DNA of 64,000 bases from Patescibacteria group bacterium (GTDB lineage: Bacteria > Patescibacteriota > Minisyncoccia > Moranbacterales > UBA2206). Within the stretch, counting starts at the first letter, position 1; every line of letters starts with the position of its first letter. Where the stretch lies: the NCBI GenBank assembly GCA_022711335.1, contig JAKLFF010000001.1, forward strand, positions 40,260 through 104,259. Direction: 5' to 3'. Under the pieces are notes generated by a model that was not told the origin of the DNA, searched no databases, and was given only the letters and a program-made list of their open reading frames with translations. Positions 1 to 64,000 of this stretch are shown piece by piece. The position numbers were made by a program, and so were the translations under genes.

Positions 1-755
1 AACCAGGCATTTGGTCGGCTTGCGTATCTTCGCAAATTGGCTGTCCGATGGGTTGCCAATTTTGCGCAACAGGCAAAGGCGGATTTGTGAGAAATTTAAC
101 TTCCGAAGAAATAATCGATCAGATTTTGTTTTGGAAGCAGCATCTCAAGAAAAATAAAATCAGCGGCATTTTTTCCAATATCGTTTTTATGGGAATGGGA
201 GAGCCATTTCTCAATTGGAAAGAGGTATCCAAAAGCATAAAAGATTTGACTGATCCGAAATTATTCGGTTTTGGATCAAGAAGCATATCTGTCTCAACGG
301 TTGGCATTCGGGAAGGAATTGAAAAAATAGCCAAGGAATTTCCCCAGGTGAATCTGGCCATTTCTTTGCATTTCGGAAATAACAAAAAAAGATCAGAATA
401 TATGCCAATTAACAAAGACTATGATTTAAATAACATTAAAAATTCCATTTCCTGTTATTTTCAAAAAACCAGGAGGAAGATTTTTTTGGAATATATCATG
501 CTTGCGGATATTAATGACAGTCAGAAAGACGCGGATGACTTGATTAAGTTTATAAGGTCCATAGATGATAATTATCTTTTGCATCTGAATCTTATTAAAT
601 ATAACGAAACTTCCGGAAAATTTGTTCCTTCAACCGGAACGAAAATGAATGAATTTAAAAATTATCTTGTTTCTAGAGAAATAAGCGTCACAATAAGAAA
701 AAGCCTTGGAGAAGATATCCAAGGCGCATGCGGGCAGCTGGCTGGCAAAAATTAA
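1..755 (+). CDS. rlmN: Radical-SAM rRNA/tRNA adenine-C2 methyltransferase RlmN, 5-prime truncated at window edge
   Basis: The frame stays open back to position 1. It reads PGIWSACVSSQIGCPMGCQFCATG, which is the RlmN CxxxCxxC cluster motif. The C-terminus ...DIQGACGQLAG matches the RlmN terminal motif. Confidence 0.8.
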   Translation, partial: PGIWSACVSSQIGCPMGCQFCATGKGGFVRNLTSEEIIDQILFWKQHLKKNKISGIFSNIVFMGMGEPFLNWKEVSKSIKDLTDPKLFGFGSRSISVSTVGIREGIEKIAKEFPQVNLAISLHFGNNKKRSEYMPINKDYDLNNIKNSISCYFQKTRRKIFLEYIMLADINDSQKDADDLIKFIRSIDDNYLLHLNLIKYNETSGKFVPSTGTKMNEFKNYLVSREISVTIRKSLGEDIQGACGQLAGKN

Positions 756-2422
756 ATATTTTTTACCATATAAGTATCTTCCAGTCTATATTCCAGCTTT
801 TTATAGTATCCCCGGACTCCAACACCTGAAATAACGGCGATTTTTTTTATTCCGAAATCTTGTTTGGCAATTCTTTCAGCTTCGGCAATAAGTTTCTTTC
901 CAAGTCCGATATGCTGGGGAGATTTATTGTCCTTTCTGCTTATCTCGGTCATTTTTCCATAAGTATGCACCTCGCGGATGATAGCGGAATTCCTTAATAT
1001 TGGCATATAATCATACAATTTGTCATTCCCGACTTGACCGGGAATCCAGTTTTTAATTTTTATTTGTTTGGCTAGATTCCCGCTTTCGCGAGAATGACAA
1101 ATAAAGGGAACTCTTAATCGCAACAATGCGAATAATTTTTTCTTGTCTTTTGACACGAATTGCAAAAATATTTCTTTTCCGCCTGATGCGTTATAATCAA
1201 TCCGATCGAGAATTATTTTTTCATTTATTTTATAATCCAGCTTTACTTCCCGGCATCGGATGCATTGGCAGTTTGATCTGGGAATAATCAGCTGGCGCAG
1301 ATTGGATAATTTCGGTCCAGCAATAATTGAAGTGGAGGGAACATCGCGGACCAGGCGGGAAATCCGGACGTAGGGCGGAATGATTTTGTTTTTTATTTCC
1401 AAAACCAGTTTTTCAAACTGCTTATCGCTCATCGGATTGTATTTTCCTTGTTTCCAAGCTTTGTATAAATCGCTGTTTTTCACAACAACAGTCGGATAAA
1501 TTTTGAGCATATCCGGACGAAAATCGGGATTGGAAAATAATTTTTGAAACATTTCCAAATCTCTCTTGGAATTTGATCCGGGAAGTCCGGGCATAATGTG
1601 ATAATTTATTTTGAATCCGGCGTCTTTAAGAAGTTTAGAGGCTTCTATAGTGGCTTCTACATTATGTCCGCGGCTATTAATTTTTAAAATATCATCAAAA
1701 ATATTTTGCACGCCCAGTTCAACTCTCGTGCAGCCCAAATTTCTAAAATTAATTATTTCTTTTTCCGAAATATAATCCGGCCGCGTTTCCAGTGTCAGCC
1801 CAATAATCCTATGCCTAGCCTTTTCATTTTTTCTTTGCTCGATTAGCAATAAATTTTTTGTTACATGTTTCGTGTTATATGTTTTATGTTTTGTGTATTC
1901 ATTGCAGGCGCGGAAACATTCAGTGATGAACCAGCGCTGATATTTTTTGGGAAGATAGGAAAAAGTTCCGCCCATGACGATCAATTCGATTTTGTCAGTT
2001 TTGTGCCCGTTAAGTTCGAGTGATCGAAGCCGGTTTTGCACTTGGGCGTATGGATTAAATTTTGAGAAAATGGCGCGCATAACGGCCGGTTCATTGGAAA
2101 GATAGCTTTTGGGCATTTTGGGTTCAGTCGGGCAATAAAGGCATTTTCCAGGGCAAGGAAATGGCTTTGTAAGGACGGCGACAACGGCTACCCCAGACTG
2201 AGTGCGGATGCTTCGGCTCATCATAACCTTTTCGAGATTGGCGCTTGGTTTGATTTCTTTTTTTTCTATCAGTTTGTTATAAATTTCCCGTAGATCTGCA
2301 TTAGTCGGCAGGGGAAGTCTCAACTTTTTGCAGAGGTCTTTTTTGATTTGCGAAAAATCTTCGGAATTTTTAACATTCCTTTTTATTGCTAATTTTATGA
2401 AGTTGTCATAAGCTGGATTCAT
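752..2422 (-). CDS. elp3: Elp3-like protein: N-terminal radical-SAM domain plus C-terminal GNAT acetyltransferase domain. Carries an in-frame repeat-element insertion.
   Basis: The radical-SAM motif is PFPCPGKCLYCP (CxxxxCxxC). The GNAT tail HIGLGKKLIAEAERIAKQDFGIKKIAVISGVGVRGYYKKLEY is typical of Elp3. The 556 aa ORF reads through repeat copy 1 at 1021..1099. Confidence 0.85.
   Translation of the reverse strand: MNPAYDNFIKLAIKRNVKNSEDFSQIKKDLCKKLRLPLPTNADLREIYNKLIEKKEIKPSANLEKVMMSRSIRTQSGVAVVAVLTKPFPCPGKCLYCPTEPKMPKSYLSNEPAVMRAIFSKFNPYAQVQNRLRSLELNGHKTDKIELIVMGGTFSYLPKKYQRWFITECFRACNEYTKHKTYNTKHVTKNLLLIEQRKNEKARHRIIGLTLETRPDYISEKEIINFRNLGCTRVELGVQNIFDDILKINSRGHNVEATIEASKLLKDAGFKINYHIMPGLPGSNSKRDLEMFQKLFSNPDFRPDMLKIYPTVVVKNSDLYKAWKQGKYNPMSDKQFEKLVLEIKNKIIPPYVRISRLVRDVPSTSIIAGPKLSNLRQLIIPRSNCQCIRCREVKLDYKINEKIILDRIDYNASGGKEIFLQFVSKDKKKLFALLRLRVPFICHSRESGNLAKQIKIKNWIPGQVGNDKLYDYMPILRNSAIIREVHTYGKMTEISRKDNKSPQHIGLGKKLIAEAERIAKQDFGIKKIAVISGVGVRGYYKKLEYRLEDTYMVKNI
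1021..1099. mobile_element. MITE-like double-hairpin element, copy 1, in-frame inside elp3
   Basis: The sequence is tgtcattcccgacttgaccgggaatccag, then a 28 bp AT spacer, then ctagattcccgctttcgcgagaatgaca. The ends are inverted repeats, and each arm contains its own mini-palindrome. Confidence 0.9.
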
Positions 2423-2434
2423 ATGGATTTATTT

Positions 2435-2512
2435 TGTCATTCCGGGCTTGACCCGGAATCTAGTCGATAAATTAGTTAATTTAACTGGATTCCCGCTTTC
2501 GCGGGAATGACA
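2435..2512. mobile_element. MITE-like double-hairpin element, copy 2, intergenic between elp3 start and the methyltransferase gene
   Basis: The sequence is tgtcattccgggcttgacccggaatctag, a spacer, then ctggattcccgctttcgcgggaatgaca. It has the same TIRs as copy 1. Confidence 0.9.
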
Positions 2513-2528
2513 ATAGAATTAGAGTTAT

Positions 2529-3182
2529 ATGGGCAAGAAGGAAACTGAAGAAATATTTAAGCAATTAGAATCTGGCTACGACGAGATGGCGGGGAAGTTT
2601 TCCGAAACCCGGAAGTTTTTTTGGCGCGATTTGGAATTTATCGCTGATTATATTAAAAATGACGATAAAATTTTGGATTATGGATGTGGAAATGGCAGAC
2701 TCCTGGAAATACTGAATGATAAGGAAATTAATTATACGGGTGTTGATATTTCGGGAGAATTGATAAAATTGGCTAAGCGAAAGTATAAAGGCAAAAATAT
2801 AAAATTCCAAAAAATATCCAGTCAGAGCAGTCTACCATTTCCTGATAATTATTTCAATGTCTTCATATCTATTGCAGTATTTCATCATTTTCCTCAGAAA
2901 TATGCGGAGGTTATGGCGGAAGAATTATTCCGCGTGATTAAGACCGGCGGAAAAGTCATAGTTACCGTTTGGAATCTGGAGCAAGAAAAATACAAAAAAT
3001 ATTTTTTAAAAAGCCAGGAAGGTTACATTCCATTCAAAGATAATTATGGAAATGTTTTTAATCGCTACCATTGCCTTTATACAAAAAAAGGCCTTGAAGA
3101 ACTATTTCTCAAGGCAGGATTTAAGATTGAAAAATCCGAAGTTATTAGGGGAAAAAATATAATACTGATCGGAAAAAAATAG
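2529..3182 (+). CDS. Class I SAM-dependent methyltransferase
   Basis: The glycine-rich SAM-binding motif LDYGCGNGRLLE is present. The layout is Methyltransf_11/25-like. Confidence 0.7.
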   Translation: MGKKETEEIFKQLESGYDEMAGKFSETRKFFWRDLEFIADYIKNDDKILDYGCGNGRLLEILNDKEINYTGVDISGELIKLAKRKYKGKNIKFQKISSQSSLPFPDNYFNVFISIAVFHHFPQKYAEVMAEELFRVIKTGGKVIVTVWNLEQEKYKKYFLKSQEGYIPFKDNYGNVFNRYHCLYTKKGLEELFLKAGFKIEKSEVIRGKNIILIGKK

Positions 3183-3187
3183 CTTTG

Positions 3188-3270
3188 TGCCGAAGGAGAG
3201 AGTCGAACTCTCATGGGATTTCTCCCGCACGATTTTGAGTCGTGTGCGTCTGCCATTCCGCCACTTCGGC
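3188..3270 (-). tRNA. tRNA-Leu (anticodon CAA), type II with long variable arm
   Basis: The reverse complement is GCCGAAGTGGCGGAATGGCAGACGCACACGACTCAAAATCGTGCGGGAGAAATCCCATGAGAGTTCGACTCTCTCCTTCGGCA. It has a 7-bp acceptor stem and an anticodon stem CACGA/TCGTG with loop CTCAAAA. The T-loop is TTCGA and the long variable arm is CGGGAGAAATCCC. CCA is not encoded. Confidence 0.85.
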
Positions 3271-3289
3271 TTGTTCAGTGTAAGTTATC

Positions 3290-3400
3290 TAAATATTTTC
3301 TTCCAATTATAACATAAACAAATATCATCTTTATGCGCGGTCGCCAGAGGCGACTAAATCTACCAATTCCGCTTTACCCGCCTCCGGCGGGCACTTCGGC
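3290..3400 (-). other. tRNA-Leu-like fragment (acceptor 5-prime half plus D-arm) interrupted by GC-rich hairpins; possible pseudo-tRNA or structured leader
   Basis: The minus strand reads GCCGAAGTG[CCCGCCGGAGGCGGG]TAAAGCGGAATTGGTAGA[TTTAGT]CGCCTCTGGCGAC. It shares GCCGAAGTG and the GCGGAATnGGnAGA D-arm with the intact tRNA-Leu 120 bp away. No anticodon or T arm follows. Confidence 0.3.
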
Positions 3401-3442
3401 TTTTTGTGCCTAGCCTGTTTTTATAGTACAATATACTTGATT

Positions 3443-4234
3443 ATGGCAAAAATAATATCTCTCGTCAACCAAAAAGGGGGAGTGGGAAAAACTACCTCGG
3501 CTATTAATTTAGCCACCTATCTCGCGGCGGCAGGAAGATTTGTGCTGCTTGTCGACCTTGATCCGCAGGGAAACGCTTCATCGGGATTGGGCATAAATCT
3601 TTCTAAATTGGAAAAAAATCTCTATCATTCTATGATAATTGGAGAGCATCCGTCCAAAATAATTCTTCGCACGGAAACTCTCGGCCATGACATAATTCCG
3701 GCTTCCCAGGATTTGGCCGGGGCGGGAATCGAACTTGTCCACATGGATAATCGCGAGTTTCGGCTGTATAATGTACTTAGAGAAATCAGGACCAATTACG
3801 ATTATATCATAATTGATTCACCGCCAAGCCTCGGACTTCTCACGATAAACGGACTGGTTGCCAGCGACGAGGTGATCATTCCGGTTCAAACTGAATATTT
3901 TGCTCTTGAAGGGCTTAGCCAGCTTTTAAATACTATCGATCTGGTCAAAGAAAATTTGCAGCCGGATCTGAAAATTATGGGCGCGCTTCTTACGATGTAT
4001 GACAAGAGAAATCGCCTGGCGCGGCAGGTGATAAAAGAAGTAAGGGATCATTTTCCGGGATTTGTTTTTGACTCTGTTGTTCCGAGATCGGTGCGCCTGG
4101 CGGAGGCACCAGGATTTGGAAAGTCAATTTTGGGATTTGACCAGTTTTCCAAAGGCGCTCGGGCGTACAAAAATCTAGCGAGAGAAATAATTGGGATGGA
4201 AAAGAAAAGCAGCAATAAAAGTTTTACAGTATAA
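3443..4234 (+). CDS. parA: Chromosome partitioning ATPase ParA/Soj
   Basis: MAKIISLVNQKGGVGKTT is the deviant Walker A motif. The start was moved to the ATG at 3443; the listed ORF starts at 3404. Confidence 0.9.
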   Translation: MAKIISLVNQKGGVGKTTSAINLATYLAAAGRFVLLVDLDPQGNASSGLGINLSKLEKNLYHSMIIGEHPSKIILRTETLGHDIIPASQDLAGAGIELVHMDNREFRLYNVLREIRTNYDYIIIDSPPSLGLLTINGLVASDEVIIPVQTEYFALEGLSQLLNTIDLVKENLQPDLKIMGALLTMYDKRNRLARQVIKEVRDHFPGFVFDSVVPRSVRLAEAPGFGKSILGFDQFSKGARAYKNLAREIIGMEKKSSNKSFTV

Positions 4235-4261
4235 AAAAATAAAAAATCCGAAGCACGAAAT

Positions 4262-4384
4262 CAGAAATTCGAAACAAATTCAAAATATTAAATTTGAAAT
4301 GGCTAAAACTGTTTTGAATTTTAAACATTTGAATTTGTATATTGTTTCGAATTTCGATATTCGAATTTCGAGTTTGATTAATTT
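4262..4384. repeat. AT-rich heptameric GAATTTN/TTCGAAA repeat array in the parA-parB spacer
   Basis: attcgaaacaaattcaaaatattaaatttgaaat...gtttcgaatttcgatattcgaatttcgag. The same motif family recurs at 6977..7105 and 21968..22105. Confidence 0.6.
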
Positions 4385-5398
4385 ATGGCTCAGAATTATG
4401 GATTAGGCCGGGGTCTTGCCTCGCTTATTCCCCAAAAACGCAAATCCGTCCCTTTTGGCGGATCGCAGCCGGGCGATGAAGCAGAAAAAAAAGTAGTCGA
4501 ACCAAAAGAAGATTTCAATTATTTCGGCGCTTCTGCGGCTCCTGGGAGCGTTGCTGCAGCCATTAAGGCCAATCCTGTTTCAACCGCGTCTCCTAAAAAT
4601 AGCGGCGCAGAGAAAGATAATGGCGCAGGAAATGAAATTCGGGAAGTGGAAATGATAAAAATAGTTCCCAATCCCCACCAGCCAAGGCTGAGTTTTAATG
4701 ATGAAAAACTCGAAGAACTTGCTGGCTCCATCAAAGAGCATGGGATTATCCAGCCGATAACTGTTACAAAAAATAATGGCAATTTTGAAATTGTAACCGG
4801 AGAACGGCGTTTTCAGGCGGCAAAAATGGCTGGTCTTAAGACTGTTCCGGTGATAGTTCGGGATGCGAACGAAAAACAAAAACTGGAGTTGGCTATCACT
4901 GAAAATGTTCAGCGCCATGATCTTGACGCAATTGAAGAAGCCAAAGCCTATAAAAAGCTGATAGAAGAATTTGAAATGAATCAGGAGGAAGTAGCTAAAA
5001 AAATCGGCATAAGCCGCAGTGCGGTAGCCAACAAGATCAGGCTTCTTGGCCTCCCGGTGGAAATTCAAAAAGCACTGATTGCCGGCGATATAACGGAAGG
5101 ACACTGCAAACTGCTTTTGGCAATATCTAATCCGGAAAGACAGAAGGCTTTTTATGAAATGATTTTGAAAAACAAGCTGACCGTCAAGCAAACTGAAACA
5201 AAAACCAAAGAATTTTCAGTCAAGACCCACAAAAGAACATTGCATATTGATCCGGAAATAAAACAAATAGAAGACGAGCTTTCCCAAAAACTGGGTACTA
5301 AGGTAAAACTGACTAAATCAGGCGGGGGAGGAAGAATCATAGTAGAATATTATTCGCAGGAGGAATTGAATAATATTTTGGATAAAATTGCAAAATAA
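4385..5398 (+). CDS. parB: Chromosome partitioning protein ParB/Spo0J
   Basis: The GLGRGLASL N-terminus and the ParB box VTGERRFQAAKMAGLKTVPVIVRD are present, as is the HTH stretch KKIGISRSAVANKIRLLGLP. There is an expanded GC-rich N-terminal linker. Confidence 0.9.
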   Translation: MAQNYGLGRGLASLIPQKRKSVPFGGSQPGDEAEKKVVEPKEDFNYFGASAAPGSVAAAIKANPVSTASPKNSGAEKDNGAGNEIREVEMIKIVPNPHQPRLSFNDEKLEELAGSIKEHGIIQPITVTKNNGNFEIVTGERRFQAAKMAGLKTVPVIVRDANEKQKLELAITENVQRHDLDAIEEAKAYKKLIEEFEMNQEEVAKKIGISRSAVANKIRLLGLPVEIQKALIAGDITEGHCKLLLAISNPERQKAFYEMILKNKLTVKQTETKTKEFSVKTHKRTLHIDPEIKQIEDELSQKLGTKVKLTKSGGGGRIIVEYYSQEELNNILDKIAK

Positions 5399-5472
5399 AA
5401 AACGACCCCTCGGCCATTAAGAAATTTGATATTTTATCTACCTTATTAGCAGGCGGGTTAGAAATTAAAAAT

Positions 5473-6966
5473 TTATAAAAGTATCCCTTCCTTCTTCATG
5501 AACCTCCGAATGTGGCTTTTAGCGTTAGAGGTTCGGACAAATTTTAACCAGTCGCGGCTGGGCTTTTTGGGGTCTCTTGACGTGATGATTTCAACAACTT
5601 CGCCGTTTTTTATCTTATAATCCAGAGGAACCATTTTTCCGTTGACTTTGGCGCCCATAGTGCGGTTTCCGATCTCGCTGTGCACCTGATAGGCAAAATC
5701 GACGGGGGTAGCGTCTTCCGGAAGATCAATGATATCGCCGAGCGGCGTAAAAGCAAAGATGTGGTTTTTAAAAAAATCAATTTTTAAAGTTTCGATGAAC
5801 TCACCGTCGTCTGTTCCAAATTCTTTCTGCCATTCCCGAAGCTGGCGCATCCAGGCCATTTCTTTTTCCGGAACTTTAGCCTTTTTTCTGAAAAGCAGAT
5901 CAGTGAAGCTTTTTTTATTTTCGCTATAAATCCAGTGCGAAGCGATACCGAATTCGGCTTCATCATGCATTTTTTTGGTGCGGATCTGGATTTCCAGGAA
6001 TTTTCCTTCCGGCCCGAAAATAGTAGTATGGATCGACTGGTAGTGGTTGGGCTTAGGAAGAGAAATATAATCCTTGATTCTTCCCACAAGCGGGCGATAT
6101 TTTTTGTGGACTATGCCAAGAGTCTCATAACAATTGGCCAGTTCCGGAACAATAATCCTGATTCCGGCCAGATCGTAAATTTTATTAATATCCATATCGT
6201 GGCGTTCGAGTTTTTGGTAGAGGCTGTATAGGTGCTTGGTACGTCCGGATACGGAAATAACTTTTATGCCTGATTTCAAAAGTTCCTTCTTCAGTTCAAA
6301 AACCACTTTGTCAACGTATTTTTTTCTTTGTTCAAACTCCTTGCGGGACAGTTTGGAAACATATTCATAATTTTTGGAATCAAGATGCCTAAAAGCCAGA
6401 TCTTCAAGGCGAGCTTTTATTTCTCCAATCCCCAGGCGATTGGCGAGAGGCGCAAAAATTTCCATAGTTTCAAGAGCGATGCGGTGCTGCTTTTCTTTGT
6501 CGACGCTTTCCAGCGTTTCCATATTGTGCAGCCGGTCGGCCAGTTTTATGATAACCACCCGCACGTCTTCTGCCATAGCTAAAAACATTTTTCGCAAGTT
6601 TTCCAGGTAAATTTCTTCTTTGGTTCCCTTGAGGCGCAGCTTTCCAAGCTTGGTAACTCCGTCAACCAAAGAAGCAATCTCATGGCCGAATTTATTTTCT
6701 ACTTCGGAAAGGGTGGTTTTTGTATCTTCTGGAACATCATGAAGAAGGCCGGCGGAAATGGTTTTTGATCCCATTCCGATCTTGGCCAAAGTTAGGGCGG
6801 TGTGAAGCGGATGCTGGATATAATCTTCCCCGGATTTCCTTTTTTGCCCTTTGTGGGCAAGGAGAGCTATTTCATAGGCGCTTCTAATCCGAGCTTCTCT
6901 TTTTGCGTCCCCGATAAATTTGGTGTTTTTAAGAATGTCTTCAATTGTGAGGGTTTGAAAAGGCAC
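5473..6966 (-). CDS. rel: Rel/SpoT-family bifunctional (p)ppGpp synthetase/hydrolase, short form without C-terminal ACT region
   Basis: The HD hydrolase motif is LLHDVPEDT. The synthetase domain shows GRTKHLYSLYQK...YQSIHTTI, and the TGS domain shows GDIIDLPEDATPVDFAYQVHSEIG. Confidence 0.85.
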   Translation of the reverse strand: MPFQTLTIEDILKNTKFIGDAKREARIRSAYEIALLAHKGQKRKSGEDYIQHPLHTALTLAKIGMGSKTISAGLLHDVPEDTKTTLSEVENKFGHEIASLVDGVTKLGKLRLKGTKEEIYLENLRKMFLAMAEDVRVVIIKLADRLHNMETLESVDKEKQHRIALETMEIFAPLANRLGIGEIKARLEDLAFRHLDSKNYEYVSKLSRKEFEQRKKYVDKVVFELKKELLKSGIKVISVSGRTKHLYSLYQKLERHDMDINKIYDLAGIRIIVPELANCYETLGIVHKKYRPLVGRIKDYISLPKPNHYQSIHTTIFGPEGKFLEIQIRTKKMHDEAEFGIASHWIYSENKKSFTDLLFRKKAKVPEKEMAWMRQLREWQKEFGTDDGEFIETLKIDFFKNHIFAFTPLGDIIDLPEDATPVDFAYQVHSEIGNRTMGAKVNGKMVPLDYKIKNGEVVEIITSRDPKKPSRDWLKFVRTSNAKSHIRRFMKKEGILL

Positions 6967-6976
6967 GAGTTTATTA

Positions 6977-7105
6977 TGAATTTAGAATTTAGAATTTCGA
7001 ATTTTGAATTGGAATCTGGAATATTGAATTTCGAGGTAATCTCGGCTGTTTTTTATTTTAAATTCTTAATTCCCATTCTAAATTCCAACTTCACAATTCA
7101 AAATT
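6977..7105. repeat. Inverted arrays of heptameric GAATTTN repeats flanking a ~60 bp core, intergenic between topA 3-prime end and rel 5-prime end
   Basis: The left arm is gaatttagaatttagaatttcgaattttgaattggaat. The right arm is ttctaaattccaacttcacaattcaaaattc, the reverse orientation. Confidence 0.6.
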
Positions 7106-9373
7106 CTATTTTATGTAGCTACATTCCTTGTTCGAACACCTGGCTTTTCCTTTAGCGGCAAACGTCATAAGGCTTTTGCACTTCGGGCATTTTTCTCCGG
7201 TCGGCTTATTCCAGAGGGCGAAATCGCAGTTTGGATAAGCATTACATCCGTAAAAAATTCTTCCCTTTTTGCTTTTTCGCTCGACTATTTCGCCTTTTTC
7301 ACATTTTGGACAGGTAATCCCGGTTTTATTTTCTATCTTCTTTATATTCTTACAATTGGGATAATTGGAACATCCCAGAAAGGCTCCAAACCGGCCTCGT
7401 TTTACGGCCATTTTAGCTCCGCAAAGTTCGCAAATTTCTCCGGCATGCTGTTCGTCTAATTTTTTTTCAGAATCTGTTTTTTCAGTATAGCGGCAGTTGG
7501 GATAATTTGAACAAGCGATGAATTTTCCAAAGCGGCCGAATTTCAAAACCAGGTCTCCGCCGCATTCAGGACAATTGCGGTCAAGTTTTTCCTGAAAAGA
7601 TTCCTTTTTGACTTCTTTGGTTTTGTTTTTCAGATGCTTGATGAAGGGATCATAAAAACTTTGGATGACTGGAACCCATTTTATTTTTCCTTCAGCTATT
7701 TCATCAAAATCTTCTTCTACCGTAGCGGTAAAGTTGATGTCGACAATTTCCGGGAAATGTTCGACGAGAAGATCATTGACGACGAGGCCGATTTCAAGGG
7801 GATAAAGCCTTTTCTCTTCGTTTTTTTCGATATATTTTCGGTCGAGTATAGTTGAAATAGTCGGAGCGTATGTAGATGGGCGGCCAATCCCATTTTCTTC
7901 AAGAACTTTGACCAAAGTCGCCTCAGAGTATCGGGGCGGCGGAACAGTTGTTTTTTCTTCAACATTTATGTCGGCTGTTTCCAGTTCGTCTCCGGTTTTG
8001 AGCGGAGGAAGGATATTTTCCCCGTTGGCTTTCCGGAAGGAGTTGACTTTCAAAAACCCGTCAAACTTTATGGTAGATCCGCTGGCGGAAAGAAGATAAT
8101 TATTTTTCGATTTTTTATTCTGGGCTGAAATAGAAACTTTGACCGAATCAAAAACCGCGGGTGCCATTTGCGAAGCAATCATTCTTTCCCAAATAAGCCT
8201 GTATAGCTTGTACTGTTCGTGTTCCAGATCCTTTTTTAGCTCATCCGGATGCTTATCGGGATAAGCTGGACGGATAGCCTCGTGCGCTTCCTGGGCGTTT
8301 TTTGATTTATTTTTAAAAAATCTGGGGTTTTCAAGCGCATACTCTTTTCCAAATTCTTTTTCTATCGTTTTTTTGGCAGAGAGAATGGATTCGAGCGAAA
8401 GATTGACGCTGTCGGTTCTCATATAGGTTATGAATCCCTGCTCATAAAGCTTCTGGGCGGTCATCATGGTTTTTTTAGCGGAGTAACCCAGATTATTTAT
8501 GGCGCTTTGCTGCAGAGTGGAAGTGGTGAAAGGAGGGCTGGGATGACGGAGTGTTTCTTTTTCGGAGATATCGATAATTTCAATTTTGGATTTCTCCAGG
8601 TCAGTGGCGGATTCTTTAGCGCTTTTCTCGTCAGAGAAAATAGTTCTTTTAGTTTTATAGTCTCCGGCGAAAAGCTTGATAGTTTTCGCTACTTCCGTCT
8701 TTTTTCCGTTCTTTTCTATGATTTCCGCTTTAAATTTTTCAAGATCGGATGCGCCGTTTTTTTTGAGTTCAACAGAAACGTTCCAATATTTTTCACTTTT
8801 GAATTTTTCAATTTCCCGCTCCCGTTCGCAAATGAAACGGAGGGCAACAGATTGCACTCGTCCGGCACTGAGACCGCGGCGGATTTTTTTCCAGAGAAAC
8901 GGAGAAAGCTTATATCCGACTAGCCGATCAAGAATCCTTCTGGCCTGCTGGGCGTCAACCAGGTCAATGTCAATCTTGCGCGGATTTTCAAGCGCCTTAG
9001 TTATGGCATTTTTGGTAATTTCATGGAAAACTATCCGTTCAAAATTCTTTTTTTTGGAAAGCCCTAAAGCTTCAACGAGGTGCCAGGAGATAGCTTCTCC
9101 TTCGCGGTCTTCATCGGTTGCAAGAATCACTTTTTCGGCTGAAGATGCCTGTTTTTTAAGCTCTTTTACTCGGTTTATAGCTTTCGGAGGAATTTCATAT
9201 TTCGGCTCAAAGTTGTTTTCAACATCAATCGCCAATTCTTTTTCCGGCAAATCACGAATGTGTCCGTAGGAAGATTTTACGGAAAAACCTTTTCCAAGAA
9301 ATTTGGAAATAGTTTTGGCTTTAGTTGGAGACTCAACAATGACTAACTTCATGAAGCATGGAACATATAGCAT
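7106..9373 (-). CDS. topA: DNA topoisomerase I with C-terminal zinc-ribbon repeats
   Basis: The Toprim start is MKLVIVESPTKAKTISKFLG, so the true start is probably the second Met near 9352. The active-site region YITYMRTDS is present. There are multiple C-terminal CxxC...CxxC zinc fingers. Confidence 0.9.
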   Translation of the reverse strand: MLYVPCFMKLVIVESPTKAKTISKFLGKGFSVKSSYGHIRDLPEKELAIDVENNFEPKYEIPPKAINRVKELKKQASSAEKVILATDEDREGEAISWHLVEALGLSKKKNFERIVFHEITKNAITKALENPRKIDIDLVDAQQARRILDRLVGYKLSPFLWKKIRRGLSAGRVQSVALRFICEREREIEKFKSEKYWNVSVELKKNGASDLEKFKAEIIEKNGKKTEVAKTIKLFAGDYKTKRTIFSDEKSAKESATDLEKSKIEIIDISEKETLRHPSPPFTTSTLQQSAINNLGYSAKKTMMTAQKLYEQGFITYMRTDSVNLSLESILSAKKTIEKEFGKEYALENPRFFKNKSKNAQEAHEAIRPAYPDKHPDELKKDLEHEQYKLYRLIWERMIASQMAPAVFDSVKVSISAQNKKSKNNYLLSASGSTIKFDGFLKVNSFRKANGENILPPLKTGDELETADINVEEKTTVPPPRYSEATLVKVLEENGIGRPSTYAPTISTILDRKYIEKNEEKRLYPLEIGLVVNDLLVEHFPEIVDINFTATVEEDFDEIAEGKIKWVPVIQSFYDPFIKHLKNKTKEVKKESFQEKLDRNCPECGGDLVLKFGRFGKFIACSNYPNCRYTEKTDSEKKLDEQHAGEICELCGAKMAVKRGRFGAFLGCSNYPNCKNIKKIENKTGITCPKCEKGEIVERKSKKGRIFYGCNAYPNCDFALWNKPTGEKCPKCKSLMTFAAKGKARCSNKECSYIK

Positions 9374-9412
9374 GTAACAAAAATAAAAATGTTATATGTT
9401 TTATGTTATGTG

Positions 9413-10528
9413 TTATATGATTATATAGTTCTGTCCTCCTATATTTTTCACCCAACCCTTGATTTCCATAATTGAAAGCGTTGAAGATACATCCGCTGTT
9501 CCCAGTCTAGAGAGTTTCGAAATATTGTCAATATGGATTGGATCGGAAGACAGAATGTCAAGAAGGATTTTTTCATTTTCTGAATCGGGATTTTTTTGAA
9601 TATTCTTTTTTGGTTTTTCACAAAGAGACAGATCAAATTCTTCCAAAACATCTTTAATTCCCAAAACCAACTTGGCGCCTCTTTTAATGAGATTATTGGT
9701 TCCGATAGATTGCGGAGAAAAGATTGGTCCCGGGACGGAAAAAACTTCTCGGTTTGAGTCCAGCGCCATCTGCGCTGTGATAAGCGCGCCGGATGTTTCT
9801 CCAGCTTCGACAACCAGCGTCCCTCGAGACAGGCCGGCGACAATGCGGTTTCGCGCTGGAAAAGTAAGCGGGCCGGCTTTGATTCCAACGGGATATTCAG
9901 AAAGAAGCAAGCCATTTTCTATAATTTCTCGAGACAAATTGAAATTATTTCTCGGATAAAGGCTCAAGTCATCCAATCCGTTTCCAAGGACGGCAATGGT
10001 TTTTCCGCCGGCTTCAAGCGCTCCGCGGTGAGCAAAAGTGTCAATTCCTATGGCCATGCCGCTTACGACTGTAAAGCCGGAATTAGCCAGTTCGCGGGAA
10101 AAGCTTTTGGCAATCTGCGATCCATAAGAAGTATATTTCCTGGATCCTACCACTGAAATAAGCGGGGCGGAATTAATAGCGTCTGTTTTTCCCTTTATAT
10201 ACAACAGGTAGGGGGGATTTGAGATTTCTTTGAGCAGGCTCGGATATTCAGGAAAATCAAAAGTTATCATGCTAATTTTCTCCTTTTCCATTTTTTCCCA
10301 TTCTTCATCGGGATTTATATTATTTCTTTCAAAAACAATTCTTTTTGCTAGTTTTTCTCCGATTTTAGCGAACAGCAGTTCACTAAAATCCGCCTTCCAA
10401 ACGGCTTCCGGATCAGAAAAATATCCCAGCATCATTTTCATCTTTTGCGTCCCGACGCCGGGGATGATATTCAAGGCATTAAGATATTTCATTTTTAAAA
10501 GATAACACAAGGAACGTCCTCTTGACAA
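9413..10528 (-). CDS. dprA: DNA processing protein DprA (Smf)
   Basis: The Rossmann-like DprA core reads SVVGSRKYTSYGSQIAKSFSRELANSGFTVVSGMAIGIDTFAHRGAL...LVVEAGETSGALITAQMAL. The likely start is an internal Met (MKYLNAL, near 10492). Confidence 0.85.
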   Translation of the reverse strand: MSRGRSLCYLLKMKYLNALNIIPGVGTQKMKMMLGYFSDPEAVWKADFSELLFAKIGEKLAKRIVFERNNINPDEEWEKMEKEKISMITFDFPEYPSLLKEISNPPYLLYIKGKTDAINSAPLISVVGSRKYTSYGSQIAKSFSRELANSGFTVVSGMAIGIDTFAHRGALEAGGKTIAVLGNGLDDLSLYPRNNFNLSREIIENGLLLSEYPVGIKAGPLTFPARNRIVAGLSRGTLVVEAGETSGALITAQMALDSNREVFSVPGPIFSPQSIGTNNLIKRGAKLVLGIKDVLEEFDLSLCEKPKKNIQKNPDSENEKILLDILSSDPIHIDNISKLSRLGTADVSSTLSIMEIKGWVKNIGGQNYIII

Positions 10529-10592
10529 ATTATCCCATTATGTGTTAGTATTTTGAATCACGAAACGCACAATAATAAAGGGAAATTTAAAT

Positions 10593-11660
10593 ATGGCTGA
10601 AAAAATCGAAAAAACCAGCGAAATTTTTGAAAAAAATGCTTCAGATAAGCTGAGTTTTTTGATCTTGGTTGATGAGTTAATTTCCAGTCTGCCAGTCCGT
10701 TCGCAGGAAATTTTGAAAGAAAGATTCGGGCTTTCTTCAAAAAAAGGGAAAACTCTGGAAAAAATAGGGAAGAAATATAGCATTACCAGGGAAAGAGTGC
10801 GCCAGATCATCACCGATGCCATAAAAAATATTTCAAAAAAAGCAGGGGAAGAAAATTTCTCCAGAGCGGAAAATAGGATCGTTTTTGCAATTAGGGAAAA
10901 TAATGGTATAATTAAAGAAGAAGATATTTTTTTGAACCTGGGCTCAGGCAGCTCGCAAGAGAAAAATGCCTTGGCTTTCTTTGTGCAATGTTCAAAAAAA
11001 ATATTGATTGTATTTGAAAAAGGAACGCTGGAAAAGTCCTGGGTCCTGTCAAAAGACGTCATAGCTTCAGTAAAAAAAGTTCATGAAAAAGCAAAAGATG
11101 TTTTCGGAAAGGAGCAAAAACCGCTCGGAGACGAAGAAGTTTTAGAAAAATTGTCAGAAGATTTTTCCGGTGCAGAAAAAGAGCAAATTCTGAACTTCCT
11201 TTCGATTTCGACCGAATTTGGAAAAAATGTGTTCGGAAAATGGGGAATAAAAAATTGGGATGAAATAAATCCCAAAGGAACGCGGGAGAAATTGCATCTG
11301 ATTTTGAAAGAAACCGGAAAGCCTTTGCACTTTACGGAGATTGCGTCGCTTATCGACAAGCATAAGTTGGGGAAAAAGAAAGCCCATCCGCAGACGGTCC
11401 ATAATGAGCTTATAAAAGATAGCCGATTTGTTCTTATCGGAAGAGGAATATACGCGCTTAGCGAGTGGGGATATGAAGAAGGGACCATAAAGGATGTCCT
11501 CAAGGATATTTTGGAAAAAAGCAAAAAACCCCTGCGGAAAGACGAAATTCTGGAGAAAGTCATGGAGGTGAGAAAGGTAAAGAAAACTACTGTGATGATA
11601 AATCTGAACAATAGCGAATTTTTTGAAAAGAAAGAGGATTTGTATTATATCAAAAAATAA
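10593..11660 (+). CDS. Sigma-70 region-4-like HTH domain protein fused to an unknown ~270 aa C-terminal domain
   Basis: The N-terminus EILKERFGLSSKKGKTLEKIGKKYSITRERVRQI matches the sigma70 region 4 signature. There are no region-2 motifs. It is the first gene of a same-strand cluster. Confidence 0.6.
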   Translation: MAEKIEKTSEIFEKNASDKLSFLILVDELISSLPVRSQEILKERFGLSSKKGKTLEKIGKKYSITRERVRQIITDAIKNISKKAGEENFSRAENRIVFAIRENNGIIKEEDIFLNLGSGSSQEKNALAFFVQCSKKILIVFEKGTLEKSWVLSKDVIASVKKVHEKAKDVFGKEQKPLGDEEVLEKLSEDFSGAEKEQILNFLSISTEFGKNVFGKWGIKNWDEINPKGTREKLHLILKETGKPLHFTEIASLIDKHKLGKKKAHPQTVHNELIKDSRFVLIGRGIYALSEWGYEEGTIKDVLKDILEKSKKPLRKDEILEKVMEVRKVKKTTVMINLNNSEFFEKKEDLYYIKK

Positions 11661-11763
11661 TTGCAAATCAGCCATATATTTTAAAAACAAAAAATAGTAC
11701 GCTTCGCCAAATAGTCCGCGGAAACGGACTGTCGCAACGCCGCTTTTTGGCGAGATTAAAAAG

Positions 11764-13029
11764 ATGAATTTAATCGATCAAAATTTTTTAGAAGCTGCAG
11801 GCAAGATGTTTTACCATACCTGGTGGATAGTTTTGCCTGCGGCTTTTTATTTTATCTTCAAGGAGCTTTGGAAGGATTTTGTGGCCTTTTTTTCCAAAAC
11901 CAGTTGGTATAACGTCAAAAAGTGGACGATGGTGGAAGTTATTCCTCCGCGCGAAATTGAAAAAGGCCCGAAAATGATGGAGTCTTTCTTTTCCGGAATC
12001 GCGGCGGTGCTTACAACTTACAATACTTTTGATGAATATTTGAAAGGCGCTTTCTGGCACGACCGTTTCGGATTGGAGCTGGTCGGAGAGGAGGGCAAAA
12101 TCCACTTTTATTTCAGATTTGAAACAAAACACCGGAATATGATAGAAGCGCAAATTTATGCGCAGTACCCGGATGCTGAGATTATTGAAGTCGAAGACTA
12201 TTACCAGCGCTTTCCGAAAGTTGTTCCAAACAAGAATTGGGATCTTTGGGGAACGGATATGGAATTTACGGCTCCTAATATTTATCCGATAAAAACTTAT
12301 GATAAATTCGAAGAGTCCGTGACGGGAGAAATGATTGATCCAATGGCGGCGATGTGTGAAGTTTTGGGAACTTTGGGGCCGGGGCAGCACATCTGGCTTC
12401 AATATATTCTTCAGCCGCTTCCCGAGCCTTGGAAAAAAGCGAAGTCTCAGCAGCAGATTCTTGATAAGCTGACCGGGCGGGAAAAAACTGATTCGGCCGG
12501 AGCACTGGGGCATCTGGGCGAAGTGTTTTCCAACATTTTTAGCGGGATGTTCGGGGCAGTCGAATTTAAAAAAACGGAAAAAAAAGAGCAGGCGCCTCTG
12601 GAATTCCGCCTTACTCCCGTTGAAAAGGATGTTTTAAAAGCGGTGGAAGAAAAACTGGGAAAGAATGTGTTTTTAAGCAAAGTAAGAATGATAGTTCTCG
12701 CAAAAAGAGAAAATTTTGAAAAATCTAAAATATCCGCTTTTATGGGGACAATAAAACAGTTCAGCGATATCAATATGAACCAGATCAAGCCGGAAGACAT
12801 TACCAAGACCTATGGAAAAATTTTTTTCATCAAAAGAATGGAAGCTTTTCGAAAAAGGAAAATATGGGCGAGATACAAAACTAGAAACATGGACGGTCCG
12901 AAAATTGTTTTATCAACGAAAGAATTAGCCTCTCTTTTCCATTTTCCGGATATGGGAGTGAAGTCTCCGGCTGTGCCGAGAACAGCTTCGAAGCTTGGCA
13001 GTGCGCCGTCGAATCTGCCGATTCAATAA
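11764..13029 (+). CDS. Hypothetical protein with one N-terminal TM helix
   Basis: The 421 aa ORF has a hydrophobic segment FYHTWWIVLPAAFYFIF. It lies directly upstream of the P-loop ATPase gene and I recognise no family signature. Confidence 0.55.
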   Translation: MNLIDQNFLEAAGKMFYHTWWIVLPAAFYFIFKELWKDFVAFFSKTSWYNVKKWTMVEVIPPREIEKGPKMMESFFSGIAAVLTTYNTFDEYLKGAFWHDRFGLELVGEEGKIHFYFRFETKHRNMIEAQIYAQYPDAEIIEVEDYYQRFPKVVPNKNWDLWGTDMEFTAPNIYPIKTYDKFEESVTGEMIDPMAAMCEVLGTLGPGQHIWLQYILQPLPEPWKKAKSQQQILDKLTGREKTDSAGALGHLGEVFSNIFSGMFGAVEFKKTEKKEQAPLEFRLTPVEKDVLKAVEEKLGKNVFLSKVRMIVLAKRENFEKSKISAFMGTIKQFSDINMNQIKPEDITKTYGKIFFIKRMEAFRKRKIWARYKTRNMDGPKIVLSTKELASLFHFPDMGVKSPAVPRTASKLGSAPSNLPIQ

Positions 13030-13136
13030 TTTGTAAATTATTTTTCATTCTGAACAAATTGAAGAATCCTGCGCATAATATGCATTATAACGGGATCCTT
13101 CTCCGTCAACTGGCGGATCAGGATGATTGACATTTT

Positions 13137-15143
13137 ATGTCAATCAATTTTTTTGCCAAAACCAATTTCAGAAACCAGGAAAGGATTTTCGGAATCAAAG
13201 AAGACGATCGCCGCCGCCATATGTATGTGATTGGAAAAACTGGAATGGGAAAATCCAATTTATTGGAAAATATGGCAATCCAGGATATACGGGCGGGAAA
13301 AGGCGTCTGCGTAGTTGATCCTCACGGGGAATTTGCGGAAAAAATGATGCGGGCGATTCCGGCAGATCGGATAAACGACGTTGTTTATTTTAATCCGGCT
13401 GATCGCGAATTTCCGGTGGCTTTCAATATTTTGGAAGCGGTGGACGAGGACAAAAAAAACCTGATTGCGAGCGGAATGATGGGAGTTTTCAAGAAAATCT
13501 GGCCGGATGTTTGGAGCCCTAGAATGGAATATATTCTCAACAACATGATTTTGGCGCTTCTTGATTATCCCGGATCAACGATGCTTGGAGTAAACCGGAT
13601 GATGTTCGATAAGGATTTCAGAAAACGTGTTTATCCGAAAATAAAAGATCCAGTCGTGAAATCTTTTTGGATCAATGAATTCGATCAGTGGGATGACAAA
13701 TTCCGAAAGGAAGCCGTAGCGGCTATTCAAAACAAAGTTGGGCAGTTCCTTTCTTCTTCCGTGATCCGCCACATTGTCGGCCAGCCGAAATCAACGATTG
13801 ACATGCGGGAAATTATGGACAATGAAAAAATTCTCATTGTTAATGTTTCAAAAGGCCGGATCGGGGAGGATGCCATGCGCCTTTTGGGAGGAATGATCGT
13901 GACAAAGATCCAACTGGCGGCGATGGGAAGAGTGGAAGTTCCGGAGGAGCAAAGGAAAGACTTCTATCTTTATGTCGATGAATTCCAAAATTTTGCCACG
14001 GAATCTTTTGCCAATATTTTGTCTGAAGCCAGAAAATACAAGCTTTGCCTTGTTTTAGCCCATCAATACATAAATCAGCTGATTTTTGACGGAAATTCCA
14101 CTGTTCGGGACGCGATATTTGGAAATGTCGGAACCATAGTGGCTTTTCGGGTTGGAGCGGAAGATGCGGAGCATCTGGAAAAGGAATTTGAGCCGGTTTT
14201 TATGATGAACGATTTGGTGAATCTCAATAAATATAATATTTATCTGAAGTTGATGATTGATGGAATTGCCGGGGATGCTTTTTCGGCTGCCTCCCTTCCT
14301 CCCATGGATATAGCTGATACGGCTGAAAATGAAGAGAAAGCCGTCCGGGTTTCGAGGGAAAGGTATGGAAAATCAAGGACGGAAATAGAGGAGAAAATTG
14401 CCCGCTGGAGCGGAATAATGGATATGGATGAGCCGAAAAAAAATAATGTTTTGCCCAGTAGCGGCCTAAATGGAGATAGGAGAAGCGATCAGTCTGCCAG
14501 ACGGGGAAATTTTAATAATTTTTCGCGCAGCCAAAATCAGAAGAGAATCTACGGCCGTGATGCTAACAAGCCCAAAAGTGTTTTTCAAATGCCGGTTTTG
14601 AAAAAAAAAGAAGAAATAAAAACAGTTAGGCTGTCTGAATCTGTTAATTTTCCTGAAAAAAGTATTTCCGAAAGCAAAAAAGGTGCAGGAAAAGTGGTTG
14701 AAAAAAACAAAAAAATACCGGAACAAAAAAATGATTTGCAAGAAAGTGTCGATATGTATGAGGCGGTCTGCAGTACGTGCGAAGAAAAAATTCAGGTTCC
14801 ATTCAAGCCTGATCCAAACCGGCCGACTTTTTGCAAAGAGTGTTTGAAGGATTATCAGAGATCGAGAGCCAGGGTGCAAAAGGAAAAAGAAGACGCAGTT
14901 TCATATAGAAGGAAAGAAGGAGGGGGCGATATTCGGAACGAAAAAAACCAACCGGAATTTCCAGAAAAAAAGCATTCACAGCCGGCTGCCTATGTCTCAA
15001 ATGAAAAGCCGATGAGTCTTTCCCAGATGTCCTATATTGCTCCAAAAAAATTCAAGCCGCAAAGAAAGCGGCCGGAAGTCAATTTGAATGAGGTGAGAAA
15101 GCTTATAAACAAAAGTTTAAACGGAAAAAATGCCAAAAATTAG
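13137..15143 (+). CDS. FtsK/HerA/TraD-superfamily P-loop ATPase (DUF87/AAA_10-like) with C-terminal zinc ribbon and basic tail
   Basis: Walker A is MYVIGKTGMGKSN followed by VVDPHGEF. Walker B is FYLYVDEFQNFA. The sensor is RKYKLCLVLAHQYINQL. The C-terminal zinc ribbon is CSTCEEKIQVPFKPDPNRPTFCKEC. Confidence 0.7.
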   Translation: MSINFFAKTNFRNQERIFGIKEDDRRRHMYVIGKTGMGKSNLLENMAIQDIRAGKGVCVVDPHGEFAEKMMRAIPADRINDVVYFNPADREFPVAFNILEAVDEDKKNLIASGMMGVFKKIWPDVWSPRMEYILNNMILALLDYPGSTMLGVNRMMFDKDFRKRVYPKIKDPVVKSFWINEFDQWDDKFRKEAVAAIQNKVGQFLSSSVIRHIVGQPKSTIDMREIMDNEKILIVNVSKGRIGEDAMRLLGGMIVTKIQLAAMGRVEVPEEQRKDFYLYVDEFQNFATESFANILSEARKYKLCLVLAHQYINQLIFDGNSTVRDAIFGNVGTIVAFRVGAEDAEHLEKEFEPVFMMNDLVNLNKYNIYLKLMIDGIAGDAFSAASLPPMDIADTAENEEKAVRVSRERYGKSRTEIEEKIARWSGIMDMDEPKKNNVLPSSGLNGDRRSDQSARRGNFNNFSRSQNQKRIYGRDANKPKSVFQMPVLKKKEEIKTVRLSESVNFPEKSISESKKGAGKVVEKNKKIPEQKNDLQESVDMYEAVCSTCEEKIQVPFKPDPNRPTFCKECLKDYQRSRARVQKEKEDAVSYRRKEGGGDIRNEKNQPEFPEKKHSQPAAYVSNEKPMSLSQMSYIAPKKFKPQRKRPEVNLNEVRKLINKSLNGKNAKN

Positions 15144-15354
15144 CACGGATTTGAATTTAGGCCAGAAAGTTTCTTCTCCGCTAGCTTTTATATTTTTGAT
15201 TATTTTAAGCTTTGTTGTGGCCTGGTATACGGTAAATGCAGGGGAGGGAATTTTGGATAACGCCAAAAAATCAAGCATAGTTAATATTGAAAAAAGGGGG
15301 AGCGAAAATGAAAAAACCAATCCTAAACCTAATCATTTAGAAAACGTAAAATAA
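15130..15354 (+). CDS. Small single-TM hypothetical protein
   Basis: 74 aa with the hydrophobic core LAFIFLIILSFVVAWY. It overlaps the ATPase stop by 14 nt. Confidence 0.35.
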   Translation: MPKISTDLNLGQKVSSPLAFIFLIILSFVVAWYTVNAGEGILDNAKKSSIVNIEKRGSENEKTNPKPNHLENVK

Positions 15355-15367
15355 TCAAACCAAAATT

Positions 15368-15649
15368 ATGTACACCAATGATGATTTAAAAAACCTGGAT
15401 TCAGAGGATAAAAAAAGAAAAAGAAATTCTTTGCAGATGGAAATTATTATGCTAGAATCAGAAATCAGCAAACTGGCAGCGGAAAAAAACAGTCTGGACG
15501 CCGAAATACGAAAAATGAAAATGGATGAAGAAAGATTTCGATTATCAGCGGACGAAAAGAAAAAAAGATTCGATTTTGTCGATCAAAGCATTTCAGAAAA
15601 GGAAGCGGAAGTGAAAAATGTCAGAAAGAAGCTTAATTTATTAATTTAA
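15368..15649 (+). CDS. Small coiled-coil hypothetical protein
   Basis: 93 aa, rich in K/E heptads. It lies in the same-strand cluster. Confidence 0.4.
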   Translation: MYTNDDLKNLDSEDKKRKRNSLQMEIIMLESEISKLAAEKNSLDAEIRKMKMDEERFRLSADEKKKRFDFVDQSISEKEAEVKNVRKKLNLLI

Positions 15650-15653
15650 AATA

Positions 15654-15911
15654 ATGGATATTAACATTCATTCTAATCTTCACAGATTTGTCGAAAAATT
15701 TCTAAAAGATAGGGGGGTTGCGATTGATCCCAAGAAAAAATCCGGGTTTGACAACAAAATAAAGTCCGTCGAAAGCGCTTTTGACAACCAGCTTTCCAAA
15801 GCTTTCGAAAATGCCGGAGAGAGCCTTAAAAATCTGAAAAAGGAAGACGGCTTTGAAATGGATTATGCGCACGCAAAAGATATTCTGAATGATGTTACTG
15901 TAAAAATGTAA
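15654..15911 (+). CDS. Small hypothetical protein
   Basis: 85 aa ORF spaced tightly before alaS. Confidence 0.4.
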   Translation: MDINIHSNLHRFVEKFLKDRGVAIDPKKKSGFDNKIKSVESAFDNQLSKAFENAGESLKNLKKEDGFEMDYAHAKDILNDVTVKM

Positions 15912-15929
15912 ATTATTGGAAAAAATATT

Positions 15930-17798
15930 ATGACTGCCAGGGAACTTAGACAGAAATATTTGGATTTTTTTAAGGAGAAGGGACACGCAATTATCCCTTC
16001 GGCTTCAGTTGTCCCAGAAAACGATCCAACGACGCTTTTTATCACCGCTGGAATGCATCCGCTGGTTCCGTATTTAATGGGCGAAAAGCATCCGGATGGA
16101 GATAAATTGGCGGACGTTCAAAAATGCATTCGTACTGTGGACATAGATGAAGTTGGCGACAATCGCCACTTGACTTTTTTTGAAATGCTAGGCAACTGGT
16201 CACTCGGAGATTATTTCAAAAAAGATGCGATTTCCTGGAGCTTTGAATTTTTGACGAACAAAAAATGGCTTGGGCTTGATCCAAAAAGGATTTATGTGAC
16301 TGTTTTTGCGGGAGACAAAAAAGCGGGAGCTGGAAAAGACGAGGAATCAGTCGGGTATTGGAAAGCTGAATTTAAAAAATTAGGAATAGACGCAGGAGTG
16401 TGTGAATTAAATCAGAAAGCTGAAAAAAAAAGCCGCATTTTTATGTTGGGAATGGAGGATAATTTCTGGGGTCCGGCGGGAGAAACCGGCCCTTGTGGCC
16501 CTTGCAGCGAAATGTTTTATGACACTCGACCGGAAGAGGGAGAGCTTCAGGGAACTCACGAGGAGTTGGTGAAATCATTCCGCCTTATGGAAATTTGGAA
16601 TGATGTTTTTATGGAGTTCAATAAGAAAAAAGATGGAACGTACGAAAAAATGGCACGGCAAAATGTAGATACCGGAATGGGCCTCGAAAGGACTGTAACA
16701 GTGCTTAGCGGAACTCCAACTGTTTTTGAAACTGATTTATTTTTGCCAATACTTCAAAAAATTGAAGAAATTTCCGGGAAAAAATATGATGAATCGGAAG
16801 AAACTAAGCGGGCGATGCGAATAATCGCTGATCATATCAAAGCTTCTGTTTTTATTATCGCTGACGGCATGGAACCTTCCAATGTGCAAAGAGGGTATGT
16901 TCTTCGAAGATTAATTCGCCGGGCGATTAGACAGGGACATATTTTGGGAATTAATAATAATTTTACAGCAGAAATTACGAAAATTGTTCAGGAAATGTAT
17001 GGAGATGTTTATCCAGAAGTTGATAATAATAAAATTTTAGAGGTTTTAAATGGAGAAGAAGAGAAATTTAGAAAGACTTTGGAAAATGGGCTAAAAGAAT
17101 TTGATAAATTACAAAACTTTATAGCACAAGAATATCAAAAAAATAGTGAATTAAATTATATAACTGGAGGCGAGTTAGCATTTAAGTTATATCAAACATA
17201 TGGCTTCCCGTTAGAGATGTTTTTTGAAGAATTGGATAGTCGTCAAATTATTTATATAAAAAATAAAGTTGAAGAAAGTTTTAATAAAGAACTGGAAAAA
17301 CACCAGGAGCTTTCTCGAACTGCTAGTGCCGGAATGTTTAAAGGAGGCCTCGCCGATACTTTGGAAAAAACAACTCAACTTCATACTACTGCGCACTTGA
17401 TGCTGGCAGGGCTTAGGAAAGTTTTAGGGTCGCATATCCATCAAAAAGGATCAAATATAAACGGGGAAAGGCTGAGATTTGATTTTTCCCATCCGGAAAA
17501 AATGACGGATGAGCAGAAAAAAGCGGTGGAAGATTTTGTGAATGGAGCGATAAAATCCAATGCGGATGTAATCTTGGAAGAAATGACAGTCGATGAAGCC
17601 AAGTCTTCGGGAGCAGAAGGGGAGTTTGAACATAAGTATGGCGACAAAGTGAAAGTATATACTATTGGCCAATATTCCAAGGAAATCTGCGGCGGTCCCC
17701 ATGTGAAAAATACTTCAGAGATAAAGGGTATCTTTAAGATAAAAAAGGAAGAAAGCTCCAGCGCGGGAGTGAGAAGAATAAAGGCCACAGTGAATTAA
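15930..17798 (+). CDS. alaS: Alanyl-tRNA synthetase, short form (catalytic, tRNA-binding and editing domains; no C-Ala domain)
   Basis: The N-terminus is MTARELRQKYLDFFKEKGHAIIPSASVVP. The class II motifs are present. The editing-domain His/Cys motifs are HTTAHLM...CGGPHV. Confidence 0.9.
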   Translation: MTARELRQKYLDFFKEKGHAIIPSASVVPENDPTTLFITAGMHPLVPYLMGEKHPDGDKLADVQKCIRTVDIDEVGDNRHLTFFEMLGNWSLGDYFKKDAISWSFEFLTNKKWLGLDPKRIYVTVFAGDKKAGAGKDEESVGYWKAEFKKLGIDAGVCELNQKAEKKSRIFMLGMEDNFWGPAGETGPCGPCSEMFYDTRPEEGELQGTHEELVKSFRLMEIWNDVFMEFNKKKDGTYEKMARQNVDTGMGLERTVTVLSGTPTVFETDLFLPILQKIEEISGKKYDESEETKRAMRIIADHIKASVFIIADGMEPSNVQRGYVLRRLIRRAIRQGHILGINNNFTAEITKIVQEMYGDVYPEVDNNKILEVLNGEEEKFRKTLENGLKEFDKLQNFIAQEYQKNSELNYITGGELAFKLYQTYGFPLEMFFEELDSRQIIYIKNKVEESFNKELEKHQELSRTASAGMFKGGLADTLEKTTQLHTTAHLMLAGLRKVLGSHIHQKGSNINGERLRFDFSHPEKMTDEQKKAVEDFVNGAIKSNADVILEEMTVDEAKSSGAEGEFEHKYGDKVKVYTIGQYSKEICGGPHVKNTSEIKGIFKIKKEESSSAGVRRIKATVN

Positions 17799-17831
17799 TA
17801 TACAGCATGTAGCGTATAAAATCGAGCGATA

Positions 17832-17876
17832 AACAGGGAGTGACGCAGAAATTATGCGTTTGCTTCCTGTTTTTTG
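17832..17876 (+). terminator. Rho-independent terminator downstream of alaS
   Basis: The nested hairpin aaacagggagtgacgcagaaattatgcgtttgcttcctg is followed by tttttt. Confidence 0.5.
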
Positions 17877-18008
17877 TCTGAAGCTGGTTTTTTGACAAAT
17901 TCAGTTAAACGTGCTAAAGATACAATACTGAAAAGTAAGGGAGTTTTGCAAAGGGCAGGACTTTCTTGTTTGAGCGAGGAGAAATTTTTTGAGAAAAGGA
18001 GGCAGAAA

Positions 18009-18626
18009 ATGGTGAGAAAGTTCTTTGCAGCGACGGTGTTTTTTTCATTTATGGTTTTGTTTGCAGGTGCGGGACCGGCGTTGGCGTTGCCAACTCTTTA
18101 TCTGGACACTTTGCCTTCACAAACGGCCGGGGGGTATTATGTAGGGTACTCCGGCGGGCATCTGGACGGGGGACCGCCAATGGGTTTCTTATGCAATGAC
18201 TTTGCACATACGTCGTATGTGCCGAGTCACTTTGAGGTCAACGTCAGCACAATCCCAAGCCTGACATTCGCCAGATTCGGAAACGATGCAGCGGCGATTT
18301 TAAAGTATCAGGAGGCGGCGTGGCTGATGCTGCAGATGGATACGCATCCGGATGATGTCGGGAGCATACAGTATGCCATTTGGAACGTGTTCGCTCCTTC
18401 GACGCCAGACTATGGGACGTCGAACGCATGGCTGGCGTCGGCCGCTGGCGCTAACATGTCATTGTATGATTTTTCGTCTGTTCGCATCTATACCGCGACA
18501 GGCGCAGAAGCCTGGAACCAGGAGTTCATGTCCGGACACGCTTCTGCCGTGCCGGAGCCCGCATCAATGTTGCTGCTTGGATCCGGGCTCCTCGGCCTGG
18601 TGGGGGTCAAGAGAAAGTTCCTTTAG
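18009..18626 (+). CDS. Secreted PEP-CTERM sorting-domain protein, compositionally foreign (GC-rich)
   Basis: The signal peptide is MVRKFFAATVFFSFMVLFAGAGPALA. The C-terminus VPEPASMLLLGSGLLGLVGVKRKFL is a PEP motif, a TM helix and a basic cluster. A strong SD aaggagg precedes the ATG at 18009. GC content is visibly much higher than in the flanking genes. Confidence 0.6.
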   Translation: MVRKFFAATVFFSFMVLFAGAGPALALPTLYLDTLPSQTAGGYYVGYSGGHLDGGPPMGFLCNDFAHTSYVPSHFEVNVSTIPSLTFARFGNDAAAILKYQEAAWLMLQMDTHPDDVGSIQYAIWNVFAPSTPDYGTSNAWLASAAGANMSLYDFSSVRIYTATGAEAWNQEFMSGHASAVPEPASMLLLGSGLLGLVGVKRKFL

Positions 18627-18760
18627 CAGCTAGTGCAGGATGGGGTGTGTGAGACTTAAACAGTCTTCGCGCACTCCGTCCTGTTTTTTTATTCCTGTCT
18701 ATTGCATTCATATTCCATAGATGCTAAATTTTACATAAGAATAAAGAGTAATTAAAACAT

Positions 18761-19987
18761 ATGCCAAAAGTTATAACTGACGAAAAATTAATAGATGAAC
18801 TTTTAAGCCGGAGTGTTGCTGAAATTTTACCGTCAAAAAAAGACCTTAAGGATCTATTGACGTCGGGGAAAAGAATACGAATTTATATTGGCACCGATCC
18901 TACCGGAACATCACTTCACATCGGGCATGCAACTAATTATATAATTCTTGAAAAATTCAGAAAACTTGGTCATGAAGTTATTTTCTTAATCGGTGATTTT
19001 ACTGCTCGCATCGGAGATCCTTCGGACAAAAATTCAGTTCGTAAACAATTAACAAGGAAAGATGTAAAGAAAAATGTTGAAACCTGGCTGAAACAGATAG
19101 AGCCTATAATAAGCATTAAAGATAAAAACAACCCCGTAATAATTAAATATAATCATGACTGGCTGTCCAAACTGACATTTGAGGACGTTGTTAATCTAGC
19201 TTCTAATTTTACGGTCCAGCAGATGCTGGAGAGGGACATGTTTGAGAAGAGAATGAAAGATGGCAAGCCGATATTTCTGCATGAATTTTTTTATCCGTTA
19301 ATGCAGGGATATGACAGCGTGGCTATGGATGTTGATATTGAAATGTGTGGGAATGACCAAAAATTCAACGCTTTGGCAGGAAGAACTCTCTTAAGGAAGC
19401 TTAAGAACAAGGAAAAATTCGTTTTTATTACAACCCTTCTTGAAAATCCTGTAACGGGAGAAAAGATGATGTCTAAAAGCTTAGGAACAGGCGTGTTTTT
19501 GGATGGGGACAGCAATAATATGTTTGGGAAAATTATGGCTCAGCCCGATGAAAATTTGCCACAGCTATTCGCTGATTGCACCTATATATCAATGAACGAA
19601 GTCAATAAAATTAAAAATTCGCTAAAGGATTCTGAAGTTAATCCTAGAGATGTTAAATTGCGGTTAGCTTTTGAAATCGTAAAAATTTACCACGGTGAAA
19701 AAAAAGCCCAGGAAGCCAAAGAATATTTTGAAAAAGTTTTTTCACGGAAAGAAACTCCGGATGAAATCCAGGAAATAAAAATCAAAGAAGGAGAAAACAT
19801 TGTTGATTTTATAGTCAGAGCAGGAATGGCGGAGAGCAAAAGCGACGCGCGGAGGAAAATTGAGCAGGGCGGAGTGAAAATTGGCGGCGAAACAGTGAAA
19901 GATTCCAGTCTTGTTATTGGTAGTAGCTTTGACGGGAAGATTTTGAAGGTTGGAAAAAGAGAGTTTCGAAAAATCACCCTTGCATAA
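18761..19987 (+). CDS. tyrS: Tyrosyl-tRNA synthetase with C-terminal S4 domain
   Basis: The HIGH motif is GTDPTGTSLHIGHA and the KMSKS-like motif is KMMSKSLG. The S4-like C-terminus is IVDFIVRAGMAESKSDARRKIEQGGVKIGG. Confidence 0.85.
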   Translation: MPKVITDEKLIDELLSRSVAEILPSKKDLKDLLTSGKRIRIYIGTDPTGTSLHIGHATNYIILEKFRKLGHEVIFLIGDFTARIGDPSDKNSVRKQLTRKDVKKNVETWLKQIEPIISIKDKNNPVIIKYNHDWLSKLTFEDVVNLASNFTVQQMLERDMFEKRMKDGKPIFLHEFFYPLMQGYDSVAMDVDIEMCGNDQKFNALAGRTLLRKLKNKEKFVFITTLLENPVTGEKMMSKSLGTGVFLDGDSNNMFGKIMAQPDENLPQLFADCTYISMNEVNKIKNSLKDSEVNPRDVKLRLAFEIVKIYHGEKKAQEAKEYFEKVFSRKETPDEIQEIKIKEGENIVDFIVRAGMAESKSDARRKIEQGGVKIGGETVKDSSLVIGSSFDGKILKVGKREFRKITLA

Positions 19988-20087
19988 TTTTTAGATTTGT
20001 TGTAGATTACTAATTGTCTAATTAAAATTAAATAGAAAAAATTGCGCAGACTCAAGACTAAAGCGCAATTTAGAAAAAAAGAAAGAG

Positions 20088-20516
20088 ATGCAGGAAGGAA
20101 ATAGAATTAATAGCGGAAAAACTATTAATTTTGGAGTCCACTTGACTCTTGACGGATACCGAGGCGATCCGGAAAAGCTCAACAGCAAAGAGCTGGTAAC
20201 AAAATGCCTCAGCGAACTTCCAGAAAAATTGGGGATGCGGAAAATATTCGGACCGGAAGTGGTTGAATGCGGGGAAATGAATTCCAAAGATTCCGGGGGT
20301 TTCAGCGGTTTTGTCGTGATTGCGGAAAGTCACATAAGCTGCCACACTTTTCCTTTTAGAAAGTTTGTAAGCATAGATGTTTACACCTGCCGGGAGGAAA
20401 TGGATAAAGACTTCGTTATAAAATATTTTAGGGAAGCTTTTGATCTCGAGGATGTTGAAACAAACTACATTGTTCGGGGTACTCGGTTTCCATCAGAAGA
20501 TTTAGCAAAGGTATAA
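20088..20516 (+). CDS. speH: S-adenosylmethionine decarboxylase proenzyme (pyruvoyl-dependent, class 1b)
   Basis: The self-cleavage motif VIAESHISCHTFP (ES|H) is present. The size is ~140 aa. Confidence 0.8.
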   Translation: MQEGNRINSGKTINFGVHLTLDGYRGDPEKLNSKELVTKCLSELPEKLGMRKIFGPEVVECGEMNSKDSGGFSGFVVIAESHISCHTFPFRKFVSIDVYTCREEMDKDFVIKYFREAFDLEDVETNYIVRGTRFPSEDLAKV

Positions 20517-20534
20517 TTTTTCGAACTATCAAGC

Positions 20535-20558
20535 AGAGCGCCAATTGGCGCTCTTTTG
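20535..20558 (+). terminator. Rho-independent terminator after speH
   Basis: agagcgccaattggcgctct followed by tttgcg. Confidence 0.6.
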
Positions 20559-20700
20559 CGTCCTTCATGTTCCGGGATATCTGTTTTTTAGAAAGCGGGC
20601 GGGGCGGCGCCATAATAAGTTGTCATATCTCGGTATTTATTTTATAATTAACCTACGAGCGGGAAATAAAACATAAATACAAAGCTAAGCCGGTTTTATT

Positions 20701-21969
20701 ATGGGAATTTTTTCAAAAATTTTAGGTTTCGGAAACATTTCACAGGATTTTTTGCTTTCTTTGGATATAGGGACGGAAGTGGTAAAAGCACTAGTTTTTA
20801 AAATCAATAAAGAAAGCGGATTAGGGATAGTAAAAGGAGTTGGAAGATCAAGGCAAGGGCTTAAAGATATGCATAGCGGAGCTGTTTCTGATATAAAGGG
20901 AGTTATTGATAATTCAAAAAAAGCGATTGAAATGGCCAAAAACATGGCCGGAGCCAGAAAGATAGAAAAAGCTGTCATTGGAATTGCCGGAGAGCTGGTA
21001 AAAGGAACAACTACTACTGTTCATTATGAAAGAATTCGCCCGGAAATTCGAATTGATCTTCCGGAACTCAAAAACATTATTCAAAAAGTCCAATGGAAAG
21101 CCTTTGACCGCATCAGGCAGCAGCTGGCCTGGGAAACGGGACACAGCGAAATTGAAGTGAAGCTGATAAACGCGGCGATTGTGGATGTTCGGATCGATGG
21201 ATACAAGGTGACCAACCCAATCGGTTTTCAGGGACGCGACGTATCTATCGCTGTTTTTAATGCATATGCCCCGATGATTCATTTAGGGGCGCTTCAGGCT
21301 ATTGCGGATGAATTGAAACTGGAGCTGCTAAATGTTGCGGCTGAACCTTACGCTGTGGCCAAATCTATGGGACTTGACGATATAACTGACTTTAATGCGA
21401 TTTTTATTGATATAGGAGGAGGAACGACCGACATCGCGGTAGTGAGAAACGGCGGACTGGAAGGAACAAAAATGTTTGCTTTAGGAGGCAGGGCTTTTAC
21501 AAAAAGACTAGCGCATGAACTGGGCGTGGGATTTGAAGAAGCGGAGGTTTTGAAAATAAGGTATTCTGAAGGAAAATTAGGGCGGGACGTCAGTATGAAA
21601 GTAGAAAGGATATTGGAAGACGATTGCAATGTTTGGCTTTCCGGCATTGAACTTTCTCTTTCTGAGTTTGCTTCAAGCGATCTTCTTCCTCATAGATTTT
21701 TCCTTTGCGGCGGAGGTTCTGGCCTTCCGGGAATAAAAAAGGCGCTTGTATCTTCTGGATGGACGGGAAATCTTCCCTTTGCCAGAATTCCGGAAGTTAG
21801 TTTTTTGCAGCCTAAAGACGTGGTTAATATAAAAGATGAAACAGGCGAGCTTCGCGATCCGCAAGATATAACGCCAATGGGATTGGCCAATCTGGCCTTA
21901 GATCTGGTTGGCGAAGAAAAAGTTATGGCCGGAATCTTAAGAAGAGCGGTAAAAATGATACAAAAATAG
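20701..21969 (+). CDS. Actin-fold ATPase of the FtsA/PilM family (FtsA-like)
   Basis: Phosphate-1 is LSLDIGTEVVKALVF. Phosphate-2/adenosine is IFIDIGGGTTDIAVV...FALGGRAF. The length of 422 aa fits FtsA, but no ftsZ lies downstream. Confidence 0.6.
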   Translation: MGIFSKILGFGNISQDFLLSLDIGTEVVKALVFKINKESGLGIVKGVGRSRQGLKDMHSGAVSDIKGVIDNSKKAIEMAKNMAGARKIEKAVIGIAGELVKGTTTTVHYERIRPEIRIDLPELKNIIQKVQWKAFDRIRQQLAWETGHSEIEVKLINAAIVDVRIDGYKVTNPIGFQGRDVSIAVFNAYAPMIHLGALQAIADELKLELLNVAAEPYAVAKSMGLDDITDFNAIFIDIGGGTTDIAVVRNGGLEGTKMFALGGRAFTKRLAHELGVGFEEAEVLKIRYSEGKLGRDVSMKVERILEDDCNVWLSGIELSLSEFASSDLLPHRFFLCGGGSGLPGIKKALVSSGWTGNLPFARIPEVSFLQPKDVVNIKDETGELRDPQDITPMGLANLALDLVGEEKVMAGILRRAVKMIQK

Positions 21970-22105
21970 AATTTTGAATTTGGAATTTTGAATTTGGAAT
22001 TAAAATGCAAAAAATAAAAAATACATAAATTATCATAGTGCCAATTTATTTTTTGGGCTTATATTTATTCTAAATTCTAAATACTAAATTCTAAATTTCA
22101 ATTTT
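21968..22105. repeat. Inverted arrays of heptameric GAATTT(N)/GGAATTT repeats in the intergenic region
   Basis: The left arm is gaattttgaatttggaattttgaatttggaatt. The right arm is ttctaaattctaaatactaaattctaaatttc. The architecture matches 6977..7105. Confidence 0.6.
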
Positions 22106-24115
22106 ATGCACCAGACATTCTATATCGATATAGATGAAGAAATCACTTCTATAGTCGAAAAATTGAGAAATTCAAAATCAGGAGAAGTTGTGCTCGTTGT
22201 TCCCAAGAGAGCGTTGCTTATCCAGAGCATCGTCAATCTTCGGCTTCTCAAAAAAGAAGCCGACTCGCTGAATGTTTCCTTGAGTATTGTTACTCAAGAC
22301 AATTTGGGGAAGGTTTTAGTTGAAAAAGCAGGCATATTTTACCAAGAAAGCCTGAAGGAAACAGAAAATGATGAGATAATAAGAAGTGAAAGCAGAATTG
22401 GCGAAAGCTATTTTGACAATCGCGACTATTCGAAAATAGGGGACAATCTTCATTCAGAGGAAGAAAAAATGGGAAAAATAGGTTCCGACAGTTATTTTGA
22501 CAGGAGCAGCAATCTTTCTTCTGAAATGGACAAGGATAAAAAAGCTGTTTTTAGAAACGTTTCTCCGGAACAGCCTTCCTCTTCCAGCCAGCCAAGTAGT
22601 GAGAAAATTTTAAATAAAGAATTGGTTTTGGGATTTGGAAATAATGCCAATTTAAAAAAAGGAGCTGTCAGCATAGACTCCTCGCTGTCTTCTTATCAAA
22701 TGCATCCAAGTCAAGCAGGTTTGCCGCAAGCGCCTGTGCAGGCGGCCAGAAATAATCCCCCGTCTGTTTCTAGGCCTTCCGAATTATTTCCTCGACCAAT
22801 AGAAGGCGTACGGGGAAATGCTTATGCTGGCCGGTCGGGAGACAGAAAAATAGATAATTTTTTCCAACATGGAAATTATTCTGTTCCGGCAGAAGAAAGC
22901 AAAAACGGTTTCAAGAACGCCAGCCTTTCTAAGAAAACATTTAAAGTTTTTTGGATTTTCGGGCTGATTCTTATTTTGCTTGTTTTGGCAGCGGCTGCTT
23001 ATTTCATAGTGCCCAAAGCAGATGTTGTCATTACTGCGAAGGGGACTCAAAAGGCTCAGGAAGCAGAAGTGAAAGCTGACGCTAAAATTGAAACAGTGAA
23101 TTATGAGGAAAAAGTTATTCCAGCAGAGGCAGTTTCAACTGTTGTAACGGCTTCGAAAAGCGTAATTCCCAGTGGAAACAAAGGGGCATCGAGTGGAAAA
23201 AAGGCCAGAGGGACGATCACTATATATAATGAGTTTAGTTCAGCCAGCCAGTCTCTTGTAGCGACGACGCGCTTTCAATCGGAAGATGGAAAAATATTCA
23301 GGCTGGAAAAGGGGGTTACTGTTCCTGGAACGTCAAAAGAAGGCGGGGAAACTAAAGCCGGAACAATCGAAGTGGAAGTAGCGGCAGATGAATCCGGAGA
23401 ATCCTATAATATCAGCCCTTCAAAATTTACTATTCCTGGATTTAAAGATAGCGGAAACGGAAAATACGAAAAGATTTACGCCAAATCAGAAAAAGCGATG
23501 TCTGGCGGAGGAAGCGAAAATAGCTCTTCGGAGGGAGGAAATAAAAAAATAACGGAAGCGGATATAGCCGGAGCAAAAAGCAAAATTTTATCGGATCTTC
23601 AAACCCAGGTAAGGAATAAAATCGAAGAATCGGCTGGAGAGGGAATGGTCGTTTTGGATGATGCCATCAATAGCGAGGAAGCGGTTTATACTCTTTCAAA
23701 TTCAGCTGGAGAAGCAGTCGAAAAATTCGAAATCAAAGCGCAAATGAAAGTAAACGCGCTGGTTTTCAAAAAATCTGACTTGGAAAATGTCGTAGGAAAA
23801 ATTGCCGCTAATTCAGGAAACGGAAAAACTAGCCTGGAAGGAAGTTCAATGGATATTTCTTATGGCAAGGCAGATGTTGATTTTAAGGCCGAAACTGTTC
23901 TAATTAAAGCAATCGGAACGATTAAAAACGGCTCAGACATTGATTTGGAAAATATCAAGAAGGAAATTTTAGGAAAAACAAATGAAGAATTGGAAACATA
24001 TTTGGGTGCTTATCCGAACATAGAAAAAGTGGATGTAACCTATTGGCCGCCGTTTCTAAATGGAAAAATTCCCCTTTATGAGAAACGGGTCAATGTGGCG
24101 GTAGAAGTCGAATAA
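22106..24115 (+). CDS. Hypothetical bitopic membrane protein (cytoplasmic N-domain, Ser/Pro-rich linker, single TM, large extracytoplasmic domain)
   Basis: 669 aa with the TM segment FWIFGLILILLVLAAAAYFIV near residue 290. I recognise no family motif. Confidence 0.55.
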   Translation: MHQTFYIDIDEEITSIVEKLRNSKSGEVVLVVPKRALLIQSIVNLRLLKKEADSLNVSLSIVTQDNLGKVLVEKAGIFYQESLKETENDEIIRSESRIGESYFDNRDYSKIGDNLHSEEEKMGKIGSDSYFDRSSNLSSEMDKDKKAVFRNVSPEQPSSSSQPSSEKILNKELVLGFGNNANLKKGAVSIDSSLSSYQMHPSQAGLPQAPVQAARNNPPSVSRPSELFPRPIEGVRGNAYAGRSGDRKIDNFFQHGNYSVPAEESKNGFKNASLSKKTFKVFWIFGLILILLVLAAAAYFIVPKADVVITAKGTQKAQEAEVKADAKIETVNYEEKVIPAEAVSTVVTASKSVIPSGNKGASSGKKARGTITIYNEFSSASQSLVATTRFQSEDGKIFRLEKGVTVPGTSKEGGETKAGTIEVEVAADESGESYNISPSKFTIPGFKDSGNGKYEKIYAKSEKAMSGGGSENSSSEGGNKKITEADIAGAKSKILSDLQTQVRNKIEESAGEGMVVLDDAINSEEAVYTLSNSAGEAVEKFEIKAQMKVNALVFKKSDLENVVGKIAANSGNGKTSLEGSSMDISYGKADVDFKAETVLIKAIGTIKNGSDIDLENIKKEILGKTNEELETYLGAYPNIEKVDVTYWPPFLNGKIPLYEKRVNVAVEVE

Positions 24116-24276
24116 TTAGTGCTATTGACAAACAAATCCGAACCGTATACTATTAACCAAGACGCTCAAAACAAAATAGAATCGTTAATAGAGGGAAAAA
24201 TGAATTTCAGGAATTAGGATTGATTTCTGTCCCCATTTTTTGTTTTGGCGAATAAAAGCGGTTTTTATAAAAAACA

Positions 24277-24498
24277 ATGTCAAAAGACAAGGAGCTGGTC
24301 AAATTAGAGGGCGTGGTTGAAGAAACCTTGCCAAGCACAACCTTCAAGGTCAAGCTTGACAATGGACACGAAATATTGGCTCATATATCGGGAAGAATGA
24401 GGGTAAATTACATCCGCCTTATCCCGGGAGACCGGGTTTTGGTTGAAATGAGCCCGTATGATTTGACAAAAGGCAGGATAACTCAAAGGTTAAAATAG
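24277..24498 (+). CDS. infA: Translation initiation factor IF-1
   Basis: [42 protein letters not shown] is the S1-like IF-1 sequence. Confidence 0.9.
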
Positions 24499-24661
24499 GT
24501 TTTTATCCCGCACCAATTCCGAACAGAAATAGTTGCTAAACAAGAATTATCACTCGGAAGCGCCTGCGGCTTAATTTTTAAGAATTATTTGTATTGTCTT
24601 GTGAGTTGGTGCGGGATGCTCAATTTTGTGGCTGCTCGCTCCGCTCGCAGACAAAATTGGC

Positions 24662-24775
24662 ATGAAAGTCAGAGCTTCAGTAAAAAAAATTTGTGATAAA
24701 TGCAAGACAATAAAGCGCAAAGGAAAACTTTACGTTATTTGTCCCAACCCAAAACATAAGCAGCGCCAAGGCTAA
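24662..24775 (+). CDS. rpmJ: 50S ribosomal protein L36 (37 aa; not in the supplied ORF track)
   Basis: The sequence translates to [37 protein letters not shown]. It has the zinc ribbon C-x2-C...C-x4-H and the canonical position between infA and rpsM. Confidence 0.85.
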
Positions 24776-24808
24776 CTGCGTTGCTGTTTTTCATAATCTA
24801 AAAAAAGT

Positions 24809-25195
24809 ATGTTGCGAATTGTAGGGATAAATATTCCCGATGACAAAAGAATAGCCGTATCTCTAACCTATATTTATGGGATAGGCGCGAGCACCGCTTC
24901 CAAGATTTTGGGCGAGCTGGAAATTTCCGAATCAAAAAGGACAAAGGAACTTAGCGAAGAAGAGCAGAATAAAATCAGGAACTATATTGAAAAAAGGGTG
25001 AAAGTAGAAGGGGAGCTGAAGCATGAAATCCGCGGAAATATCAAAAGACTCAAAGAAGTCGGCGTTTATCGGGGAATAAGGCATCAGCGGGGACTGCCGG
25101 TCAGGGGGCAGAGGACAAAGACTAATACGAGAACAGTTCGGGGAAACATAAGAAGAACTATGGGAAGCGGAAGAGTGAAAACAGAAAAAACTTAA
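24809..25195 (+). CDS. rpsM: 30S ribosomal protein S13
   Basis: MLRIVGINIPDDKRIAVSLTYIYGIG...GVYRGIRHQRGLPVRGQRTKTN. Confidence 0.9.
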   Translation: MLRIVGINIPDDKRIAVSLTYIYGIGASTASKILGELEISESKRTKELSEEEQNKIRNYIEKRVKVEGELKHEIRGNIKRLKEVGVYRGIRHQRGLPVRGQRTKTNTRTVRGNIRRTMGSGRVKTEKT

Positions 25196-25228
25196 AATAA
25201 TATAACATATAACATTTGAACATATAAC

Positions 25229-25711
25229 ATGGCAGAAAAAAAGAATGAAAAAAATGAAGAAGCAGAGAGTCAGAAAACTGAAAAATCTGAAGTTTTGAAA
25301 GTGGAAAAGAATGAAAAGGAAGAAATTTCCGAAAAGAAGAAAAAGGTGAAAAAAATTAAAAAACAGATTCAAAGAGGCCGAGCTAGCATAAAATGCACCT
25401 ATAATAACACTATGGTTAGCATCTCGGATGCTTCCGGGAGCGTTCTTGGCTGGTCAACTTCGGGGCTATTGGGCTTTAAGGGAGCGAAAAAAGCTACTCC
25501 TTACGCCGCCACCCAAGTTGTCGGATCAGTGAGCGAAAAAGTGAAAAAATACGGAATTCGCGAATTGGAAGTTTATGTCAAAGGAGTCGGTTCAGGGAGA
25601 GAAGCATCAATCCGGGCACTTTCCAACAATGGTTTTGATCTAATTTTAATAAAAGATATAACTCCTATTCCTCATAATGGATGCCGGCCTAAAAAGCCGA
25701 GAAGGGTATAA
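25229..25711 (+). CDS. rpsK: 30S ribosomal protein S11 with Lys/Glu-rich N-terminal extension
   Basis: ASIKCTYNNTMVSISDASGSVLGWSTSGLLGFKGAKKATPYAA. Confidence 0.9.
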   Translation: MAEKKNEKNEEAESQKTEKSEVLKVEKNEKEEISEKKKKVKKIKKQIQRGRASIKCTYNNTMVSISDASGSVLGWSTSGLLGFKGAKKATPYAATQVVGSVSEKVKKYGIRELEVYVKGVGSGREASIRALSNNGFDLILIKDITPIPHNGCRPKKPRRV

Positions 25712-25735
25712 TATTTAATTTGAACGCAAGCGAAT

Positions 25736-26368
25736 ATGGCAAGGGATATAGATTCAAAATGTCGAAAATGCAGAAGAGCCGGAGAAAAACTCTTTCTTAA
25801 AGGGGATCGTTGCAGCACTCCTAAATGTGCTTTTATCAGGCGTTCTTATGCTCCGGGAGCTCATGGCAGCAAAATATCCAGGAACTCGAGCGAATATGGA
25901 ATGCAGCTTTCCGTGAAGCAAAAAATAAAAAGAACCTACGGAATATTGGAAAAACAATTCAGAGGACATTTTGAGGAAATAAAAGGAAAAAAAGGAATAG
26001 TGGGAGATCTTCTTCTGGAAAGGCTGGAAACGCGGCTGGATAATGTTGTTTATCGGATGGGGCTGGGAAATTCCCGGTCGCAAGCCAGGCAGCTGGTCAA
26101 CCACGGATGGATAAAAGTTAACGGCAGAAAAACAGATATCCCGTCCTATAAAGTTAAGACCGGAGACAGCATTTCCATAAATCCGAATAAAAAAAGCAAA
26201 ACTTATTTGAAAAGCATCGATCTTGTTTTAAAAAATAAAAAAGATTTTCCAGGCTGGATAAGCTTTAATGCAGCCGACTATTCCGGAAAGATAAGCAGAA
26301 TGCCCGAAAGAGAAGAAGCGGGAATCAATGCGGATGCCCAAATAGTAGTGGAATATTATTCCAGATAA
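25736..26368 (+). CDS. rpsD: 30S ribosomal protein S4
   Basis: MARDIDSKCRKCRRAGEKLFLKGDRC is the zinc-finger N-terminus. An S4 domain follows. Confidence 0.9.
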   Translation: MARDIDSKCRKCRRAGEKLFLKGDRCSTPKCAFIRRSYAPGAHGSKISRNSSEYGMQLSVKQKIKRTYGILEKQFRGHFEEIKGKKGIVGDLLLERLETRLDNVVYRMGLGNSRSQARQLVNHGWIKVNGRKTDIPSYKVKTGDSISINPNKKSKTYLKSIDLVLKNKKDFPGWISFNAADYSGKISRMPEREEAGINADAQIVVEYYSR

Positions 26369-26429
26369 ATTTAATCAATAAAAAGTTCCGATCAGGCTGA
26401 AAAAACCTGAAAGCGGAACAAACAAAAAA

Positions 26430-27404
26430 ATGCAATCAATTACTATTCCCCAGTCTCCTAAATATACCAAAATTGATGAAAAAAGCGGGAAGTTTGAAAT
26501 TGAAGGATGCTATCCCGGCTATGGAACGACTTTGGGAAATGCCCTAAGGAGAGTTCTTCTTTCTTCGCTTTCCGGAGCGGCGATAACTTCCGTCAAAATA
26601 AAAGGAGTAAAGCACGAGTTTTCAACAATTCCCAATGTGATGGAGGATATTATCCAGATTATTTTAAATTTGAAACAAGTGAGATTTAAGCTTTTCAAGG
26701 ATGAATCTGTGAAAGTAAGCCTTAAGGCAAGGGGAGAAAAAAAAGTCACTGCCGGAATGATTGAATGTTCTTCCGAAATTGAGGTGGTTGACAAAGATAT
26801 TCATATTGCCACAATTACTAGCGCAAAAGGCGAGATGGAGATGGAAATGGAAGTGGGAAAAGGAATTGGTTATGTTCCGGTAGAACAGCAGGAAAGGGAC
26901 AAGAAGGAAGTAGGCGTTATAGCTGTTGATGCCATCTATACTCCCATAAAAAGAGTGAATTATACAATTGACAATATGAGAGTAGGGAAGAGAACAGATT
27001 TCGAAAGAATAACTCTAGAAATCTCAACTGATGGATCTATTACTCCCCAGGAAGCCTTTCTAAAAGCGGTAAAAATTCTGGTTGACCAGTTTTCCGAACT
27101 TTCGAAAATAGAAAAAAGCGTGAAGAAAGCTGAAAAAGAAAAAAAAGAAGAAAAAATCGAAGTTGTGAGAAAAATAGAAACGGAAGAGAAAGAAGATCCT
27201 AAAAAAATTGAAATTGCCGATCTCAAGAATCTTTCTACGAGGACTTTGAATGTTTTGGAAAAGAATAAGATTGCCAAAGCCGGAGATATTTTAAAAATGA
27301 CTGAGGACCAGATGAGAAATTTGGAGGGAATGGGAGACAAAGGCATAAAGGAAATAAAGAAGGCTATTGGCGACTACGGGTTTAATTTGAAAAAATCGGA
27401 ATAA
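26430..27404 (+). CDS. rpoA: DNA-directed RNA polymerase alpha subunit
   Basis: GYGTTLGNALRRVLLSSLSGAAITSVKIKGVKHEFSTIPNVMEDI. The C-terminal alpha-CTD is LSTRTLNVLEKNKIAKAGDIL. Confidence 0.9.
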   Translation: MQSITIPQSPKYTKIDEKSGKFEIEGCYPGYGTTLGNALRRVLLSSLSGAAITSVKIKGVKHEFSTIPNVMEDIIQIILNLKQVRFKLFKDESVKVSLKARGEKKVTAGMIECSSEIEVVDKDIHIATITSAKGEMEMEMEVGKGIGYVPVEQQERDKKEVGVIAVDAIYTPIKRVNYTIDNMRVGKRTDFERITLEISTDGSITPQEAFLKAVKILVDQFSELSKIEKSVKKAEKEKKEEKIEVVRKIETEEKEDPKKIEIADLKNLSTRTLNVLEKNKIAKAGDILKMTEDQMRNLEGMGDKGIKEIKKAIGDYGFNLKKSE

Positions 27405-27481
27405 CGGGTAATTTGCAATTTACGGGTTCTATTCGATTTCCGCTGGATTGCGATTTGCTCATAATTTAGAGCGATCATTAT

Positions 27482-27844
27482 ATGAGACATCAGAAACACG
27501 GGCGAAAATTTGGCAGGGTTAAGAATCAAAGGCGGGCACTTTTCAGAACTATGCTCGGAAGCTTTATTATGCGCGAAAAGATAACTACTACGGAAGCAAA
27601 AGCCAAGGAATTGAAATCAAGGATAGACAAAATAATAAATAAGGCGAAAAAAGCAGAGGCTAAGAGCGATAAAGTGGCAATTAGAAGAGATCTTGGGAAG
27701 CTTATTCCTGAAATGGCAGTAAAAAAAATAACGGGAGAATTTTTGAAGGCATTTAGCTCAAGAAACAGCGGATACGCGAGAGTGATAAAAATTGAAAGAA
27801 GAAAAAATGATGGGGCCAAGATGGCTGTAGTTGAGTTTGTATAG
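27482..27844 (+). CDS. rplQ: 50S ribosomal protein L17
   Basis: MRHQKHGRKFGRVKNQRRALFRTM. Confidence 0.9.
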   Translation: MRHQKHGRKFGRVKNQRRALFRTMLGSFIMREKITTTEAKAKELKSRIDKIINKAKKAEAKSDKVAIRRDLGKLIPEMAVKKITGEFLKAFSSRNSGYARVIKIERRKNDGAKMAVVEFV

Positions 27845-27863
27845 CCTCTGAGAATTTAAATTT

Positions 27864-28262
27864 ATGAAAAAGAGCAAGAATATCATCAACAGAAAATACA
27901 ACTTGTTTAACGCCGAGGATGAAGTTTTAGGGCGCATGTCTACCAGGATAGCGACGGTCCTTCGCGGAAAGAACAAGATTAGTTTTATGCCCAATATAGA
28001 CGGAGGAGATTTCGCTGTGGTTATAAATTCAGATAAAATAAAGACGACTGGCAAAAAAACCGATGACAAAATATACCATAGGTTCAGCGGTTATCCGGGA
28101 GGGCTTACTTCTGTGCCGCTTGGAAAGCAAATGGAAAAAGACTCGAGGGAAGTTATTAAAAAAGCAGTTTACCGGATGTTGCCGAAGAACAAGCTGAGGG
28201 ATCGGATGATAACCAGGCTTTTGGTTTATAAAGACGACAAGCATGATCACAAAATAGGCTAA
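27864..28262 (+). CDS. rplM: 50S ribosomal protein L13
   Basis: GRMSTRIATVLRGKNKISFMPNIDGGDFAVVINSDKI. Confidence 0.9.
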   Translation: MKKSKNIINRKYNLFNAEDEVLGRMSTRIATVLRGKNKISFMPNIDGGDFAVVINSDKIKTTGKKTDDKIYHRFSGYPGGLTSVPLGKQMEKDSREVIKKAVYRMLPKNKLRDRMITRLLVYKDDKHDHKIG

Positions 28263-28292
28263 TTTCTAAGAAATATTTGCGGAGAAATCATT

Positions 28293-28745
28293 ATGGCTAC
28301 AAAGAAAATTAAAAAGGAAGAAAATGTGGAAGAAAAAAAAGTGGAAATCCTCCCTTATTTTTACGCAGTCGGAAAAAGAAAGACTTCAATTGCCCAGGTG
28401 AAAATTTTTGAAACTAAAAACAGCCAAAATCAGATAACAGTAAATGATAAAAAACTAGACGAATATTTCACTATATTGAGGCTGAAAGAACAGGTCGCGG
28501 CTCCTTTGGCTGCAACAGGGCAAGACAGCAAATTTGATATTTTTGCCAAGGTTTATGGAGGCGGAATAAGCGCGCAGTCTGAAGCTGTCCGGCTCGGCAT
28601 TTCAAGGGCGCTGGTAAAATTCAATGTGGAACTCAAAAAATCTCTCCGTGATCGAGGATTTTTGACTCGTGATTCTCGGAAAGTGGAACGCAAAAAACCG
28701 GGACTTCGAAAAGCTAGGAGAAGTCCGCAGTGGGCGAAGAGGTAG
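28293..28745 (+). CDS. rpsI: 30S ribosomal protein S9
   Basis: YFYAVGKRKTSIAQVKIFE...GGGISAQSEAVRLGISRAL...KPGLRKARRSPQWAKR. Confidence 0.9.
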   Translation: MATKKIKKEENVEEKKVEILPYFYAVGKRKTSIAQVKIFETKNSQNQITVNDKKLDEYFTILRLKEQVAAPLAATGQDSKFDIFAKVYGGGISAQSEAVRLGISRALVKFNVELKKSLRDRGFLTRDSRKVERKKPGLRKARRSPQWAKR

Positions 28746-28771
28746 TTTCGCATGATGCGCAGGAAATGAAT

Positions 28772-28799
28772 AAAAATCCCCTTCAGGGGGATTTTTCTT
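28772..28799 (+). terminator. Rho-independent terminator closing the ribosomal-protein/rpoA operon
   Basis: aaaaatcccc ttca ggggattttt is a perfect 6-bp G/C stem flanked by A- and T-runs. Confidence 0.7.
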
Positions 28800-28963
28800 T
28801 ACCCCGCACCCAGAATGCTCCGAGTGTAAACTCAGAGATGAATGGTTTCAAGCGCGAAGCGAATTGCCCCAATGCTCGTGGCGGTCGCTCGTGGGTGCAG
28901 GGTTTACTTTTCTTAGGATTGATAGTATGCTTTAGTTAGTAAAAAGGCTAAATAACAAAAAAG

Positions 28964-29566
28964 ATGACTGAAATATTGGAACACCTGCTAGGATCGAAGG
29001 AAAGGGCCCGTATCCTCCGCTTTTTTCTTCAAAATCCGGATCAGCAGTATGAATTTTCCGAGATTGTAAGGAAAAACATGATAAAAAGCTCCCCAGCGAG
29101 ACATGAACTTGCTAACCTTGCCAACATAAAATTTATCATAAAAAGAACCAAAAAAGGCAGGAACCACTATGAGCTTAACCAGGATTTTAACTTTTATCCG
29201 GAACTCAAAAATCTTATCTCCAAATCTAACGTTTATCCGCAGTGTAAAAGTCTCGGGAAAATTGCAAAACTAGGGAATATCAAGCTCGCAGTCATTAGCG
29301 GGGTTTTTATAAGCTATCATAAAAGCAAGGCGGATATGATTTTAGTAGGAGATGGAGTTAGCAAGAACAAATTAAGAAATCTCATGAATACTTTGGAAGC
29401 GGAGATAGGAAAGGAGATTAATTTTGTCCTTATGACTATGGATGAATTCAAATATCGGCTTAATATGCTTGACAAGTTCGTTTTGGAATTTCTGGAAGGT
29501 CCGCACGAAGAAATTATAAACAAAATTACCGGCCTTAAACAGTTTATCGCAAAAAGAAAATCATAA
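28964..29566 (+). CDS. Hypothetical winged-helix (ArsR-like) regulator with C-terminal nucleotidyltransferase-like region
   Basis: The wHTH is RARILRFFLQNPDQQYEFSEIVRK. The C-terminus LAVISGVFISYHKSKADMILVGD resembles a minimal NTase GS...D.D motif. Confidence 0.4.
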   Translation: MTEILEHLLGSKERARILRFFLQNPDQQYEFSEIVRKNMIKSSPARHELANLANIKFIIKRTKKGRNHYELNQDFNFYPELKNLISKSNVYPQCKSLGKIAKLGNIKLAVISGVFISYHKSKADMILVGDGVSKNKLRNLMNTLEAEIGKEINFVLMTMDEFKYRLNMLDKFVLEFLEGPHEEIINKITGLKQFIAKRKS

Positions 29567-29582
29567 TTTATAGGGAATCTAC

Positions 29583-30674
29583 ATGCTTTATATACTAATC
29601 GGAGTGTTAATATTCGTCAGCGCCTCTTTGGCTTGGCTTGTTTTTGATATGAAAAGAAAAATGGATGGCGGGGAAAAGGGAGAGAAAATAGTTGCAGTTT
29701 TTGAACAGCTGAAAATGTTGACAAACCAGAATGACAATTTGCGGCGCGACATCGATAGTAAGCTTTCTGAAACTCACAGGGCGACTAATGAACAGATCAG
29801 CCGGACCATTCAAACTGTTCAGGGAATTACCGGCCAGTCAGCCAAGCAGATTGCTGATGTGGTTTCCGGACTTACGAAACTCGAAGAAACGAATAAGCAG
29901 GTAATTAATTTCTCGGCGCAGCTTCAAAATCTGCAGGATATCTTGAAAAATCCCAAGCAAAGAGGCGTTCTGGGGGAATATTATCTCAAGGAAATTTTGG
30001 AAAATGTGCTTCCGCCGAACGCGTTTCAGATGCAATACGGGTTTGGAAACGGCGATATTGTCGATGCTGTCGTTTTTGTCAAGAAAAAAATCATTCCTAT
30101 CGATTCGAAATTTTCATTGGAAAATTATGAAAGAATAATAAATTGCAAAGGCAAGGAGGAAAGAGATAAATATGAAAAAGCTTTTAAGCAGGATCTTAAG
30201 AATCGGATAGACGAAACTTCCAAATACATAAAGCCGGAGGAGGGAACAATGGACTTTGCTTTTATGTTTATTCCGTCGGAAGCCATATATTACGACCTTC
30301 TTATCAACAAAGTTGGAGCAGTACAGGTAAATACTACCGATCTGATAAAATATGCGACAAGGGATAAGAAGGTGATAATTGTTTCACCGACCTCTTTTCA
30401 CGCCTATCTGCAGACAGTGCTTCAAGGGCTCCGCGCGCTTCAAATCGAGGAAAGCGCCAAGCAAATTAGAAATAACGTCGAAAAATTAGGGAAGCATATC
30501 GTGAGCTACGAGGAATATATGAAAAAATTGGGAAATAGCATGGGAACAAGCATCGGCCATTTTAATGCCGCATACAAGGAGCTGGGGAAAATCGACAAAG
30601 ATGTGATAAAAGTTACTGAAGGGAAAAAAAGCATTGAACCGATTGCTTTGGAAAAGCCGAATTTTGACATATAA
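29583..30674 (+). CDS. rmuC: DNA recombination protein RmuC
   Basis: It has an N-terminal TM and a coiled coil. The conserved RmuC core is KQRGVLGEYYLKEILENVLP...IVDAVVFVKKKIIPIDSKF. Confidence 0.75.
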   Translation: MLYILIGVLIFVSASLAWLVFDMKRKMDGGEKGEKIVAVFEQLKMLTNQNDNLRRDIDSKLSETHRATNEQISRTIQTVQGITGQSAKQIADVVSGLTKLEETNKQVINFSAQLQNLQDILKNPKQRGVLGEYYLKEILENVLPPNAFQMQYGFGNGDIVDAVVFVKKKIIPIDSKFSLENYERIINCKGKEERDKYEKAFKQDLKNRIDETSKYIKPEEGTMDFAFMFIPSEAIYYDLLINKVGAVQVNTTDLIKYATRDKKVIIVSPTSFHAYLQTVLQGLRALQIEESAKQIRNNVEKLGKHIVSYEEYMKKLGNSMGTSIGHFNAAYKELGKIDKDVIKVTEGKKSIEPIALEKPNFDI

Positions 30675-30698
30675 TATAAAGTTACAAATGGCAAAATT

Positions 30699-31112
30699 AT
30701 GCTCGGTTTTGAGAAAAAAAATGAAAAAGACGTCAAAAGCTTGGCCGATCGATTCAAGCTTTTTTTCAACTGCGAATTTTTCAAAAATCGGATAGTGATT
30801 TGGGCAATCAGCCTTAGCTTGTTTTTTAATCTGGCTAACTGGTTTTCTATTTGGTATTTCGTCGAGCCAGTTGACTTCCCCATAATTCTCCATTACAATG
30901 TGTATTTTGGAGTAGACATGACGGGAGACTGGAAAAAAATATTTTTTCTCCCCGGATTGGGGCTTTTGCTGTTTTTTATAAATTTCTTTCTGGCCTTTTA
31001 CTTTTTCAAAAAATCAGAAAAAATTGCCGGCCACATTCTTCTTATGGCCGGACTGATGGTTCAAATAAGCCTGATTATCGCCAGTTTTAGCACGATTCTT
31101 ATAAATTACTAA
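30699..31112 (+). CDS. Hypothetical polytopic membrane protein
   Basis: 137 aa with about 4 predicted TM helices. Confidence 0.45.
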   Translation: MLGFEKKNEKDVKSLADRFKLFFNCEFFKNRIVIWAISLSLFFNLANWFSIWYFVEPVDFPIILHYNVYFGVDMTGDWKKIFFLPGLGLLLFFINFFLAFYFFKKSEKIAGHILLMAGLMVQISLIIASFSTILINY

Positions 31113-31123
31113 ATTAAATTTGC

Positions 31124-32815
31124 ATGTTTGATTTCCCTGACCCAAAAACTAAAGATCCTAAAGAGCGCAGAATCCAAAGAATTTTGGAAATAATTCCAGG
31201 CGCTCTGACCTGGGCGACTCTTTTGGGAATGATTGTTTTTTCCTTTTTTCTTCCGCTCTGGGTAGCGGTTTTTGTCATTTTGTTTGATATTTACTGGATA
31301 TTAAGAACAATTTTTATCGCTTCTTATTCTGTTCAAGGGTATAGGAAACTCCAGAGAGGAAAAAAAATAGACTGGTGGGAGCGCTGCCAAAACATATCTG
31401 ATCCTGAAAAATATATTATTTTTCTCAGGGAAAAAATATCAGAAATGAAAAAAATTCTTGGAGAAGAAAATAGTATGAGTTTCGGGGAGAAAAGAAAACT
31501 TAGGCATGAAATAAAAATTCGGAAAGAATATTTGAAAAGCGTGAGCAAGCTTTCCGTAATAAAAGACCAGATAATGGACTGGAGAGATATCATTCACGTG
31601 GTAATGCTTCCTACGGCCAATGAACCGGCCGAGGTAATCGAACCGTCTATCCAAGCCATTTATAATGCTAATTTTCCAAACAAACAGTTTATTATACTTT
31701 TAGCCACGGAAGAGCGAGAGCCCGAAGAACAAAGAATGGCAAAAGTAAATTATCTAAAAAACAAATTTGAAGGGGTGTTCCGTGATTTTATCGTTACGAC
31801 ACATATAGTAAAAGGCAATGAAATGAAAGCTAAGGGATCTAATGCTACTTTTGCCGCAAAATATTTAGCCGGATATCTCAAAGAAAAAAATATTGATTTT
31901 AAGAAAGTAATTTTTTCTAATTTTGACTGCGACAGCGTTGCTCATCCAGAATATTTTGCGGCCTTGACCTATGAATATATAACTGATCCGAAAAGACTCC
32001 AGAGAAGCTACCAGCCTCTTCCTATGTATCATAACAATCTTTGGGACACCAATGCGTTTGTGAGGGTGATTGTTACCGGTTCAAGCTTCTGGCATATTTT
32101 TCAAAGCACCAGAACGGAAGGCATGGTTACATTTTCATCGCACAGCGAACCGTTTGACACTCTATACAAGGTTGGTTTTTGGCCGATAAATATGATAAGT
32201 GAAGATTCGATAATTTATTGGAAATGTTTTTCATATTATAACGGAGATTACAAGGTAAAGCCCATATATCTTCCCATATCCTTGGATGCGGTTTTGGCGG
32301 AAACTTATTGGAAAACTATAAAAAACCAATATAAGCAAAAACGCCGCTGGGCTTATGGAATTGAAAATTTTCCCGTTATAATGAGAGCGCTTGTTCCAAG
32401 CAAAAAAATAAGTTTTATAAAAAAAATCAAGGTAGCTTTTGAGATGCTGGAAGGGCACCATAGCTGGGCAAATGCGTCAATAATATTGGCGATTCTCGGA
32501 TGGCTCCCTTTGTTTTTAGGAGGAGAGTCTTTTAATCAGAGCGTAATGGCGCATAATCTTCCCTTTATTACCCGTTATCTTATGACTTTGGCTATGTTCG
32601 GGCTGATTATTTCTATGTCGCTTAGCTTTCTTCTTATGCCGCCGCGGCCCAAGAAATATTCTCGCTGGAAATATATATATATGTTTCTGCAATGGGTGCT
32701 TGTTCCTATTATTTCGCCTTTTTTGGGATCTTTTCCAGCAATTGATTCCCAAACAAGGATGATGTTAGGAAAATACTTTGGGGAATTCTGGGTTACTGAA
32801 AAAATGAGAAAATAA
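31124..32815 (+). CDS. Processive family-2 glycosyltransferase (cellulose/chitin-synthase-like) with flanking TM helices
   Basis: The D,D motifs are ILLATEERE and FDCDSV. The Q-x-x-R-W motif is QKRRWAYG. There are N- and C-terminal TM segments. Confidence 0.7.
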   Translation: MFDFPDPKTKDPKERRIQRILEIIPGALTWATLLGMIVFSFFLPLWVAVFVILFDIYWILRTIFIASYSVQGYRKLQRGKKIDWWERCQNISDPEKYIIFLREKISEMKKILGEENSMSFGEKRKLRHEIKIRKEYLKSVSKLSVIKDQIMDWRDIIHVVMLPTANEPAEVIEPSIQAIYNANFPNKQFIILLATEEREPEEQRMAKVNYLKNKFEGVFRDFIVTTHIVKGNEMKAKGSNATFAAKYLAGYLKEKNIDFKKVIFSNFDCDSVAHPEYFAALTYEYITDPKRLQRSYQPLPMYHNNLWDTNAFVRVIVTGSSFWHIFQSTRTEGMVTFSSHSEPFDTLYKVGFWPINMISEDSIIYWKCFSYYNGDYKVKPIYLPISLDAVLAETYWKTIKNQYKQKRRWAYGIENFPVIMRALVPSKKISFIKKIKVAFEMLEGHHSWANASIILAILGWLPLFLGGESFNQSVMAHNLPFITRYLMTLAMFGLIISMSLSFLLMPPRPKKYSRWKYIYMFLQWVLVPIISPFLGSFPAIDSQTRMMLGKYFGEFWVTEKMRK

Positions 32816-32826
32816 TCTAACGGAGT

Positions 32827-33858
32827 ATGCCAAAATATCTATTTCCATTTCTGTTTTCCTTTTTGCTCTCAGTAGTTTTCATGGCGCTAGCAGTTTATTT
32901 TTCCAACAAGTTTAATTGGCAGGAGAGAAGAGAAAAAAGGCACATCCATAAAAAAGGCATTTCAAGAGTGGGCGGATTGATCATGGTGCTGGTTTTTAAT
33001 CTGATGATTATATTAAATAGGGACTTGTTTATTTCTTCTGAAATTTATGGAATGATGGCTGCCTCGCTGATACTTCTGGCTGTCGGGCTTTGGGACGATA
33101 TCAAAGAAATATATTGGAAGATACAGCTTTTTTTTCAGGTTGCCATTTCCGTTCTTGTTTTTATAACAGGCATAAGGATCTATTATGTTACGAATCCTTT
33201 TACCGGGGGCATGTTTGAATTCAATTCCAGCCTATTAATATTATTATCTATAGGGATAGTTGTATTTTGGATAGTGCTTATTATTAACGCTATCAACTGG
33301 CTGGATGGAGTTGACGGCCTTTCCGGCGGCGTGACTCTTATTTCTATCGCGACTATTTTTTTCTTAAGCCTCAAAAACGAGGTAAATCAGCCTCCAATTG
33401 CCATAATTTGCGCAATTTTATCCGGAGTGATTCTCGGTTTTCTTATTTTTAATTTTTATCCAGCAAAGATTATGGCGGGTACTTCCGGATCGATGTTTAT
33501 GGGATTTATTTTAGCTGTTTTGGCCATTATTGCCGGAACAAAAATTGCAACCGCGATTCTCGTTATGACTATTCCCATAGTTGATTTTTTATGGGTTATC
33601 GGAGAAAGGATAAGGAGTGGCCAGTCAATCTTTAATCCGGACAGCTGCCATTTGCATTATAAGCTTTTGAAAATGGGGTGGACGGAGAAAAAAATAGCTT
33701 TGTGCTATTGGTCGGTTACAGCCGCAACCGCGGCGGTGGCGCTTAATACCAAGGCTATCGGCAAGGGGATTACTCTTCTGGTTTCAGTGCTAATAATGCT
33801 TTTAACTTTAATTTATATAAGCAAAAAAACTTCAAAAAACAATAATCATGAAGCATAA
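32827..33858 (+). CDS. MraY/WecA-family polyprenol-phosphate N-acetylhexosamine-1-phosphate transferase
   Basis: HKKGISRVGGL is present. So is NAINWLDGVDGL, the conserved NxxNxxDGxDGL motif. The protein is a multi-TM protein. Confidence 0.8.
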   Translation: MPKYLFPFLFSFLLSVVFMALAVYFSNKFNWQERREKRHIHKKGISRVGGLIMVLVFNLMIILNRDLFISSEIYGMMAASLILLAVGLWDDIKEIYWKIQLFFQVAISVLVFITGIRIYYVTNPFTGGMFEFNSSLLILLSIGIVVFWIVLIINAINWLDGVDGLSGGVTLISIATIFFLSLKNEVNQPPIAIICAILSGVILGFLIFNFYPAKIMAGTSGSMFMGFILAVLAIIAGTKIATAILVMTIPIVDFLWVIGERIRSGQSIFNPDSCHLHYKLLKMGWTEKKIALCYWSVTAATAAVALNTKAIGKGITLLVSVLIMLLTLIYISKKTSKNNNHEA

Positions 33859-34285
33859 AGTAATCCCGGTATTCTTATGTGTGTCTGTTTTGTTTGTTGT
33901 TTTAGCGTGCTGGTTTCTGATTTGGGGGAATAATAAATTAAAAGAAGTTAAAATAGGAAAAATCAGCTTTAAAGCCGAAGAAGTTTCTTCGCCTGATGAA
34001 ATAAGAAAAGGCTTGGGCGGCAGGAACGGGATATGCGAAAAATGCGCGATGCTTTTCGTTTTTCCCAAGGAGGAGCGCTGGGAATTTTGGATGGAAGATA
34101 TGCGCTTTGATTTGGATGTAATCTGGATAAAAAACGGAAAAATAGCCGATATTTATAAAAATGTATCCAGAGAGTCAAAAGATATAATGAGGCCGCTCTC
34201 AGCATGCGACAAAGCTTTGGAAATTAATTCCGGACTGGCCGAAAAATACGGCTTTAAAATCGGAGATGACGTTGCAGTCCGGTGA
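33848..34285 (+). CDS. DUF192-family protein (COG1430-like) with N-terminal signal/TM
   Basis: AMLFVFP...FWMEDMRFDLDVIWIKNGKIADI fits the DUF192 pattern. Confidence 0.5.
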   Translation: MKHKVIPVFLCVSVLFVVLACWFLIWGNNKLKEVKIGKISFKAEEVSSPDEIRKGLGGRNGICEKCAMLFVFPKEERWEFWMEDMRFDLDVIWIKNGKIADIYKNVSRESKDIMRPLSACDKALEINSGLAEKYGFKIGDDVAVR

Positions 34286-34298
34286 AAATCCGATATGC

Positions 34299-34334
34299 AA
34301 AACCCCCTTAACTTTGTATTAAGGGGGTTTTGCT
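34299..34334 (+). terminator. Terminator hairpin in convergent intergenic region
   Basis: caaaaccccc ttaactttgtattaa gggggttttg. Confidence 0.6.
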
Positions 34335-34363
34335 ATTAGAAAGAAGTAGAGATCTACTTTTAC

Positions 34364-34409
34364 CCCCGCGCTAATTCCAACTAATATTAGTTGGAATTAG
34401 CGCGGGGGC
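34364..34409. repeat. 46-bp perfect palindrome (23-bp arms, no loop), preceded by a 16-bp perfect palindrome at 34344..34359
   Basis: The 46-bp palindrome is cccccgcgctaattccaactaat|attagttggaattagcgcggggg. The 16-bp one is aagtagagatctactt. Confidence 0.8.
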
Positions 34410-34458
34410 ATTAAAGAGCAGCAGAATTTTTCTTTGTGTTTTTATTCGAAAACAGGCA

Positions 34459-35112
34459 TCAAGATAATGAGGGCACTCTAACCGCGTATTGATGCAGATT
34501 ATTGAGCTGTTTCTGATTTAGGTTTTTTGAACTGGAAATTGCCTGCTGGATTAGGTCTTTGGAAAATTCTACTGACTGTCCGATAGATACTTTTCCTTTG
34601 GGGGAAACATTTTTTCTCATGTAATCTTCTATGTAGATCTTATGTTCGGCAGTTAGAGATGCATCCGGATTCTTTTCTAGGTAGTTTGCCAAAGCGCGCC
34701 TGGCCAATTTTGTCGTTCCATCTCCCCGGACGGCAGTTTCAACAAAAGACTTCTCCGTTTCCTGGCTGGTTGAAATAGAGGAGGCCTGGTTCTGTTCTTT
34801 TTTGGCGGTGTTTTTTTCTGTCTCAGCTTGCTTTGTGGTTTTGTCATCCGCTTTTTCTTCTTTGCTGACATTTTCATCTCCGGCTATGCTTCCAAAAAGA
34901 TCTTCTTCCTGGCTGATTTTTTCAGCAGTTTGCGGAGCGATAGTCCTGTTGGAGTAAGAATAAATCCCAGCAGCAATAACGACTACGATCAGGACGCTTA
35001 TGATAATTCTTAAGTTGTCCTGAAGCCACTGCTTTATCCCGCTTTCTTCCTGTTCCTCATTTTCCATTTCATTTGTTTCTTCTGTGTTTTCATTGTATTC
35101 CATATTTTTCAC
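34459..35112 (-). CDS. Hypothetical membrane-anchored, low-complexity (Glu/Lys/Thr-rich) protein
   Basis: 217 aa with an acidic N-terminus and one TM (IIISVLIVVVIAAGIYSY). Confidence 0.5.
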   Translation of the reverse strand: MKNMEYNENTEETNEMENEEQEESGIKQWLQDNLRIIISVLIVVVIAAGIYSYSNRTIAPQTAEKISQEEDLFGSIAGDENVSKEEKADDKTTKQAETEKNTAKKEQNQASSISTSQETEKSFVETAVRGDGTTKLARRALANYLEKNPDASLTAEHKIYIEDYMRKNVSPKGKVSIGQSVEFSKDLIQQAISSSKNLNQKQLNNLHQYAVRVPSLS

Positions 35113-35285
35113 CTTCCTTTCTATATTTTTAAAGATTATTTTCCGAAAAAAACACTGGATTTTTTTCGAAACTGATTTGCTTGCGTTGAAGCTATTAAGC
35201 CTTCAAAAAGGCGTCTTATATTGAATTTTACCAAAGTTAAGGGGGGCGTCAACTAGACAAGAGACTATTTTTAGGGCATAATTCG

Positions 35286-36164
35286 TTAAATTGAAAAAAT
35301 AGCAATTCTCCATCTGGAAGCCAGATCTCTTTGAAAACTCGGTTTGCACTTCGGGAAGGACGTTTTTATCAGTTTGGATATTTTTGTTTTTTGTTCGGGA
35401 CTTATCTCCATATAACATGAAACATGGAACATGGAACAATTTTCTTTCAAGGTTTTTATTTGCTGTAATAATTTTTTATAGTGATCAAGTCCGTCGATTC
35501 CGGAAAGTAAAGCGGACTGCGGTTCATAATTTTTAACATCCGGTGCTGTTGAATTATAAATTTTTTCAGAAAGATAGGGAAGATTGGCGACAATAATTAA
35601 ATGGTTAAATTGTTTAATGGCTGGATTGTTTAAAAAGTGGCTTAACAGATTTGATCTGATAAATTTTATTCCGCCAGCTGGCGGATTATCCAGTTTATAT
35701 TTTTTGGCGTTTATTTTTGCGATTTTTAGAGCTTTTTCTGAAATGTCAATTCCGTAAAAGGACATCAAATGTCCATAATGGACATTTGATGTCCGAAGAT
35801 TTTTTGCAATAGAAATAATAATATTTCCAGAACCCGTACCAACGTCAATAATTGCAATTTTGTTATTTTTACTAGTTGCTAGTTGCAAATTACCGGTCAC
35901 TAATTCAACCAGATGCTCTGTTTCCGGCCGTGGAATGAGCGTGTGGCGGTTTACTTTGAAATCCAGGCCGTAGAACCCCTTCTGGCCTAAAATATACGCC
36001 AGAGGCTCGTTTTTTCGCCTTCTGGCGGTCATGGCTTGAAGTTTTTTTTCTTCAAGCTTGGTTAATTTCAATTCGGGGCGCGTCGAAACATATTCTCTTG
36101 ACTTTTTGAGAATATGTGCTAGAATCAATTCTTGTTCGTAGGGGGAAATAATGTTTTTTTTCAT
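35286..36164 (-). CDS. prmC: Release-factor glutamine N5-methyltransferase PrmC (HemK)
   Basis: NEPLAYILGQKGFYGLDFKVNRHTLIPRPETE is present. The SAM motif is IIDVGTGSGNI. NPPY-like IVANLPYL is present. It is adjacent to prfA on the same strand. Confidence 0.8.
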   Translation of the reverse strand: MKKNIISPYEQELILAHILKKSREYVSTRPELKLTKLEEKKLQAMTARRRKNEPLAYILGQKGFYGLDFKVNRHTLIPRPETEHLVELVTGNLQLATSKNNKIAIIDVGTGSGNIIISIAKNLRTSNVHYGHLMSFYGIDISEKALKIAKINAKKYKLDNPPAGGIKFIRSNLLSHFLNNPAIKQFNHLIIVANLPYLSEKIYNSTAPDVKNYEPQSALLSGIDGLDHYKKLLQQIKTLKENCSMFHVSCYMEISPEQKTKISKLIKTSFPKCKPSFQRDLASRWRIAIFSI

Positions 36165-36178
36165 AAAGAGGAGGTTTT

Positions 36179-36562
36179 ATGGAAGAAAGAGGAGTTCCTT
36201 TGAGATTCGAATATTTTACCAATGAAACTGTCCAATTTTTGAAGGAATCGGGGCAATTTCTGGATGTCAGAATTACTTATACGAGCGAAAGTAATTCCGG
36301 CGGATATGACTTTGTCATATCAATGGAAGTTGCCAAATCCGAAGAACGTTTTTTAGGGATAAAAGTAAGCCGGATATTTTCGGCTAAGGGATCCTACAGG
36401 GAACAGCTTGCCAAAATTTTTTCTTCAGCCGGATTTAGTTTCAAAGAAAGCGGTGAAGAAGGTTGGGTGTTTGCCAATAGTGCGAACATCAAAATCCACG
36501 TCAAGCCGGCACTTTCCTTGGCTAAGTATGGATTTGTAAGATGTTTTTTTATTATTGAATGA
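36179..36562 (+). CDS. Hypothetical protein
   Basis: This is the only long ORF in the prmC-prfA gap. It has no recognisable motifs, so its coding status is uncertain. Confidence 0.35.
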   Translation: MEERGVPLRFEYFTNETVQFLKESGQFLDVRITYTSESNSGGYDFVISMEVAKSEERFLGIKVSRIFSAKGSYREQLAKIFSSAGFSFKESGEEGWVFANSANIKIHVKPALSLAKYGFVRCFFIIE

Positions 36563-36599
36563 AAGAAAGTCCCTGGTGCTGGATTTCCGCACCGGGGAT

Positions 36600-37664
36600 T
36601 TATTTTGCAAGTTTTATTTTTGTATCTTCCTCCTTTAGCGTATTGATGATCTCATCTAAATTTCCACTCAAAATTCCCGGAATATTGCTCCAGCTTTGTT
36701 TGATTCTATGATCAGTGATTCTGTCTTGCGGATAATTGTAGGTTCTGATTTTTTCGCTTCTGTCTCCTGTGCCAATCTGCGATTTTCGAGTGTCTCCAAG
36801 CTCTTTGGCGCGTTTTTCTTCTTCCAGCTGCAAAAGCCTTGAGCGGAGCACTTTCATGGCTTTGTCTTTGTTTTTGAGCTGGGATTTTTCATCCTGGCAG
36901 GAAACGATGAGATTAGTCGGAATATGGGTTATTCTCACTGCGCTTTTTGTAGTATTTACCGATTGTCCGCCAGGGCCGGAAGAACAAAAAGTATCGATGC
37001 GAAGATCTTTTTCTTCGATTTTCAATTCCACTTCTTCCGCTTCAGGGAGAACAGCTACAGTTGAGGTTGAAGTGTGGACCCGGCCGTTTTTTTCGGTTTC
37101 CGGAACTCTCTGTACTCGATGCACACCGGATTCATATTTCATCTTTCCGTAAGCTCCGCGACCGTTTATTTCAAAAATAACTTCTTTAAATCCTCCAATG
37201 CCAATTTGGTTGGAGTTCAAAACTGCCGTATGCCAGCCGTTTTTTTCCGCGTATTTGGAATACATGCGGAAAAGTTCGGCGGAAAACAAAGCGGATTCGT
37301 CTCCGCCGGCGCCGGCTCGGATTTCCATGATGATATTTTTATCGTCATTCGGATCTTTCGGGAGCAGCTCTTTTTCAAGCTCTTTTTCCAGCCTTTCTTT
37401 TTCGGAGGATAATTTTATATTTTCATCCATGGCCATTTGCTTGAATTCGCCTTCCTCCTCTTTGGAATTTATTATTTTGGCGTTTTCGGCCATGTTTTTT
37501 TCAACTTTTTCCAGTCCAACTATTTTTTCATGAATTTCAGAAATTTCTGCTTGCCTTTTGCCGAGTCGGGCCATTTTTTGGGCGTCAGAAAACGTCTCAG
37601 GGTTGTTGAGCTGGGTGGAAATCTCTTCATATTCCTTTTTTATGGCTTTGAGCTGGTCTTGCAT
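36600..37664 (-). CDS. prfA: Peptide chain release factor 1
   Basis: The GGQ motif is SGPGGQSVNTT. The RF1-type tripeptide region is RVQRVPETEKNGRVHTS (P-x-T). Confidence 0.9.
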   Translation of the reverse strand: MQDQLKAIKKEYEEISTQLNNPETFSDAQKMARLGKRQAEISEIHEKIVGLEKVEKNMAENAKIINSKEEEGEFKQMAMDENIKLSSEKERLEKELEKELLPKDPNDDKNIIMEIRAGAGGDESALFSAELFRMYSKYAEKNGWHTAVLNSNQIGIGGFKEVIFEINGRGAYGKMKYESGVHRVQRVPETEKNGRVHTSTSTVAVLPEAEEVELKIEEKDLRIDTFCSSGPGGQSVNTTKSAVRITHIPTNLIVSCQDEKSQLKNKDKAMKVLRSRLLQLEEEKRAKELGDTRKSQIGTGDRSEKIRTYNYPQDRITDHRIKQSWSNIPGILSGNLDEIINTLKEEDTKIKLAK

Positions 37665-37727
37665 GGATTTAGTATAAATATACTACTTATTGTATAATTA
37701 AATCAAAGAATAATCAATTTTCTTAAT

Positions 37728-38009
37728 ATGGGCGGATTTTCTGAGAAAGTAATAAATGCAGTCAAAAAAATTCCCGAAGGGAAGACTTTGGCATATAAAA
37801 AAGTGGCCAAAAAAGCTGGAAATCCGAAAGCTTATCGGGCAGTCGGGAATATTCTAAATTCATACTACAGGTTGTGTATTAAAAATGGTTCAAAAACTAT
37901 TCCTTGCCATAGAGTAGTCAGGAGCGATGGAAAGCCAGGCGGGTATGTTTTAGGAAAAAGAAAAAAAGCCATTCTTCTAAAAAAAGAAGTCCGAGCGAAC
38001 TCGGACTAG
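37728..38009 (+). CDS. MGMT-family protein (O6-alkylguanine-DNA alkyltransferase DNA-binding domain only)
   Basis: The active-site motif IPCHRVV is present. The length is 93 aa. Confidence 0.7.
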   Translation: MGGFSEKVINAVKKIPEGKTLAYKKVAKKAGNPKAYRAVGNILNSYYRLCIKNGSKTIPCHRVVRSDGKPGGYVLGKRKKAILLKKEVRANSD

Positions 38010-38041
38010 GGGGGATCAATGCTAACACGCAGCATTGCACG

Positions 38042-38218
38042 ATTTTACAAAAGCATTGATTGTCTCTCCAGATGGAGAGGGTTTATAAAGCTCGCATTTT
38101 CCTTCTTTCGACAAAGGAGGTTCGTGTTTTTCTTTGAGATAGAAACAAACTCCAATCCTGGCGTATATGCAAGTATTACATTCTTCTGTTGCCATCATTT
38201 CTCCTTATTTGTGTGAAA
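38042..38218 (-). CDS. Small Cys-rich protein (58 aa; not in the ORF track)
   Basis: It translates to MMATEECNTCIYARIGVCFYLKEKHEPPLSKEGKCELYKPSPSGETINAFVKSCNAAC. An SD aaggag sits 6 nt upstream of the ATG (seen as ttctcctt on the plus strand). Confidence 0.4.
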
Positions 38219-38357
38219 ATAATAGACAACCACTTACTGTGCCCCTGCTATGATTTTATAAGAAAAATGCGTATGATGCAAATATTGGCTGGGAATAAAG
38301 TTAAAAAATGACCGCCTTTGCATATGCATTGGCGGTTTTTTTTGCGAAGAGAAGACT

Positions 38358-38501
38358 TCATATAGCTTTTCTGTCTCCGCATTTGGGGCAGATAAGTTCA
38401 CAATTCGACTCTCCAGGTTGCATTTCATTTTTGCAAGATTCGCATGCGGGCCAGCGCCCTTCTTTGGCAAAAATTTCCTCCAGCTTATTCCAGCAATCCA
38501 T
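38358..38501 (-). CDS. Small zinc-ribbon protein (47 aa; not in the ORF track)
   Basis: It translates to MDCWNKLEEIFAKEGRWPACESCKNEMQPGESNCELICPKCGDRKAI (CxxC...CxxC). An SD aaggag lies upstream. It conflicts in frame with the listed 78 aa ORF 38234..38470. Confidence 0.4.
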   Translation of the reverse strand: MDCWNKLEEIFAKEGRWPACESCKNEMQPGESNCELICPKCGDRKAI

Positions 38502-38667
38502 GGGACACTCCTTGGCTGAAAAGTTAATAAGCTAAAAAGTGCAGGTTGAACACATTATATATTTAAACTTGAATTTGTCAAAATGGCTTAATTTGGATGA
38601 AAGTAGCAATTTGAATTTTTTTGTTCTTTGAAGTATGCTTAATTCATCAAGAGATAAAAAAATAATT

Positions 38668-39714
38668 ATGCGAAAAATACTTATTGTAGGCGCAAAAGGG
38701 ATGTTGGGGCAAGAATTGGTCAAAACGTTTAGGAAAGACAGTGATTACAAAGTAATTGCCTGGGACAAAGAAGATATAGATATCACGCGGGAAAAAGAGG
38801 TAGACAAAAAAATCGGCATAATTAAGCCGAGTATTATTATCAATGCGGCGGCATATAATGCGGTGGATAAGTGCGAGGAAAATAAAAAAGAATTTGGATT
38901 GGCCAAAGAAATAAACGGTCTGGCGCCAGGATATTTGGCGAAAGCGGCAAAGAAAATAAAAGCGGTTTTAATCCACTATTCAACCGATTACGTTTTTGAT
39001 GGTGATTTAGAGAAGTTATTGTTTTCCGAGCCATCTGGCCCGCTTCGACTCGATGAGACATCTCGTCGAATCGAGGCGAGCTGCTCTCATGTTTGCGCGA
39101 CTTGTTTGCTTCATGAAAACGGGGAAATAGGTTATGGCGAAGATCATGAACCCAATCCAATCAGCAATTACGGAAAAAGCAAGCTGATGGGCGAGCAGGA
39201 AATTCAGAAAAATTATAAAAATCATTATATTATCCGCCTTTCCAAATTGTTTGGCAAGCCAGCCCAAGCTGAAGGAGCCAAAAAAAGTTTTTTTGATGTG
39301 ATGTTGGAGTTAGGCAAAAATCCGCCAGCTGGCGGAAAAGAAATTCACCCTGTTGAATACGCCGCAAAGCGGCGTCCGCCAGAGGCGGAATTCAATAGGG
39401 TAAAAGCTGTTGACGAAGAAACCAGCTGTTTCACTTATGCTCCAGATTTGGCCAAGAAGACCAAGGAAATAATTAATAGCAAAAAGCCGTTTGGCATTTA
39501 TCATGTAACTAACAGTAGATCTTGCACCTGGTACGAAGCTTGCGTGGAGCTCTATAAACTGGCTAAGATTAAAACAAAAGTGATTCCAGTTCCAGCATCT
39601 GAATTTCCACGTCCGGCCAAAAGGCCGATGTATTCGGTTTTATTAAATACAAAATTAAATCCACTCCGGGATTGGAAAGAAGCTTTAAGGGAGTATTTAA
39701 AAAATAATAAATAA
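38668..39714 (+). CDS. rmlD: dTDP-4-dehydrorhamnose reductase (RmlD/RfbD) with two GC-rich palindromic in-frame insertions
   Basis: MRKILIVGAKGMLGQ is the Rossmann N-terminus. HYSTDYVFDG and YGKSKLMGE are catalytic-region motifs. The start was moved to 38668. The protein is ~50 aa longer than canonical. Confidence 0.8.
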   Translation: MRKILIVGAKGMLGQELVKTFRKDSDYKVIAWDKEDIDITREKEVDKKIGIIKPSIIINAAAYNAVDKCEENKKEFGLAKEINGLAPGYLAKAAKKIKAVLIHYSTDYVFDGDLEKLLFSEPSGPLRLDETSRRIEASCSHVCATCLLHENGEIGYGEDHEPNPISNYGKSKLMGEQEIQKNYKNHYIIRLSKLFGKPAQAEGAKKSFFDVMLELGKNPPAGGKEIHPVEYAAKRRPPEAEFNRVKAVDEETSCFTYAPDLAKKTKEIINSKKPFGIYHVTNSRSCTWYEACVELYKLAKIKTKVIPVPASEFPRPAKRPMYSVLLNTKLNPLRDWKEALREYLKNNK

Positions 39715-39717
39715 GTC

Positions 39718-40959
39718 ATGAAAAATCTTAAAAAACAAGATCCACAAATTCACAAAGCAATAATAGGGGAATTAAAAAGACAGCAGGAGGGAATGGAGCT
39801 TATCGCATCGGAAAATTATGTTTCAGAAGCTGTTCTCGAAGCGTTGGGCAGTGTTTTTACGAACAAATATAGTGAAGGATATCCGGGGCAAAGATATTAT
39901 GGCGGACAGGAATATACCGATGTTGTTGAAAAAATAGCGATTGACCGGGCGAAGAAAATATTTGGAGCCCAGCATGTCAATGTTCAGCCTCACTCAGGCG
40001 CGCCAGCCAATATCATTTGCTATTTTGCACTTCTGAAACCAGGCGATACCGTTCTTGGCATGGATCTCTCGCATGGCGGACATTTGACGCATGGCCACCC
40101 GGTGACGCTTCCAGCCAAAATTTACAACTTTGTTCGCTACAAAACCAAGGCTGATGGGAAAATTGATTATAAGGAATTAGAAGAAATAGCCGTGAAACAT
40201 AAACCGAAACTAATCTTGGCTGGATTTTCAGCCTATACTAGGCAATTGGATTATAAAAAATTCAGAGCTATCGGGAAAAAAGTGGGAGCGATTACAATGT
40301 TTGACATTGCCCACATTGCCGGACTCATCGCAGGAAAAGCTCTTCCAAACCCAGTTCCATATTTTGATGTTGTGACAACGACAACTCATAAAACTCTCCG
40401 CGGTCCGCGAGGTGGAATGATAATGTGCAAAAAGAAGTATGCCCAGGCAATCGACAAAGCCACTTTTCCAGGGTTTCAGGGCGGACCGCACGAGAATAAT
40501 GTGGCTGCCAAAGCGGTGGCGTTTGGCGAAGCGTTGAAGCCGTCTTTCCGGTTATACGCAAAGCAAATCATCAAAAATGCCAAAGTTTTAGAAAAAGAGC
40601 TGACAAAACACGGATTCAAGCTGATGTTTGGCGGGACGGATAACCATATGGTTCTGGTAGATGTGTTTGGATCAAAGGGCGTAACTGGAAAAGAAGCGGA
40701 AGTGGCGCTCGACAAAGTAGGCATAACGCTTAATAAGAACATGATTCCGGACGATTCGAGAAATCCCATGGATCCAAGCGGAATCCGCATCGGCGTTCCG
40801 GCGGTGACCACTCGCGGGATGAAGGAAAAAGAAATTGTGAAAATCGCCAAATGGATAAAAGATACGATTGAGAATCACAGAAATAACAAAAAACTGAAAG
40901 AAATTAAAAAAGAAGTGATTGCGCTGTGCAAAAGATTTCCAATATATAAAAATTTATAA
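39718..40959 (+). CDS. glyA: Serine hydroxymethyltransferase
   Basis: LIASENYVSEAVLEALGSVFTNKYSEGYPGQRYYGG is present. The PLP-Lys region is TTTTHKTLRGPRGG. Confidence 0.9.
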   Translation: MKNLKKQDPQIHKAIIGELKRQQEGMELIASENYVSEAVLEALGSVFTNKYSEGYPGQRYYGGQEYTDVVEKIAIDRAKKIFGAQHVNVQPHSGAPANIICYFALLKPGDTVLGMDLSHGGHLTHGHPVTLPAKIYNFVRYKTKADGKIDYKELEEIAVKHKPKLILAGFSAYTRQLDYKKFRAIGKKVGAITMFDIAHIAGLIAGKALPNPVPYFDVVTTTTHKTLRGPRGGMIMCKKKYAQAIDKATFPGFQGGPHENNVAAKAVAFGEALKPSFRLYAKQIIKNAKVLEKELTKHGFKLMFGGTDNHMVLVDVFGSKGVTGKEAEVALDKVGITLNKNMIPDDSRNPMDPSGIRIGVPAVTTRGMKEKEIVKIAKWIKDTIENHRNNKKLKEIKKEVIALCKRFPIYKNL

Positions 40960-40966
40960 TAACTAT

Positions 40967-41764
40967 ATGAAGGGAATTATATTGTCCGGCGGGACGGCTA
41001 CGCGCCTTTTTCCGTTGACAGCCACAACTTCAAAACAATTGCTTCCGGTTTACGACCGGCAGATGGTTTTCTATCCGTTAAACACACTTATAAAAGCCGG
41101 AATAAAAGATATTTTGGTGATAGTTTCTCCGGAACACAGCGGACAATATCTGAATTTGCTTGGATCAATTTTTAAAAATCATGGCGTTCATCTGTATTTT
41201 GAAGTGCAGAAAGTTCCGCGCGGTCTTGCGGAAGCTTTTATTTTAGGAGAAAGTTTTATTGATGATGACAACGTGACTATGATTTTGGGAGACAATATTT
41301 TCGAACCGGATTTTTCCAAGGAGATAAATAACTTTGAATCCGGTGGGCTTGTTTTTGCCAAGAAAGTGCCTGATCCGGAACGGTACGGGGTGGTGAAATT
41401 TGACAAAAGCAATAAGGCGGTGGAAATTGTCGAAAAGCCCAAAAAATGGATAAGCGATTATGCCATTCCGGGACTGTATATTTATGACAACCGAGTTATT
41501 GAAGCAGCCAAAAAAGCCCAGCCTTCCGAGCGGGGAGAAATAGAAATAACATCACTTCATAATTATTATCTTAATCTCGGAGAGCTGAAAGTGAGCACTT
41601 TTTCCGGCGAATGGCTAGACGCGGGGACTTTTGATTCGCTTCTGGAAGCCGGCCGGATTGTGAAAGAAAAGAAAATTTATAAAAAGTTCGATCCGATGAT
41701 CGATGAAGCCATAGCGGAATTCAATGAAGATCTCAAAGCTTTGGCGAAGAAAAGATTGTTGTAA
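40967..41764 (+). CDS. rmlA: Glucose-1-phosphate thymidylyltransferase (RmlA-like, short form)
   Basis: MKGIILSGGTATRLFPLTATTSKQLLPVYDRQMVFYPL. The start was moved to 40967. Confidence 0.8.
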   Translation: MKGIILSGGTATRLFPLTATTSKQLLPVYDRQMVFYPLNTLIKAGIKDILVIVSPEHSGQYLNLLGSIFKNHGVHLYFEVQKVPRGLAEAFILGESFIDDDNVTMILGDNIFEPDFSKEINNFESGGLVFAKKVPDPERYGVVKFDKSNKAVEIVEKPKKWISDYAIPGLYIYDNRVIEAAKKAQPSERGEIEITSLHNYYLNLGELKVSTFSGEWLDAGTFDSLLEAGRIVKEKKIYKKFDPMIDEAIAEFNEDLKALAKKRLL

Positions 41765-41782
41765 TAATTAAAATTTACAAGC

Positions 41783-42655
41783 ATGACTAAAATTAAAAAA
41801 GCTATTCTTCCAGTTGCGGGTTTTGGAACCCGGTTCTTGCCGGCGACTAAAGCCCAGCCGAAAGAAATGCTTCCGGTCGTTGACAAGCCAGCTATTCAAT
41901 ATTTGGTCGAAGAAGCAGCGGCAGCTGGAATTGAAGAAATTGTTTTTGTAACCGGTCGCGGAAAAAGAGCTATTGAAGATCATTTTGACTATTCATACGA
42001 GCTTGATCATACGCTAGTTGAAAAAAATAAGCACGATTTGGTCAAAAAAGTGAGGGAAGTTGAAGATTTGGCAAAATTTTCATATGTTCGACAACCCGTT
42101 CCTCTGGGAGACGGCCATGCTGTTCTTTGCGCTCGGCATATTGTTGGAGATGAGCCTGTGCTTGTGATGTTCGGCGATAGTTTATATGACAGCGAAGTTC
42201 CCGCTGCAAAACAACTTATTGATGTATATGAAAAATATAATGATGTCGTGGTTGGTTTGTCCGAAGTAAAACCAGACGAGGTTGAAAGATTTGGCGTTAT
42301 AGACGGAATTGATATCGGAAATGGAATCTATGAGATTAAAAAATTTGTCGAGAAGCCCAAAAAAGAAGAAGCGCCAAGCAATTTAGTGGCGGTTGGAAAA
42401 TATATAATAACTCCCGAAATTTTTGAGCTGTTGTCGACAATGAAAGGCGGAAAATCGGGAGAAATAAGGCTGGCTGACGCTTTTGATCTGATGTTGCAGA
42501 AAAACAGGCCGATTTACGGAAAAAAACTGGATGGCGAATGGCTGGATACGGGCGAAAAGCTTACTTTTATCACAACAACCATAAAGCTTGGTATAAAGCA
42601 TCCTGAAATAGGAGAAAAACTAAAAAGATTTATTAAAGAACTTGATATAAAATGA
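41783..42655 (+). CDS. galU: UTP--glucose-1-phosphate uridylyltransferase
   Basis: KAILPVAGFGTRFLPATKAQPKEMLPVVDKPAIQYLVEEA. Confidence 0.85.
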   Translation: MTKIKKAILPVAGFGTRFLPATKAQPKEMLPVVDKPAIQYLVEEAAAAGIEEIVFVTGRGKRAIEDHFDYSYELDHTLVEKNKHDLVKKVREVEDLAKFSYVRQPVPLGDGHAVLCARHIVGDEPVLVMFGDSLYDSEVPAAKQLIDVYEKYNDVVVGLSEVKPDEVERFGVIDGIDIGNGIYEIKKFVEKPKKEEAPSNLVAVGKYIITPEIFELLSTMKGGKSGEIRLADAFDLMLQKNRPIYGKKLDGEWLDTGEKLTFITTTIKLGIKHPEIGEKLKRFIKELDIK

Positions 42656-43923
42656 AAATTGCCATTCAAGCGGCGGATTTGGACAGCCAGCGGATTGATG
42701 GAACGCGGGTTTATATTTTGAATGTTCTAAAATACTTTGGAAAGCTCGATGAATCCAGTGATTTTTTGGTTTATCATAAAAAGAATTTCAATTCGGAACT
42801 CGAGCCGCCGGAATTTCCAAACTACAAAATAATTCAAAAAAATTCAGCTTGTATCTGGACGCAGACCAGATTTGCCTGGGAAATTTGGAAAGACAAGCCG
42901 GATGTCCTCTGGATGCCGATGCAGGCGCTTCCAATTATACGAAGGAAAAATCTTAAAACCGTGATAACTGTCCACGATCTGGCTTTCAAAATTTTTCCGA
43001 ATCAATTTACAAGAAATGATTTAAGGCGACTAAATTTTTATGCCGATTACGCTATAAAAAATTCTTCAAAAATAATCGCTGTTTCGGAGTCGACAAAAAA
43101 AGATATTTTAAAGTTTTATCCTGAAATAAAAGAAGATAAAATCAAAGTTATTTATCATGGGTTCGATGAAGGAGTTTTTGGTAAAAGATATGATAATAGT
43201 GAGATACTGGATATTTTGGAGAAATATAATATTATCAATAAAGTTCAAAGTTCAAAGTTCAAAGTTCAAAGCTACAGTTCAAAACTAAAAGTTACTTTTA
43301 AATACCTGCTATATGTCGGAGCTTTACAGCCAAGGAAAAATTTGATTTTATTGGTTAAGGCATTCGAAAGACTAAAAGAAAAATATTGTCATTCCGGCCA
43401 ACGAGCCGGAATCCAGTCTGGAAACAAAGATAATGCACTAGATTCCCGCTTTCGCGGGAATGACAAAAACGCCGGTGATTTTAGCAATTTGAAATTAGTT
43501 TTGGTTGGGAAACCAGCCTGGATGGCGGAAGAAATTTTAGAAAGAATAAAAAAATCAGAATTTGCAAACGATATAATTTTAGCCGGCCAAGTTGGCTTTG
43601 GTGATCTTGGTAAAATTTATCAAGGCGCCAGCGCTTTTGTGTTTCCCTCGCTTTATGAAGGCTTCGGGATTCCGATTTTGGAAGCTTTTGCGTCGGGAGT
43701 GTCGGTGATTTGCGCCAACAATTCTTCTCTTCCGGAAGTAGCCGGAGAAGCGGCGCTTTATTTCAAAAATAATAATCCTCAAGATTTAGCCATACAAATT
43801 GAAAAAATATTATTAAGCGAAGAATTTAAAAAAGACCTTGTTTCAAAAGGCCTCTTGCAGCTTCGAAAATTTTCTTGGGAAAAATGCGCCCGGGAAACTT
43901 TAAGTTATCTCAAATCAGGCTAA
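42652..43923 (+). CDS. Family-4 (GT-B) glycosyltransferase carrying a 7-bp tandem repeat and an in-frame MITE-like insertion in the interdomain region
   Basis: The C-terminal GT4 core is LLYVGALQPRKNL...FVFPSLYEGFGIPILEAFASGVSVICAN. Confidence 0.75.
   Translation: MKIAIQAADLDSQRIDGTRVYILNVLKYFGKLDESSDFLVYHKKNFNSELEPPEFPNYKIIQKNSACIWTQTRFAWEIWKDKPDVLWMPMQALPIIRRKNLKTVITVHDLAFKIFPNQFTRNDLRRLNFYADYAIKNSSKIIAVSESTKKDILKFYPEIKEDKIKVIYHGFDEGVFGKRYDNSEILDILEKYNIINKVQSSKFKVQSYSSKLKVTFKYLLYVGALQPRKNLILLVKAFERLKEKYCHSGQRAGIQSGNKDNALDSRFRGNDKNAGDFSNLKLVLVGKPAWMAEEILERIKKSEFANDIILAGQVGFGDLGKIYQGASAFVFPSLYEGFGIPILEAFASGVSVICANNSSLPEVAGEAALYFKNNNPQDLAIQIEKILLSEEFKKDLVSKGLLQLRKFSWEKCARETLSYLKSG
43241..43271 (+). 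repeat. Heptanucleotide tandem repeat (AAGTTCA)x4.4 inside the GT4 coding sequence
   Basis: aagttca aagttca aagttca aagttca aag. It translates as KVQSSKFKVQS. Confidence 0.85.
43387..43465. mobile_element. MITE-like double-hairpin element, copy 3, in-frame inside the GT4 gene
   Basis: tgtcattccggccaacgagccggaatccag, a spacer, then ctagattcccgctttcgcgggaatgaca. The encoded peptide is CHSGQRAGIQSGNKDNALDSRFRGNDK. Confidence 0.9.
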
Positions 43924-44321
43924 TTTTCTCCAAGCAGCAGTTTATAAATAAAATACCCGGTGGCTATTGCCAGAAAAGTTATAAAAATATTTAAAATCAG
44001 ATTTATTTTAATAAGGCTGACAAAAAGCAGCGCTATAAGAATAAAAATCAGCAAAATAGCTGTTTTTTTGTTTATTTTATTTTCAGCCAGTTTGATGCCC
44101 GCTTCGTTTCCAATATAAAAAACAGCCAGAATTGTGATTCCAACTGCGATTAGGATTTTTGAAAATCCGACATGGGATGTCACAGTTCCGGGCAATAATC
44201 CTTCGCCAATAAGCGCCAGCAAGAAGAAAATAATCTCAATAAACAGAAGATCATTGAGGAGTTTATATGAGATTATTAAATTGTTTTTGTTTATCTTGCT
44301 AAGCAGTTTGCTCGATTCCAT
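43920..44321 (-). CDS. Hypothetical small polytopic membrane protein
   Basis: 133 aa with about 4 TM helices. Confidence 0.45.
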   Translation of the reverse strand: MESSKLLSKINKNNLIISYKLLNDLLFIEIIFFLLALIGEGLLPGTVTSHVGFSKILIAVGITILAVFYIGNEAGIKLAENKINKKTAILLIFILIALLFVSLIKINLILNIFITFLAIATGYFIYKLLLGEN

Positions 44322-45456
44322 AATTAGCCATTATTTTATTAATCAAATCGCGGATAGTTGCTTTGAAATTATCCCAGCTTATTTGTTTTTTAAATGTTAC
44401 ATTAATCTTATCGATTTTTATTTCTTTGTTGGAATTTAATTGGAATTCATAATCTTTTCCGATCAAACCGGAAAACTTTTCAAGCGGAATTTCGCAGGAA
44501 TAAGTTCGGAGGCTCAAGATTTCTTTTTTAAGTCTGCAAGCCTCAATTGTTTCAAGGCTTTTTGCAGAAACGTCGACTGGGCCGGTTTTGCCTAAAGAAT
44601 TTAAAACTTCGCTGCTAGGAATAGAATTCTTCTTTCCATTTTCGACCAGATAGCTTTTTTTTGTGTCACTGGCGGTAAAAATCGTTCCATTGGGATGGGG
44701 ACTGCTGATTGTGAATAGCTTGTCTTTTTCATAAAAACTGATTTCATCGGCAGATGCGGGTATTACATTTTTCCAATTGTAGCCCATGGCGGAAAAAGTA
44801 ACCGTATTGTTTATCGGCAATATTTTTCCAGAGCTGACGACATAGGCGGAAATGCCGTAACTTAGAAGCGTTCCGTCGGCGTAGCCGATCATGTTTTCAT
44901 CAAGCGGATATTGGTTTAGGATTTTTGAATCTGCGATGGATGCTGCGCTTTCGTCATATCTGGAAGAGTAGGCGTTCTGGCTTATGAATTTTTGAAGCCT
45001 TCCATCGGTCAGCTTATAATAATCATCGTTTATCTTATAAATAACGGCATTTTCAACTTTAATCGGATCTCCTTCCGGATAGAAGAAAGACTGAAAAGAT
45101 TTTCTAGCCCTGATTTCCGAATCTTCAGGATTTTCAGAGGCTTTATCCATGGCCAACTCGATTTTTGCCTGTCCGTAATTTCCTGCAAGAGCTGCATCAA
45201 AGACAAGCTTATCGGCGGCGTCTATTTGCCCATGCTCCAAATAATTTCCTTCCGAATCTCTCGGGCTGATAACCGTATTTTTGAGCGAATTGGGAGTTGA
45301 AAAATTGTATGCAAAATAAGCGCTGGGAAATAGAATCAAGTAAGCGAAATAAATTGCTGATAGAAATGCAAGCAAATATAAAAACGCTTGTAGCTTCTTA
45401 TATGAGCCGTATTTTTTCTGGTCCATAAGAATCTGTCGAGTAAAATCTGGAAGCAT
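44299..45456 (-). CDS. Hypothetical protein with N-terminal TM anchor and large extracytoplasmic domain
   Basis: 385 aa with the TM AFLYLLAFLSAIYFAYLILF. No family motif was recognised. Confidence 0.5.
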   Translation of the reverse strand: MLPDFTRQILMDQKKYGSYKKLQAFLYLLAFLSAIYFAYLILFPSAYFAYNFSTPNSLKNTVISPRDSEGNYLEHGQIDAADKLVFDAALAGNYGQAKIELAMDKASENPEDSEIRARKSFQSFFYPEGDPIKVENAVIYKINDDYYKLTDGRLQKFISQNAYSSRYDESAASIADSKILNQYPLDENMIGYADGTLLSYGISAYVVSSGKILPINNTVTFSAMGYNWKNVIPASADEISFYEKDKLFTISSPHPNGTIFTASDTKKSYLVENGKKNSIPSSEVLNSLGKTGPVDVSAKSLETIEACRLKKEILSLRTYSCEIPLEKFSGLIGKDYEFQLNSNKEIKIDKINVTFKKQISWDNFKATIRDLINKIMANYGIEQTA

Positions 45457-45525
45457 GGAATTTCTATTTCTTGAACATTAAAAATTAGAATTTATTTAAA
45501 AATTACAAAATTAAAAATTATAAAA

Positions 45526-47352
45526 TTATCTCAGTTTGTATATTTTTCCGCTAACGGCTGCATCTTTTTCTATCGGCAGTTCAACTGGCGAAGAAATTAA
45601 CCCGCCATTTTTTTTAGCTTGAATATCCAGCCTTATAGTGCTGATTGAATAATCTTTGATTGGCGCGAGCTTTTCCATTAAACCAGATTTTTTGTACAAG
45701 CTCAAATTATTATTCGGGACAATGAAATAAATATGCTCGAATTTTTCCAAGCTTATCCTGCTGATATCATCCGGGTTGATAAAATAAACCGCTTGTTTTC
45801 CATATAAAAAACTCAACGGTCCGGTCATCATCGAAAATCCGTCTCCGGTGGCTTTTTGATCAACGAGAACCAGGTCTTTCTCGGAAAAATTTTTGCTTAT
45901 GGATCCAATTTTCTCAAGCATTCCGTTATTTTCCGAAGTTTTGATATGGAGCATGAACAAAGGCAAATTGGAAAGCAAAAGCAGGAAGGTTAGGAGATAG
46001 AAAGAACATTTTCTTTTTTTAAAAGATCTGTCTAAAAACATCACGGAATACAGAACGCATATGGGAAACACTGAAAAAACAAACCGGCGAAGCATCCAGG
46101 GATGGTCATCTGATATGCTGGGCTGGAACAAATAGAAAAAAGTCGGCAGCAGGACAAAAAAAGGGGCAATCTTCTTATATTCTTTTTTGCTTAAGAAATA
46201 AGCAAAACCGCAAATTCCCAAAAAAATGAAGCCAAGAAGATTATATAAGGCAAGTATTTTTGTGGTGTACCAAAATTCAAAAAATAGATTTGACGAACTG
46301 GCTATTCGGGCTCCCTGCCCCGAAACGGCATGAAAAAAAGCCTTTCCAATCGTTTTGTAATAATCTCCTCCTGAAAAAAATATATTCCACAGATAAAAGA
46401 ATAAAATAACCAAAAAAATCGCTGTAACCTTCTTGTTTTTTAGAAAGGAAAAACTAACTTTTTCATTTTTTCTGGACATTAGATATATGGCAATGGCCAG
46501 CACAGCCAGGAATCCGAGAGCTTCAGTTTTGACAAAAAGCAAGACCGAAAAAGATAGAAAAGCGGAAAACAAGGCGGTCTTTTCCCAGTTTTCAAGATAA
46601 AGAGCAAGCTGATAAAGGCCGAAAAATATAATTGGCAGAGCCAGATTTTCCGAAAGAGTAAATTTAAAAAACCAGGAAAATATGAAAGAAACAAAAAGCA
46701 GAAAGCAAGAGATGAGGGCGGGCATCTTGTTCAGATAAACTCGCGCCAAAAGATAGAAAAAGATTGAAAAAATAAAAAAAGCAGCGGCATTTGCAACAAT
46801 CAAGCCAGCAAGTCCGAAAAAAGAATAAAAAACAGCCAGCCAGGAAATGTATCCGACGGGAAAGCTGGTGACGAGGCTGCCTTTTTTTGTATAATTAAAT
46901 CCTGGAAAATCGAGCGCTTTTCCTGGTCCGTAAATTTTGAAAAATTCTTCCGATACTGGAGTGGAAAATTCCAGCTTATGATTTTGGGAAAGGCGAATGG
47001 CGGCTTCGCTATAAGAACCCTGATCGCGCCCGGAAAAAATTGTAGGAGTGGAAAAGGCGGAAAACAGCAGGATAAAACCGAAAGACGCGAGCGAAATAAC
47101 CCAAAAATGCCTTTCAATTTTTGAAAATAGTTTGTTTTTCAGGAAAAGGCGCGCCAGAAATACAATTCCAATCGTAATATACAAGAAGATTATTTCAACA
47201 TAAAATATGCCAAGTATTGCCAGGATAGACGAAACTAAAACCAGCCCCAGAAAAAAAAGTCCGGTAAAGTGAAAAAAAGCGCGGTTTTCAGAATTGGTGT
47301 CTGAATATTCCATAGTTAAATTATATCGTTTAATTCGTTCTTTGCCAAACAA
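45526..47352 (-). CDS. Polytopic membrane protein, probable GT-C-fold (ArnT/PMT-like) glycosyltransferase
   Basis: About 12 or more TM helices. The first-loop motif is SGRDQGSYSEAAIRL (D-x-x-x-Y-x-E-like). There is a C-terminal soluble domain. Confidence 0.5.
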   Translation of the reverse strand: MFGKERIKRYNLTMEYSDTNSENRAFFHFTGLFFLGLVLVSSILAILGIFYVEIIFLYITIGIVFLARLFLKNKLFSKIERHFWVISLASFGFILLFSAFSTPTIFSGRDQGSYSEAAIRLSQNHKLEFSTPVSEEFFKIYGPGKALDFPGFNYTKKGSLVTSFPVGYISWLAVFYSFFGLAGLIVANAAAFFIFSIFFYLLARVYLNKMPALISCFLLFVSFIFSWFFKFTLSENLALPIIFFGLYQLALYLENWEKTALFSAFLSFSVLLFVKTEALGFLAVLAIAIYLMSRKNEKVSFSFLKNKKVTAIFLVILFFYLWNIFFSGGDYYKTIGKAFFHAVSGQGARIASSSNLFFEFWYTTKILALYNLLGFIFLGICGFAYFLSKKEYKKIAPFFVLLPTFFYLFQPSISDDHPWMLRRFVFSVFPICVLYSVMFLDRSFKKRKCSFYLLTFLLLLSNLPLFMLHIKTSENNGMLEKIGSISKNFSEKDLVLVDQKATGDGFSMMTGPLSFLYGKQAVYFINPDDISRISLEKFEHIYFIVPNNNLSLYKKSGLMEKLAPIKDYSISTIRLDIQAKKNGGLISSPVELPIEKDAAVSGKIYKLR

Positions 47353-47376
47353 TGATTTATAAATTACAATTAAGCC

Positions 47377-48564
47377 ATGCGTATTTTAGTTGTGGCGCCA
47401 ACGCCTTTTTTTTCTGATCGGGGAACTCATATCAGAATTTTGGAAGAAGCGCTGGCGCTCGAAAAATTAGGCCACGATATCACTATCGCGACTTATCATA
47501 TTGGAAAAGATATCCGGCGGGAGCTTGATACTAAAATCGATGTAAGGCGAATTTTGAAGCTGCTTTTTTGGTATAAAAAAACAGAGGCCGGTCCGGACTG
47601 GCAGAAGATTATTCTTGATATGATGCTCATCCGAAAAACTTTTTTTCTTGCCCGGACAAAAAGACCTGATATAATTCACGGCCATCTCCATGAAGGCATA
47701 TTGATTGGATGGATTGTGCAGAAATTATTATTTTGGAGAAAAATAAAGCTGGTAGCTGATTTTCATGGAAGCCTTACAAAAGAAATGCTTTCCCACGGCT
47801 ATCTTAAGCGCGGGCTCAAGGGCGTATTTGGAATAGTAGAAAAAATTATCAACAAGCTAGGCGATTTCGCCATAACAAGTTCGTGGGAAATGAGCGAAGA
47901 AATCAAAAAATCGAGGCATGACGGAAAAATTGAAACAATTCTGGATGGGACAAATTTGGACAGTTTTAATCTTAAAAAAACCAAAGAAGAAGCCAGGGAA
48001 GAATATGAAATTCCGGCCCATAAATTTGTTGTCGGCTATACTGGAAGTTTGGTCAGCAACAAAGGGATAAATTATTTTTTGGAAAGCATCCCGGCGGTTT
48101 TAAAAGAAAACAGGAATGTCTTTTTTGTGATTGGCGGATTTCCGGCGGAACACGCGGAAAAATTTATAAAAGAAAATAATTTGTCAAAAAACGATGTCAG
48201 ATTGATAAGCCCGCTTGATTATTTTAAGCTTCCCGAGCTTTTGGCTTGTTGCGACGCGGTAGTGGATCCTAAAGATTCCAGTGTTGCCCAAGCCAGCGGA
48301 AAAATATTGAACTATATGGCGGCTGGACTTCCTATTGTATGTTTTGATAAAATAAACAACAGGAAGTATCTTGGCGAGGGAGGATACTATTGCAAAGAAG
48401 TCGGTTCCGAAGCGATTGCTCAAGGAATTTTTTATTTTTTTGAGAATGAAAACGAAAGGACAAAAAAGGGAGAACTGAATAAAAAAAATGCCAAAAATTT
48501 CAGCTGGGATATTCCAGCTCATAAAATAAATTTAATTTATAATAAAATCCGCCCTGTTAAATAA
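47377..48564 (+). CDS. Family-4 glycosyltransferase (GT-B)
   Basis: The N-terminus is MRILVVAPTPFFSDRGTHIRILEEALAL. The C-terminal region is ...GLPIVCFD... Confidence 0.75.
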   Translation: MRILVVAPTPFFSDRGTHIRILEEALALEKLGHDITIATYHIGKDIRRELDTKIDVRRILKLLFWYKKTEAGPDWQKIILDMMLIRKTFFLARTKRPDIIHGHLHEGILIGWIVQKLLFWRKIKLVADFHGSLTKEMLSHGYLKRGLKGVFGIVEKIINKLGDFAITSSWEMSEEIKKSRHDGKIETILDGTNLDSFNLKKTKEEAREEYEIPAHKFVVGYTGSLVSNKGINYFLESIPAVLKENRNVFFVIGGFPAEHAEKFIKENNLSKNDVRLISPLDYFKLPELLACCDAVVDPKDSSVAQASGKILNYMAAGLPIVCFDKINNRKYLGEGGYYCKEVGSEAIAQGIFYFFENENERTKKGELNKKNAKNFSWDIPAHKINLIYNKIRPVK

Positions 48565-48626
48565 TTTTTCTGAAGGAAAAATGATTTTGTTCCGCAAAGT
48601 TTATTTAACAAGGGCAAATCTAAAAA

Positions 48627-50042
48627 ATGATTTTTGAAAAAATAAAGCCCTATATAAACAAGAGAAATGCGATTATTACCCTGTGTTTAATCATCCTTAT
48701 CGGACTGATTTTTTTAGTTCCGCGATTTCTTAAAAACAATAAAACTACCTTGGGCATAAAGTCTCTTTCTCTGGCCAGCAAAGCTTCGAAACTGCTGCCA
48801 ATTTCTGATGATGAGAAAAAAGAATTGGAAGTTATGAATACATTGGTCCAAAAATTCACGCAGAAAGACGACAAGGAAAGGACTTTTATGATTTTTCTTC
48901 AAAACAACATGGAGCTTCGTCCGGGAGGAGGATTTCTCGGGCAGTATGCCATAATAAAAATCAAAAATGGCGAAGTCACCTCCAGTTTTTTTGAAGATGC
49001 CAATCTTCTTGATCAAAGAATCCACGCTGATGTGGCGCCACCCTATCCTTTCAAGAGGATGATGCAAATTAAAAAGTGGAAATTCCGCGATTCCAATTTT
49101 TCTCCTGATTTCCCGACTAATGTGGCAAAAGCCAAATATTTTTATAAACTGGCTGGAAAAAATGCGGATAATTTTGACGGTTTTATTGCAGTTAATGCCC
49201 AGGTATTCAATGACGTTTTGGCGCTTACCGGACCGGTTTCAGTTCCTGGATATTCCCATGAATTTAATAGCACTGATGGGGCGCTGAAGCTTGAAGAAGT
49301 TGTGGAAAAGCAATATATCATGAATCCGGAATTGGATACGCAAAACCGAAAAATGATTATGAAAAAAATGACGCCGATTGTCATTGAGAATCTTTTCAGT
49401 TTGGGAAATGTGACTAAAATAGCGGAATTGGTCCATAATGAATTCAAAAACAAAAATATCATGGTCAACTTTACGGATCCAGAGTTGGAATCTCTGGCGG
49501 ACAGTGTCTATTGGACAGGCAAAGTGGCGGTGGATTGGGGCGGAGACTATCTGATGATTTCAGATGCCAATATGGGATCTCTGAAAACAGACTATTATAT
49601 AAAAAGGGAAATAAATTATGAAGTGGACTTTACCGGGGAAAAACCGGTGGCTACGCTCAACATCAATGTGAAAAACACGGCGACTTATGGCGATTGGAGA
49701 ACCAGCGATTACCATGAGTATATGCGGGTTTATGTTCCGAAAGGCTCTAATTTTTTGGATCGCAAGATGGTCGGATATCCCAACATTGGAGAAGAATTCA
49801 AAAAAACCTATTTTGGGGTAATCCTTCATTCAGTTATGAAAACAGAAACTGATGGAATGATAAAGTATGAGCTTCCCGACAATATTAAGGCGGAAGATTA
49901 TCGCCTGCTTATTCAAAAGCAGTCCGGTGCCGGAGATATTCCGGTTCATGTCACGATAAAAACTAAAGATGGAGAATTTACCCAGGATCAGACACTTAAG
50001 GATGATTTAAAATTTGAGTTTATCAAGACATCGAATCAATAG
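48627..50042 (+). CDS. DUF4012-like domain protein with N-terminal TM anchor
   Basis: FLQNNMELRPGGGFLGQYAI resembles the DUF4012 signature LQNNAElRptGGFiGsY. Confidence 0.5.
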   Translation: MIFEKIKPYINKRNAIITLCLIILIGLIFLVPRFLKNNKTTLGIKSLSLASKASKLLPISDDEKKELEVMNTLVQKFTQKDDKERTFMIFLQNNMELRPGGGFLGQYAIIKIKNGEVTSSFFEDANLLDQRIHADVAPPYPFKRMMQIKKWKFRDSNFSPDFPTNVAKAKYFYKLAGKNADNFDGFIAVNAQVFNDVLALTGPVSVPGYSHEFNSTDGALKLEEVVEKQYIMNPELDTQNRKMIMKKMTPIVIENLFSLGNVTKIAELVHNEFKNKNIMVNFTDPELESLADSVYWTGKVAVDWGGDYLMISDANMGSLKTDYYIKREINYEVDFTGEKPVATLNINVKNTATYGDWRTSDYHEYMRVYVPKGSNFLDRKMVGYPNIGEEFKKTYFGVILHSVMKTETDGMIKYELPDNIKAEDYRLLIQKQSGAGDIPVHVTIKTKDGEFTQDQTLKDDLKFEFIKTSNQ

Positions 50043-50057
50043 AATCGCATAGTTGCC

Positions 50058-51323
50058 TTGTATTTAGCGATAATTAATAATGCTCTTGCTAAAATTTTGC
50101 GAAAAATTTTTTGGCGCATGGTTTCAAGAAGCAATAAAATGAAGCTGATACTTATCAAAATCGGCAAAGCATTCGCGACCATAAAGAGAGATGGTATTTT
50201 AGCAGGCGGAAGGCGGGTTATAGATTATCTGAAATTATTTTTGTATACTTTGGTTGGAGTTAAATCTGGCGATGTTTTAATCGTCACAGGAGGTGTTGGA
50301 GACAGCGCCTTTTATCGCGCCTACAATCAAGCTGAAGAACTCAATATCCATGGCATAAAAACTGCGGTTATGATTCAAGACAATCCTTTTTTGGCTGGTT
50401 ATGCCGATAAGTTTAGAATTTTTATTTTCCACAGAACTATTTGCACCCCGGCAGTTTCAAGGCTTGTGAAAAAAATAAAGAAGCAAAAGAAGGAAATTAT
50501 TTTTGAAACCGATGACTTGGTTTTTGATGCCAAATATATCCAGGCGACTGATCTTTATAAAAATAAGATGACTGTTTTCGAAAAAATGCAGTATAAAAGC
50601 GGGGTAGGCGAAGAAATTTTGAAAGACGATTATGTGAAAGTTTGCACGACTTCAACGACATATCTGGCCAAAATTCTGGAGAATTATGGAAAGAGGGCAT
50701 TTATTTCAAAAAACAAGCTTTCTAACCACGAGCTTGAAGTTTGTGAAAATATTTTGAAAAATATCCCGAAAGCCAGAGATGAATTCGTGAGGATAGGGTA
50801 TTTCAGCGGAACGCACAGCCATAATAAAGATTTTGCGACAATAGCGGATGCTTTGGTGGAAATTCTGGAAAAATATCCAAATGTTAAATTATATCTGGCG
50901 GGACCTTTGGATGTTGATAGCAAATTAAGTAAATATCAAAGCCGGATTATTACGATGCCTCTGGTTTCTCGCGATAAATATTATGAAAATATCCATAAAG
51001 TTGATATTAATCTTTATCCTCTGGTTCTTGGTGATAAATTCTGCGAGTCAAAGTCGGAAATCAGGTTTATTGAAACGGGAATTATAAAAGTGCCGACGGT
51101 AGCCGTAAAAAACAGGACTTATAGCGAAGCTATTTCCGACGGTGCAGATGGATTGTTGGCTGGAAATGAAGACGAGTGGGTGGAAAAAATTGGCAGACTT
51201 ATTGAAGATGAAAATTTAAGGCGCAAAATGGGGGAAAAAGCGCGGGAAAAAGTTCTTCGCGATTATACCAATCGCAATAGCCATAACGAAGAATACTATA
51301 AATATTTAAGAAGCAAATTATGA
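50058..51323 (+). CDS. Glycosyltransferase-like protein (GT-B C-terminal domain)
   Basis: RIGYFSGTHSHNKDF...LYLAGPLD...ETGIIKVPTVAV...LRRKMGEKAREKV follows the GT4-type C-terminal pattern. Confidence 0.5.
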   Translation: MYLAIINNALAKILRKIFWRMVSRSNKMKLILIKIGKAFATIKRDGILAGGRRVIDYLKLFLYTLVGVKSGDVLIVTGGVGDSAFYRAYNQAEELNIHGIKTAVMIQDNPFLAGYADKFRIFIFHRTICTPAVSRLVKKIKKQKKEIIFETDDLVFDAKYIQATDLYKNKMTVFEKMQYKSGVGEEILKDDYVKVCTTSTTYLAKILENYGKRAFISKNKLSNHELEVCENILKNIPKARDEFVRIGYFSGTHSHNKDFATIADALVEILEKYPNVKLYLAGPLDVDSKLSKYQSRIITMPLVSRDKYYENIHKVDINLYPLVLGDKFCESKSEIRFIETGIIKVPTVAVKNRTYSEAISDGADGLLAGNEDEWVEKIGRLIEDENLRRKMGEKAREKVLRDYTNRNSHNEEYYKYLRSKL

Positions 51324-52270
51324 AGATATTGATTACCGGCGGAGCGGGATTTATCGGTTCGGCAACTGCCAAAAAACTGATGGATCGGGGCGATAAAGTT
51401 ATCCTAGTAGATAACTTTAATGATTATTATGACCCGAAACTGAAATATGACCGGATTAAAAAGTTTTTGAAAGGTTATAAATTCACGCTGTATAAGGTCG
51501 ATATCCGCGATGAAAAGAAAATGGAAGCGATTTTCAAGCGTGAGCGTCCAGACAAAGTGATCCATTTGGCGGCGATGGCGGGAGTGCGGTATTCGCTCGA
51601 AAATCCAAAGCTATACGCGGATGTGAACATTATGGGAAGCCTGAATCTTCTGGAGCTGGCCCGAAAATATAAAATCAAGAATTTTGTATTCGCGTCCTCT
51701 TCGTCAGTTTATGGAAACAATAAAAAAACGCCTTTTTCAGAAAGCGATTCCGTAGATACTCCGATTTCTCCTTATGCCGCTTCCAAAAAAGCGGATGAGC
51801 TTCTGGCGCATGTCTGGAGCCATATTTATGGCCTCAAAATCACGGCTCTTCGCTTTTTTACGGTTTATGGTCCCTGGGGCCGGCCGGATATGGCACTGTT
51901 CCTTTTTACTGATGCGATTACGAAAGGAAAACCGATTAATGTTTTTAACCGCGGGAAAATGAGTCGAAACTTTACTTATATCGACGATATAGTTTCTGGA
52001 ATTATTACTGTTCTTGACGCTAATCTTCCTTATGGCATCATGAACATCGGCGGAGACAGGGAAGAAACGCTCATGCGCTATATTGAAGTTTTAGAGAAAA
52101 ATCTTGGAAAAATCGCTAAAAAAAATCTGTTGCCGATGCAGCTGGGAGATGTTCCGACAACTGTAGCTGACATTCGAAAGCTCAAAAAACTCGGCTGGAA
52201 ACCAACGACCAGAATTGACGAAGGAATAGGCAAATTTGTGGAGTGGTATAAAGAATATTATAAAAAATGA
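51320..52270 (+). CDS. NAD-dependent nucleotide-sugar epimerase (UDP-glucuronate/UDP-glucose 4-epimerase family)
   Basis: The Rossmann motif is MKILITGGAGFIGS. The catalytic YAASK is present, as is SSSSVYG. Confidence 0.85.
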   Translation: MKILITGGAGFIGSATAKKLMDRGDKVILVDNFNDYYDPKLKYDRIKKFLKGYKFTLYKVDIRDEKKMEAIFKRERPDKVIHLAAMAGVRYSLENPKLYADVNIMGSLNLLELARKYKIKNFVFASSSSVYGNNKKTPFSESDSVDTPISPYAASKKADELLAHVWSHIYGLKITALRFFTVYGPWGRPDMALFLFTDAITKGKPINVFNRGKMSRNFTYIDDIVSGIITVLDANLPYGIMNIGGDREETLMRYIEVLEKNLGKIAKKNLLPMQLGDVPTTVADIRKLKKLGWKPTTRIDEGIGKFVEWYKEYYKK

Positions 52271-53532
52271 TAAATAAAATACAAAATAACGCTTTTGCCA
52301 AAAATAGCATAATTCTTTTTATCGGCACGATGGTGGCCAGCGCGCTTAATTATATATTTCATCTTGCCGTGGGCAGGATGGTCAGTGTCACGGTTTACGG
52401 AGAAGTAGAATCTTTGATTTCTCTTGTATCTATAATTTCCGTGCCGGCTGGCAGCCTCGCGATGCTGATCACAAAATTCAGCGCAGGCAATAAGGCGGAC
52501 AATGACAGGGCCGGCAGCCACAGGCTTTTAAACTATTATAACAAAAAAATTGCTGTTTATGGGCTGCCTATTCTATTGGTGGCGATCATTTTATCGCCAT
52601 TTCTAAAAGACTTTCTTAAAATTGAAAGTGTTGTTCCGTTATTTATCGTCTGGTTTATGATGCTTTTGTCTTTTTTTGGGGCAGTGACCGGAGGAGTGCT
52701 CAGTGGGTGGCAGAAATTTACCCAGAGCAGTTGGGGCGGCGTTTGGGGGGCTTTTTTTAAATTGGTCTCATTTCTAATCTTTATTAGAATTGGTTTTGGC
52801 TTAAATGGCGCCTTGGGCAGTTTTGCTGTAGGGTCATTGGCTTCATATATTATTTCTTTGTATTTTCTCAAATTTATCTGGGAAAGAAAAAGTGGAAAGA
52901 AGGGATGCAAAAATAAAACAGACCCGGTATTTTTGAAAAAATTTATATGGCCGGTTCTTCTAGGTAATCTGGCCATTGCGATTTTGAGCAATGTTGACAT
53001 GATTTTGGCCAAACATAATCTCGATCCCGATCTGGCCGGGCAATATGGCGCTCTCACCATAATTTCCAAAATAATCTTTTTTGTTACTGGCGTTATGGCA
53101 ACCGTGCTTTTTTCTATGTCTTCCGAAGACAGCCATAAAAAAAACAGCTCTCGAGCAACCCTGAAGCAAGCTTTTCTTTTGACATTCCTGGCTTCGGCGG
53201 CAGCTTTGATTTTTTATTATCTTTTTCCCGAATTTATCATGAGCTTGTTATTTGGCAATAAATATGTGAACGTTGCCCCTTATCTTATTTGGTTTGCCAC
53301 TTCAGTAGTCCTTTTTTCTTTTGTAAATCTTATTTTCCAATATCTCATTTCTATTCATGAGACAAAAATTGCTTATGGAATTCTGACAGTTTCAATAGCC
53401 GCCTCCTTTTTGATATCATTTGTGGGGTATGGTATATTTGCTATAATAACGATAATGATAGCGGCTCAGACTCTAGCGTTGCTTTTGGGAGTGTATTTTC
53501 TTTTTAAAAAGACTTTAAAAATAACAAAATGA
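52267..53532 (+). CDS. Oligosaccharide flippase (Wzx/MOP superfamily)
   Basis: 421 aa, about 12 TM helices, polysaccharide-biosynthesis-protein-like. Confidence 0.7.
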   Translation: MINKIQNNAFAKNSIILFIGTMVASALNYIFHLAVGRMVSVTVYGEVESLISLVSIISVPAGSLAMLITKFSAGNKADNDRAGSHRLLNYYNKKIAVYGLPILLVAIILSPFLKDFLKIESVVPLFIVWFMMLLSFFGAVTGGVLSGWQKFTQSSWGGVWGAFFKLVSFLIFIRIGFGLNGALGSFAVGSLASYIISLYFLKFIWERKSGKKGCKNKTDPVFLKKFIWPVLLGNLAIAILSNVDMILAKHNLDPDLAGQYGALTIISKIIFFVTGVMATVLFSMSSEDSHKKNSSRATLKQAFLLTFLASAAALIFYYLFPEFIMSLLFGNKYVNVAPYLIWFATSVVLFSFVNLIFQYLISIHETKIAYGILTVSIAASFLISFVGYGIFAIITIMIAAQTLALLLGVYFLFKKTLKITK

Positions 53533-54473
53533 CAGAAAAAAAACTGATTTCCCTTATCGTCCCTATTTATAATGAGGAAAAAAATATTCCTGTTTTGTAT
53601 GAAAATGTAAAAAAAGTGATTGACAGTACGCCACATTTGTGGGAGATGATTTTTGTCAATGATGGAAGCAGGGATGGGAGCGTTGATGAACTGAAAAAGA
53701 TAAAAGAAATTGATAATCGAGTGAAGATATTTGATTTTTCCAGAAATTTTGGAAAAGAAATTGCTACCACGGCTGGCATCAATAATTGCCGAGGGGCGGC
53801 CTGTATTATGATTGACGCCGATCTTCAACATCCAGTGGAGCTTATCCCTGAATTTATAAAAAAATGGGAAAATGGCGCGGAAGTGGTGGTGGGAGTAAGA
53901 AAAAGGAATAAGGGCGAGGGACTAGTGAAAAAAATGGGATCTTATGTTTTTTATAAAATAATTAATCGTATTTCTGATACGGAGATTGTTTCCCAAGCTA
54001 CCGATTTCAGGCTTCTTGACAGGGAGGTTATCGATCAGTTTAACGTTATGACCGAGAGAAACAGAATGACGAGGGCTCTTATCGACTGGATGGGATATAA
54101 AAGGCAATATATAAATTTTGAAGCCAATGAAAGATTGCATGGAAAAGCCTCCTATAGTTTTTGGAAACTTTTGCAGTTGGCGTTTAACAGCATGATTTCT
54201 TTTAGTCTTTTCCCGCTGCGCATTGCCGGATATTTGGGAATCACTATTACTGTTCTTTCCGGACTGTTGGGGTTATTTATTTTTATTACTAAATATATTT
54301 CAGGCATTTTTTATTTTTCTGGTCCGGCTATTCTGGCTGTCGTGATACTGTTTCTTATTGGGATTGTATTGATTTGTCTCGGACTTATTGCGCTTTATAT
54401 CGCCAATATTCACAATGAAGTAAGCAACCGGCCTCTTTATATCATAAGAAAATCAACCTCTAATATCGAATGA
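53529..54473 (+). CDS. Polyprenol-phosphate glycosyltransferase (GT2, DPM1/GtrB/ArnC-like) with two C-terminal TM helices
   Basis: LISLIVPIYNEEKNIP...FVNDGSRDGS...IMIDADLQHP. Confidence 0.8.
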   Translation: MTEKKLISLIVPIYNEEKNIPVLYENVKKVIDSTPHLWEMIFVNDGSRDGSVDELKKIKEIDNRVKIFDFSRNFGKEIATTAGINNCRGAACIMIDADLQHPVELIPEFIKKWENGAEVVVGVRKRNKGEGLVKKMGSYVFYKIINRISDTEIVSQATDFRLLDREVIDQFNVMTERNRMTRALIDWMGYKRQYINFEANERLHGKASYSFWKLLQLAFNSMISFSLFPLRIAGYLGITITVLSGLLGLFIFITKYISGIFYFSGPAILAVVILFLIGIVLICLGLIALYIANIHNEVSNRPLYIIRKSTSNIE

Positions 54474-55471
54474 CCAATCATATTAAATACAGCTTTATTA
54501 TTCCAATAAAGGAGATAAATAATTACATCCGGGAATCGATTCCAAAAATTCTGGAAATAGGGCGCGATGACTTTGAAATAATTATTTATCCGGATAGCGA
54601 CGGTGCTACGGATGAAGTCTGGCCAAAAACCAGGCAGATTGAAAGCGACAGAAGACCGTCAGTGAAGAGAAGCCTTTCAATGAGAGATGCCAAGGGGGAT
54701 TTTTTGATTTTTATAGATGATGATGCTTATCCTAAAAAGAACATTTTAGATTTGCTGGATAAAGATTTCCAGGATGAAAAAATTGCGGCGGTTGGCGGAC
54801 CAGCTGTAACTCCCAAATCCGACAGTTTTCTTCAAAAGGTTTCCGGGGCGGTGTACCTTAGCTCTTTCGGCGGTAATTTTCCGGAAAGATATTATCCTAT
54901 CGGCAAAAAAAGGCTGGTTTCCGACTGGCCAAGCGTCAATCTTTCAGTTAGAAAAAATATTTTTCAGAAAATCGGAGGATTTGACTGTGATTTCTGGCCG
55001 GGAGAAGATACGAAATTGTGTCTTGACATCATAGATAAGCTTAAGGAAAAAAACAAAATTCTCTATGACCCGGAAGTTATTGTCTGGCATCACAGGCGGG
55101 AAGGGCTTTCCCGCCATCTCAAACAAGTTGCCGGATACGGGCTTCATCGCGGGTTTTTTGCCAGAAGATTTCCCAAAACCTCTTTCCGGTTTTGCTATTT
55201 TGTTCCCAGCATTTTCTTTTTGTTCGTCTTTTTTGGCTGGATAATCCTTTTTCTGAATTCAAATCCATGGCTTGCCAAATTGTATTTGCTGGGATGGATT
55301 TTGTATGCTTTGGCTCTTGTCAGAGTTTTTTTCGATGTAGCTTTTCGGCAAAAAGAAATAGCAGTAGCCTTTTATTCTCTGGTTTATGTTTTTCTTACCC
55401 ACTTGATTTATGGGGCCAGGTTTATCTGGGGATTTGTTTTTATAAAAAATCTAAGAAGCAAGTTAAGATAA
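54470..55471 (+). CDS. Family-2 glycosyltransferase with C-terminal TM helices
   Basis: YSFIIPIKE...DFLIFIDDDAYP is the DXD region. There is a hydrophobic C-terminus. Confidence 0.7.
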   Translation: MTNHIKYSFIIPIKEINNYIRESIPKILEIGRDDFEIIIYPDSDGATDEVWPKTRQIESDRRPSVKRSLSMRDAKGDFLIFIDDDAYPKKNILDLLDKDFQDEKIAAVGGPAVTPKSDSFLQKVSGAVYLSSFGGNFPERYYPIGKKRLVSDWPSVNLSVRKNIFQKIGGFDCDFWPGEDTKLCLDIIDKLKEKNKILYDPEVIVWHHRREGLSRHLKQVAGYGLHRGFFARRFPKTSFRFCYFVPSIFFLFVFFGWIILFLNSNPWLAKLYLLGWILYALALVRVFFDVAFRQKEIAVAFYSLVYVFLTHLIYGARFIWGFVFIKNLRSKLR

Positions 55472-55472
55472 C

Positions 55473-57071
55473 ATGAATTTTTCTAATAATATGCCCGCCA
55501 AAGGCGAGTCCGCCTTTGGCGGAAAAATCTCTATATCATATCCGCCGTTAGAATCAAAAAAAGGCATTGCTTGCCTGGCGCAAAACCGCCAGTTCCAGTG
55601 GTTCAGCCATCCGACTTACATCTATCCGGTTATTCCGGCTTATGCAGCCTCGTTTCTCAAGGCCAATGGATATGATGTTTTGTGGGATGATGCGATCGCG
55701 GAAGAATTGAATTATGAACAGTGGAAAGAAAGAATAGTCCGGGAAAAACCGGATATTATTGCGATTGAAACAAAGACACCGGTAGTGAAAATGCATTGGA
55801 AAATTATTGATGAAATAAAAAGAGAATTGCCTGATTCCAAGGTGGTATTGATGGGAGATCATGTGACGGCGCTGCCCAAAGAATCTTTGGAAAATTCCAA
55901 AGTTGATTATGTGATCGCCAGCGGGGATTATGATTTTGCGCTTTTAAATCTAGCCAATCATCTGTCAAAAGGCGAAGCGCTGGAGGGGGGCTTTTGGTAT
56001 CGGAAAAATTGTCATTCTCGCGAAAGCGGGAATCTAGAGGCAGGCAGTAAAGACTGGATCTCCGCTTTCGCGGGGATGACAGAAAAAGAATATAAAGAAT
56101 CAGAAATAACCACCACTGGGCCGGCAGATATTTCAAAAAATAATTTAGATACTCTGCCGCTTATCGACAGAAAGCTCACGAAGTGGAAAATGTATGGATA
56201 TAAAAATGGAAATTTCAAATATACGCCTGGCGCTTACATGATGAGCGGGCGCGATTGCTGGTGGGGAAAATGCACTTTCTGTTCCTGGACAACTATGTTT
56301 CCGGGAGAGAAATTTCGAACGATGTCGGCTGAAAAAGCGCTCAGCGAAGTGGAAAATCTGATTAAACTGGGTGTTAGAGAAATTATGGAAGATAGCGGTT
56401 CGCTTCCGGTTGGGCAGTGGCTCAAAGATTTTTGCCGTGGAATGATAGAACGGGGATATAACAAAAAAATAACGATGAGCTGCAATATGAGGATTACCGG
56501 CATAAAAGATCTTGAAACATGGGAGCTTATGAAAAAAGCCGGCTTCCGGTTTATTCTTTTCGGACTGGAATCAGCCAATCAGGAAACGCTTGACCGAGTT
56601 TGCAAAAATCTCGAGGTTTCAGAAATTGAACCAGGTCTCAAACTGTGTAAAGAAGGCGGGCTCGAACCTCATATCACTGCTATGATCGGCTACCCGTGGG
56701 AAACAAAGGAAATGGCTCAAAAAACGATAAGCTTGGCGAAAAAATTGTTCAAATGCGGATATGTAGACACGCTTCAGGGAACAATCGTGATTCCTTATCC
56801 GGGAACGCCTTTATATAAATACTGCGCTGAAAACAATTTGCTTCTAACCAAAAATTACGAAGATTATGATCAGCGCCAGATGGTTATGAAATCGCCACTG
56901 GCTTCCGAAGATGCCAAAGGACTGGTGCAGGGACTGTATAAGTCTTTTATGAGCCCCCAGTTTATCTGGCGAAAAATAAAATCCATAAGAAATATGGATG
57001 ATATAAAATTCTTTTTTATGGCTGGCTGGAAATGGATGGGGAAGATGATGGATTTTGGAAACAAAAAATAG
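55473..57071 (+). CDS. B12-binding-domain radical-SAM protein with in-frame MITE-like insertion
   Basis: It has an N-terminal B12-binding-like domain. The radical-SAM cluster motif is RDCWWGKCTFCSW. The ORF reads through repeat copy 4. Confidence 0.8.
   Translation: MNFSNNMPAKGESAFGGKISISYPPLESKKGIACLAQNRQFQWFSHPTYIYPVIPAYAASFLKANGYDVLWDDAIAEELNYEQWKERIVREKPDIIAIETKTPVVKMHWKIIDEIKRELPDSKVVLMGDHVTALPKESLENSKVDYVIASGDYDFALLNLANHLSKGEALEGGFWYRKNCHSRESGNLEAGSKDWISAFAGMTEKEYKESEITTTGPADISKNNLDTLPLIDRKLTKWKMYGYKNGNFKYTPGAYMMSGRDCWWGKCTFCSWTTMFPGEKFRTMSAEKALSEVENLIKLGVREIMEDSGSLPVGQWLKDFCRGMIERGYNKKITMSCNMRITGIKDLETWELMKKAGFRFILFGLESANQETLDRVCKNLEVSEIEPGLKLCKEGGLEPHITAMIGYPWETKEMAQKTISLAKKLFKCGYVDTLQGTIVIPYPGTPLYKYCAENNLLLTKNYEDYDQRQMVMKSPLASEDAKGLVQGLYKSFMSPQFIWRKIKSIRNMDDIKFFFMAGWKWMGKMMDFGNKK
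56010..56081. mobile_element. MITE-like double-hairpin element, copy 4, in-frame inside the radical-SAM gene
   Basis: tgtcattctcgcgaaagcgggaatctag, a spacer, then ctggatctccgctttcgcggggatgaca. The encoded peptide is CHSRESGNLEAGSKDWISAFAGMT. Confidence 0.9.
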
Positions 57072-57080
57072 GCCTAAATC

Positions 57081-58829
57081 TTATTTAACAGAATTTACCC
57101 TTTCTTCGATTATAGCTAAATTTTTCTTTAAGTTTTCGTCAGTCGGGTTGATTTCTATGGCTTTTTTCATGCTTTCGTAGGCTTTTTGATAATTTCCCTG
57201 GTTAAAATATATTCCGGCCAAGTTTTGATGGGATTGCCAGATGTTAGGGTTTATGGAAAGCGCTTTTTGATAATTTTCAATAGCTAAATCAGCTTTTCCC
57301 AGGGAATTATAAGTATTGGCCAGATTATGGTAAGCATCGCCATAATTAGGGTTAATCTCTATGGATTTTTTGAATTCTTCAGCGGCTTTTTCAAAATCTC
57401 CATTTCTGGCATAAACATCACCCATATTGTTATGGATATTAGGACCGGACGAAGCGACTTTGGCTGTAGCGATCCAGAGGTTATCTTCATTTTTCCAGTC
57501 AATATTGCGGACAATGGTTCTTGTTGAGAGTGCGGCTATTATTATTGCAAAGGTGAAATAGACGGCCATTTTATATTTTTCATCTTCTTCTTCCAGCTTT
57601 CTGGCGGCCCAGTCAAAAAACATGGCGACAACAACAAAAATTCCGATTGATCCGAGATAAACATAACGTTCCGCCACAATCCAAGCGATCTTGAACGGAG
57701 TAAGAACGGGCAGGAGAGAAATGAAAAAAAATGAGAGCCAGAAAAAAAGACGCTTATTTTTCTTCCATCCATAGAAGACAAGTCCTAAAAATATCAGAAA
57801 AACGATTGCCATAAGGGTGAACTGGGCGGGAGAGAAATTCATTTCTGTCTGATAAAGACTTAATTTTTGCGGCCAGAAAATAAGCTTGAAATAATTGGCT
57901 ATGGCGGTTGGAACCTGGACGAGAGGATTATACATTCCGCTAGAATCCTGATAGCTGACCGCACTGATTTCGCTGACTCTTTTTCCTATTTCTGATACGG
58001 AGAACATTACAAAAAACAAGTCTATAAAGAAGAAAGGAGCGATCTTCAGCCAGTTTTTTCTGAGGTTGCTTCGGGACATCTCAAAAGCAAAGATTATTCC
58101 GGGAAAAATAATTGCTTTTGCAGAGCTCATAACCGCCAGAAAAAAGGACAATAATGAAAGATATTTTAAACTTTTTCTTTCCTTTGAATTTATATAAAAT
58201 AAAAAAGACAAAAGCAGAAAAAAAGAATACAAAGCGTAAGGCATTCCCGCAATCCATGCTACTGATTCCACTAGAATTGGATGGACGGCAAAAATAGCCG
58301 CTCCAAAAACAGCAATTCTCTTATTTGCGAGAATATTGAGAATGGAGAAGAGTAAGATAGTTGATCCAAAATGCAAAGATATGTTTATAATTCGAAAGGC
58401 CCACGGAGATCCTCCTCCCAAATGGAAGGCGACATAATATAGGGACATCTGGATAGAATTCAATAAATTGGAAAAAACCAGAGAAAGCTTCCCCACCTCG
58501 GGATTGTTTTTTATCGTTGCCACATCGTCTGAAACAAACTGATTTCCGATAGAATTCGAGTAGCATATTAATATTAATATAAAGAGAAAAGCAAAAATAT
58601 TGATGTTATCGGCAAAAAATTTTTTAAAGCCTGGACTATTGATTTTTTCTGGAATTTTTTGAGATGCTTCTTTTCTGAAAAATTTTTCATATTTTTCCGT
58701 TCCCCACTGTTTTTTCAAATATTTTCGTATTTCTTTTTCCGGCAAGCCAAGATCAACGGTTATTTTTTCAATAGGCAATTTCCCGATATTTTTTTTGATA
58801 TAATGTTTTTGACTCGAGGTTAGCGGCAT
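57081..58829 (-). CDS. TMTC/PMT_2-like GT-C-fold membrane glycosyltransferase with C-terminal TPR repeats
   Basis: The N-terminal polytopic domain has the first-loop motif NQFVSDDVATI (F-x-x-DD). The C-terminus has four or more TPR units (AYHNLANTYNSLGKADLAIENYQKALSINP...). Confidence 0.6.
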   Translation of the reverse strand: MPLTSSQKHYIKKNIGKLPIEKITVDLGLPEKEIRKYLKKQWGTEKYEKFFRKEASQKIPEKINSPGFKKFFADNINIFAFLFILILICYSNSIGNQFVSDDVATIKNNPEVGKLSLVFSNLLNSIQMSLYYVAFHLGGGSPWAFRIINISLHFGSTILLFSILNILANKRIAVFGAAIFAVHPILVESVAWIAGMPYALYSFFLLLSFLFYINSKERKSLKYLSLLSFFLAVMSSAKAIIFPGIIFAFEMSRSNLRKNWLKIAPFFFIDLFFVMFSVSEIGKRVSEISAVSYQDSSGMYNPLVQVPTAIANYFKLIFWPQKLSLYQTEMNFSPAQFTLMAIVFLIFLGLVFYGWKKNKRLFFWLSFFFISLLPVLTPFKIAWIVAERYVYLGSIGIFVVVAMFFDWAARKLEEEDEKYKMAVYFTFAIIIAALSTRTIVRNIDWKNEDNLWIATAKVASSGPNIHNNMGDVYARNGDFEKAAEEFKKSIEINPNYGDAYHNLANTYNSLGKADLAIENYQKALSINPNIWQSHQNLAGIYFNQGNYQKAYESMKKAIEINPTDENLKKNLAIIEERVNSVK

Positions 58830-58891
58830 AAGTTTTAAATTTAATTGTCATTACAATGATAATATAGTATTCTTCATAAGTAAATAAAGAT

Positions 58892-59389
58892 ATGGGAATA
58901 CCTCTTCCAATTCACATTTCAATACATGTCATTCTTAGCCTGATTGCGGGAATGATCGTTTGGCGGATCTGGAAAAAGCCGGCCGCTGCTTTTTTGAACG
59001 CGCTGATTTCCGGCGTGGCGGTGGATTTCGACCATTTCATCGATTATTTCATGGCTTTTGGATGGAGTTTCAATTTCTATTATTTTACCAAAGGATATGA
59101 ATTTCTGAAAACCAACAAGATGTATACGCTTTTTCACGGCTGGGAATATGCGGCAATTCTTTTCCTTGCGGTATTTTTATTAAAAAATAAAACGGCTAAA
59201 ACAGCACTCCTGGCTTTGGCGCTTGGACTTTTTTTCCATCTTGGAGCTGATGTCGTGATTGACAAGATTCCGGTTAAATCATATTCGATCATAAACAAGA
59301 TAGGAAAAAATTTTGAAATGCAAAAATTAGTCACCCCGGAGCACTGGCAGAAGCACGAGAAAAAAAGAGAGCGGTTGAAATTCGAATAA
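58892..59389 (+). CDS. Hypothetical polytopic membrane protein
   Basis: 165 aa with about 4 TM helices and a conserved-looking DFDHFIDY motif. Confidence 0.45.
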   Translation: MGIPLPIHISIHVILSLIAGMIVWRIWKKPAAAFLNALISGVAVDFDHFIDYFMAFGWSFNFYYFTKGYEFLKTNKMYTLFHGWEYAAILFLAVFLLKNKTAKTALLALALGLFFHLGADVVIDKIPVKSYSIINKIGKNFEMQKLVTPEHWQKHEKKRERLKFE

Positions 59390-59409
59390 TTTTTCATATA
59401 TATAGCATA

Positions 59410-60222
59410 ATGAAAAAACTTGTTTCAATTATAATTACGACAAAAAACGAGGAGAAGAACGCAGAAAATTGCTTGAAATCGATAAAAAGACAGAGCTACC
59501 CGCAGGAACTTATGGAAGTTATTGTTGTAGATAACGATTCTTCCGATAAAACAAAGGAAATCGCTCTGAAATATACGAATAATTTTTTCAATAAGGGTCC
59601 GGAACGATCGGCGCAAAGAAATTTTGGAGTGGAAAAATCAAAAGGAGAATATTTTATTTTTCTGGACGCCGATATGATTTTAAGCGAAAAAGTGATTGAG
59701 AGATGCGTTAAAAAAGTTGAAAATAATCCCAAAATTATCGCTCTCTATATTTCTGAAATAGTAACAGGCAAAAAGTTTTTTTCCAAAGTGCGCCGCTTTG
59801 AGCGCAGTTTTTATGACGGTACGGTGATTGATGGAGTGCGTTTTATCAGAAAGGACAAGTTTCTGGAAGTTGGAGGCTTTGATGAAAAGCTAACCGGTCC
59901 GGAAGACTGGGATTTAGACAAAAAACTTAGATTGATCGGAAGAATAGATTCAATTAAAACTCCGATTTATCACAACGAAGCAGAATTCGATTTAAAAAAA
60001 TATTTATCCAAAAAAGGATATTATGCCAAAAAATTCGATGAATATATTTCAAAATGGGGAAAAAATGACCCTGATCTCAAAAAACAATTCGGGGTTTATT
60101 ATAGGTTTTTAGGCGTTTTTATAGAAAATGGAAAATGGAAAAAAATTATTGCGCATCCTATTCTGACAGCCGGAATGTATTTTTTGAGATTTTTGGTAGG
60201 AATTAAATTTTTATTAAGATGA
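59410..60222 (+). CDS. Family-2 glycosyltransferase
   Basis: VSIIITTKNEEKN...VVDNDSSDKT...FIFLDADMIL. Confidence 0.8.
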   Translation: MKKLVSIIITTKNEEKNAENCLKSIKRQSYPQELMEVIVVDNDSSDKTKEIALKYTNNFFNKGPERSAQRNFGVEKSKGEYFIFLDADMILSEKVIERCVKKVENNPKIIALYISEIVTGKKFFSKVRRFERSFYDGTVIDGVRFIRKDKFLEVGGFDEKLTGPEDWDLDKKLRLIGRIDSIKTPIYHNEAEFDLKKYLSKKGYYAKKFDEYISKWGKNDPDLKKQFGVYYRFLGVFIENGKWKKIIAHPILTAGMYFLRFLVGIKFLLR

Positions 60223-61232
60223 AAAAAAATAATTTAATTTCCTTACCGCTGATAAATGCCCATACTCACGCCGCTATGGTGGCTTTTCGGGGCCAAGCTG
60301 AAGATTTGCCATTGCAAGTGTGGCTTAAAAAGCATATCTGGCCGGCCGAAGCTAAACATGTCAATCCAAAATTTATCTATAAACATGCCAAAAAAGCCAT
60401 AAAAGAAATGAAAAAAAACGGAATTGCGGCTTTTTGTGATATGTATTTTTTTGAGGACGAAGTGGCGCGGGCGGCTCGAGAGTTGAAAATGAAAGTTGTA
60501 ATCGGGGAAGTAATTTTAGATTTTCCGACGGCTAGCTATAAAAATACGGAAGAAGCTTTTGCCATTGTCGAAAGGCAATTAAAAAAATACAAAAACGACA
60601 AATATGTTAAAGTAGCGGTGGCTCCGCATTCTATTTATGCGGTTTCAAAAGAAAATCTGGTAAAAGCCAAAAAACTGGCGAAAAAATATAATGCGCCTAT
60701 TCATATTCATCTGGCGGAAACGAAATTTGAATTTAATGAGTGCAAGAAAAAAAATAAATGCACACCAGTAGAATATTTGGACAAACTGGGAATTTTGAAT
60801 AATAAGGCAATTTTGGCTCATTGCGTCTGGCTGACTGACAAAGATATAAAAATATTAGCTGAAAGAAAATCTAATATTGTCCATTGTCCCTTGAGTAATC
60901 TGAAATTGGGTTCGGGAATTGCGCCGACGGCCAAGATGATAGAAAAAGGAGTGAATGTATGTCTTGGCACTGATGGCGCGGCCAGTTCCAACCGGCTTGA
61001 TATTTGGGAAGCGGGTAAATTCGCGGCGCTTCTGCAAAAAGGGGCAAATAATAATCCAACGCATATTCCAGCTAAAAAAGCGATGGAAATGATGACGATA
61101 AATGGACTGCGCGCTTTGGGCATAAAAAAAATAGGAGGGAAGTTGCCAAAAGATATTAAAAAGAATATAAATAATACAAGGGACTTTAGTTCTATTTACC
61201 ACTTAAACGTCAATAATATTAATTTTAAATAA
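60219..61232 (+). CDS. Amidohydrolase-superfamily deaminase (MTA/SAH-deaminase MtaD-like)
   Basis: LINAHTHAAMVAFRGQAEDLPLQVWLKKHIWPAEAK is present. IHLAETKFE and HC..L follow. Confidence 0.7.
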   Translation: MKKNNLISLPLINAHTHAAMVAFRGQAEDLPLQVWLKKHIWPAEAKHVNPKFIYKHAKKAIKEMKKNGIAAFCDMYFFEDEVARAARELKMKVVIGEVILDFPTASYKNTEEAFAIVERQLKKYKNDKYVKVAVAPHSIYAVSKENLVKAKKLAKKYNAPIHIHLAETKFEFNECKKKNKCTPVEYLDKLGILNNKAILAHCVWLTDKDIKILAERKSNIVHCPLSNLKLGSGIAPTAKMIEKGVNVCLGTDGAASSNRLDIWEAGKFAALLQKGANNNPTHIPAKKAMEMMTINGLRALGIKKIGGKLPKDIKKNINNTRDFSSIYHLNVNNINFK

Positions 61233-61233
61233 C

Positions 61234-62031
61234 ATGAAAGTAGTTATCCTGGCCGGAGGCTTGGGGACACGCCTTAGTGAAGAAACGTCCATCCGGCCTA
61301 AGCCGATGGTGGAAATCGGCGATAAGCCGATTCTTTGGCACATAATGAAAATTTATTCCCATTATGGGTTTAATGATTTTATCGTCTGCCTCGGTTATAA
61401 GGGATTTTATATCAAGGAGTGGTTTAATAATTATTATCTTCATAATAGCGACGTTACTTTCGATCTATCTAAAAACAAAGTAAGCTATCCCAAGAATCAT
61501 TGTGAAAAATGGAAAGTTACTCTTGTTGACACGGGTGACGAAACAATGACCGGTGGCCGGATAAAACGCATTCGGGAATATGTGGGGAATAAAACATTTA
61601 TGATGACTTATGGGGATGGGGTAGGGGATGTAGATATCAAAGAATTGGTAAAGTGCCATAAGAAAAATAAAAAGATTGCCACTGTCACGGCGGTTACTCC
61701 CGAAGGAAGGTTTGGTACGCTGAAAATCAACAAAGAACGTCGCGTTACATGTTTTAGTGAGAAAACTGATAATCAGAAGAGAATCAACGCTGGATTTTTT
61801 GTTCTAGAACCGAAAATATTTGATTATCTTAAAGGGGACGACGTGTTTTTTGAGAAGGAACCGCTGGAAAGGCTGGCGCATAACGGCCAGCTCCAGGCTT
61901 TTTTTCATGACGGATTTTGGAAGCCAATGGATAATTTGAATGATAAGAATAAGTTGAACGATATGTGGAAAAACAGGCAGGCGCCGTGGCAAATATGGAA
62001 AGGAAAAGGAGCTTGCGTGAATATATCTTAA
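61234..62031 (+). CDS. rfbF: Glucose-1-phosphate cytidylyltransferase
   Basis: MKVVILAGGLGTRLSEETSIRPKPMVEIGDKPILWHIMKIYSHYGFNDFIVCLGYKG. Confidence 0.85.
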   Translation: MKVVILAGGLGTRLSEETSIRPKPMVEIGDKPILWHIMKIYSHYGFNDFIVCLGYKGFYIKEWFNNYYLHNSDVTFDLSKNKVSYPKNHCEKWKVTLVDTGDETMTGGRIKRIREYVGNKTFMMTYGDGVGDVDIKELVKCHKKNKKIATVTAVTPEGRFGTLKINKERRVTCFSEKTDNQKRINAGFFVLEPKIFDYLKGDDVFFEKEPLERLAHNGQLQAFFHDGFWKPMDNLNDKNKLNDMWKNRQAPWQIWKGKGACVNIS

Positions 62032-62043
62032 ATATGGAAACAT

Positions 62044-63110
62044 TTTTCAAAGATAAAAAAATACTCATCACCGGGCATACGGGATTTAAGGGCAGCTGGC
62101 TCACCCAGATACTTTTGAATTGGGGCGCTAAAGTATCCGGAGTTTCACTGTTGCCGGAAACGGCTCCTAATCTTTTTGATATTCTAAAAATAAAAGGGCG
62201 GGCGAATAGTTATTTTTATGATATTAGGAGCTATTATGCAGTAGTAGAGGCTATAAAAGCGGAAAAGCCGGAGATAGTTTTTCATCTGGCGGCTCAGCCG
62301 ATTGTTAGGGTCAGCTATGACGATCCGCTGAAAACTTTTTCTACTAACGTGATGGGAACATCGCATATCCTTCAGGCCATGAAAGAAGCAGGCGGAGTAA
62401 AATCGGCGGTCATCATCACTACCGACAAGGTTTATGAAAACAAGGAATGGATTTATCCATACCGGGAAAACGACGCCTTGGGCGGATATGATCCGTATTC
62501 CGCATCAAAAGCGGCAGCGGATATCATTGCCAATTCTTATGTCCAATCTTTTTTTAATGTTGCTGATTTTCAAAAAAAGCATGATACGCTTGTGGCGATA
62601 GCAAGGGCTGGCAATGTCATCGGCGGGGGAGACTGGGCGCCATATCGCCTGGTGCCGGATATCGTTCGTTCAATATACGAAAAAGATGAATCAGTAGAAA
62701 TTAGAAGTCCGCATGCTATTCGTCCCTGGGAGCATGTTTTGGAGCCGCTTTCCGGATATCTGATGCTGGCTCAAGGTTTATTCGAAGGAAAAAAAGAACT
62801 TTCCGGCGCCTGGAATTTCGGTCCGGACAGCGAAAGCTTTATGACTGTTAAAGAGCTGGTCGCGGGAGCTATTAAATTTTTGGAAAAAGGTTCAGTCGAC
62901 ATCCGGTTGGATCCTGACTCTCAAAAACACGAAGCCGGCCTTCTTACGCTGGATACCAGTAAATCCAAAACTTATTTGGGCTGGAAGCCGAGGCTAAAGT
63001 TTCATGAAAATCTGGAATTTACTTTCAGCTGGTATAAAAATTATTATGAAAAAGCAACTAATCCAATAGAATTTACCAATAGGCAGATAGAGGAATTTTT
63101 TATTAAATAA
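62044..63110 (+). CDS. rfbG: CDP-glucose 4,6-dehydratase
   Basis: KKILITGHTGFKGSWLTQILLNWGAKV is present, with YSASKAA. The start was moved to the ATG at 62044. Confidence 0.85.
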
Positions 63111-63250
63111 ATATCCTTTTTTTGTTGAGGCGGCTCCAGGAGTCGCTTTTTTGTTTGACAGACTATCGCTACGTGATATGATACGTTTTCAGTCTCGACC
63201 GTACTTGTCAAAATTGGCAGTTCTTACATAAACTTGAGAGGAGAGTCGCA

Positions 63251-63793
63251 ATGCTTAAAAAAATCATAGAGCTTCTAGAATCCATGGATTATGAGAATCG
63301 GAAAAGGGCAGCGGTCATTGCCAATTCTTTTATTGATCCATTTAAACCGTATGGGTCGGATTTACATAGTCAATATATCCGGCTAAATCCTAGTGTTTCA
63401 ATAGAAACCGTGGCTATTTGTCGGGGCGTAGGGAGTGGTCGATTGGAAGTGTTTCTTGTTTGGAGAGGCGAAGATGCCCCCGCTTATAAAAACGCCTGGA
63501 ATTGCCCTGGAACTTTTATGAGGCCGGGAGAATCGGAAGAAGTTGGCTTGGATCGACTTTCAGTTCTGGAATACGGATGTCCGATCAGAGCATTGGAAAA
63601 AGTAGGCTGGGATAACAATCCGAATGAGGAACGGGGTCACTGCATTCACCATATCTTTCTGGTTGAATTGCTTGGTAAAGGAACAAAGGGAAAATGGTTC
63701 CCAATCGATTCTTTGCCGCCAGAACTTGTAGAACATCATCGGCAGGTGGTAATTCCCATGGCTGTTAAAACGTTTGAAGAATTGGGAAAATAA
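63251..63793 (+). CDS. Hypothetical protein. It is moderately GC-enriched and could have a Nudix-like fold.
   Basis: 180 aa. PGESEEVGLDRLSVLEYG only loosely resembles a Nudix box, so no firm family call. Confidence 0.4.
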   Translation: MLKKIIELLESMDYENRKRAAVIANSFIDPFKPYGSDLHSQYIRLNPSVSIETVAICRGVGSGRLEVFLVWRGEDAPAYKNAWNCPGTFMRPGESEEVGLDRLSVLEYGCPIRALEKVGWDNNPNEERGHCIHHIFLVELLGKGTKGKWFPIDSLPPELVEHHRQVVIPMAVKTFEELGK

Positions 63794-63808
63794 AAGATTC
63801 ATTTAAGG

Positions 63809-63841
63809 CTCCGCCACCCGAAATCGGGAGGCGGAGTTTTT
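63809..63841 (+). terminator. Rho-independent terminator
   Basis: ctccgcc acccgaaatcggg aggcggag followed by ttttt. Confidence 0.65.
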
Positions 63842-63910
63842 GTATTCCTGTCGGTATTTTGCCAAAATAAATCTTATTGCTATAATAAACCAGAAGCCGA
63901 TTAAGCTTTT

Positions 63911-64000
63911 TTAATTTTTTATGAATATCCTAGTTTCCGGATCAATTGCCTACGATTCTATCATGGATTTTCCGGATCATTTTAAAAATCATATCCTGCC
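63911..64000 (+). CDS. N-terminal fragment of a PfkB-family sugar kinase-like protein, truncated at the window edge
   Basis: MNILVSGSIAYDSIMDFPDHFKNHILP. The GSIAYD start is typical of PfkB/ribokinase-fold kinases. Only 30 codons are available. Confidence 0.3.

Follow-up and report, generated by a model that had tools for sequence, protein, structure and literature searches.

The rmlD gene of the Moranbacteria-like CPR genome analyzed here has probably been hit three separate times by selfish, GC-rich hairpin repeats of a REP/MITE-like kind, which appear to be tolerated as disordered loops of the enzyme. The gene lies within a stretch of 64,000 nucleotides (hereafter, the window), and the three elements are referred to as inserts A, B, and C. 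The features concerned are the following (positions in the window):

38665..39714, + strand: rmlD (dTDP-4-dehydrorhamnose reductase), 349 aa, likely start at the ATG at 38665
39004..39039, + strand: first half of a conserved loop, DLEKLLFSEPSG, not a palindromic insert
39040..39081, + strand: insert A, CCGCTTCGACTCGATGAGACATCTCGTCGAATCGAGGCGAGC, 42 nt, read as PLRLDETSRRIEAS (14 aa)
39082..39129, + strand: second half of the conserved loop, CSHVCATCLLHENGEI, carrying C-x-H-x-C-x2-C-x2-H
39321..39336, + strand: insert B, perfect palindrome TCCGCCAGCTGGCGGA, 16 nt, codons 39322-39336 reading PPAGG
39346..39402, + strand: insert C, Y-shaped, HPVEYAAKRRPPEAEFNRV, 57 nt, 19 codons
35670..35685, - strand: second copy of the insert B palindrome, an exact match, in frame in prmC as PPAGG

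The three palindromic inserts of rmlD

The rmlD product matched RmlD_sub_bind in Pfam (E = 1e-68) and RmlD structures in the PDB (E = 8e-47). The reading frame is open from 38635, upstream of the likely ATG, and the aligned relatives begin with M(R/K)KIL, which supports the start at 38665. As proposed in an earlier note on this DNA, the protein was longer than canonical (349 aa vs. 286–304 aa in the solved structures), and HMMER alignments were interrupted exactly at both extra regions. All of the sequences quoted in that note were found where it had placed them, and the palindromes it described proved to be real and non-random, with an excess of stem-loops over shuffled sequences and fold z values from -3.4 to -7.4. 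The claim that the extra segments are GC-rich held for the three inserts (GC of 0.60, 0.80, and 0.58 vs. 0.38 in the remaining gene) but not for the conserved loop that surrounds insert A. In the AlphaFold model the core was confident and residues 121–158 and 224–243 had a pLDDT below 50, which is consistent with these insert-bearing regions being floppy loops.

The first extra region, previously described as an insertion of 42 aa, turned out to be composite: 14 aa (42 nt) correspond to the hairpin of insert A, but the other 28 aa form a non-palindromic Cys/His loop conserved in the clade. Both halves of this loop, DLEKLLFSEPSG and CSHVCATCLLHENGEI, were kept in 30 of the 30 aligned relatives, the loop was still present in relatives down to ~54% identity, and residues C140, H142, C144, C147, and H150 were invariant in the RmlD alignment A1. 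The possibility that the loop was itself an old palindromic insert was unsupported, with DNA fold z values near 0 (-1.9 to +0.7) in eight relatives, and its DNA in relatives showed a GC of 0.36–0.45. The clade-specific Cys/His pattern suggests a putative metal site, undescribed for RmlD. Protein-level conservation, by which the earlier note proposed to tell ancestral segments from inserted ones, was, across the clade, a property of two thirds of this region but not of the palindromic inserts.

The DNA of this region had been read as containing a nested hairpin and the palindrome gagctgctc. Instead, insert A forms one long imperfect hairpin (RNA fold of -29.7 kcal/mol, z = -5.7) whose stem covers 39037-39082, and gagctgctc is not a true palindrome and merely straddles the right junction. 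The junction itself is ambiguous by the dinucleotide GC. The site was empty in the related loci L001, L002, L040, and L041 (tct-gga^tgc, with ^ marking the junction), and insert A was unique to this genome. Related 45-nt hairpins were found twice in L079, one of them in frame in polA, and another in the rmlD gene of L164 at a different position; the family is represented by only three relatives in hand, ~65% identical including their flanks. A single match to the family A pattern in IMG/VR, inside a high-GC terminase gene, was attributed to chance.

Insert B (fold z = -3.4) represents a net gain of 12 nt with respect to the empty site aat-aaa-aaa, which was observed in L001, L002, and L040, the filled form being present in L041 and L004. 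The peptide PPAGG was found in 12 of the 120 closest RmlD clusters, with 12 changes on the NJ tree. The same peptide in prmC corresponds to a gap of five residues in the comparison with Thermotoga HemK (1sg9). The window contains exactly two copies of the 14-mer CCGCCAGCTGGCGG, at 39322 and 35671, vs. an expectation of ~0.06 matches even with two mismatches allowed. Furthermore, the window contained 23 GC-rich perfect stem-loops vs. 4.5 ± 2.4 in dinucleotide shuffles, and four TCCGCC-N-GGCGGA hairpins vs. 0.02 expected. Hairpins of this TCCGCC type numbered 40 in the 1.1 Mb of DNA scanned, which comprised the 64-kb window and loci of 8 kb each, 15 of them within long ORFs.

The three hairpins near the C-terminus had been taken for one consecutive unit; PPAGG was instead an independent event of 12–15 nt, and the other two hairpins were the inner arms of insert C. 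These two, CGCCGC-AAA-GCGGCG (39360-39374) and TCCGCC-AGA-GGCGGA (39375-39389), are enclosed by a 12-bp outer stem, ACCCTGTTGAAT/ATTCAATAGGGT (39347-39358/39390-39401), which the first description had missed, and the resulting Y-shaped element has a fold of -35.2 kcal/mol (z = -7.4). Its site was empty in L040 (gaa-att^aaa-gca) and in many other relatives, and the filled site, gaa-att-(C...A)-aaa-gct, carried no target-site duplication in the one empty/filled pair compared. Within rmlD, every Y copy falls in the same columns of the alignment, and the carriers are patchily distributed, the 14 on the RmlD NJ tree requiring at least 12 changes. Rather than from repeated insertion, this recurrent use of one codon could result from alleles recombining or from precise losses that recurred. 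An uninterrupted gene, which the note had suggested looking for, was present in the relative P0005/L040 (88% identical protein), where all three inserts were missing and the DNA junctions were clean. The proposal of a second class of insert was sustained in that these are in-frame, GC-rich palindromic insertions, but they fall into three distinct families, each of them also found elsewhere.

The Y family in other genomes

In species-representative genomes, at least 120 stretches fitted the Y pattern. Most of them were intergenic, and single MAGs carried several copies among the matches listed. Carriers within the CPR included the closed genome CP179888.1 (L086), and matches outside the CPR fell in WOR-3, Bacteroidota, Desulfobacterota, and Gammaproteobacteria; some of the cross-phylum matches may be mis-binned MAG contigs. 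Members of the family are 50–65 nt long and consist of a constant outer stem of 12–15 bp and two variable inner hairpins. The arms are terminal inverted repeats, ACCCTGTTAAAT/ATTTAACAGGGT, often lengthened to 15 bp, and are constant across phyla, with a flank consensus of TTT...GAA. The inner part was extremely variable, with 122 distinct sequences among 126 copies, of which 100 still fold as two hairpins. Copies from one genome also usually differed in their inner hairpins, a behavior unusual for a simple copy-and-paste family. A single Y match was obtained in IMG/VR, and a blastn search with the Y consensus gave no match in cultured phages and plasmids.

Regarding their location, 76 copies lay between genes that run in the same direction, and 11 of 80 reached into the end of the ORF called upstream. 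A core length of 1 mod 3, the in-frame length class, was found in 18 of the 20 copies within long ORFs vs. 46 of the 105 other copies (Fisher p = 1e-4), and the copies in ORFs showed a strand bias, nine having the C..A form on their sense strand and none the T..G form. In-frame copies of the elements were found in rmlD, prmC, polA (L079), and other ORFs; the polA gene of L079 holds a family A hairpin and a Y element, both in frame. Mosaics of hairpins were seen in L047 and L092.

The hairpins were equally perfect on both strands, and G.U pairs in the Y stems were equally rare on the two (14 vs. 25 of ~720 bp). This similar rarity, together with the perfect inner hairpins despite the 122 distinct sequences, points to palindromes at the DNA level.

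Origin of the inserts and alternative explanations

The rmlD elements belong to three dispersed families, i.e., a long hairpin of 42–45 nt, the mini-hairpin TCCGCC-N3-4-GGCGGA, and the Y element of 50–65 nt. According to the preferred explanation, these would be selfish palindromes acting at the DNA level, akin to REP elements, BIMEs, and MITEs, and chiefly intergenic. Genic copies would survive only when they are a multiple of three bases, free of stops in frame, and located in a tolerant loop; the rmlD inserts that passed such a filter would be translated as 14, 5 (net 4), and 19 residues in two surface loops. In favor of this explanation are the clean empty and filled sites of close relatives, the recurrence of the elements in unrelated places, the in-frame bias, the homoplasy on the RmlD NJ tree, and a Y element that is more similar between hosts (94–95%) than their rmlD genes are (74–79%). 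From the sequences we infer this translation into extra loops, as well as the mobility of the three families. Insertion would take place via single-stranded hairpin DNA at TT^AA, as suggested by the one pair of empty and filled sites and by the strand bias. Inspection by eye of the first 150 aa of ~50 window ORFs revealed no recognizable gene for a transposase, RAYT, or recombinase.

A bolder version of this proposal, which we regard as possible but doubtful, is that Y constitutes an undescribed, structure-defined mobile family that spans phyla, with the constant arm TTY-ACCCTGTTAAAT and hypervariable, self-complementary inner hairpins. Such elements would insert at TT/AA without duplication, move via single-stranded hairpin DNA, and home repeatedly to the same codon of conserved genes like rmlD; together with the other two families, they would be a generator of CPR surface loops.

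The hairpins might, alternatively, be selected cis-acting structures of rmlD (for mRNA stability or processing, a translational pause, or a protein-binding DNA site) rather than selfish repeats. In agreement with this, the Y element is more conserved than its host gene (94–95% identical where rmlD is 74–79% identical, p = 8e-4 and 1e-4), all three stems are preserved by compensatory changes between the window and the L002/L003 versions, the constancy of the outer arm across phyla resembles that of a protein-binding site, and the copies in ORFs are biased nine to zero towards one strand. Nevertheless, most of the close orthologues are devoid of inserts, and copies of these elements lie in genes of other kinds and, for the most part, in intergenic DNA. 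A structure at the RNA level was rejected as the G.U pairs showed no strand asymmetry, as expected of palindromic DNA but not of an RNA element. Neither the three inserts nor eight Y-bearing loci matched any Rfam 15 family at the gathering threshold, the best matches of the inserts being microRNA-like hairpin noise (E of at least 0.18). The Y element has a T-rich 3' flank on the top strand, but it is not terminator-like either, with 15 intergenic copies in the same orientation as the upstream gene vs. 26 in the opposite one. Altogether, a cis-acting role was considered improbable.

The palindromes could also have been made locally and repeatedly by mutation, by template switching or snap-back synthesis at a fragile site, instead of being imported. 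The Y inner hairpins, nearly all different and yet perfectly self-complementary, the repeated striking of one nucleotide position, and the missing target-site duplication would all be compatible with this origin. However, the inserts do not repeat the neighboring rmlD sequence in inverted form, and the same 16-mer, the 12–15-nt arms, and the consensus of the 45-nt hairpin recur in unrelated loci and phyla; this recurrence makes de novo formation very unlikely.

Scarcely any credit was given to the extra segments being ancestral loops of the RmlD clade that were repeatedly lost. The Cys/His part of the first segment is truly clade-conserved and the Y copies of rmlD share their alignment columns, but the inserts, unlike the conserved loop, are GC-rich and palindromic at the DNA level, identical or related sequences exist in prmC, polA, and intergenic DNA, the segments would have to have been lost precisely and independently at least 12 times, and the element looks younger than the gene. 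Lastly, CPR genomes are known for insertions in their rRNA genes, and the tight, self-contained structures with clean boundaries recall intervening sequences removed after transcription or translation to leave a canonical enzyme, but this is highly improbable because a spliced element would not face the constraint seen in the in-frame enrichment of the Y copies in ORFs (p = 1e-4), and, moreover, all of the inserts are multiples of three without in-frame stops, their 5–19 aa (14–19 aa for the larger two) are far below intein size, and Rfam revealed neither an intron nor a ribozyme family.

Relation to known elements and implications

The rmlD inserts would be best read as functionally analogous to Rickettsia palindromic elements (RPEs), although smaller and in other phyla. 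Both are selfish palindromic repeats located in frame in housekeeping genes that have nothing to do with each other, in a genome that is reduced and AT-rich, and both are read through as an extra peptide at positions compatible with the fold, which in the case of rmlD is predicted. RPEs (families 1–10) are ~100–150 bp long and confined to Rickettsia (Ogata et al. 2000, summarized in PMC10969869), whereas the rmlD elements measure 16, 42, and 57 nt and belong to Patescibacteria (Y also to other phyla). The Y element further differs in its three-way fold and hypervariable inner hairpins.

With REP elements and BIMEs they share a short length (20–40 nt), GC-rich imperfect palindromes, a mostly intergenic location, and the lack of target-site duplication, and the multi-hairpin mosaics of L047 and L092, as well as the construction of Y from mini-hairpins, are BIME-like. 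REP elements form superfamilies tagged with GTAG or CGTC and associated with RAYT (Y1 HUH) transposases (PMC3733652). In contrast, neither tag was present at the ends of the Y element and the mini-hairpins, the latter ending in TCCGCC/GGCGGA, in-frame intragenic copies were frequent, and one family had a conserved AT-rich outer stem.

The Y element resembles MITEs in its 12–15-bp terminal inverted repeats, short non-coding core, multiple and mostly intergenic copies, and the reach of some copies into the end of the ORF called upstream. It differs from them in its size, ~57 nt vs. ~150 bp for the Rickettsia elements (PMC10969869), and in the lack of target-site duplication at the rmlD site. As for a parent IS with Y ends, the arm pairs separated by over 70 nt in the collected loci enclosed 75–390 nt of AT-rich filler with no transposase ORF and correspond to expanded, cargo-less variants.

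Other systems were more distant. PARCELs are also coding DNA with dyad symmetry and a patchy distribution over distant microbes, but they are tandem repeats of 25 residues in surface proteins and not solitary hairpins in housekeeping enzymes. The GC clusters of yeast mitochondria and the double-hairpin elements of Allomyces mitochondria are GC-rich palindromic mini-elements of very AT-rich genomes, some of them tolerated in frame in coding sequence, although organellar and eukaryotic. The double-hairpin architecture is common to these and to Y, but the sequence families are unrelated and the outer closing stem is absent from the mitochondrial elements. A CRISPR array was discarded since the WOR-3 matches resembled half-repeat/spacer/half-repeat units but were solitary copies. 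Integron attC sites read 5'-RYYYAAC ... GTTRRRY-3' on the top strand (R'' and R' boxes), whereas either strand of the Y element reads 5'-GTTAAAT ... ATTTAAC-3', the reverse box order, and the element was rejected as an attC site. The Y arm does share the GTTRRRY/RYYYAAC boxes and TGTTAAAT with attC and Xer/dif sites, a tentative resemblance, without a central region of 6–8 bp. Full-text literature searches on the arm sequence and on in-frame palindromes of CPR/Patescibacteria brought up nothing but primers and papers on other subjects.

The genomes of CPR/Patescibacteria are very small and densely packed with genes, leaving scarce intergenic space. If selfish palindromes persist in frame in their essential genes, such as rmlD, prmC, polA, and those of radical-SAM enzymes, they would time and again give rise to proteins of altered length and to new loops. 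Such inserts hamper annotation and the alignment-based phylogeny of CPR lineages, and their presence or absence provides natural markers for strain tracking. Additionally, the constancy of the Y arm across phyla points to a putative conserved activity that handles DNA hairpins, which could be traced by co-occurrence analysis.

The rmlD gene and its three inserts

The gene under study was identified as rmlD, encoding a dTDP-4-dehydrorhamnose reductase (Pfam RmlD_sub_bind, E = 1e-68; matches to solved RmlD structures up to E = 8e-47). Its start was placed at 38665, since the relatives open with M(R/K)KIL, and the product is probably of 349 aa. The nearest public RmlD proteins were named Moranbacteria, Parcubacteria or Patescibacteria. 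The window had a GC content of 39% and contained CPR-typical housekeeping genes, and the genes around rmlD (prmC, prfA, an MGMT-like gene, glyA, rmlA and galU) had the same order on the contig that encodes the relative P0003, whose RmlD is 86% identical.

An earlier note had proposed two palindromic in-frame inserts in this gene, one of 42 aa and the other made of three hairpins. Every sequence it quoted was found in place, and the HMMER alignments of the product with the solved structures were interrupted exactly at both regions. The insert limits were set by a protein alignment of 30 close relatives (A1) and by codon comparison in the relatives' DNA; in-frame extra segments were thereby delimited, with limits and architecture redrawn as follows.

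Features of rmlD and the related copy in prmC
38635-39714, forward strand: rmlD ORF
39004-39039 and 39082-39129, forward strand: the two halves, DLEKLLFSEPSG and CSHVCATCLLHENGEI, of a clade-specific loop
39040-39081, forward strand: insert A, 42 nt, 14 codons (PLRLDETSRRIEAS)
In rmlD, forward strand: insert B, 16-nt perfect palindrome TCCGCCAGCTGGCGGA, read PPAGG, replacing one AAA codon (net +12 nt)
39346-39402, forward strand: insert C, 57 nt, 19 codons, three codons 3' of PPAGG, between gaa-att and aaa-gc
35670-35685, reverse strand: second, identical copy of the insert B 16-mer, in frame in prmC (35286-36164), also read PPAGG

Only the 14 aa of insert A were a palindromic insert within the proposed 42 aa. 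The other two thirds corresponded to an ancestral Cys/His loop, both halves of which were found in all 30 relatives, with C140, H142, C144, C147 and H150 invariant. This loop of Moranbacteria-type RmlD (~23 aa, motif C-x-H-x-C-x2-C-x2-H) lies between STDYVF and the catalytic YGxSK, is kept down to ~54% identity and missing at 44% or less, and its DNA in the relatives was neither GC-rich nor in excess of structure. It is a clade-specific protein feature and not a palindromic insert, and is probably a metal-binding site. A different loop, rich in Cys, Gly and Ala, was observed in its place at locus L020.

The insertions were clean. Insert A was extra with respect to the relatives' loci L001, L002, L040 and L041, where the empty site reads tct-gga|tgc, and together with a junction-ambiguous GC dinucleotide it formed one long imperfect hairpin (39037-39082). 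The three-hairpin segment did not hold as a single unit but resolved into two events, insert B and insert C, the latter folding as a Y in which a 12-bp stem (ACCCTGTTGAAT/ATTCAATAGGGT), previously missed, surrounds both GC hairpins already marked. Insert B was filled in the window, L041 and L004, and empty in L001, L002 and L040; insert C was filled in the window, L001, L002 and L003, and empty in most relatives. The L002/L003 version of insert C carried compensatory changes that kept all three stems. The relative P0005 (locus L040), whose protein is 88% identical, lacks the three inserts.

The palindromes were not due to chance. Fold z-scores were -5.7 for the 42-nt hairpin, -7.4 for the 57-nt element and -3.4 for the 16-nt palindrome, and the window contained two occurrences of the 14-mer CCGCCAGCTGGCGG (~0.06 expected), 23 GC-rich perfect stem-loops (4.5 +/- 2.4 in shuffles) and four TCCGCC-N-GGCGGA motifs (0.02 expected). 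The higher GC content described earlier also applied to the inserts proper (58-80% vs 38% in the remainder of rmlD). An AlphaFold2 model built on A1 showed a confident Rossmann core, most 10-residue blocks having pLDDT of 80-97, and values below 50 for residues 121-158 (clade loop and insert A) and 224-243 (covering the last part of PPAGG and the bulk of the Y peptide). The inserts are predicted to lie in loops without fixed structure, which fits tolerated passengers, without thereby proving enzyme activity.

Patchy occurrence and dispersed families

Each of the three inserts belongs to a dispersed family. Among the 120 closest RmlD clusters, the Y element was found at the same codon in 14-15, PPAGG at the same codon in 12-14 and SA.GGSA.GG in 8-9, and other clusters carried further, putatively hairpin-derived peptides such as PARNATHSVAGG. 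The distribution on the gene tree was patchy: by neighbor joining (NJ), the 14 carriers of the Y state called for no fewer than 12 changes and the 12 PPAGG carriers for 12, counts that are rough minima because the tree is shallow and NJ only. The Y element was also conserved in excess of its host gene. The Y elements of the window and L001 were identical at 54/57 positions (78.6% in the remainder of rmlD; p = 8e-4), and those of L002 and L003 at 51/54 (74.1%; p = 1e-4); either the element postdates the divergence of the host genes, or its sequence is strongly constrained. Separately, the relatives P0059, P0070, P0091 and P0111 showed a putative hairpin-derived insert, PARNATHSVAGG or its doubled form PARNATPARQPESSRGGGHSVAGG, at two other positions of RmlD.

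Aligned with Thermotoga HemK (1sg9), the prmC copy of insert B coincided precisely with a gap of five residues. TCCGCC-N2-5-GGCGGA occurred in 40 copies, 15 of them within long ORFs, in the 1.1 Mb examined, a density biased upward because this DNA set was enriched for Y-bearing loci. Some copies stood alone as palindromes, some formed tandem pairs (read SA.GGSA.GG) and others supplied the inner arms of Y elements. A tandem double mini-hairpin of the SA.GGSA.GG type (CCCGCCAAAGGCGAG + TCCGCCTTTGGCGGA, 55494-55523) was observed near the N-terminus of a radical-SAM/B12-binding-like ORF (55473-57071), read PAKGESAFGG.

Two 45-nt hairpins related to insert A were found in L079 (Candidatus Moranbacteria RIFOXYA12_FULL_35_19). 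In polA of this locus (9-2135), a long hairpin of this family was in frame shortly before the conserved QVHDE motif, read QPRVDELSSTRVEAGE, and a second in-frame element was a Y element (HPVKSSQSEDAKGVFNGV). The rmlD of L164 carried such a hairpin at another position, read PASTRGDDRSSTRGG. With respect to the family consensus, CCCGCCTCGACTCGCG.AGACGA....TCGTCGACGCGAGGCGGG, insert A was a diverged member, 3 nt shorter, the reading frame being thereby preserved.

Distribution and anatomy of the Y element

Scanning one genome per species with the pattern ACCCYGTTRAAT-N24-40-ATTYAAYRGGGT matched at least 120 genome stretches. The matches listed came from many Patescibacteria classes and from genomes labelled Omnitrophota, WOR-3, Bacteroidota, Desulfobacterota, Cloacimonadota and Gammaproteobacteria (MAG labels taken as given), several MAGs having three or four copies each. 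Cultured phages and plasmids gave no match, and IMG/VR a single one.

In a set of 126 copies (the matches listed plus the rmlD copies), 122 different inner sequences were found, 100/126 nevertheless folding as exactly two hairpins. The arm was constant across phyla. G.U pairs in the stems were equally rare on either strand (14 vs 25 of ~720), which places the palindromy at the level of the DNA rather than in one transcript. The arms usually reach TTY...RAA, most commonly TTT...GAA, with TTC...AAA as its reverse complement, which defines an orientation.

Twenty of 125 copies lay deep within long ORFs; the remainder were intergenic, mostly between co-directional genes. The called end of the upstream ORF was overlapped by 10-14 nt in 11/80 copies, so its stop codon is apparently inside the element. 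Copies within ORFs are filtered for reading frame: a core length of 1 mod 3 (core + 2 nt being divisible by three, like the rmlD copy) was found in 18/20 of them vs 46/105 elsewhere (p = 1e-4). On the sense strand of ORFs, the C..A form occurred nine times and the T..G form never (p = 0.004), reflecting either strand-specific insertion or selection against the more stable, U-tract-followed orientation in mRNAs.

Several variants were also observed. In ten genomes (L047 2380-2580, L072, L092, L112, L121, L135, L143, L144, L147 and L154) the Y lay within a longer conserved intergenic module, which from the stop codon reads TAA-AGGGCTTTGTCTGAAATTTG, hairpin, GAACAAATTT..ACAAAACCTTT-[Y]-GCTGAATTTT, with CGCCAGCTGGCG-type palindromes often on its flanks. 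No Rfam family matched this module, which could represent either an ncRNA or a composite (BIME-like) repeat. In L082, L085, L101, L118, L125 and L134 (WOR-3 and similar), the inner 39-40 nt were not hairpin-forming and the same ATCTGCGT/ACGCAGAT motif stood on both flanks, either as a target-site duplication or as a conserved longer terminal repeat. Expanded elements (L084 5171-5319, L076 4880-5004 and L008 101-505) contained 75-390 nt of AT-rich, ORF-free filler in one inner hairpin loop or throughout the interior, and L073 (7331-7368) had a variant with one hairpin.

Proposed mode of spread and relation to known repeats

The best-supported reading is that the rmlD inserts are selfish, DNA-level palindromic repeats, dispersed to unrelated genes and genomes. 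The observation of the earlier note was real and its selfish-insert interpretation largely right, and palindromic in-frame insertion is pervasive in this lineage. From these patterns we infer mobility of the elements, translation of the inserts and a route of insertion. Intergenic copies would act like REP/BIME or very small MITEs, and genic copies like Rickettsia palindromic elements, which are in-frame palindromic passengers of housekeeping genes (PMC10969869). The rmlD elements would likewise be such passengers, set apart by size and host. The GTAG/CGTC tag of REP (PMC3733652) is missing from the Y family and the mini-hairpins. The Y elements did not prove to be attC sites, nor their loci CRISPR, and the inserts were neither introns nor inteins and matched no Rfam family. 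No paper describing these families was found in the open-access literature, and the Y family is widespread and, it appears, undescribed.

At the one comparable site, in rmlD, a pre-existing TTAA is split into TT and AA around the Y element without duplication, a difference from MITEs; most other copies have TT./.AA flanks. An HUH-type single-strand insertion mechanism would be the preferred guess, because of this insertion without duplication, the flanks, the hairpin structure and the strand bias. No candidate enzyme was recognised among the window ORFs read by eye, and no parent IS was found as distant arm pairs in the loci examined. Simple copying does not explain inner hairpins that are hypervariable yet always self-complementary; self-templated correction within extruded hairpins may be one source of them.

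A further repeat family, TTGTCATTC.CG..GGAATC.AG ... CT.GATTCCCGCTTTCGCGGGAATGACAA, was observed in the window at 1037-1106, 2441-2519, 43403-43472 and 56009-56088. It was in frame in three ORFs (ELP3-like, 752-2422, reverse strand; glycosyltransferase, 42652-43923; and the radical-SAM ORF), giving peptides such as CHSRESGN and DSRFRGND, and one more copy was intergenic.

Follow-up and report, generated by a model that had tools for sequence, protein, structure and literature searches.

Our analysis of the letters, a predicted protein structure and the orthologues of a 64,000-nt stretch of Patescibacteria DNA (the whole of which we call the window) makes it highly probable that the element at 43387-43465 is a head-to-head dimer of CGTC/TGTC-tagged REP hairpins (CGTC-1/CGTC-2, dRS3/NTS, RPE-6, SRM), and that this repeat, selfish and non-autonomous, has been retained in a GT4 glycosyltransferase gene as a translated passenger. 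The original prediction had treated the element as novel, whereas the family to which we assign it, on the strength of sequence, has already been described under the names CGTC REP, NTS/SRM and RPE-6, and within this family the element is a CGTC-2/CGTC-1 head-to-head heterodimer. What is new is the host, a tiny, uncultured member of the Patescibacteria (CPR), together with the finding that 3/5 of the local copies are intragenic and that insertions in the same loop of the GT4 protein appear to have arisen independently in three clades.

The element, which we number copy 3, runs as TGTCATTCC...GGAATGACA over exactly 43387-43465 and measures 79 nt, or 81 nt if the flanking T/A is counted. It is laid out as TGTCATTCCGGCCAACGAGCCGGAATCCAG, then a 21-nt spacer, then CTAGATTCCCGCTTTCGCGGGAATGACA, and it adds 27 codons in frame, such that the host protein reads ...KEKY-CHSGQRAGIQSGNKDNALDSRFRGND-KNAG.... 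Its parts are as follows:

43387-43465, plus strand: copy 3, an SRM doublet, i.e. a head-to-head dimer of CGTC/TGTC-tagged REP hairpins, in frame in the GT4 gene
43387-43416, plus strand: left arm, with a TGTC tag, an 8-bp stem (ATTCCGGC/GCCGGAAT), a 6-nt loop and the tail CCAG
43417-43437, plus strand: spacer, variable and A/T-rich
43438-43465, minus strand: right arm, reading TGTCATTCCCGCGAAAGCGGGAATCTAG, of CGTC-1 type with an 8-bp stem and a 4-nt loop

The left arm encodes CHSGQRAGIQ and the right arm, read on the plus strand, LDSRFRGND; stop-codon content varies between copies only in the spacer. As single-stranded DNA copy 3 forms a pair of hairpins, each folding on its own (-18 kcal/mol, z = -4.2 against shuffles), the right-arm hairpin being ATTCCCGC-TTTC-GCGGGAAT followed by a CTAG/CCAG tail, and the left-arm hairpin of copy 2 takes the form ATTCCGGG-CTTGA-CCCGGAAT. 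Moreover, the left-arm stems of copies 1-3 covary (CCCGA/CGGG, CCGGG/CCCGG and CCGGC/GCCGG), all eight arms of the four window copies begin with TGTC, and their stems, loops and tails are those by which CGTC REPs and SRMs are defined, with a 6-nt loop in the left arm of copy 3. A search of the window against Rfam at the gathering threshold returned a tRNA as its sole match and nothing at copy 3. A tRNA gene is found at window 3188-3270 on the minus strand.

Previous work on CGTC REPs noted that the tag is often TGTC, that the stems are of 8-9 bp and start with AT, that loops are 4 nt in family 1 and 5 nt in families 2-4 and are accompanied by a CCA-like tail, and that the units mostly occur as head-to-head homo- or heterodimers with 20-100 bp spacers; in the same study CGTC-1 is equated with dRS3 and with R. 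conorii RPE-6, and intragenic dimers encoding 20-30 aa are tabulated for R. conorii, Sphingomonas and Erythrobacter (Di Nocera, De Gregorio & Rocco 2013, BMC Genomics 14:522). Its supplementary table lists the peptides CHSRESGNP, DSRFRGND, SFPRKRES...DSRFRGND, VIPAKAGI and WIPAFAGMT, and it was in this table only that we met them, a full-text literature search for SFPRKRES, VIPAKAGI, RFRGND and others having given no match. The window elements share with the CGTC REPs the TGTC variant of the tag, the 8-bp stem starting with AT, the loops, the tail, the dimeric arrangement and the CHSRESGNP, DSRFRGND, SFPRKRES and VIPAKAGI peptides, but they differ in a host that lies outside the five phyla listed in 2013 (Patescibacteria/CPR), in the 6-nt loop and in the high intragenic share.

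A second line of identification comes through the Neisseria NTS (CGTCATTCCCGCGMAVGCGGGAATCYRG), an extended form of dRS3 that has been generalised to Ssn-related motifs (SRM) in many phyla (Chenal et al. 2025, Nat Commun 16:2388). The right arm of copy 3, read on the minus strand, matches the NTS consensus with one mismatch (43438-43465), as does the stretch at 2485-2512. Used as a regular expression, the published degenerate SRM motif picks out six window arms, compared with 0.1 on average in shuffled sequence, and passes over the left arms of copies 2 and 3; GTCATTCC occurs six times in the window against 1.5 expected. Like the NTS/SRM the right arm has a wide cross-phylum distribution: its exact 25-mer (GATTCCCGCTTTCGCGGGAATGACA) is present in at least 119 GTDB species, which represent more than 15 phyla (species representatives, L041-L159), and the hosts among the matches listed include Bacteroidota, Alpha-, Beta-, Gamma- and Deltaproteobacteria, Chloroflexota, Planctomycetota, Omnitrophota, Ignavibacteria, Acidobacteriota, several Patescibacteria and a Rickettsia endosymbiont. 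Such conservation across phyla is striking for a non-coding repeat and, as far as sequence matches can speak to it, would imply that the protein partner is very constrained or else that horizontal spread is frequent. The same two-hairpin dimer architecture, with variable stems, is also seen in viral and metagenome contigs. In locus L216 (1224-1662) five near-identical dimers form a tandem array at 90-nt spacing, and repeated dimer units are found in L073 (117-434, Candidatus Omnitrophus magneticus); such arrays yield long spurious open frames made of repeat peptide alone. The window differs from the described NTS in two respects, namely that NTS are rarely intragenic (2% in N. meningitidis 8013) against 3/5 copies here, and that the window organism has no ssnA within 84 kb. 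In-frame coding copies, RPEs and CPR are not discussed by Chenal et al. 2025.

A behavioural parallel is with the Rickettsia palindromic elements (RPEs), which are in-frame palindromic repeats found at solvent-exposed sites of unrelated housekeeping genes (Ogata et al. 2000, 2002). RPE-6 and RPE-4 resemble the window element in being in-frame palindromes at exposed sites, in sharing an ATGAC motif and in raising the same question of hotspot or common origin at a shared locus, whereas they differ in host and lifestyle, RPE-1 to RPE-3 are longer and unrelated, and RPEs are by name elements of Rickettsia. We therefore do not call the window element an RPE proper, its host being a Moranbacteria-like member of the Patescibacteria, and note only that it behaves like RPE-6.

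Besides copy 3 the window holds three further copies:

1021-1099, minus strand: copy 1, 79 nt, in frame in an ELP3-like radical-SAM/KAT gene (752..2422, minus strand)
2435-2512, no strand assigned: copy 2, 78 nt, intergenic, between the start of the ELP3-like gene and a methyltransferase gene
56010-56081, plus strand: copy 4, 72 nt (24 codons), a partly decayed CGTC-1 homodimer

On the minus strand copy 1 encodes CHSRESGNLAKQIKIKNWIPGQVGND, with the element in the opposite orientation to that of copy 3 and an identical CHS entry phase. When the ELP3-like protein was compared with an archaeal Elp3 structure (PDB ID 6IAD) the alignment broke at query residues 444-478, which face 7 residues of the structure. 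Copy 4, detected with a profile built from copies 1-3, is in frame in a B12-binding radical-SAM gene (55473..57071), where it encodes CHSRESGNLEAGSKDWISAFAGMT in a linker flanked by the B12 domain (aa 56-152) on one side and the radical-SAM domain (aa 260-421) on the other. A fifth copy, decayed and intergenic, lies just outside the window (L282 19582-19682), which brings the count to five head-to-head dimers in 84 kb (the window and 10 kb on each side). Of these three are intragenic, compared with about 4/72 dimers in other low-GC loci and 1-2/26 arms in other CPR loci; this local excess comes from a small sample and may reflect how densely CPR genomes are packed with genes. Copies 3 and 4 are situated in a polysaccharide-synthesis cluster. 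Near the ELP3-like gene lies dprA, which encodes a natural-transformation DNA-processing protein (L282 1913-3010, ~7 kb into the window) and would be relevant only if the repeats act on incoming single-stranded DNA, as NTS do in Neisseria.

How such repeats move bears on whether they could instead be classical MITEs, that is, deletion derivatives of an insertion sequence that have terminal inverted repeats and depend on a DDE transposase for their movement. A MITE would be expected to be small, to occur in several copies and to end in terminal inverted repeats, as is the case here (TTGTCATTCC/GGAATGACAA). However, in a census of 187 non-redundant dimers drawn from the window and all fetched loci, a sample of genomes and metagenomes, we found no target-site duplication (2-nt sharing occurred at 8/187 against 13.6 expected, and sharing of at least 4 nt never exceeded chance) and saw no parent insertion sequence. 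Each supposed terminal repeat is, moreover, a self-contained hairpin that is also found singly, and the arms fit the SRM/CGTC REP definition, such that a MITE is in our judgement most improbable. The base that precedes the tag is a pyrimidine at 78% of ends and the upstream flanks are G-poor. The lack of target duplication fits a route through single-stranded DNA or hairpins and not DDE cut-and-paste. RAYT is thought to handle the hairpins of REPINs (doublets of GTAG REPs) in trans, and the dimers resemble REPINs in having an inverted hairpin doublet as their unit, in leaving no target duplication and in their presumed mobilisation in trans via single-stranded DNA. They differ in the tag (GTAG against CGTC/TGTC) and in the presumed partner, the RAYT HUH tyrosine transposase in the one case and a GIY-YIG nuclease in the other; an identity with REPINs or GTAG REPs was rejected on the TGTC tag of the window elements.

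By analogy with these systems, the selfish repeat that we favour might spread as single-stranded hairpins on which an SsnA-type GIY-YIG nuclease acts in trans, the gene for this nuclease lying elsewhere in the genome or in the community, a suggestion that we put forward tentatively and at somewhat less than even chances. SsnA is a 94-aa GIY-YIG protein that binds and cuts NTS as single-stranded DNA only, and the evidence presented for it covers single-stranded DNA binding, cleavage and an effect on transformation, transposition not being among them, while a single-stranded DNA or hairpin route is hinted at for NTS-ssnA-NTS (Chenal et al. 2025, Nat Commun 16:2388). In four of the fetched loci (L059, L060, L085 and L150) SsnA-like ORFs adjoin the motifs, and a profile built from these four ORFs detected no SsnA homologue (cd10448 GIY-YIG) in the window and 10 kb on each side (84 kb).

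We next consider the host protein, in which the following features bear on the location of the insert:

42652-43923, plus strand: host gene, encoding a GT4 (GT-B fold) glycosyltransferase of 423 aa in which the insert forms residues 248-274
Residues 218-222: modelled strand YLLYV, which opens the C-terminal Rossmann domain
Residues 231-249: modelled helix that precedes the insert
Residues 248-274: insert, pLDDT below 50, with a confident helix and strand on either side
Residues 281-285: modelled strand LVLVG, the second strand of the C-terminal domain, after the insert

Pfam assigns Glyco_transf_4 to aa 16-172 and Glycos_transf_1 to aa 210-399 of this protein, and its AlphaFold2 model (mean pLDDT 84.7) is closest in fold to MshA, GlgM and BshA. 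According to the model the insertion site lies at the surface, in a disordered loop that joins the first helix of the C-terminal Rossmann domain to its second strand. It had been proposed that the insert occupies an interdomain loop and that LVLVG is the strand with which the C-terminal domain opens; neither proposal agrees with the model or with the Pfam boundary at residue 210, since the C-terminal domain begins upstream of the insert, which thus falls outside the interdomain linker, and it is YLLYV that opens the domain, with LVLVG second. The true linker corresponds to residues 198-213 and is likewise of low confidence (pLDDT below 50). The linker DNA contains, at window 43240-43283, a perfect (AAAGTTC)x4 and degenerate units of this 7-nt tandem repeat, and the closest GT4 orthologue has three fewer units (21 nt, in frame). 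From its sequence, slippage of the repeat could shift the frame and lead to phase variation of a glycan-synthesis enzyme; no length variants of the 7-nt repeat were seen in L002-L004. Similar to the sites described for RPEs, the in-frame insertions in the window lie at surface-exposed positions, namely the GT4 loop, the gap in the ELP3-like protein relative to 6IAD and the radical-SAM linker.

Comparison with orthologues, together with the coordinates, the open reading frame and Pfam, bears out the earlier reading of 43387-43465 as a copy of a repeated element that lies in frame in a GT4 gene. The orthologues come from Moranbacteria-like Patescibacteria and are mostly of 370-374 aa. The closest of them (L001/P0002, 79.5% nt identity) lacks the element, its site reading ...CTGAAGGAAAATAAAAATAATAGTGATTTAAAATTAGTT..., and the element is missing from nearly all of 120 orthologues. 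In an alignment of 23 sequences such extra residues at this place were found only in the window protein, in P0001 (a 99%-identical variant), in P0012 and in P0050. When an 89-aa GT4 fragment that includes the insert was searched by protein words, one candidate and zero hits resulted, and an exhaustive phmmer comparison of a 69-aa fragment with 1.8 billion representatives gave only three weak hits, such that the set of carriers stays within the 120 orthologues. Repeats are able to cause misjoins in metagenome assemblies, and a chimeric join at the repeat during assembly or binning was accordingly weighed; we give it a practically negligible probability, as the insert-bearing ORFs are intact in data from different assemblers and samples (JGI, ENA, Logan), the reading frame is kept and homology to GT4 is seen on either side of the insert. 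Nine contigs from different samples encode the identical GT4 protein, at least 23 contigs from different assemblies encode the insert-bearing ELP3-like protein, and the recurrence of the same insert-bearing alleles across many contigs indicates that the insert is real and stable.

P0050 and P0012 have dimers of their own in the same GT4 loop. That of P0050 measures 73 nt and differs from the window copy in left stem and spacer, while that of P0012 has its left hairpin extended, shows a CTGC loop and is longer overall. In each of the two the CGTC-1 arm lies at the 3' side, and the translation runs CHS/CYS...DSRF/LRGND. A neighbour-joining tree places the three carriers in separate clades, and insert-free sisters accompany each of them (P0002, P0093 and P0118). 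As judged from these sequences, three independent gains in the same loop, phase and orientation would be the simpler reading. The puzzle of hotspot or ancestry at shared loci has been raised earlier for Rickettsia RPE-4/6/7 and Xanthomonas recB, and one may ask whether the insert is ancestral to the GT4 family and was precisely lost in most lineages. The identical loop, phase and orientation in the window, P0050 and P0012 would accord with this, and the R. japonica authors preferred a common origin for RPE-4/6/7 at shared loci, yet the carriers are separated by their insert-free sisters, their elements differ in length (79 nt, 73 nt and the longer variant), in left-arm stem and in spacer, and the insertion points lie several codons apart. 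Furthermore, the stems are perfect and the right arm is the pan-bacterial 25-mer in the window and P0050 (P0012 differs only in the loop), yet the host proteins are only 53-62% identical. We therefore regard an ancestral insert as very unlikely and retain separate gains as the preferred account. Short inserts unrelated to the element are present at the interdomain linker of further GT4 orthologues (P0003, NQKSKINPPAGEAGNQNDN; P0025/26/93, GGPASGWQT; alignment columns ~187-240), and P0050 has such an insert, LSLPSLILPSGRGGGL, slightly upstream of these. All of these inserts look like translations of other small palindromic repeats.

It had further been claimed that frames are kept open by selection only where the element sits inside genes, and that the genic copies share a reading phase. 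The second observation stands for the window, where the CHS phase (TGT-CAT-TCx) is common to all three genic copies, in the GT4, ELP3-like and B12-binding radical-SAM genes. As a rule for the family it does not hold: verified intragenic dimers elsewhere, such as those of MiaA (VIPAKAGIQ...TPGMT), ThiD (SFPRKRESS...DSRFRGND), UvrD (RHSREGGNP...DSRFRGND) and a TPR-containing membrane protein (SFPRKWES...DSRFRGND), use all three entry phases, in agreement with the intragenic CGTC table of 2013. For the first claim we took as an intergenic set the 161/187 dimers that lie outside long open frames, coding calls in high-GC loci being accepted only if Pfam confirmed the host protein. One phase of three is always closed by a TGA inside GGAATGACA, and which phase this is depends on the length modulo 3. 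The remaining two, permitted phases are open in 54-70% of the 161 intergenic dimers per strand, a result that weakens the case for a restriction of open frames to genes, and at least one open frame is present in 97% of these dimers (composition-matched shuffles are open in 32% per frame). The CHS phase itself is open on at least one strand in 51/57 dimers with a length modulo 3 of 0 and in 42/47 of those with 1, a total of 93/104. Openness between genes is thus roughly the neutral expectation given stop-free arms and a spacer of ~8 codons, and the only selection needed would be the loss of insertions that break genes.

The contrast that had been drawn with intergenic copy 2 survives in part. 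Copy 2 indeed has a TAA in phase 0 of the plus strand, but its CHS phase is open on the other strand, where phase 0 reads CHSRESGNPVKLTNLSTRFRVKPGMT in the orientation used in the ELP3-like gene; the intergenic fifth copy is open in phase 0 of the plus strand. With both copies open, openness of the CHS phase is not peculiar to genic copies. Among lengths, the class with a remainder of 2 modulo 3 makes up 57/161 intergenic dimers (35%) against 0 of about 10 verified intragenic ones; this gap is not due to stops, as two phases are open in that class, and it may be a clue to the true boundaries of the inserted unit.

We can then ask how the dimer came to persist in the GT4 gene. In the mechanism that we propose, the repeat would have entered the coding sequence after the split from the closest insert-free relative, and would have been tolerated through a combination of G+C-rich arms that are stop-free in two of three phases, a net insertion of 27 codons that preserves the frame, a polar encoded peptide, and a location in a disordered surface loop of the C-terminal domain, distant from the catalytic EX7E region. 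The insert is probably neutral or nearly so for the enzyme. A contrary possibility is that the copies are kept for a function, be it as SsnA-dependent DNA marks that modulate recombination or transformation of a surface-glycan cluster, as RNA hairpins or as a selected peptide loop. In N. meningitidis the NTS are clustered around genes for surface proteins and have an effect on transformation (Chenal et al. 2025, Nat Commun 16:2388), and a role of this kind could be read into the position of copies 3 and 4 in a polysaccharide-synthesis cluster with dprA nearby, and into the repeated use of one GT4 loop. The polar ..RGND exit frame, used by 8/10 verified intragenic dimers, points the same way but is not significant (one-sided p about 0.055). 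Against a function stand the lack of a local SsnA gene (84 kb), the predicted disorder of the peptide, and the fact that the hosts of intragenic copies are unrelated proteins with no significant bias of phase or exit, and we consider it decidedly improbable. The recurrence of loop, phase and orientation in three GT4 clades could nevertheless point to something beyond passive filtering. We are slightly less reserved about a bolder proposal, which we nonetheless think unlikely, that in CPR one loop of this GT4 family is a directed target of SRM/CGTC dimers, or a place where they are positively retained, having been gained there three times independently in the same phase and orientation, and that the dimers are unusually often intragenic. 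If true, this would mean that the insertion machinery has a structure-specific target within the gene, or else that the polar loop or the DNA hairpins are selected for some role, such as SsnA-dependent recombination control in the glycan-synthesis clusters of gene-dense genomes with natural competence. The neutral passenger remains our preferred account.

These observations join the literatures on Rickettsia RPEs, on CGTC REPs and on NTS/SRM and SsnA, which have developed mostly without mutual citation, and extend them to the Candidate Phyla Radiation. They also carry a warning for annotation: where CPR proteins contain the stretches CHSRESGNP, DSRFRGND, SFPRKRES and VIPAKAGI, these derive from repeats. 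The ability of such repeats to code is a consequence of their arm sequence, and this provides a null model for claims of selection on translated repeats. Finally, the recurrent insertions in the GT4 loop offer a small and testable case for deciding between hotspot and common origin as posed for RPEs, and it is this point that we consider most worth pursuing.

Follow-up and report, generated by a model that had tools for sequence, protein, structure and literature searches.

Does a short heptanucleotide repeat inside a glycosyltransferase gene of a Moranbacteria genome act as a phase-variation switch, or is it a length polymorphism of a quieter kind? The repeat lies in a gene for a GT4-family glycosyltransferase (GT) within a 64-kb stretch of DNA (64,000 nt, the whole of the sequence analysed and referred to here as the window), and an earlier note on this DNA had proposed that slipped-strand mispairing at the repeat might turn the gene on and off. 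In this report, we describe the repeat and the protein loop that it encodes, compare it among strains and with a sister species, place it alongside other heptamer arrays in the same window and weigh the explanations for its presence.

Heptanucleotide repeats are known to act as switches in well-studied bacteria. In Escherichia coli K1, the neuO gene of the CUS-3 prophage, which encodes an O-acetyltransferase, contains a coding (AAGACTC)n tract of 3–53 units, and 66% of 64 genomes have the gene out of frame (PMC13001214). The heptanucleotide simple sequence repeats (SSRs) of Haemophilus influenzae include TGAAAGA repeats in the hmw1A and hmw2A promoters and intragenic tracts of AATTTTG (14 units) and AACAACC (1–13 units); the hmw/H. 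influenzae tracts are described as 13–38 units long and strain-variable, with truncated alleles included (PMC2651432). Tract length matters greatly here, as SSR mutability climbs steeply with it, and coding SSRs are enriched near gene termini and are suppressed in mid-gene (PMC3315296). A standard phasome screen requires at least five units where the repeat unit is long (PMC6321876).

Heptanucleotides are also reported to be the most abundant class of long-unit SSR in most prokaryotic genomes, possibly owing to the way in which they interact with the polymerase (as summarised in PMC4679880). The TAACTGA arrays of Beggiatoaceae, Cyanobacteria and Bacteroidetes have 2–6 units, are mostly intergenic and often lie directly 5′ of start codons; they differ between strains in 7-nt steps and, for Beggiatoaceae, a role as sites of translational regulation has been suggested (PMC4679880). 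The genome studied here belongs to the Candidate Phyla Radiation (CPR), for which the earlier note knew of no documented case of this type of switching. Our searches of the full-text literature agree with this: no paper on SSR phase variation in the CPR was found and none containing both 'phase-variable' and 'Candidate Phyla Radiation', and none of the top results on SSR phase variation mentioned Patescibacteria.

The array and the loop that it encodes

The sequence at 43240–43299 consists of four perfect AAAGTTC units followed by a degenerate tail that reads AAAGCTAC, AGTTC, AAAACTA and AAAGTTAC in turn (Table 1). The perfect period-7 run covers 43240–43271 (~4.6 units) and degenerate units can be traced to ~43295, with TRF calling 43240–43283 as a period-7 repeat of 6.4 copies and 84% matches. 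A probe of three AAAGTTC units has a single match in the window, at this site, where shuffled sequences lead one to expect 0.01, and the array is the sole perfect tandem array (at least three units, any period from 4 to 12) in the 64 kb, with Markov shuffles giving 0. No Rfam match was found in the array region. The AAGTTCA heptamer reported from 43241 in the earlier note denotes this array with the unit shifted by one base, and the note's description of a heptamer repeat within the GT open reading frame (ORF) is therefore correct. An assembly artefact can be ruled out, since 12 independent public assemblies all contain the array in identical form.

Table 1. Features discussed in the text, in window coordinates unless a contig is named
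Feature	Position	Strand	Basis or detail
GT4-family glycosyltransferase gene, 423 aa, array at 46% of its length	42652..43923	+	Pfam PF13439, PF00534, PF13692
Perfect heptanucleotide array (AAAGTTC)x4	43240..43267	+	Direct reading, TRF, probe, perfect-array scan
Degenerate tail of the AAAGTTC array	43268..43299	+	TRF rows 43240-43283, 43247-43289, 43256-43295
Second in-frame GT insertion, unrelated to the array; MITE-like inverted repeat encoding ...HSGQRAGIQ...DSRFRGND...	43386..43466	+	Inverted repeat I4, gap in A1
~112-nt hairpin element, (GAATTNA)x8, loop, (AAAATTC)x4	L009 1385-1500 (= window ~42655)		
Intergenic heptamer-array hairpin element, (GAATTTN)n-loop-(NAAATTC)n	6967..7110	.	RNA fold -35 kcal/mol, z -5.1
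Second intergenic heptamer-array hairpin element, right arm abutting the ATG at 22106	21962..22105	+	Fold z -3.8
Heptamer arrays directly 5′ of start codons	4345-4375, 9389-9426 (minus), 22067-22097, 25200-25230		
Imperfect heptamer array in ELP3-like radical-SAM gene 752..2422(-)	1854..1896	-	TRF, translation
Imperfect heptamer array in prmC 35286..36164(-), encoding CSMFHVS	35409..35438	-	

The array is in frame within the ORF and encodes KVQSSKFKVQSYSSKLKV; the perfect part and the tail together encode an inserted loop at approximately residues 197–216. The host protein has the two domains expected of a GT4 enzyme, an N-terminal Glyco_transf_4 domain (PF13439, E 8.7e-14) and a C-terminal Glycos_transf_1 domain (PF00534, E 2.7e-29), and its gene lies among sugar-nucleotide and glycan-synthesis genes. 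The best 120 of ~8000 homologues are all full length, mostly 370–374 aa, and full-length orthologues with 51–84% identity are widespread. In an alignment of homologues (alignment A1), the array region appears as an insertion, relative to most homologues, between conserved KYNI and YLLYVG motifs. The array insert is absent from nearly all orthologues, and unrelated inserts occupy the same site in other lineages (P0003, P0011 and P0025/26).

An AlphaFold (AF2) model built on the alignment (mean pLDDT 84, pTM 0.83) has two domains, with pLDDT falling below 50 at residues 204–214 (the array) and 249–274 (the MITE-like insert); a third low-confidence segment is seen at residues 10–12 and the rest of the model scores ~90. 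In the model, the array loop is flanked by a helix (residues 182–191) and by the first strand of the C-terminal half (residues 217–222). Taken together, the inserts in the alignment and the low-confidence loop at the domain junction place the array in an insertion-tolerant surface loop, at a site that varies in length among homologues and lies outside the core of the fold. The interdomain-linker position given in the earlier note is thus borne out.

The second in-frame insertion in the gene has the inverted-repeat form TTGTCATTCCGG...CGCGGGAATGACAA. Assemblies break or show N-gaps at this point: Logan contigs begin there and two scaffolds have N-gaps. Two 413-aa variants of the GT protein (L017, L021) were considered as possible length alleles and rejected; they result from N-gap scaffolding at the MITE-like insert and do not involve the array. 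Related copies, with similar CCGGAATGAC / CGCGGGAATGAC motifs, closely precede other genes, at the start codons at 2422 (minus strand) and 2529, and the P0012 and P0050 proteins carry similar peptide inserts at the MITE-like site of the GT.

Copy number, reading frame and a sister species

The consequences of a change in copy number were examined by simulation. Alleles with two, three, five or six units run into a stop 6–9 codons past the array and would yield N-domain stubs of 209–218 aa, whilst those with one or seven units keep the frame (416 and 430 aa). The repeat is within the ORF and its unit, at 7 nt, cannot be divided by 3; gain or loss of one unit therefore shifts the frame, as the earlier note had claimed, and two of every three slippage events would be lethal to the protein.

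Is the copy number seen to vary? The GT protein of the window is identical to HRZ95665.1 from Candidatus Moranbacteria and belongs to a 90% cluster whose four members are each 423 aa long and are spread over 17 contigs. At consensus level, exactly four units are present in all 12 distinct records (12 samples/assemblies from ENA, JGI and NCBI), which represent four SNP haplotypes 0–6 SNPs apart within the GT gene. In order to avoid bias toward intact GT proteins, the flanking genes (21 and 23 contigs) were looked up also, and every complete GT on these contigs is 423 aa long. Ten predicted variant products (those of the two-, three-, five- and six-unit alleles for both N-terminal haplotypes and of the one- and seven-unit alleles for the window haplotype) were sought in a collection of 15 billion proteins and none is on record; a protein search for fragment variants with the 97-aa insert region returned two candidates and nothing usable. 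Over 19.5 kb, the most divergent strain is 99.3% identical and differs by nine indels, none of which falls in a heptamer array. The earlier note had suggested that strain variants be inspected for length heterogeneity: neither this nor an OFF allele was found among the 12 assemblies and their four haplotypes. Consensus assemblies conceal minority alleles, and the constancy of copy number is weaker evidence than it appears because the sampled strains are so close (0–0.7% divergence). As a side observation, the sole simple-repeat indel in the 19.5-kb comparison is in a poly-T run (38336–38343) past a GC hairpin, terminator-like in form, with eight T in the window and seven in strain L002.

Two Logan k=31 contigs from different runs (L019 and L020) end inside the array, at ~43268–43270, after four units plus A or plus AAA, whereas megahit and SPAdes assemblies cross it. 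The ends may reflect either a minor allele of at least five units or another long AAAGTTC array in the genome or sample; in both cases, the two pure-period 31-mers would become ambiguous, breaking the assembly graph within the array.

One relative differs in unit count. Logan contig L001, from a sister species, carries a GT orthologue (P0002) with 79% nucleotide identity to the window gene and an intact ORF of 386 aa. The orthologue shares the insert, but there the insert is shorter by exactly 21 nt (three units), and the difference between the lineages is therefore a multiple of 3 nt that leaves the ORF intact. Comparison of the two genes gives a dN/dS of 0.07 with a dS of 1.4, and the enzyme is therefore under strong purifying selection. 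Slippage does appear to operate over evolutionary time, but the one change that has become fixed leaves the frame intact. Of all stretches identical in the two genes, the longest (31 nt) spans the last perfect unit and the tail of the array. This is slightly odd for a neutral loop, but the case that it makes for constraint at the nucleotide level is only marginal (rough run-length P 0.05–0.2).

Period-7 arrays elsewhere in the window

The array is not the only period-7 repeat in the window. Six imperfect period-7 arrays are present where shuffles lead one to expect none, and other periods from 4 to 13 give 0–1, an enrichment of period 7 over other periods of the type that marks the heptamer direct-repeat arrays of prokaryotes. 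The STRR heptamers of cyanobacteria are arrays of this kind.

Two of the features in Table 1 are intergenic elements that fold as long imperfect hairpins. Both have a left arm of (GAATTTN)5-8, a loop that ends in a T-run plus ATT and a right arm of (NAAATTC)5-8, followed by ATTTTATG. The loops end in TTTTTTATTTT in one case and TTTATT in the other and are dissimilar in sequence. The only relatives found around the 21.9-kb element were strains identical over 4.3 kb, which are uninformative on the mutability of its arrays. Arrays also stand immediately in front of genes, preceding those that start at 4385, 9373 (minus strand), 22106 and 25229; the genes fronted in this way are parB, a 755-aa gene, a 669-aa gene and rpsK. 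The units include TTTCGAA, ATAACAT and TAAATTC, and in some arrays the ATG is itself part of the last unit. A look-up of the 755-aa gene, which neighbours two intergenic arrays, gave no record.

Imperfect heptamer arrays are found within coding sequences also. That in the ELP3-like gene encodes YTKHKTYNTKHVTKN, a stretch that coincides exactly with a gap of ~10 aa against PDB 6iad, and that in prmC matches a 7-aa (21-nt, three-unit) gap against HemK (1sg9). Residues ~158–166 of PrmC hold a further sequence, DNPPAGGIKF, the NPPAG part of which aligns to a gap in HemK 1sg9 and which resembles the NPPAGEAG insert of the P0003 GT orthologue; this may be another repeat-derived in-frame insertion.

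The earlier note had recommended a scan for similar tracts in surface-related genes. When this was done for the window, the other heptamer arrays proved to be intergenic or in housekeeping genes, and no further contingency-type tract (a G/C run of at least 8, or another 4- to 9-nt unit repeated at least three times) was found in the 64 kb, which includes a large glycan cluster. Beyond the window, a GTDB-wide scan for NAANTTC x4 gave at least 120 matches across many phyla, (AAAGTTC)3-5 arrays included, and among the (AAAGTTC)n matches listed, 8 of 11 lie outside long open frames. Among the heptamer arrays of the window, that in the GT gene is the youngest and the closest to perfect, and it is nothing peculiar to a surface gene.

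A further array is found at the GT gene itself in some strains. In the haplotype represented by L009, L010 and L011, a heptamer-array hairpin element of ~112 nt is located exactly between the stop codon of the upstream nucleotidyltransferase gene and the start of the GT gene, where it swaps the ATGAAA start for a new ATGTTG start (MKI to MLI). The strains with the element have flanking sequence 99.5–99.9% identical to the window, and the sister species lacks it. Elements of this type are therefore polymorphic and gained between very close strains. The AAAATTC arm of the element and the AAAGTTC unit of the GT array are one base apart. The GT array itself has neither a partner arm within 400 nt nor a fold (z +1.1), as a hairpin or the terminal inverted repeats of a MITE would have, and neither the unit array nor its tail recurs in the window. 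A 22-nt core, GTTCAAAGCTACAGTTCAAAAC, has no match in GTDB genomes and one in JGI contigs, on a contig without similarity to the window, so that the multiple copies expected of a mobile repeat were seen neither in the window nor in these scans. A mobile origin of the GT array is possible but unproven.

Switch, remnant or tolerated microsatellite

How is the array best explained? In our view, it is probably a coding microsatellite born of slippage, kept in frame by purifying selection within a tolerant loop and stable at four units. The array would have been born and have grown by replication slippage in the GT4 surface loop, immediately ahead of the strand that opens the C-terminal domain. Slips of one or two units would truncate the protein and such alleles would be removed by purifying selection, leaving only three-unit changes (21 nt, or one KVQSSKF heptad) to persist; this would account for the four perfect units in the window lineage and the single unit in the sister species, with the frame kept in both. 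The analysis shows the anatomy of the array, the effects of unit number on the frame, the status of the loop as an insertion, the constancy among assemblies, the 21-nt difference between species and the period-7 enrichment; that slippage generated the array, and that selection explains why in-frame states alone are seen, is our inference. At four units the tract would be effectively stable, giving rise to loop length polymorphism rather than to an adaptive on/off switch, and the array would be one case of a genome-wide tendency toward period-7 arrays. Like other in-frame coding microsatellites, it shows a fixed lineage difference that preserves the frame, in a disordered, insertion-tolerant loop; it differs from them in having a unit of 7 nt rather than 3 or 6.

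The alternative put forward in the earlier note is a contingency locus, at which slipped-strand mispairing would toggle the GT between ON (four units) and OFF (three or five) at a useful rate and so diversify a surface glycan, as NeuO does. The structural parts of that proposal have held up (the 7-nt unit, the frameshift and the linker position), and the rapid stops in both shifted frames (within 6–9 codons), the proximity of sugar-nucleotide and glycan-synthesis genes and the existence of a coding heptanucleotide switch in neuO (PMC13001214) are all in its favour. The resemblance to neuO is considerable: in each case a 7-nt unit lies in the ORF of an enzyme that modifies surface polysaccharide, only frame-keeping counts give the full-length protein and three units correspond to one protein heptad (PMC13001214). 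The functional part of the proposal has fared less well, with all 12 assemblies (four haplotypes) ON at four units and none of the predicted variant products among 15 billion proteins. Four perfect units are fewer than the cut-off of at least five (PMC6321876) and far fewer than the 13–53 units given for proven heptanucleotide loci (PMC2651432, PMC13001214), hmw having 13–38 units and neuO 3–53, with 66% of genomes OFF. Furthermore, the neuO tract is at the 5′ end of its gene and varies between almost all genomes, whereas the GT array is invariant, always ON and in the middle of a conserved core gene (dN/dS 0.07), coding SSRs being enriched near termini (PMC3315296). The heptamer tracts of H. 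influenzae are likewise tied to surface proteins, with slippage as the assumed mechanism (PMC2651432), but those are long tracts that vary from strain to strain, with truncated alleles among them, and none of this applies to the GT array. The window, large glycan cluster included, offers no other tract of the contingency type. On this evidence, a contingency locus that toggles at a useful rate looks rather improbable. The two k=31 contigs that end within the array are what a mixed population of four- and five-unit cells would cause, and might in principle be the trace of a slower ON/OFF switch of a cell-envelope GT, with a minority of three- or five-unit cells hidden in the consensus; we consider this very doubtful.

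The remaining explanations concern the origin of the insert or a role for its nucleotide sequence. The insert might be the solo-arm remnant of one of the genome's heptamer-array hairpin elements, a proposal that bears on origin only and is compatible with stability at four units. Intact elements of the (GAATTTN)n-loop-(NAAATTC)n type are present at two sites in the window (6967–7110 and 21962–22105), an element ending in (AAAATTC)x4, one base off AAAGTTC, comes and goes directly 5′ of the GT among close strains, the linker of other lineages is prone to insertions and the 31-nt tail is identical between the two species despite a dS of 1.4. Against this, the GT array has no opposite arm and no fold, there is no second array or tail copy in the window, the 22-nt core is all but unmatched in the GTDB and JGI scans and the loops of the three elements share so little sequence that they form no clear-cut transposable family. 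We regard such an origin as unlikely. Finally, the tract could be a functional element at the nucleotide level, for example an internal regulatory site, or an array bound by a single-strand-binding protein that reads heptamers. Other heptamer arrays of the window abut start codons, as do the TAACTGA arrays proposed to be regulatory (PMC4679880), which the window resembles also in its period-7 enrichment, and the tail has changed little between the two species. The GT array differs from these prokaryotic arrays in lying inside an ORF. It is without structure, is missing from nearly all orthologues and varies in unit count between the two species that carry it, whilst its conservation is of marginal significance (P 0.05–0.2), making this explanation extremely improbable.

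What, then, does the array mean for the biology of the Moranbacteria? If the tract did switch, ultra-small episymbionts would be using the bet-hedging trick of host-adapted pathogens, varying their surface glycans against phages or hosts, for example, and even a low-rate switch would give the Candidate Phyla Radiation its first described simple-sequence contingency locus. On present evidence, the array is instead an example of heptamer slippage adding heptad-sized loops to conserved proteins. More worthy of follow-up is the broader feature of the genome to which it belongs: an abundance of period-7 arrays, some of them strain-polymorphic hairpin elements at the starts of genes.

What the first reader, a model, noticed from the sequence alone, without database searches (positions are those of the whole stretch)
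56010..56081. Same element inserted in-frame in a B12-binding radical-SAM gene (variant with CGCGAAAGCGG loop in both arms)
Copy 4 encodes ...RKNCHSRESGNLEAGSKDWISAFAGMTEKEYKES... It lies between the B12-binding-like N-domain and the radical-SAM CxxxxCxxC motif. Its left arm uses the CGCGAAAGCGG inner palindrome, which is the loop found in the right arm of the other copies. This shows arm exchange within the family. The motif CHSRESGNL is shared word-for-word with the elp3 insert, although the genes are unrelated. That is direct evidence that these peptide segments derive from the repeat, not from the host genes.
Basis: seen in the sequence. Interest (0 to 1): 0.75.

Follow-up and report, generated by a model that had tools for sequence, protein, structure and literature searches.

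The report
Hairpin-repeat doublet inserted in-frame in gene
A 72-base selfish DNA palindrome, of the hairpin-repeat family best known from Neisseria (dRS3/NTS), sits in-frame inside a radical-SAM enzyme gene of a Candidatus Moranbacteria (CPR) bacterium and is read through as an unstructured 24-residue loop; it is a clear new example of a known phenomenon.

Summary
Window 56010-56081 is a 72-nt inverted doublet (28-nt arm, 16-nt spacer, 28-nt arm) lying in frame (C180-T203) in a B12-binding/radical-SAM ORF. About 97 of 112 orthologues, including the closest ones (85-87% identical), have an 8-11-residue loop there. AlphaFold models the insert as a low-confidence tip of a beta-hairpin between the two domains. 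The same insert is present in independent assemblies.

Each arm matches the published Ssn-related motif (SRM). It is near-identical to the Neisseria NTS/dRS3 hairpin, the ssDNA target of the GIY-YIG nuclease SsnA. The exact 28-mer occurs in many CPR lineages and in more than 10 other phyla.

Three of the four doublets in the window are in-frame insertions: Elp3-like, GT1 and rSAM genes. The same rSAM loop carries at least 5 separate hairpin-repeat inserts in other orthologues.

I read it as a non-autonomous, REPIN/NIME-like hairpin doublet tolerated in a permissive loop, analogous to Rickettsia palindromic elements. No partner nuclease was found in the ~84 kb available. "Arm exchange" is not demonstrated. 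It is a new member of a known kind, of moderate interest.

The parts
55473..57071 (+). Host gene: B12-binding domain / radical-SAM protein (532 aa) in a glycan-biosynthesis cluster (GT2-GT2-rSAM-TPR)
   Evidence: ORF. Pfam B12-binding aa 56-152 and Radical_SAM aa 260-421. Orthologues are from Candidatus Moranbacteria/Patescibacteria and synteny is conserved.
56010..56037 (+). Left arm of copy 4: SRM/NTS-type hairpin TGTCATTCTCGCGAAAGCGGGAATCTAG. Encodes CHSRESGNL.
   Evidence: Matches the published SRM regex. 26 of 28 positions match the Neisseria NTS consensus. Exact reverse complement of the c1 right arm (I4).
56038..56053 (.). 16-nt variable spacer (aggcaggcagtaaaga) between the arms
   Evidence: The spacer length equals that of the doublets in L001 and L074.
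56054..56081 (-). Right arm of copy 4. On the minus strand it reads TGTCATCCCCGCGAAAGCGGAGATCCAG. On the + strand it encodes DWISAFAGMT.
   Evidence: Matches the SRM regex. 24 of 28 positions match NTS, with one compensatory stem change (T7-A22 to C7-G22) and one mismatch.
56082..56096 (+). 15 further nucleotides (GAAAAAGAATATAAA, EKEYK), also absent from empty-site orthologues. Net gain is 87 nt, or 29 codons.
   Evidence: Comparison with the empty sites in L219 (P0002) and L004 (P0005).
1021..1099 (-). Copy 1: 79-nt doublet (CTTGA-loop arm plus GAAA-loop arm), in frame in the Elp3-like ORF 752..2422(-)
   Evidence: Against PDB 6iad the query has 35 residues (444-478) where the chain has 7.
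2435..2512 (.). Copy 2: 78-nt doublet, intergenic, between the Elp3-like start (2422) and ORF 2529..3182
43387..43465 (+). Copy 3: 79-nt doublet, in frame in the GT1 glycosyltransferase ORF 42652..43923. Peptide CHSGQRAGIQSGNKDNALDSRFRGNDK.
   Evidence: The segment is absent from 7 aligned homologues, and nearly all of the 150 best representatives match in separate stretches on either side of it.

Best explanation
SHOWN. Copy 4 is a non-autonomous, selfish hairpin-repeat element. It consists of two inverted 28-nt hairpin units of the SRM/NTS (dRS3-containing) family separated by 16 nt. This is a minimal dRS3-spacer-dRS3 unit with a REPIN-like architecture. It lies within a net 87-nt gain at the tip of a beta-hairpin between the B12-binding domain and the radical-SAM core. 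The closest orthologues, which group with the query in the gene tree, have an empty site. The ORF stays open through the element, which is modelled as an unstructured 24-residue loop. The element family is multi-copy in this genome: 3 of 4 doublets in the window are in-frame inside genes. The same arm sequence is spread across many phyla.

INFERRED.
- The copy persists because it is harmless, not because it is useful. The genome is gene-dense, so most insertions hit genes. Four to five of the six reading frames of an arm have no stop codon. Only insertions that restore the frame and land in surface loops survive. This would explain why the same loop collects several different hairpin elements in other orthologues.
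- The arms act at the single-stranded DNA level as recognition hairpins for a sequence-specific protein. The best candidate is an Ssn-type single-domain GIY-YIG ssDNA endonuclease, as shown for NTS/SsnA in Neisseria. The GTC 5' of the palindrome is needed for cleavage there and the C 3' of it for binding, and both are conserved in all 8 arms.
- An inverted doublet presents the oriented motif on both strands.

Whether that protein also copies the element, as RAYT is thought to copy REPINs, or only cuts incoming ssDNA, as in Neisseria transformation, is not known.
For: Insertion.
- Loop census: 97 of 112 orthologues have 8-11 residues where the query has 38.
- Empty sites at DNA level in L219 and L004.
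- The query groups with 8 empty-site orthologues in 180 of 200 bootstraps.

Tolerated loop. AlphaFold2 gives mean pLDDT 84.3 and pTM 0.86, but residues 183-197 fall below 50, between strands 174-177 and 212-214.

Family.
- 6 of 8 arms match the SRM regex, against 0.11 expected.
- The right arms of c2 and c3 match NTS at 27 of 28 positions. NTS and SRM definitions and the SsnA biochemistry come from PMC11893778.
- Inner stems covary (CCGCG/CGCGG, CTGCG/CGCAG, CGGCG/CGCCG, CCAAC/GTTGG). Mean stem length is 2.8 against 0.56 in shuffles.
- Strong ssDNA hairpins, z = -4.5 to -7.3.

Spread.
- The exact 28-mer occurs in 119+ loci from CPR lineages and more than 10 other phyla.
- Ssn-type GIY-YIG genes are present in six non-CPR loci fetched with the arm pattern (L023, L036, L055, L057, L105, L112) and one viral contig (L007); SRM hits lie within 700 bp of the gene in the six checked.

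Other in-frame copies. Elp3-like, GT1, and a Parcubacteria ORF in L024.

Recurrent use of the same loop. L001/L002, L220, L221 and L222.

Precedent for in-frame palindromic elements. RPEs (PMC10969869).
Against: No Ssn-type or any other GIY-YIG gene, RAYT or transposase was found in the window plus about 20 kb of flanks.

None of the 19 CPR loci carrying the arm has an Ssn-type gene. No CPR organism appears among the named best hits of an Ssn-type profile search.

The small GIY-YIG family that is common in CPR has a different cognate repeat and no SRM in 259 kb of flanks.

There is no consistent target-site duplication, so the insertion chemistry is unknown.

c4 and the inserts of the non-sister clade P0003/P0006 sit within one codon of each other. 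They share a 16-nt spacer (10 of 16 identical) and the C7/G22 right-arm variant. I cannot distinguish independent insertion, lateral transfer by recombination, and ancient gain with repeated exact loss.

Translation of the insert is inferred from the intact ORF, not observed.
Confidence: 0.75

Rival explanations
1. The insertion-bearing allele reached this lineage by homologous recombination with DNA taken up from a related Moranbacteria lineage that already carried it, rather than by de novo insertion of the element here. This changes the route of arrival, not the nature of the element.
For: The same site (within one codon), a 16-nt spacer with 10 of 16 identities, and the unusual ATCCCC...GGGGAT right arm are shared with L001 and L002, which are not sister to the query. 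The window encodes DprA. In Neisseria, dRS3/NIME arrays mark recombination end points (PMC1797815).
Against: A sliding-window comparison shows no local rise in nucleotide identity to L001 or L002 next to the insert. The element differs from theirs about as much as the rest of the gene does (about 73%). The 3' flanks differ: 15 extra nt here, and a 12-nt palindromic duplication there.
Confidence: 0.2
2. It is a REP doublet (REPIN) mobilised by a RAYT, an IS200/IS605-like tyrosine transposase.
For: The architecture is the same: two inverted hairpin repeats with a short spacer, no target-site duplication, multi-copy. The Ssn paper itself draws the analogy.
Against: The arms match the SRM/NTS consensus. 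They do not show the conserved GTAG-type 5' head that defines REPs; that defining feature is from my own knowledge and was not checked in a source here. No Y1 transposase was found in the window or its flanks. In other phyla the gene found near the same arm is a GIY-YIG gene.
Confidence: 0.08
3. It is a classical MITE, an internally deleted IS mobilised in trans by a DDE transposase that recognises TTGTCAT...ATGACAA as terminal inverted repeats.
For: Terminal inverted repeats, small size, A/T-rich flanks, several copies.
Against: No consistent target-site duplication at 4 window copies and 4 other copies. Each 'TIR' is a self-contained hairpin that also occurs alone (L133 19674; L220). The interior varies while the hairpin is kept. 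No transposase was found nearby.
Confidence: 0.07
4. The segment is a native, functional linker of the enzyme (for example extra Cys/His ligands) that other lineages lost.
For: The ORF is intact and the insert is fixed in all assemblies of this species. It begins with Cys-His.
Against: 97 of 112 orthologues, including distant ones at 63-67% identity, have the short loop, so the short loop is ancestral. The same nucleotide element occurs intergenically and in unrelated genes. pLDDT is below 50. The DNA is a near-perfect palindrome.
Confidence: 0.02

Closest known systems
Neisseria NTS / dRS3 hairpin repeats and Ssn-related motifs (SRM), targets of the GIY-YIG ssDNA endonuclease SsnA (PMC11893778); NIME units dRS3-RS-dRS3 (PMC1797815)
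   Same: Sequence: c2 and c3 right arms equal NTS at 27 of 28 positions, and both c4 arms match the SRM consensus. Hairpin with conserved oriented flanks (GTC 5', C 3'). Multi-copy. Pairs of hairpins bracketing a short variable segment. Extremely wide phylogenetic spread.
   Different: The host is a CPR bacterium with a small, low-G+C genome and few copies (about 5 in about 84 kb). Copies are isolated doublets, not arrays. Three of four lie inside genes and are translated. No Ssn gene was found in the sequence available. The effect on transformation is unknown.
Rickettsia palindromic elements (RPE) (reviewed in PMC10969869)
   Same: Palindromic repeats inserted in frame into unrelated housekeeping genes. 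They add a peptide at positions compatible with the fold. The host is a reduced-genome bacterium.
   Different: RPEs are about 100-150 bp and belong to their own sequence families. Here the elements are 72-79 nt with SRM/NTS-type arms. Any relationship to RPE families was not tested. A Rickettsia endosymbiont does carry 119-134-nt doublets with exactly these arms (L043).
REP / REPIN elements and RAYT transposases
   Same: Inverted doublet of hairpin repeats as the apparent unit. Action presumed on single-stranded DNA. No target-site duplication.
   Different: Different consensus sequence. The associated gene in other phyla is a GIY-YIG nuclease, not a Y1 transposase. REPs are almost always extragenic.

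Membership tests
SRM / NTS (Ssn-related hairpin repeats) | Matches the degenerate SRM search sequence HGTCWYN(0-2)YYVSBRHN(0-5)WNVSBRGN(0-2)RNCYNB | tested here: met
   Both arms of c4 and 6 of 8 arms in the window match; 0.11 expected in shuffles. The definition is from PMC11893778.
SRM / NTS (Ssn-related hairpin repeats) | Canonical NTS CGTCATTCCCGCGMAVGCGGGAATCYRG with at most 1 mismatch (the paper's criterion) | tested here: inconclusive
   c2 and c3 right arms match 27 of 28 (met). The c4 left arm matches 26 of 28 and the right arm 24 of 28 (not met at 1 mismatch). dRS3 ATTCCCN8GGGAAT is exact only in c2 and c3.
SRM / NTS (Ssn-related hairpin repeats) | Hairpin with conserved oriented flanks: GTC upstream (needed for cleavage) and C after the palindrome (needed for binding) | tested here: met
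   All 8 arms start TGTCAT and end ..ATC. Inner stems covary.
SRM / NTS (Ssn-related hairpin repeats) | A cd10448-type single-domain GIY-YIG (Ssn) gene in the same genome, typically flanked by the repeats | tested here: inconclusive
   None in the window plus about 20 kb of flanks, or in 19 CPR loci. Present in 6 non-CPR loci fetched with the arm. The complete genome could not be read.
SRM / NTS (Ssn-related hairpin repeats) | Bound and cleaved as ssDNA by the cognate nuclease | not testable with these tools
   Needs biochemistry.
RPE-like in-frame palindromic elements | Repeat inserted in frame in unrelated protein genes, absent from orthologues | tested here: met
   rSAM, Elp3-like, GT1.
RPE-like in-frame palindromic elements | Insertion at a surface position compatible with the fold | tested here: met
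   Residues 183-197 have pLDDT below 50 at a beta-hairpin tip in an otherwise confident model.
RPE-like in-frame palindromic elements | Sequence membership in one of the described RPE families (about 100-150 bp) | not tested
   No RPE consensus sequences were available. The size here is 72-79 nt.
REP/REPIN-RAYT | Inverted doublet of hairpin repeats | tested here: met
REP/REPIN-RAYT | Associated RAYT (IS200/IS605-like Y1 transposase) gene | tested here: inconclusive
   None in the roughly 84 kb examined. The whole genome was not available.
Classical MITE | Target-site duplication flanking the TIRs, and a parent IS with the same TIRs | tested here: not met
   No consistent direct repeats at 8 inspected copies. 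No parent IS was seen.

The most novel reading that the evidence does not exclude
SRM/NTS-type doublets may be active ssDNA-level elements in CPR bacteria, which are thought to depend on DNA uptake. Under this reading they have a still unidentified partner nuclease and a real target preference for particular coding loops. The same beta-hairpin tip of this rSAM was hit at least 5 times, by at least 2 repeat families. The elements would then systematically remodel surface-glycan biosynthesis proteins, mark recombination or ssDNA-restriction points inside genes, and move between phyla together with their nuclease.
Probability: 0.2. Interest if true: 0.75.

Novelty: new member of a known kind. Interest (0 to 1): 0.5.

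Why it matters
It links three things that had been described separately:
- the Neisseria dRS3/NTS hairpin and its newly found ssDNA nuclease family (Ssn);
- the REPIN-style doublet architecture;
- the Rickettsia-style in-frame insertion of palindromes into proteins.

It places all three in a candidate-phyla-radiation bacterium.

Practically, peptides such as CHSRESGNL, DSRFRGNDK and WIPAFAGMT in CPR proteins are repeat-derived. They should be masked in homology searches, domain calling and structure prediction.

Biologically, the recurrent occupation of one loop by different hairpin elements gives a natural test bed. It can help separate target preference from selective filtering. It can also be used to look for the protein that recognises these hairpins in CPR.

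Tried and rejected
- Rfam. The gathering scan of the whole window found only a tRNA. The E-value scan of the element gave only generic miRNA-like hairpin hits far below threshold.
- Regex and HMM search for GIY-YIG in the window: nothing.
- The small GIY-YIG gene 3.2 kb upstream of the rSAM orthologue in L001 was followed up as a possible partner: 952 homologues and 80 metagenome loci. It has its own inverted repeat (ACCCCCACACCAA) and there is no SRM in 259 kb, so I rejected it as the partner. That repeat is absent from the window.
- Ssn-type profile search for CPR members. The named best hits are Planctomycetaceae, Nitrosomonas, Desulfococcus, Nitrospirae, Leptolyngbya and Methylotenera, with no CPR. 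This is inconclusive.
- Supplementary tables of the Ssn paper are not held.
- Peptide-string literature search: no hits. CPR-plus-MITE literature search: nothing relevant. The Coxiella QMITE paper showed no evident relation.
- Target-site duplication. A-rich near-repeats flank c4 (GAAAAA) and the L001 copy (AATTC), but nothing is consistent across copies.
- Recombination-tract test by sliding identity: no signal.
- PDB search for GT1 did not cover the insert region, so I replaced it with the representative search.
Full report
**1. What is there**

Window 56010-56081 reads TGTCATTCTCGCGAAAGCGGGAATCTAG-aggcaggcagtaaaga-CTGGATCTCCGCTTTCGCGGGGATGACA. It is 72 nt, or 24 codons, inside ORF 55473..57071(+), and it encodes C180-T203, CHSRESGNLEAGSKDWISAFAGMT. 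Pfam places a B12-binding domain at aa 56-152 and Radical_SAM at aa 260-421.

As single-stranded DNA the segment folds into a long hairpin: -22.6 kcal/mol, z = -7.3, and none of 200 shuffles folds as well.

The window holds four such elements:
- c1, 1021-1099
- c2, 2435-2512
- c3, 43387-43465
- c4, 56010-56081

Each element has two 28-30-nt arms that begin TGTCAT and end GGAATCYAG. They are in inverted orientation around a 16-22-nt variable spacer, and each arm is itself a hairpin. In c1-c3 the left arm has a CTTGA/CAACGA-type loop and the right arm has CGCGAAAGCGG. In c4 both arms have CGCGAAAGCGG. The c4 left arm is a 29/29 exact reverse complement of the c1 right arm (I4).

The motif is far above chance. 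CGCGAAAGCGGG gives 5 hits against 0.44 expected.

**2. It is an insertion**

The 120 best homologues are Candidatus Moranbacteria/Patescibacteria proteins at 63-86% identity, in conserved synteny GT2-GT2-rSAM-TPR.

In 97 of 112 orthologues the segment between GGFWY and NSGP is 8-11 residues long. In the query it is 38.

The closest relatives have empty sites at the DNA level. L219 (P0002) reads TGG TAT CGC GAT GAT AAC GGG GAA ATA AAA AAT TCA GGA, and L004 (P0005) is similar. The net gain in the window is 87 nt: the 72-nt doublet plus 15 nt, GAAAAAGAATATAAA.

The same sequence is present in contigs from independent samples (L136, L137), so it is not an assembly artefact.

An AlphaFold2 model built with 57 orthologues is confident overall (mean pLDDT 84.3, pTM 0.86). 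It drops below 50 for residues 183-197, between strands 174-177 and 212-214. The insert is the unstructured tip of a beta-hairpin.

**3. The other copies**

- c1 lies in an Elp3-like gene. Against the M. infernus Elp3 structure (6iad) the query has 35 residues (444-478, containing FICHSRESGNLAKQIKIKNWIPGQVGNDK) where the chain has 7.
- c3 lies in a GT1 glycosyltransferase. Nearly all of the 150 best representatives match in separate stretches, about 1-243 and about 275-422. In an alignment with 7 homologues the peptide CHSGQRAGIQSGNKDNALDSRFRGNDKNAGDF is absent.
- c2 is intergenic.

So three of four doublets are translated insertions in unrelated genes, and all are read in the frame that makes TGT CAT into Cys-His.

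Reading the arm sequence directly, four to five of its six frames lack stop codons. In a gene-dense genome this makes in-frame survivors expected.

**4. What family it belongs to**

The arms match a published family. Chenal et al. 2025 (PMC11893778) define two motifs:
- the Neisseria Transformation Sequence, CGTCATTCCCGCGMAVGCGGGAATCYRG, which contains dRS3 (ATTCCCN8GGGAAT);
- a degenerate Ssn-related motif (SRM).

They show that SsnA, a 94-aa single-domain GIY-YIG protein (cd10448), binds and cuts NTS only as ssDNA, a few nucleotides 5' of the motif. [quoted passage not shown]

In the window, 6 of 8 arms match the SRM expression, against 0.11 in shuffles. The right arms of c2 and c3 equal NTS at 27 of 28 positions. 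The c4 arms match at 26 of 28 and 24 of 28, the latter with one compensatory stem change. All eight arms keep the 5' GTC and the 3' C.

The hits cover:
- many CPR lineages: Moranii-, Falkow-, Pacei-, Parcu-, Sacchari-, Uhr-, Wolfe-, Doudna-, Magasanik-, Jackson- and Sungiibacteria;
- Alpha-, Beta-, Gamma- and Deltaproteobacteria, Rickettsia and Tisiphia endosymbionts, Planctomycetota, Bacteroidota, Nitrospirales, Dehalococcoidia, Actinomycetes and Spirochaetes;
- one MAG labelled Nanoarchaeota.

There were also 9 viral contigs.

Across these loci the inner stem varies with compensatory changes. Mean stem length is 2.8 against 0.56 when shuffled.

Inverted doublets are common, with 38 found. 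They include 72-nt ones with a 16-nt spacer like c4, for example L074 in Parcubacteria.

Ssn-type GIY-YIG genes are present in six of the non-CPR loci and in one viral contig. SRM hits lie within 700 bp of the gene in the six loci where that was counted.

Formally, each doublet is an isolated dRS3-spacer-dRS3 unit, which is the building block of neisserial NIMEs (PMC1797815). It also has the architecture of a REPIN.

**5. The partner protein is unresolved**

No GIY-YIG gene, RAYT or transposase is present in the window or in about 20 kb of flanks. None of the 19 CPR loci carrying the arm has an Ssn-type gene.

An 84-aa GIY-YIG gene lies 3.2 kb upstream of the rSAM orthologue in L001, and I followed it up. 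It is a highly conserved family with 952 homologues, and 73 of the 80 metagenome loci fetched gave a locatable gene. The gene is bracketed by its own inverted repeat, TTTACCCCCACACCAAWT...AWTTGGTGTGGGGGTRAA. There is not a single SRM in 259 kb of these loci. It is a parallel system, not the partner.

A profile of Ssn-type proteins retrieved thousands of hits, with no CPR organism among the named ones. That result is inconclusive.

**6. One loop, many insertions**

In other orthologues the same beta-hairpin tip carries the following:
- a related doublet in L001/L002, with a nested extra hairpin in L002;
- a single arm replacing the loop in L220, with similar CHSRE-type peptides in P0032, P0057, P0112;
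- a different SRM doublet with a 3-nt spacer in L221, with similar peptides in P0041 and P0055;
- an unrelated hairpin element (TTTACCCGGTTAAA...ATTTAACGGGGTGAAA) two codons downstream in L222, with a similar peptide in P0100;
- further unclassified inserts in P0075, P0105 and P0119.

A bootstrapped NJ tree without the insert columns gives three results:
- the query groups with eight empty-site orthologues in 180 of 200 replicates;
- P0003 and P0006 form their own clade in 186 of 200;
- query + P0003 + P0006 never form a clade.

Yet c4 and the L001/L002 elements share the spacer length (10 of 16 identical) and the unusual ATCCCC/GGGGAT right arm. Independent insertion of one subfamily, lateral transfer by recombination, and ancient gain with exact losses therefore cannot be separated. 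A sliding-window identity test shows no recombination tract.

**7. Interpretation**

Shown:
- a multi-copy SRM/NTS-type hairpin doublet;
- an in-frame insertion absent from close orthologues;
- a position in a disordered loop;
- the same family inserted in other genes and spread across phyla.

Inferred:
- It is selfish or neutral DNA that survives where frame and fold allow. This mirrors Rickettsia palindromic elements (PMC10969869).
- Its arms act as ssDNA recognition hairpins for an Ssn-like nuclease.
- The inverted doublet presents the oriented motif on both strands.

How copies are made is unknown. There is no target-site duplication, so a classical MITE origin is unlikely.

Homotypic doublets are simply another common arrangement of independent hairpin units.

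**8. Verdict**

The finding is real and correctly read in its essentials. It belongs to a known repeat family and a known phenomenon. It sits in a new host group and in a coding context that I did not find described in the Ssn paper or in my literature searches. It is a new member of a known kind, of moderate interest. The recurrent targeting of one loop and the missing partner nuclease are the open points worth pursuing.

Noticed in passing
L001 6428-6754; L139-L218 (metagenome loci): A highly conserved 84-aa single-domain GIY-YIG family: 952 homologues at E<=1e-5, the 120 best listed 70-83% identical to the seed. It occurs in CPR, Omnitrophica and even a Bathyarchaeia MAG, mostly on short contigs. 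The gene is bracketed by its own inverted repeat, TTTACCCCCACACCAAWT...gene...AWTTGGTGTGGGGGTRAA (k-mer present in 62 of 73 upstream and 59 of 73 downstream flanks). Gene-less mini-hairpins of the same repeat lie nearby (L146, L150). This looks like a second nuclease-plus-cognate-hairpin system, parallel to NTS-ssnA-NTS.
   Followed up: partly
window 55495-55522: A perfect 12-bp-stem hairpin, CCGCCAAAGGCG-AGTC-CGCCTTTGGCGG, lies inside the 5' end of the same rSAM ORF. It gives an N-terminal extension, MNFSNNMPAKGESAFGG, before the conserved start (most orthologues begin MKISISYPP). The same hairpin is at the same place in L002 and L220 but not in L001, L004, L219, L221 or L222.
   Followed up: partly
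window 43243-43280 (also 4244-4368, 6973-7112, 21963-22107): The GT1 gene has a second in-frame insert, NKVQSSKFKVQSYSSKLKVTF, absent from homologues. It is made of GTTCAAA heptamer repeats. Related A/T-rich GAATTTnGAATTT-type arrays occur in intergenic regions of the window.
   Followed up: no
L001 about 10565-10600; L002 about 10680-10715 (3' flank of the insert): Immediately after the doublet in P0003/P0006 there is a 13-bp perfect palindrome, ACAAATTCAGAAA...TTTCTGAATTTGT. It spans the element end and native codons and adds 4 residues (V/T-SEF). It looks like a fold-back duplication scar of the insertion event.
   Followed up: no
L222 3001-4518 (P0042); P0100, P0033: Other hairpin-repeat families are inserted in frame in rSAM orthologues. 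TTTACCCGGTTAAA...ATTTAACGGGGTGAAA gives the peptide YPVKS...FNGV; P0100 has a similar NPVKS...FNRV peptide. A separate insert, HLTPNPSPCQGEGS, lies a few residues upstream in P0033.
   Followed up: partly
L043 (Rickettsia endosymbiont of Polydrusus tereticollis) 592-723, 1642-1769, 4390-4507, 5736-5852: Four 119-134-nt doublets lie within 8 kb; three of them carry exact NTS-type arms as terminal inverted repeats, and inner small hairpins were seen in the one copy inspected. The size is in the range of Rickettsia palindromic elements. A link between RPE families and SRM/NTS hairpins seems worth testing.
   Followed up: no
L026 (MAG labelled Nanoarchaeota); L005-L013 (IMG/VR viral contigs): The exact 26-28-nt arm also occurs in an archaeal-labelled MAG and in 9 viral contigs. 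One of these (L007) carries an Ssn-type GIY-YIG gene next to the arms. This is compatible with phage-borne spread, or with mis-binning.
   Followed up: no
L133 19674-19705 (about 8 kb left of the window start): A further solo CTTGA-type arm, TTGTCATTCCGCACTTGATGCGGAATCCATTG, lies intergenic between the leucyl-tRNA synthetase and DUF4349 genes of the same genome.
   Followed up: no
window 9413-10492, 13137-15143, 29583-30674: The window encodes DprA (DNA-processing protein for transformation), a TrwB/TraG-like coupling ATPase with a zinc finger, and RmuC. This is DNA uptake and recombination machinery, which may be relevant if the hairpins act on incoming ssDNA.
   Followed up: no
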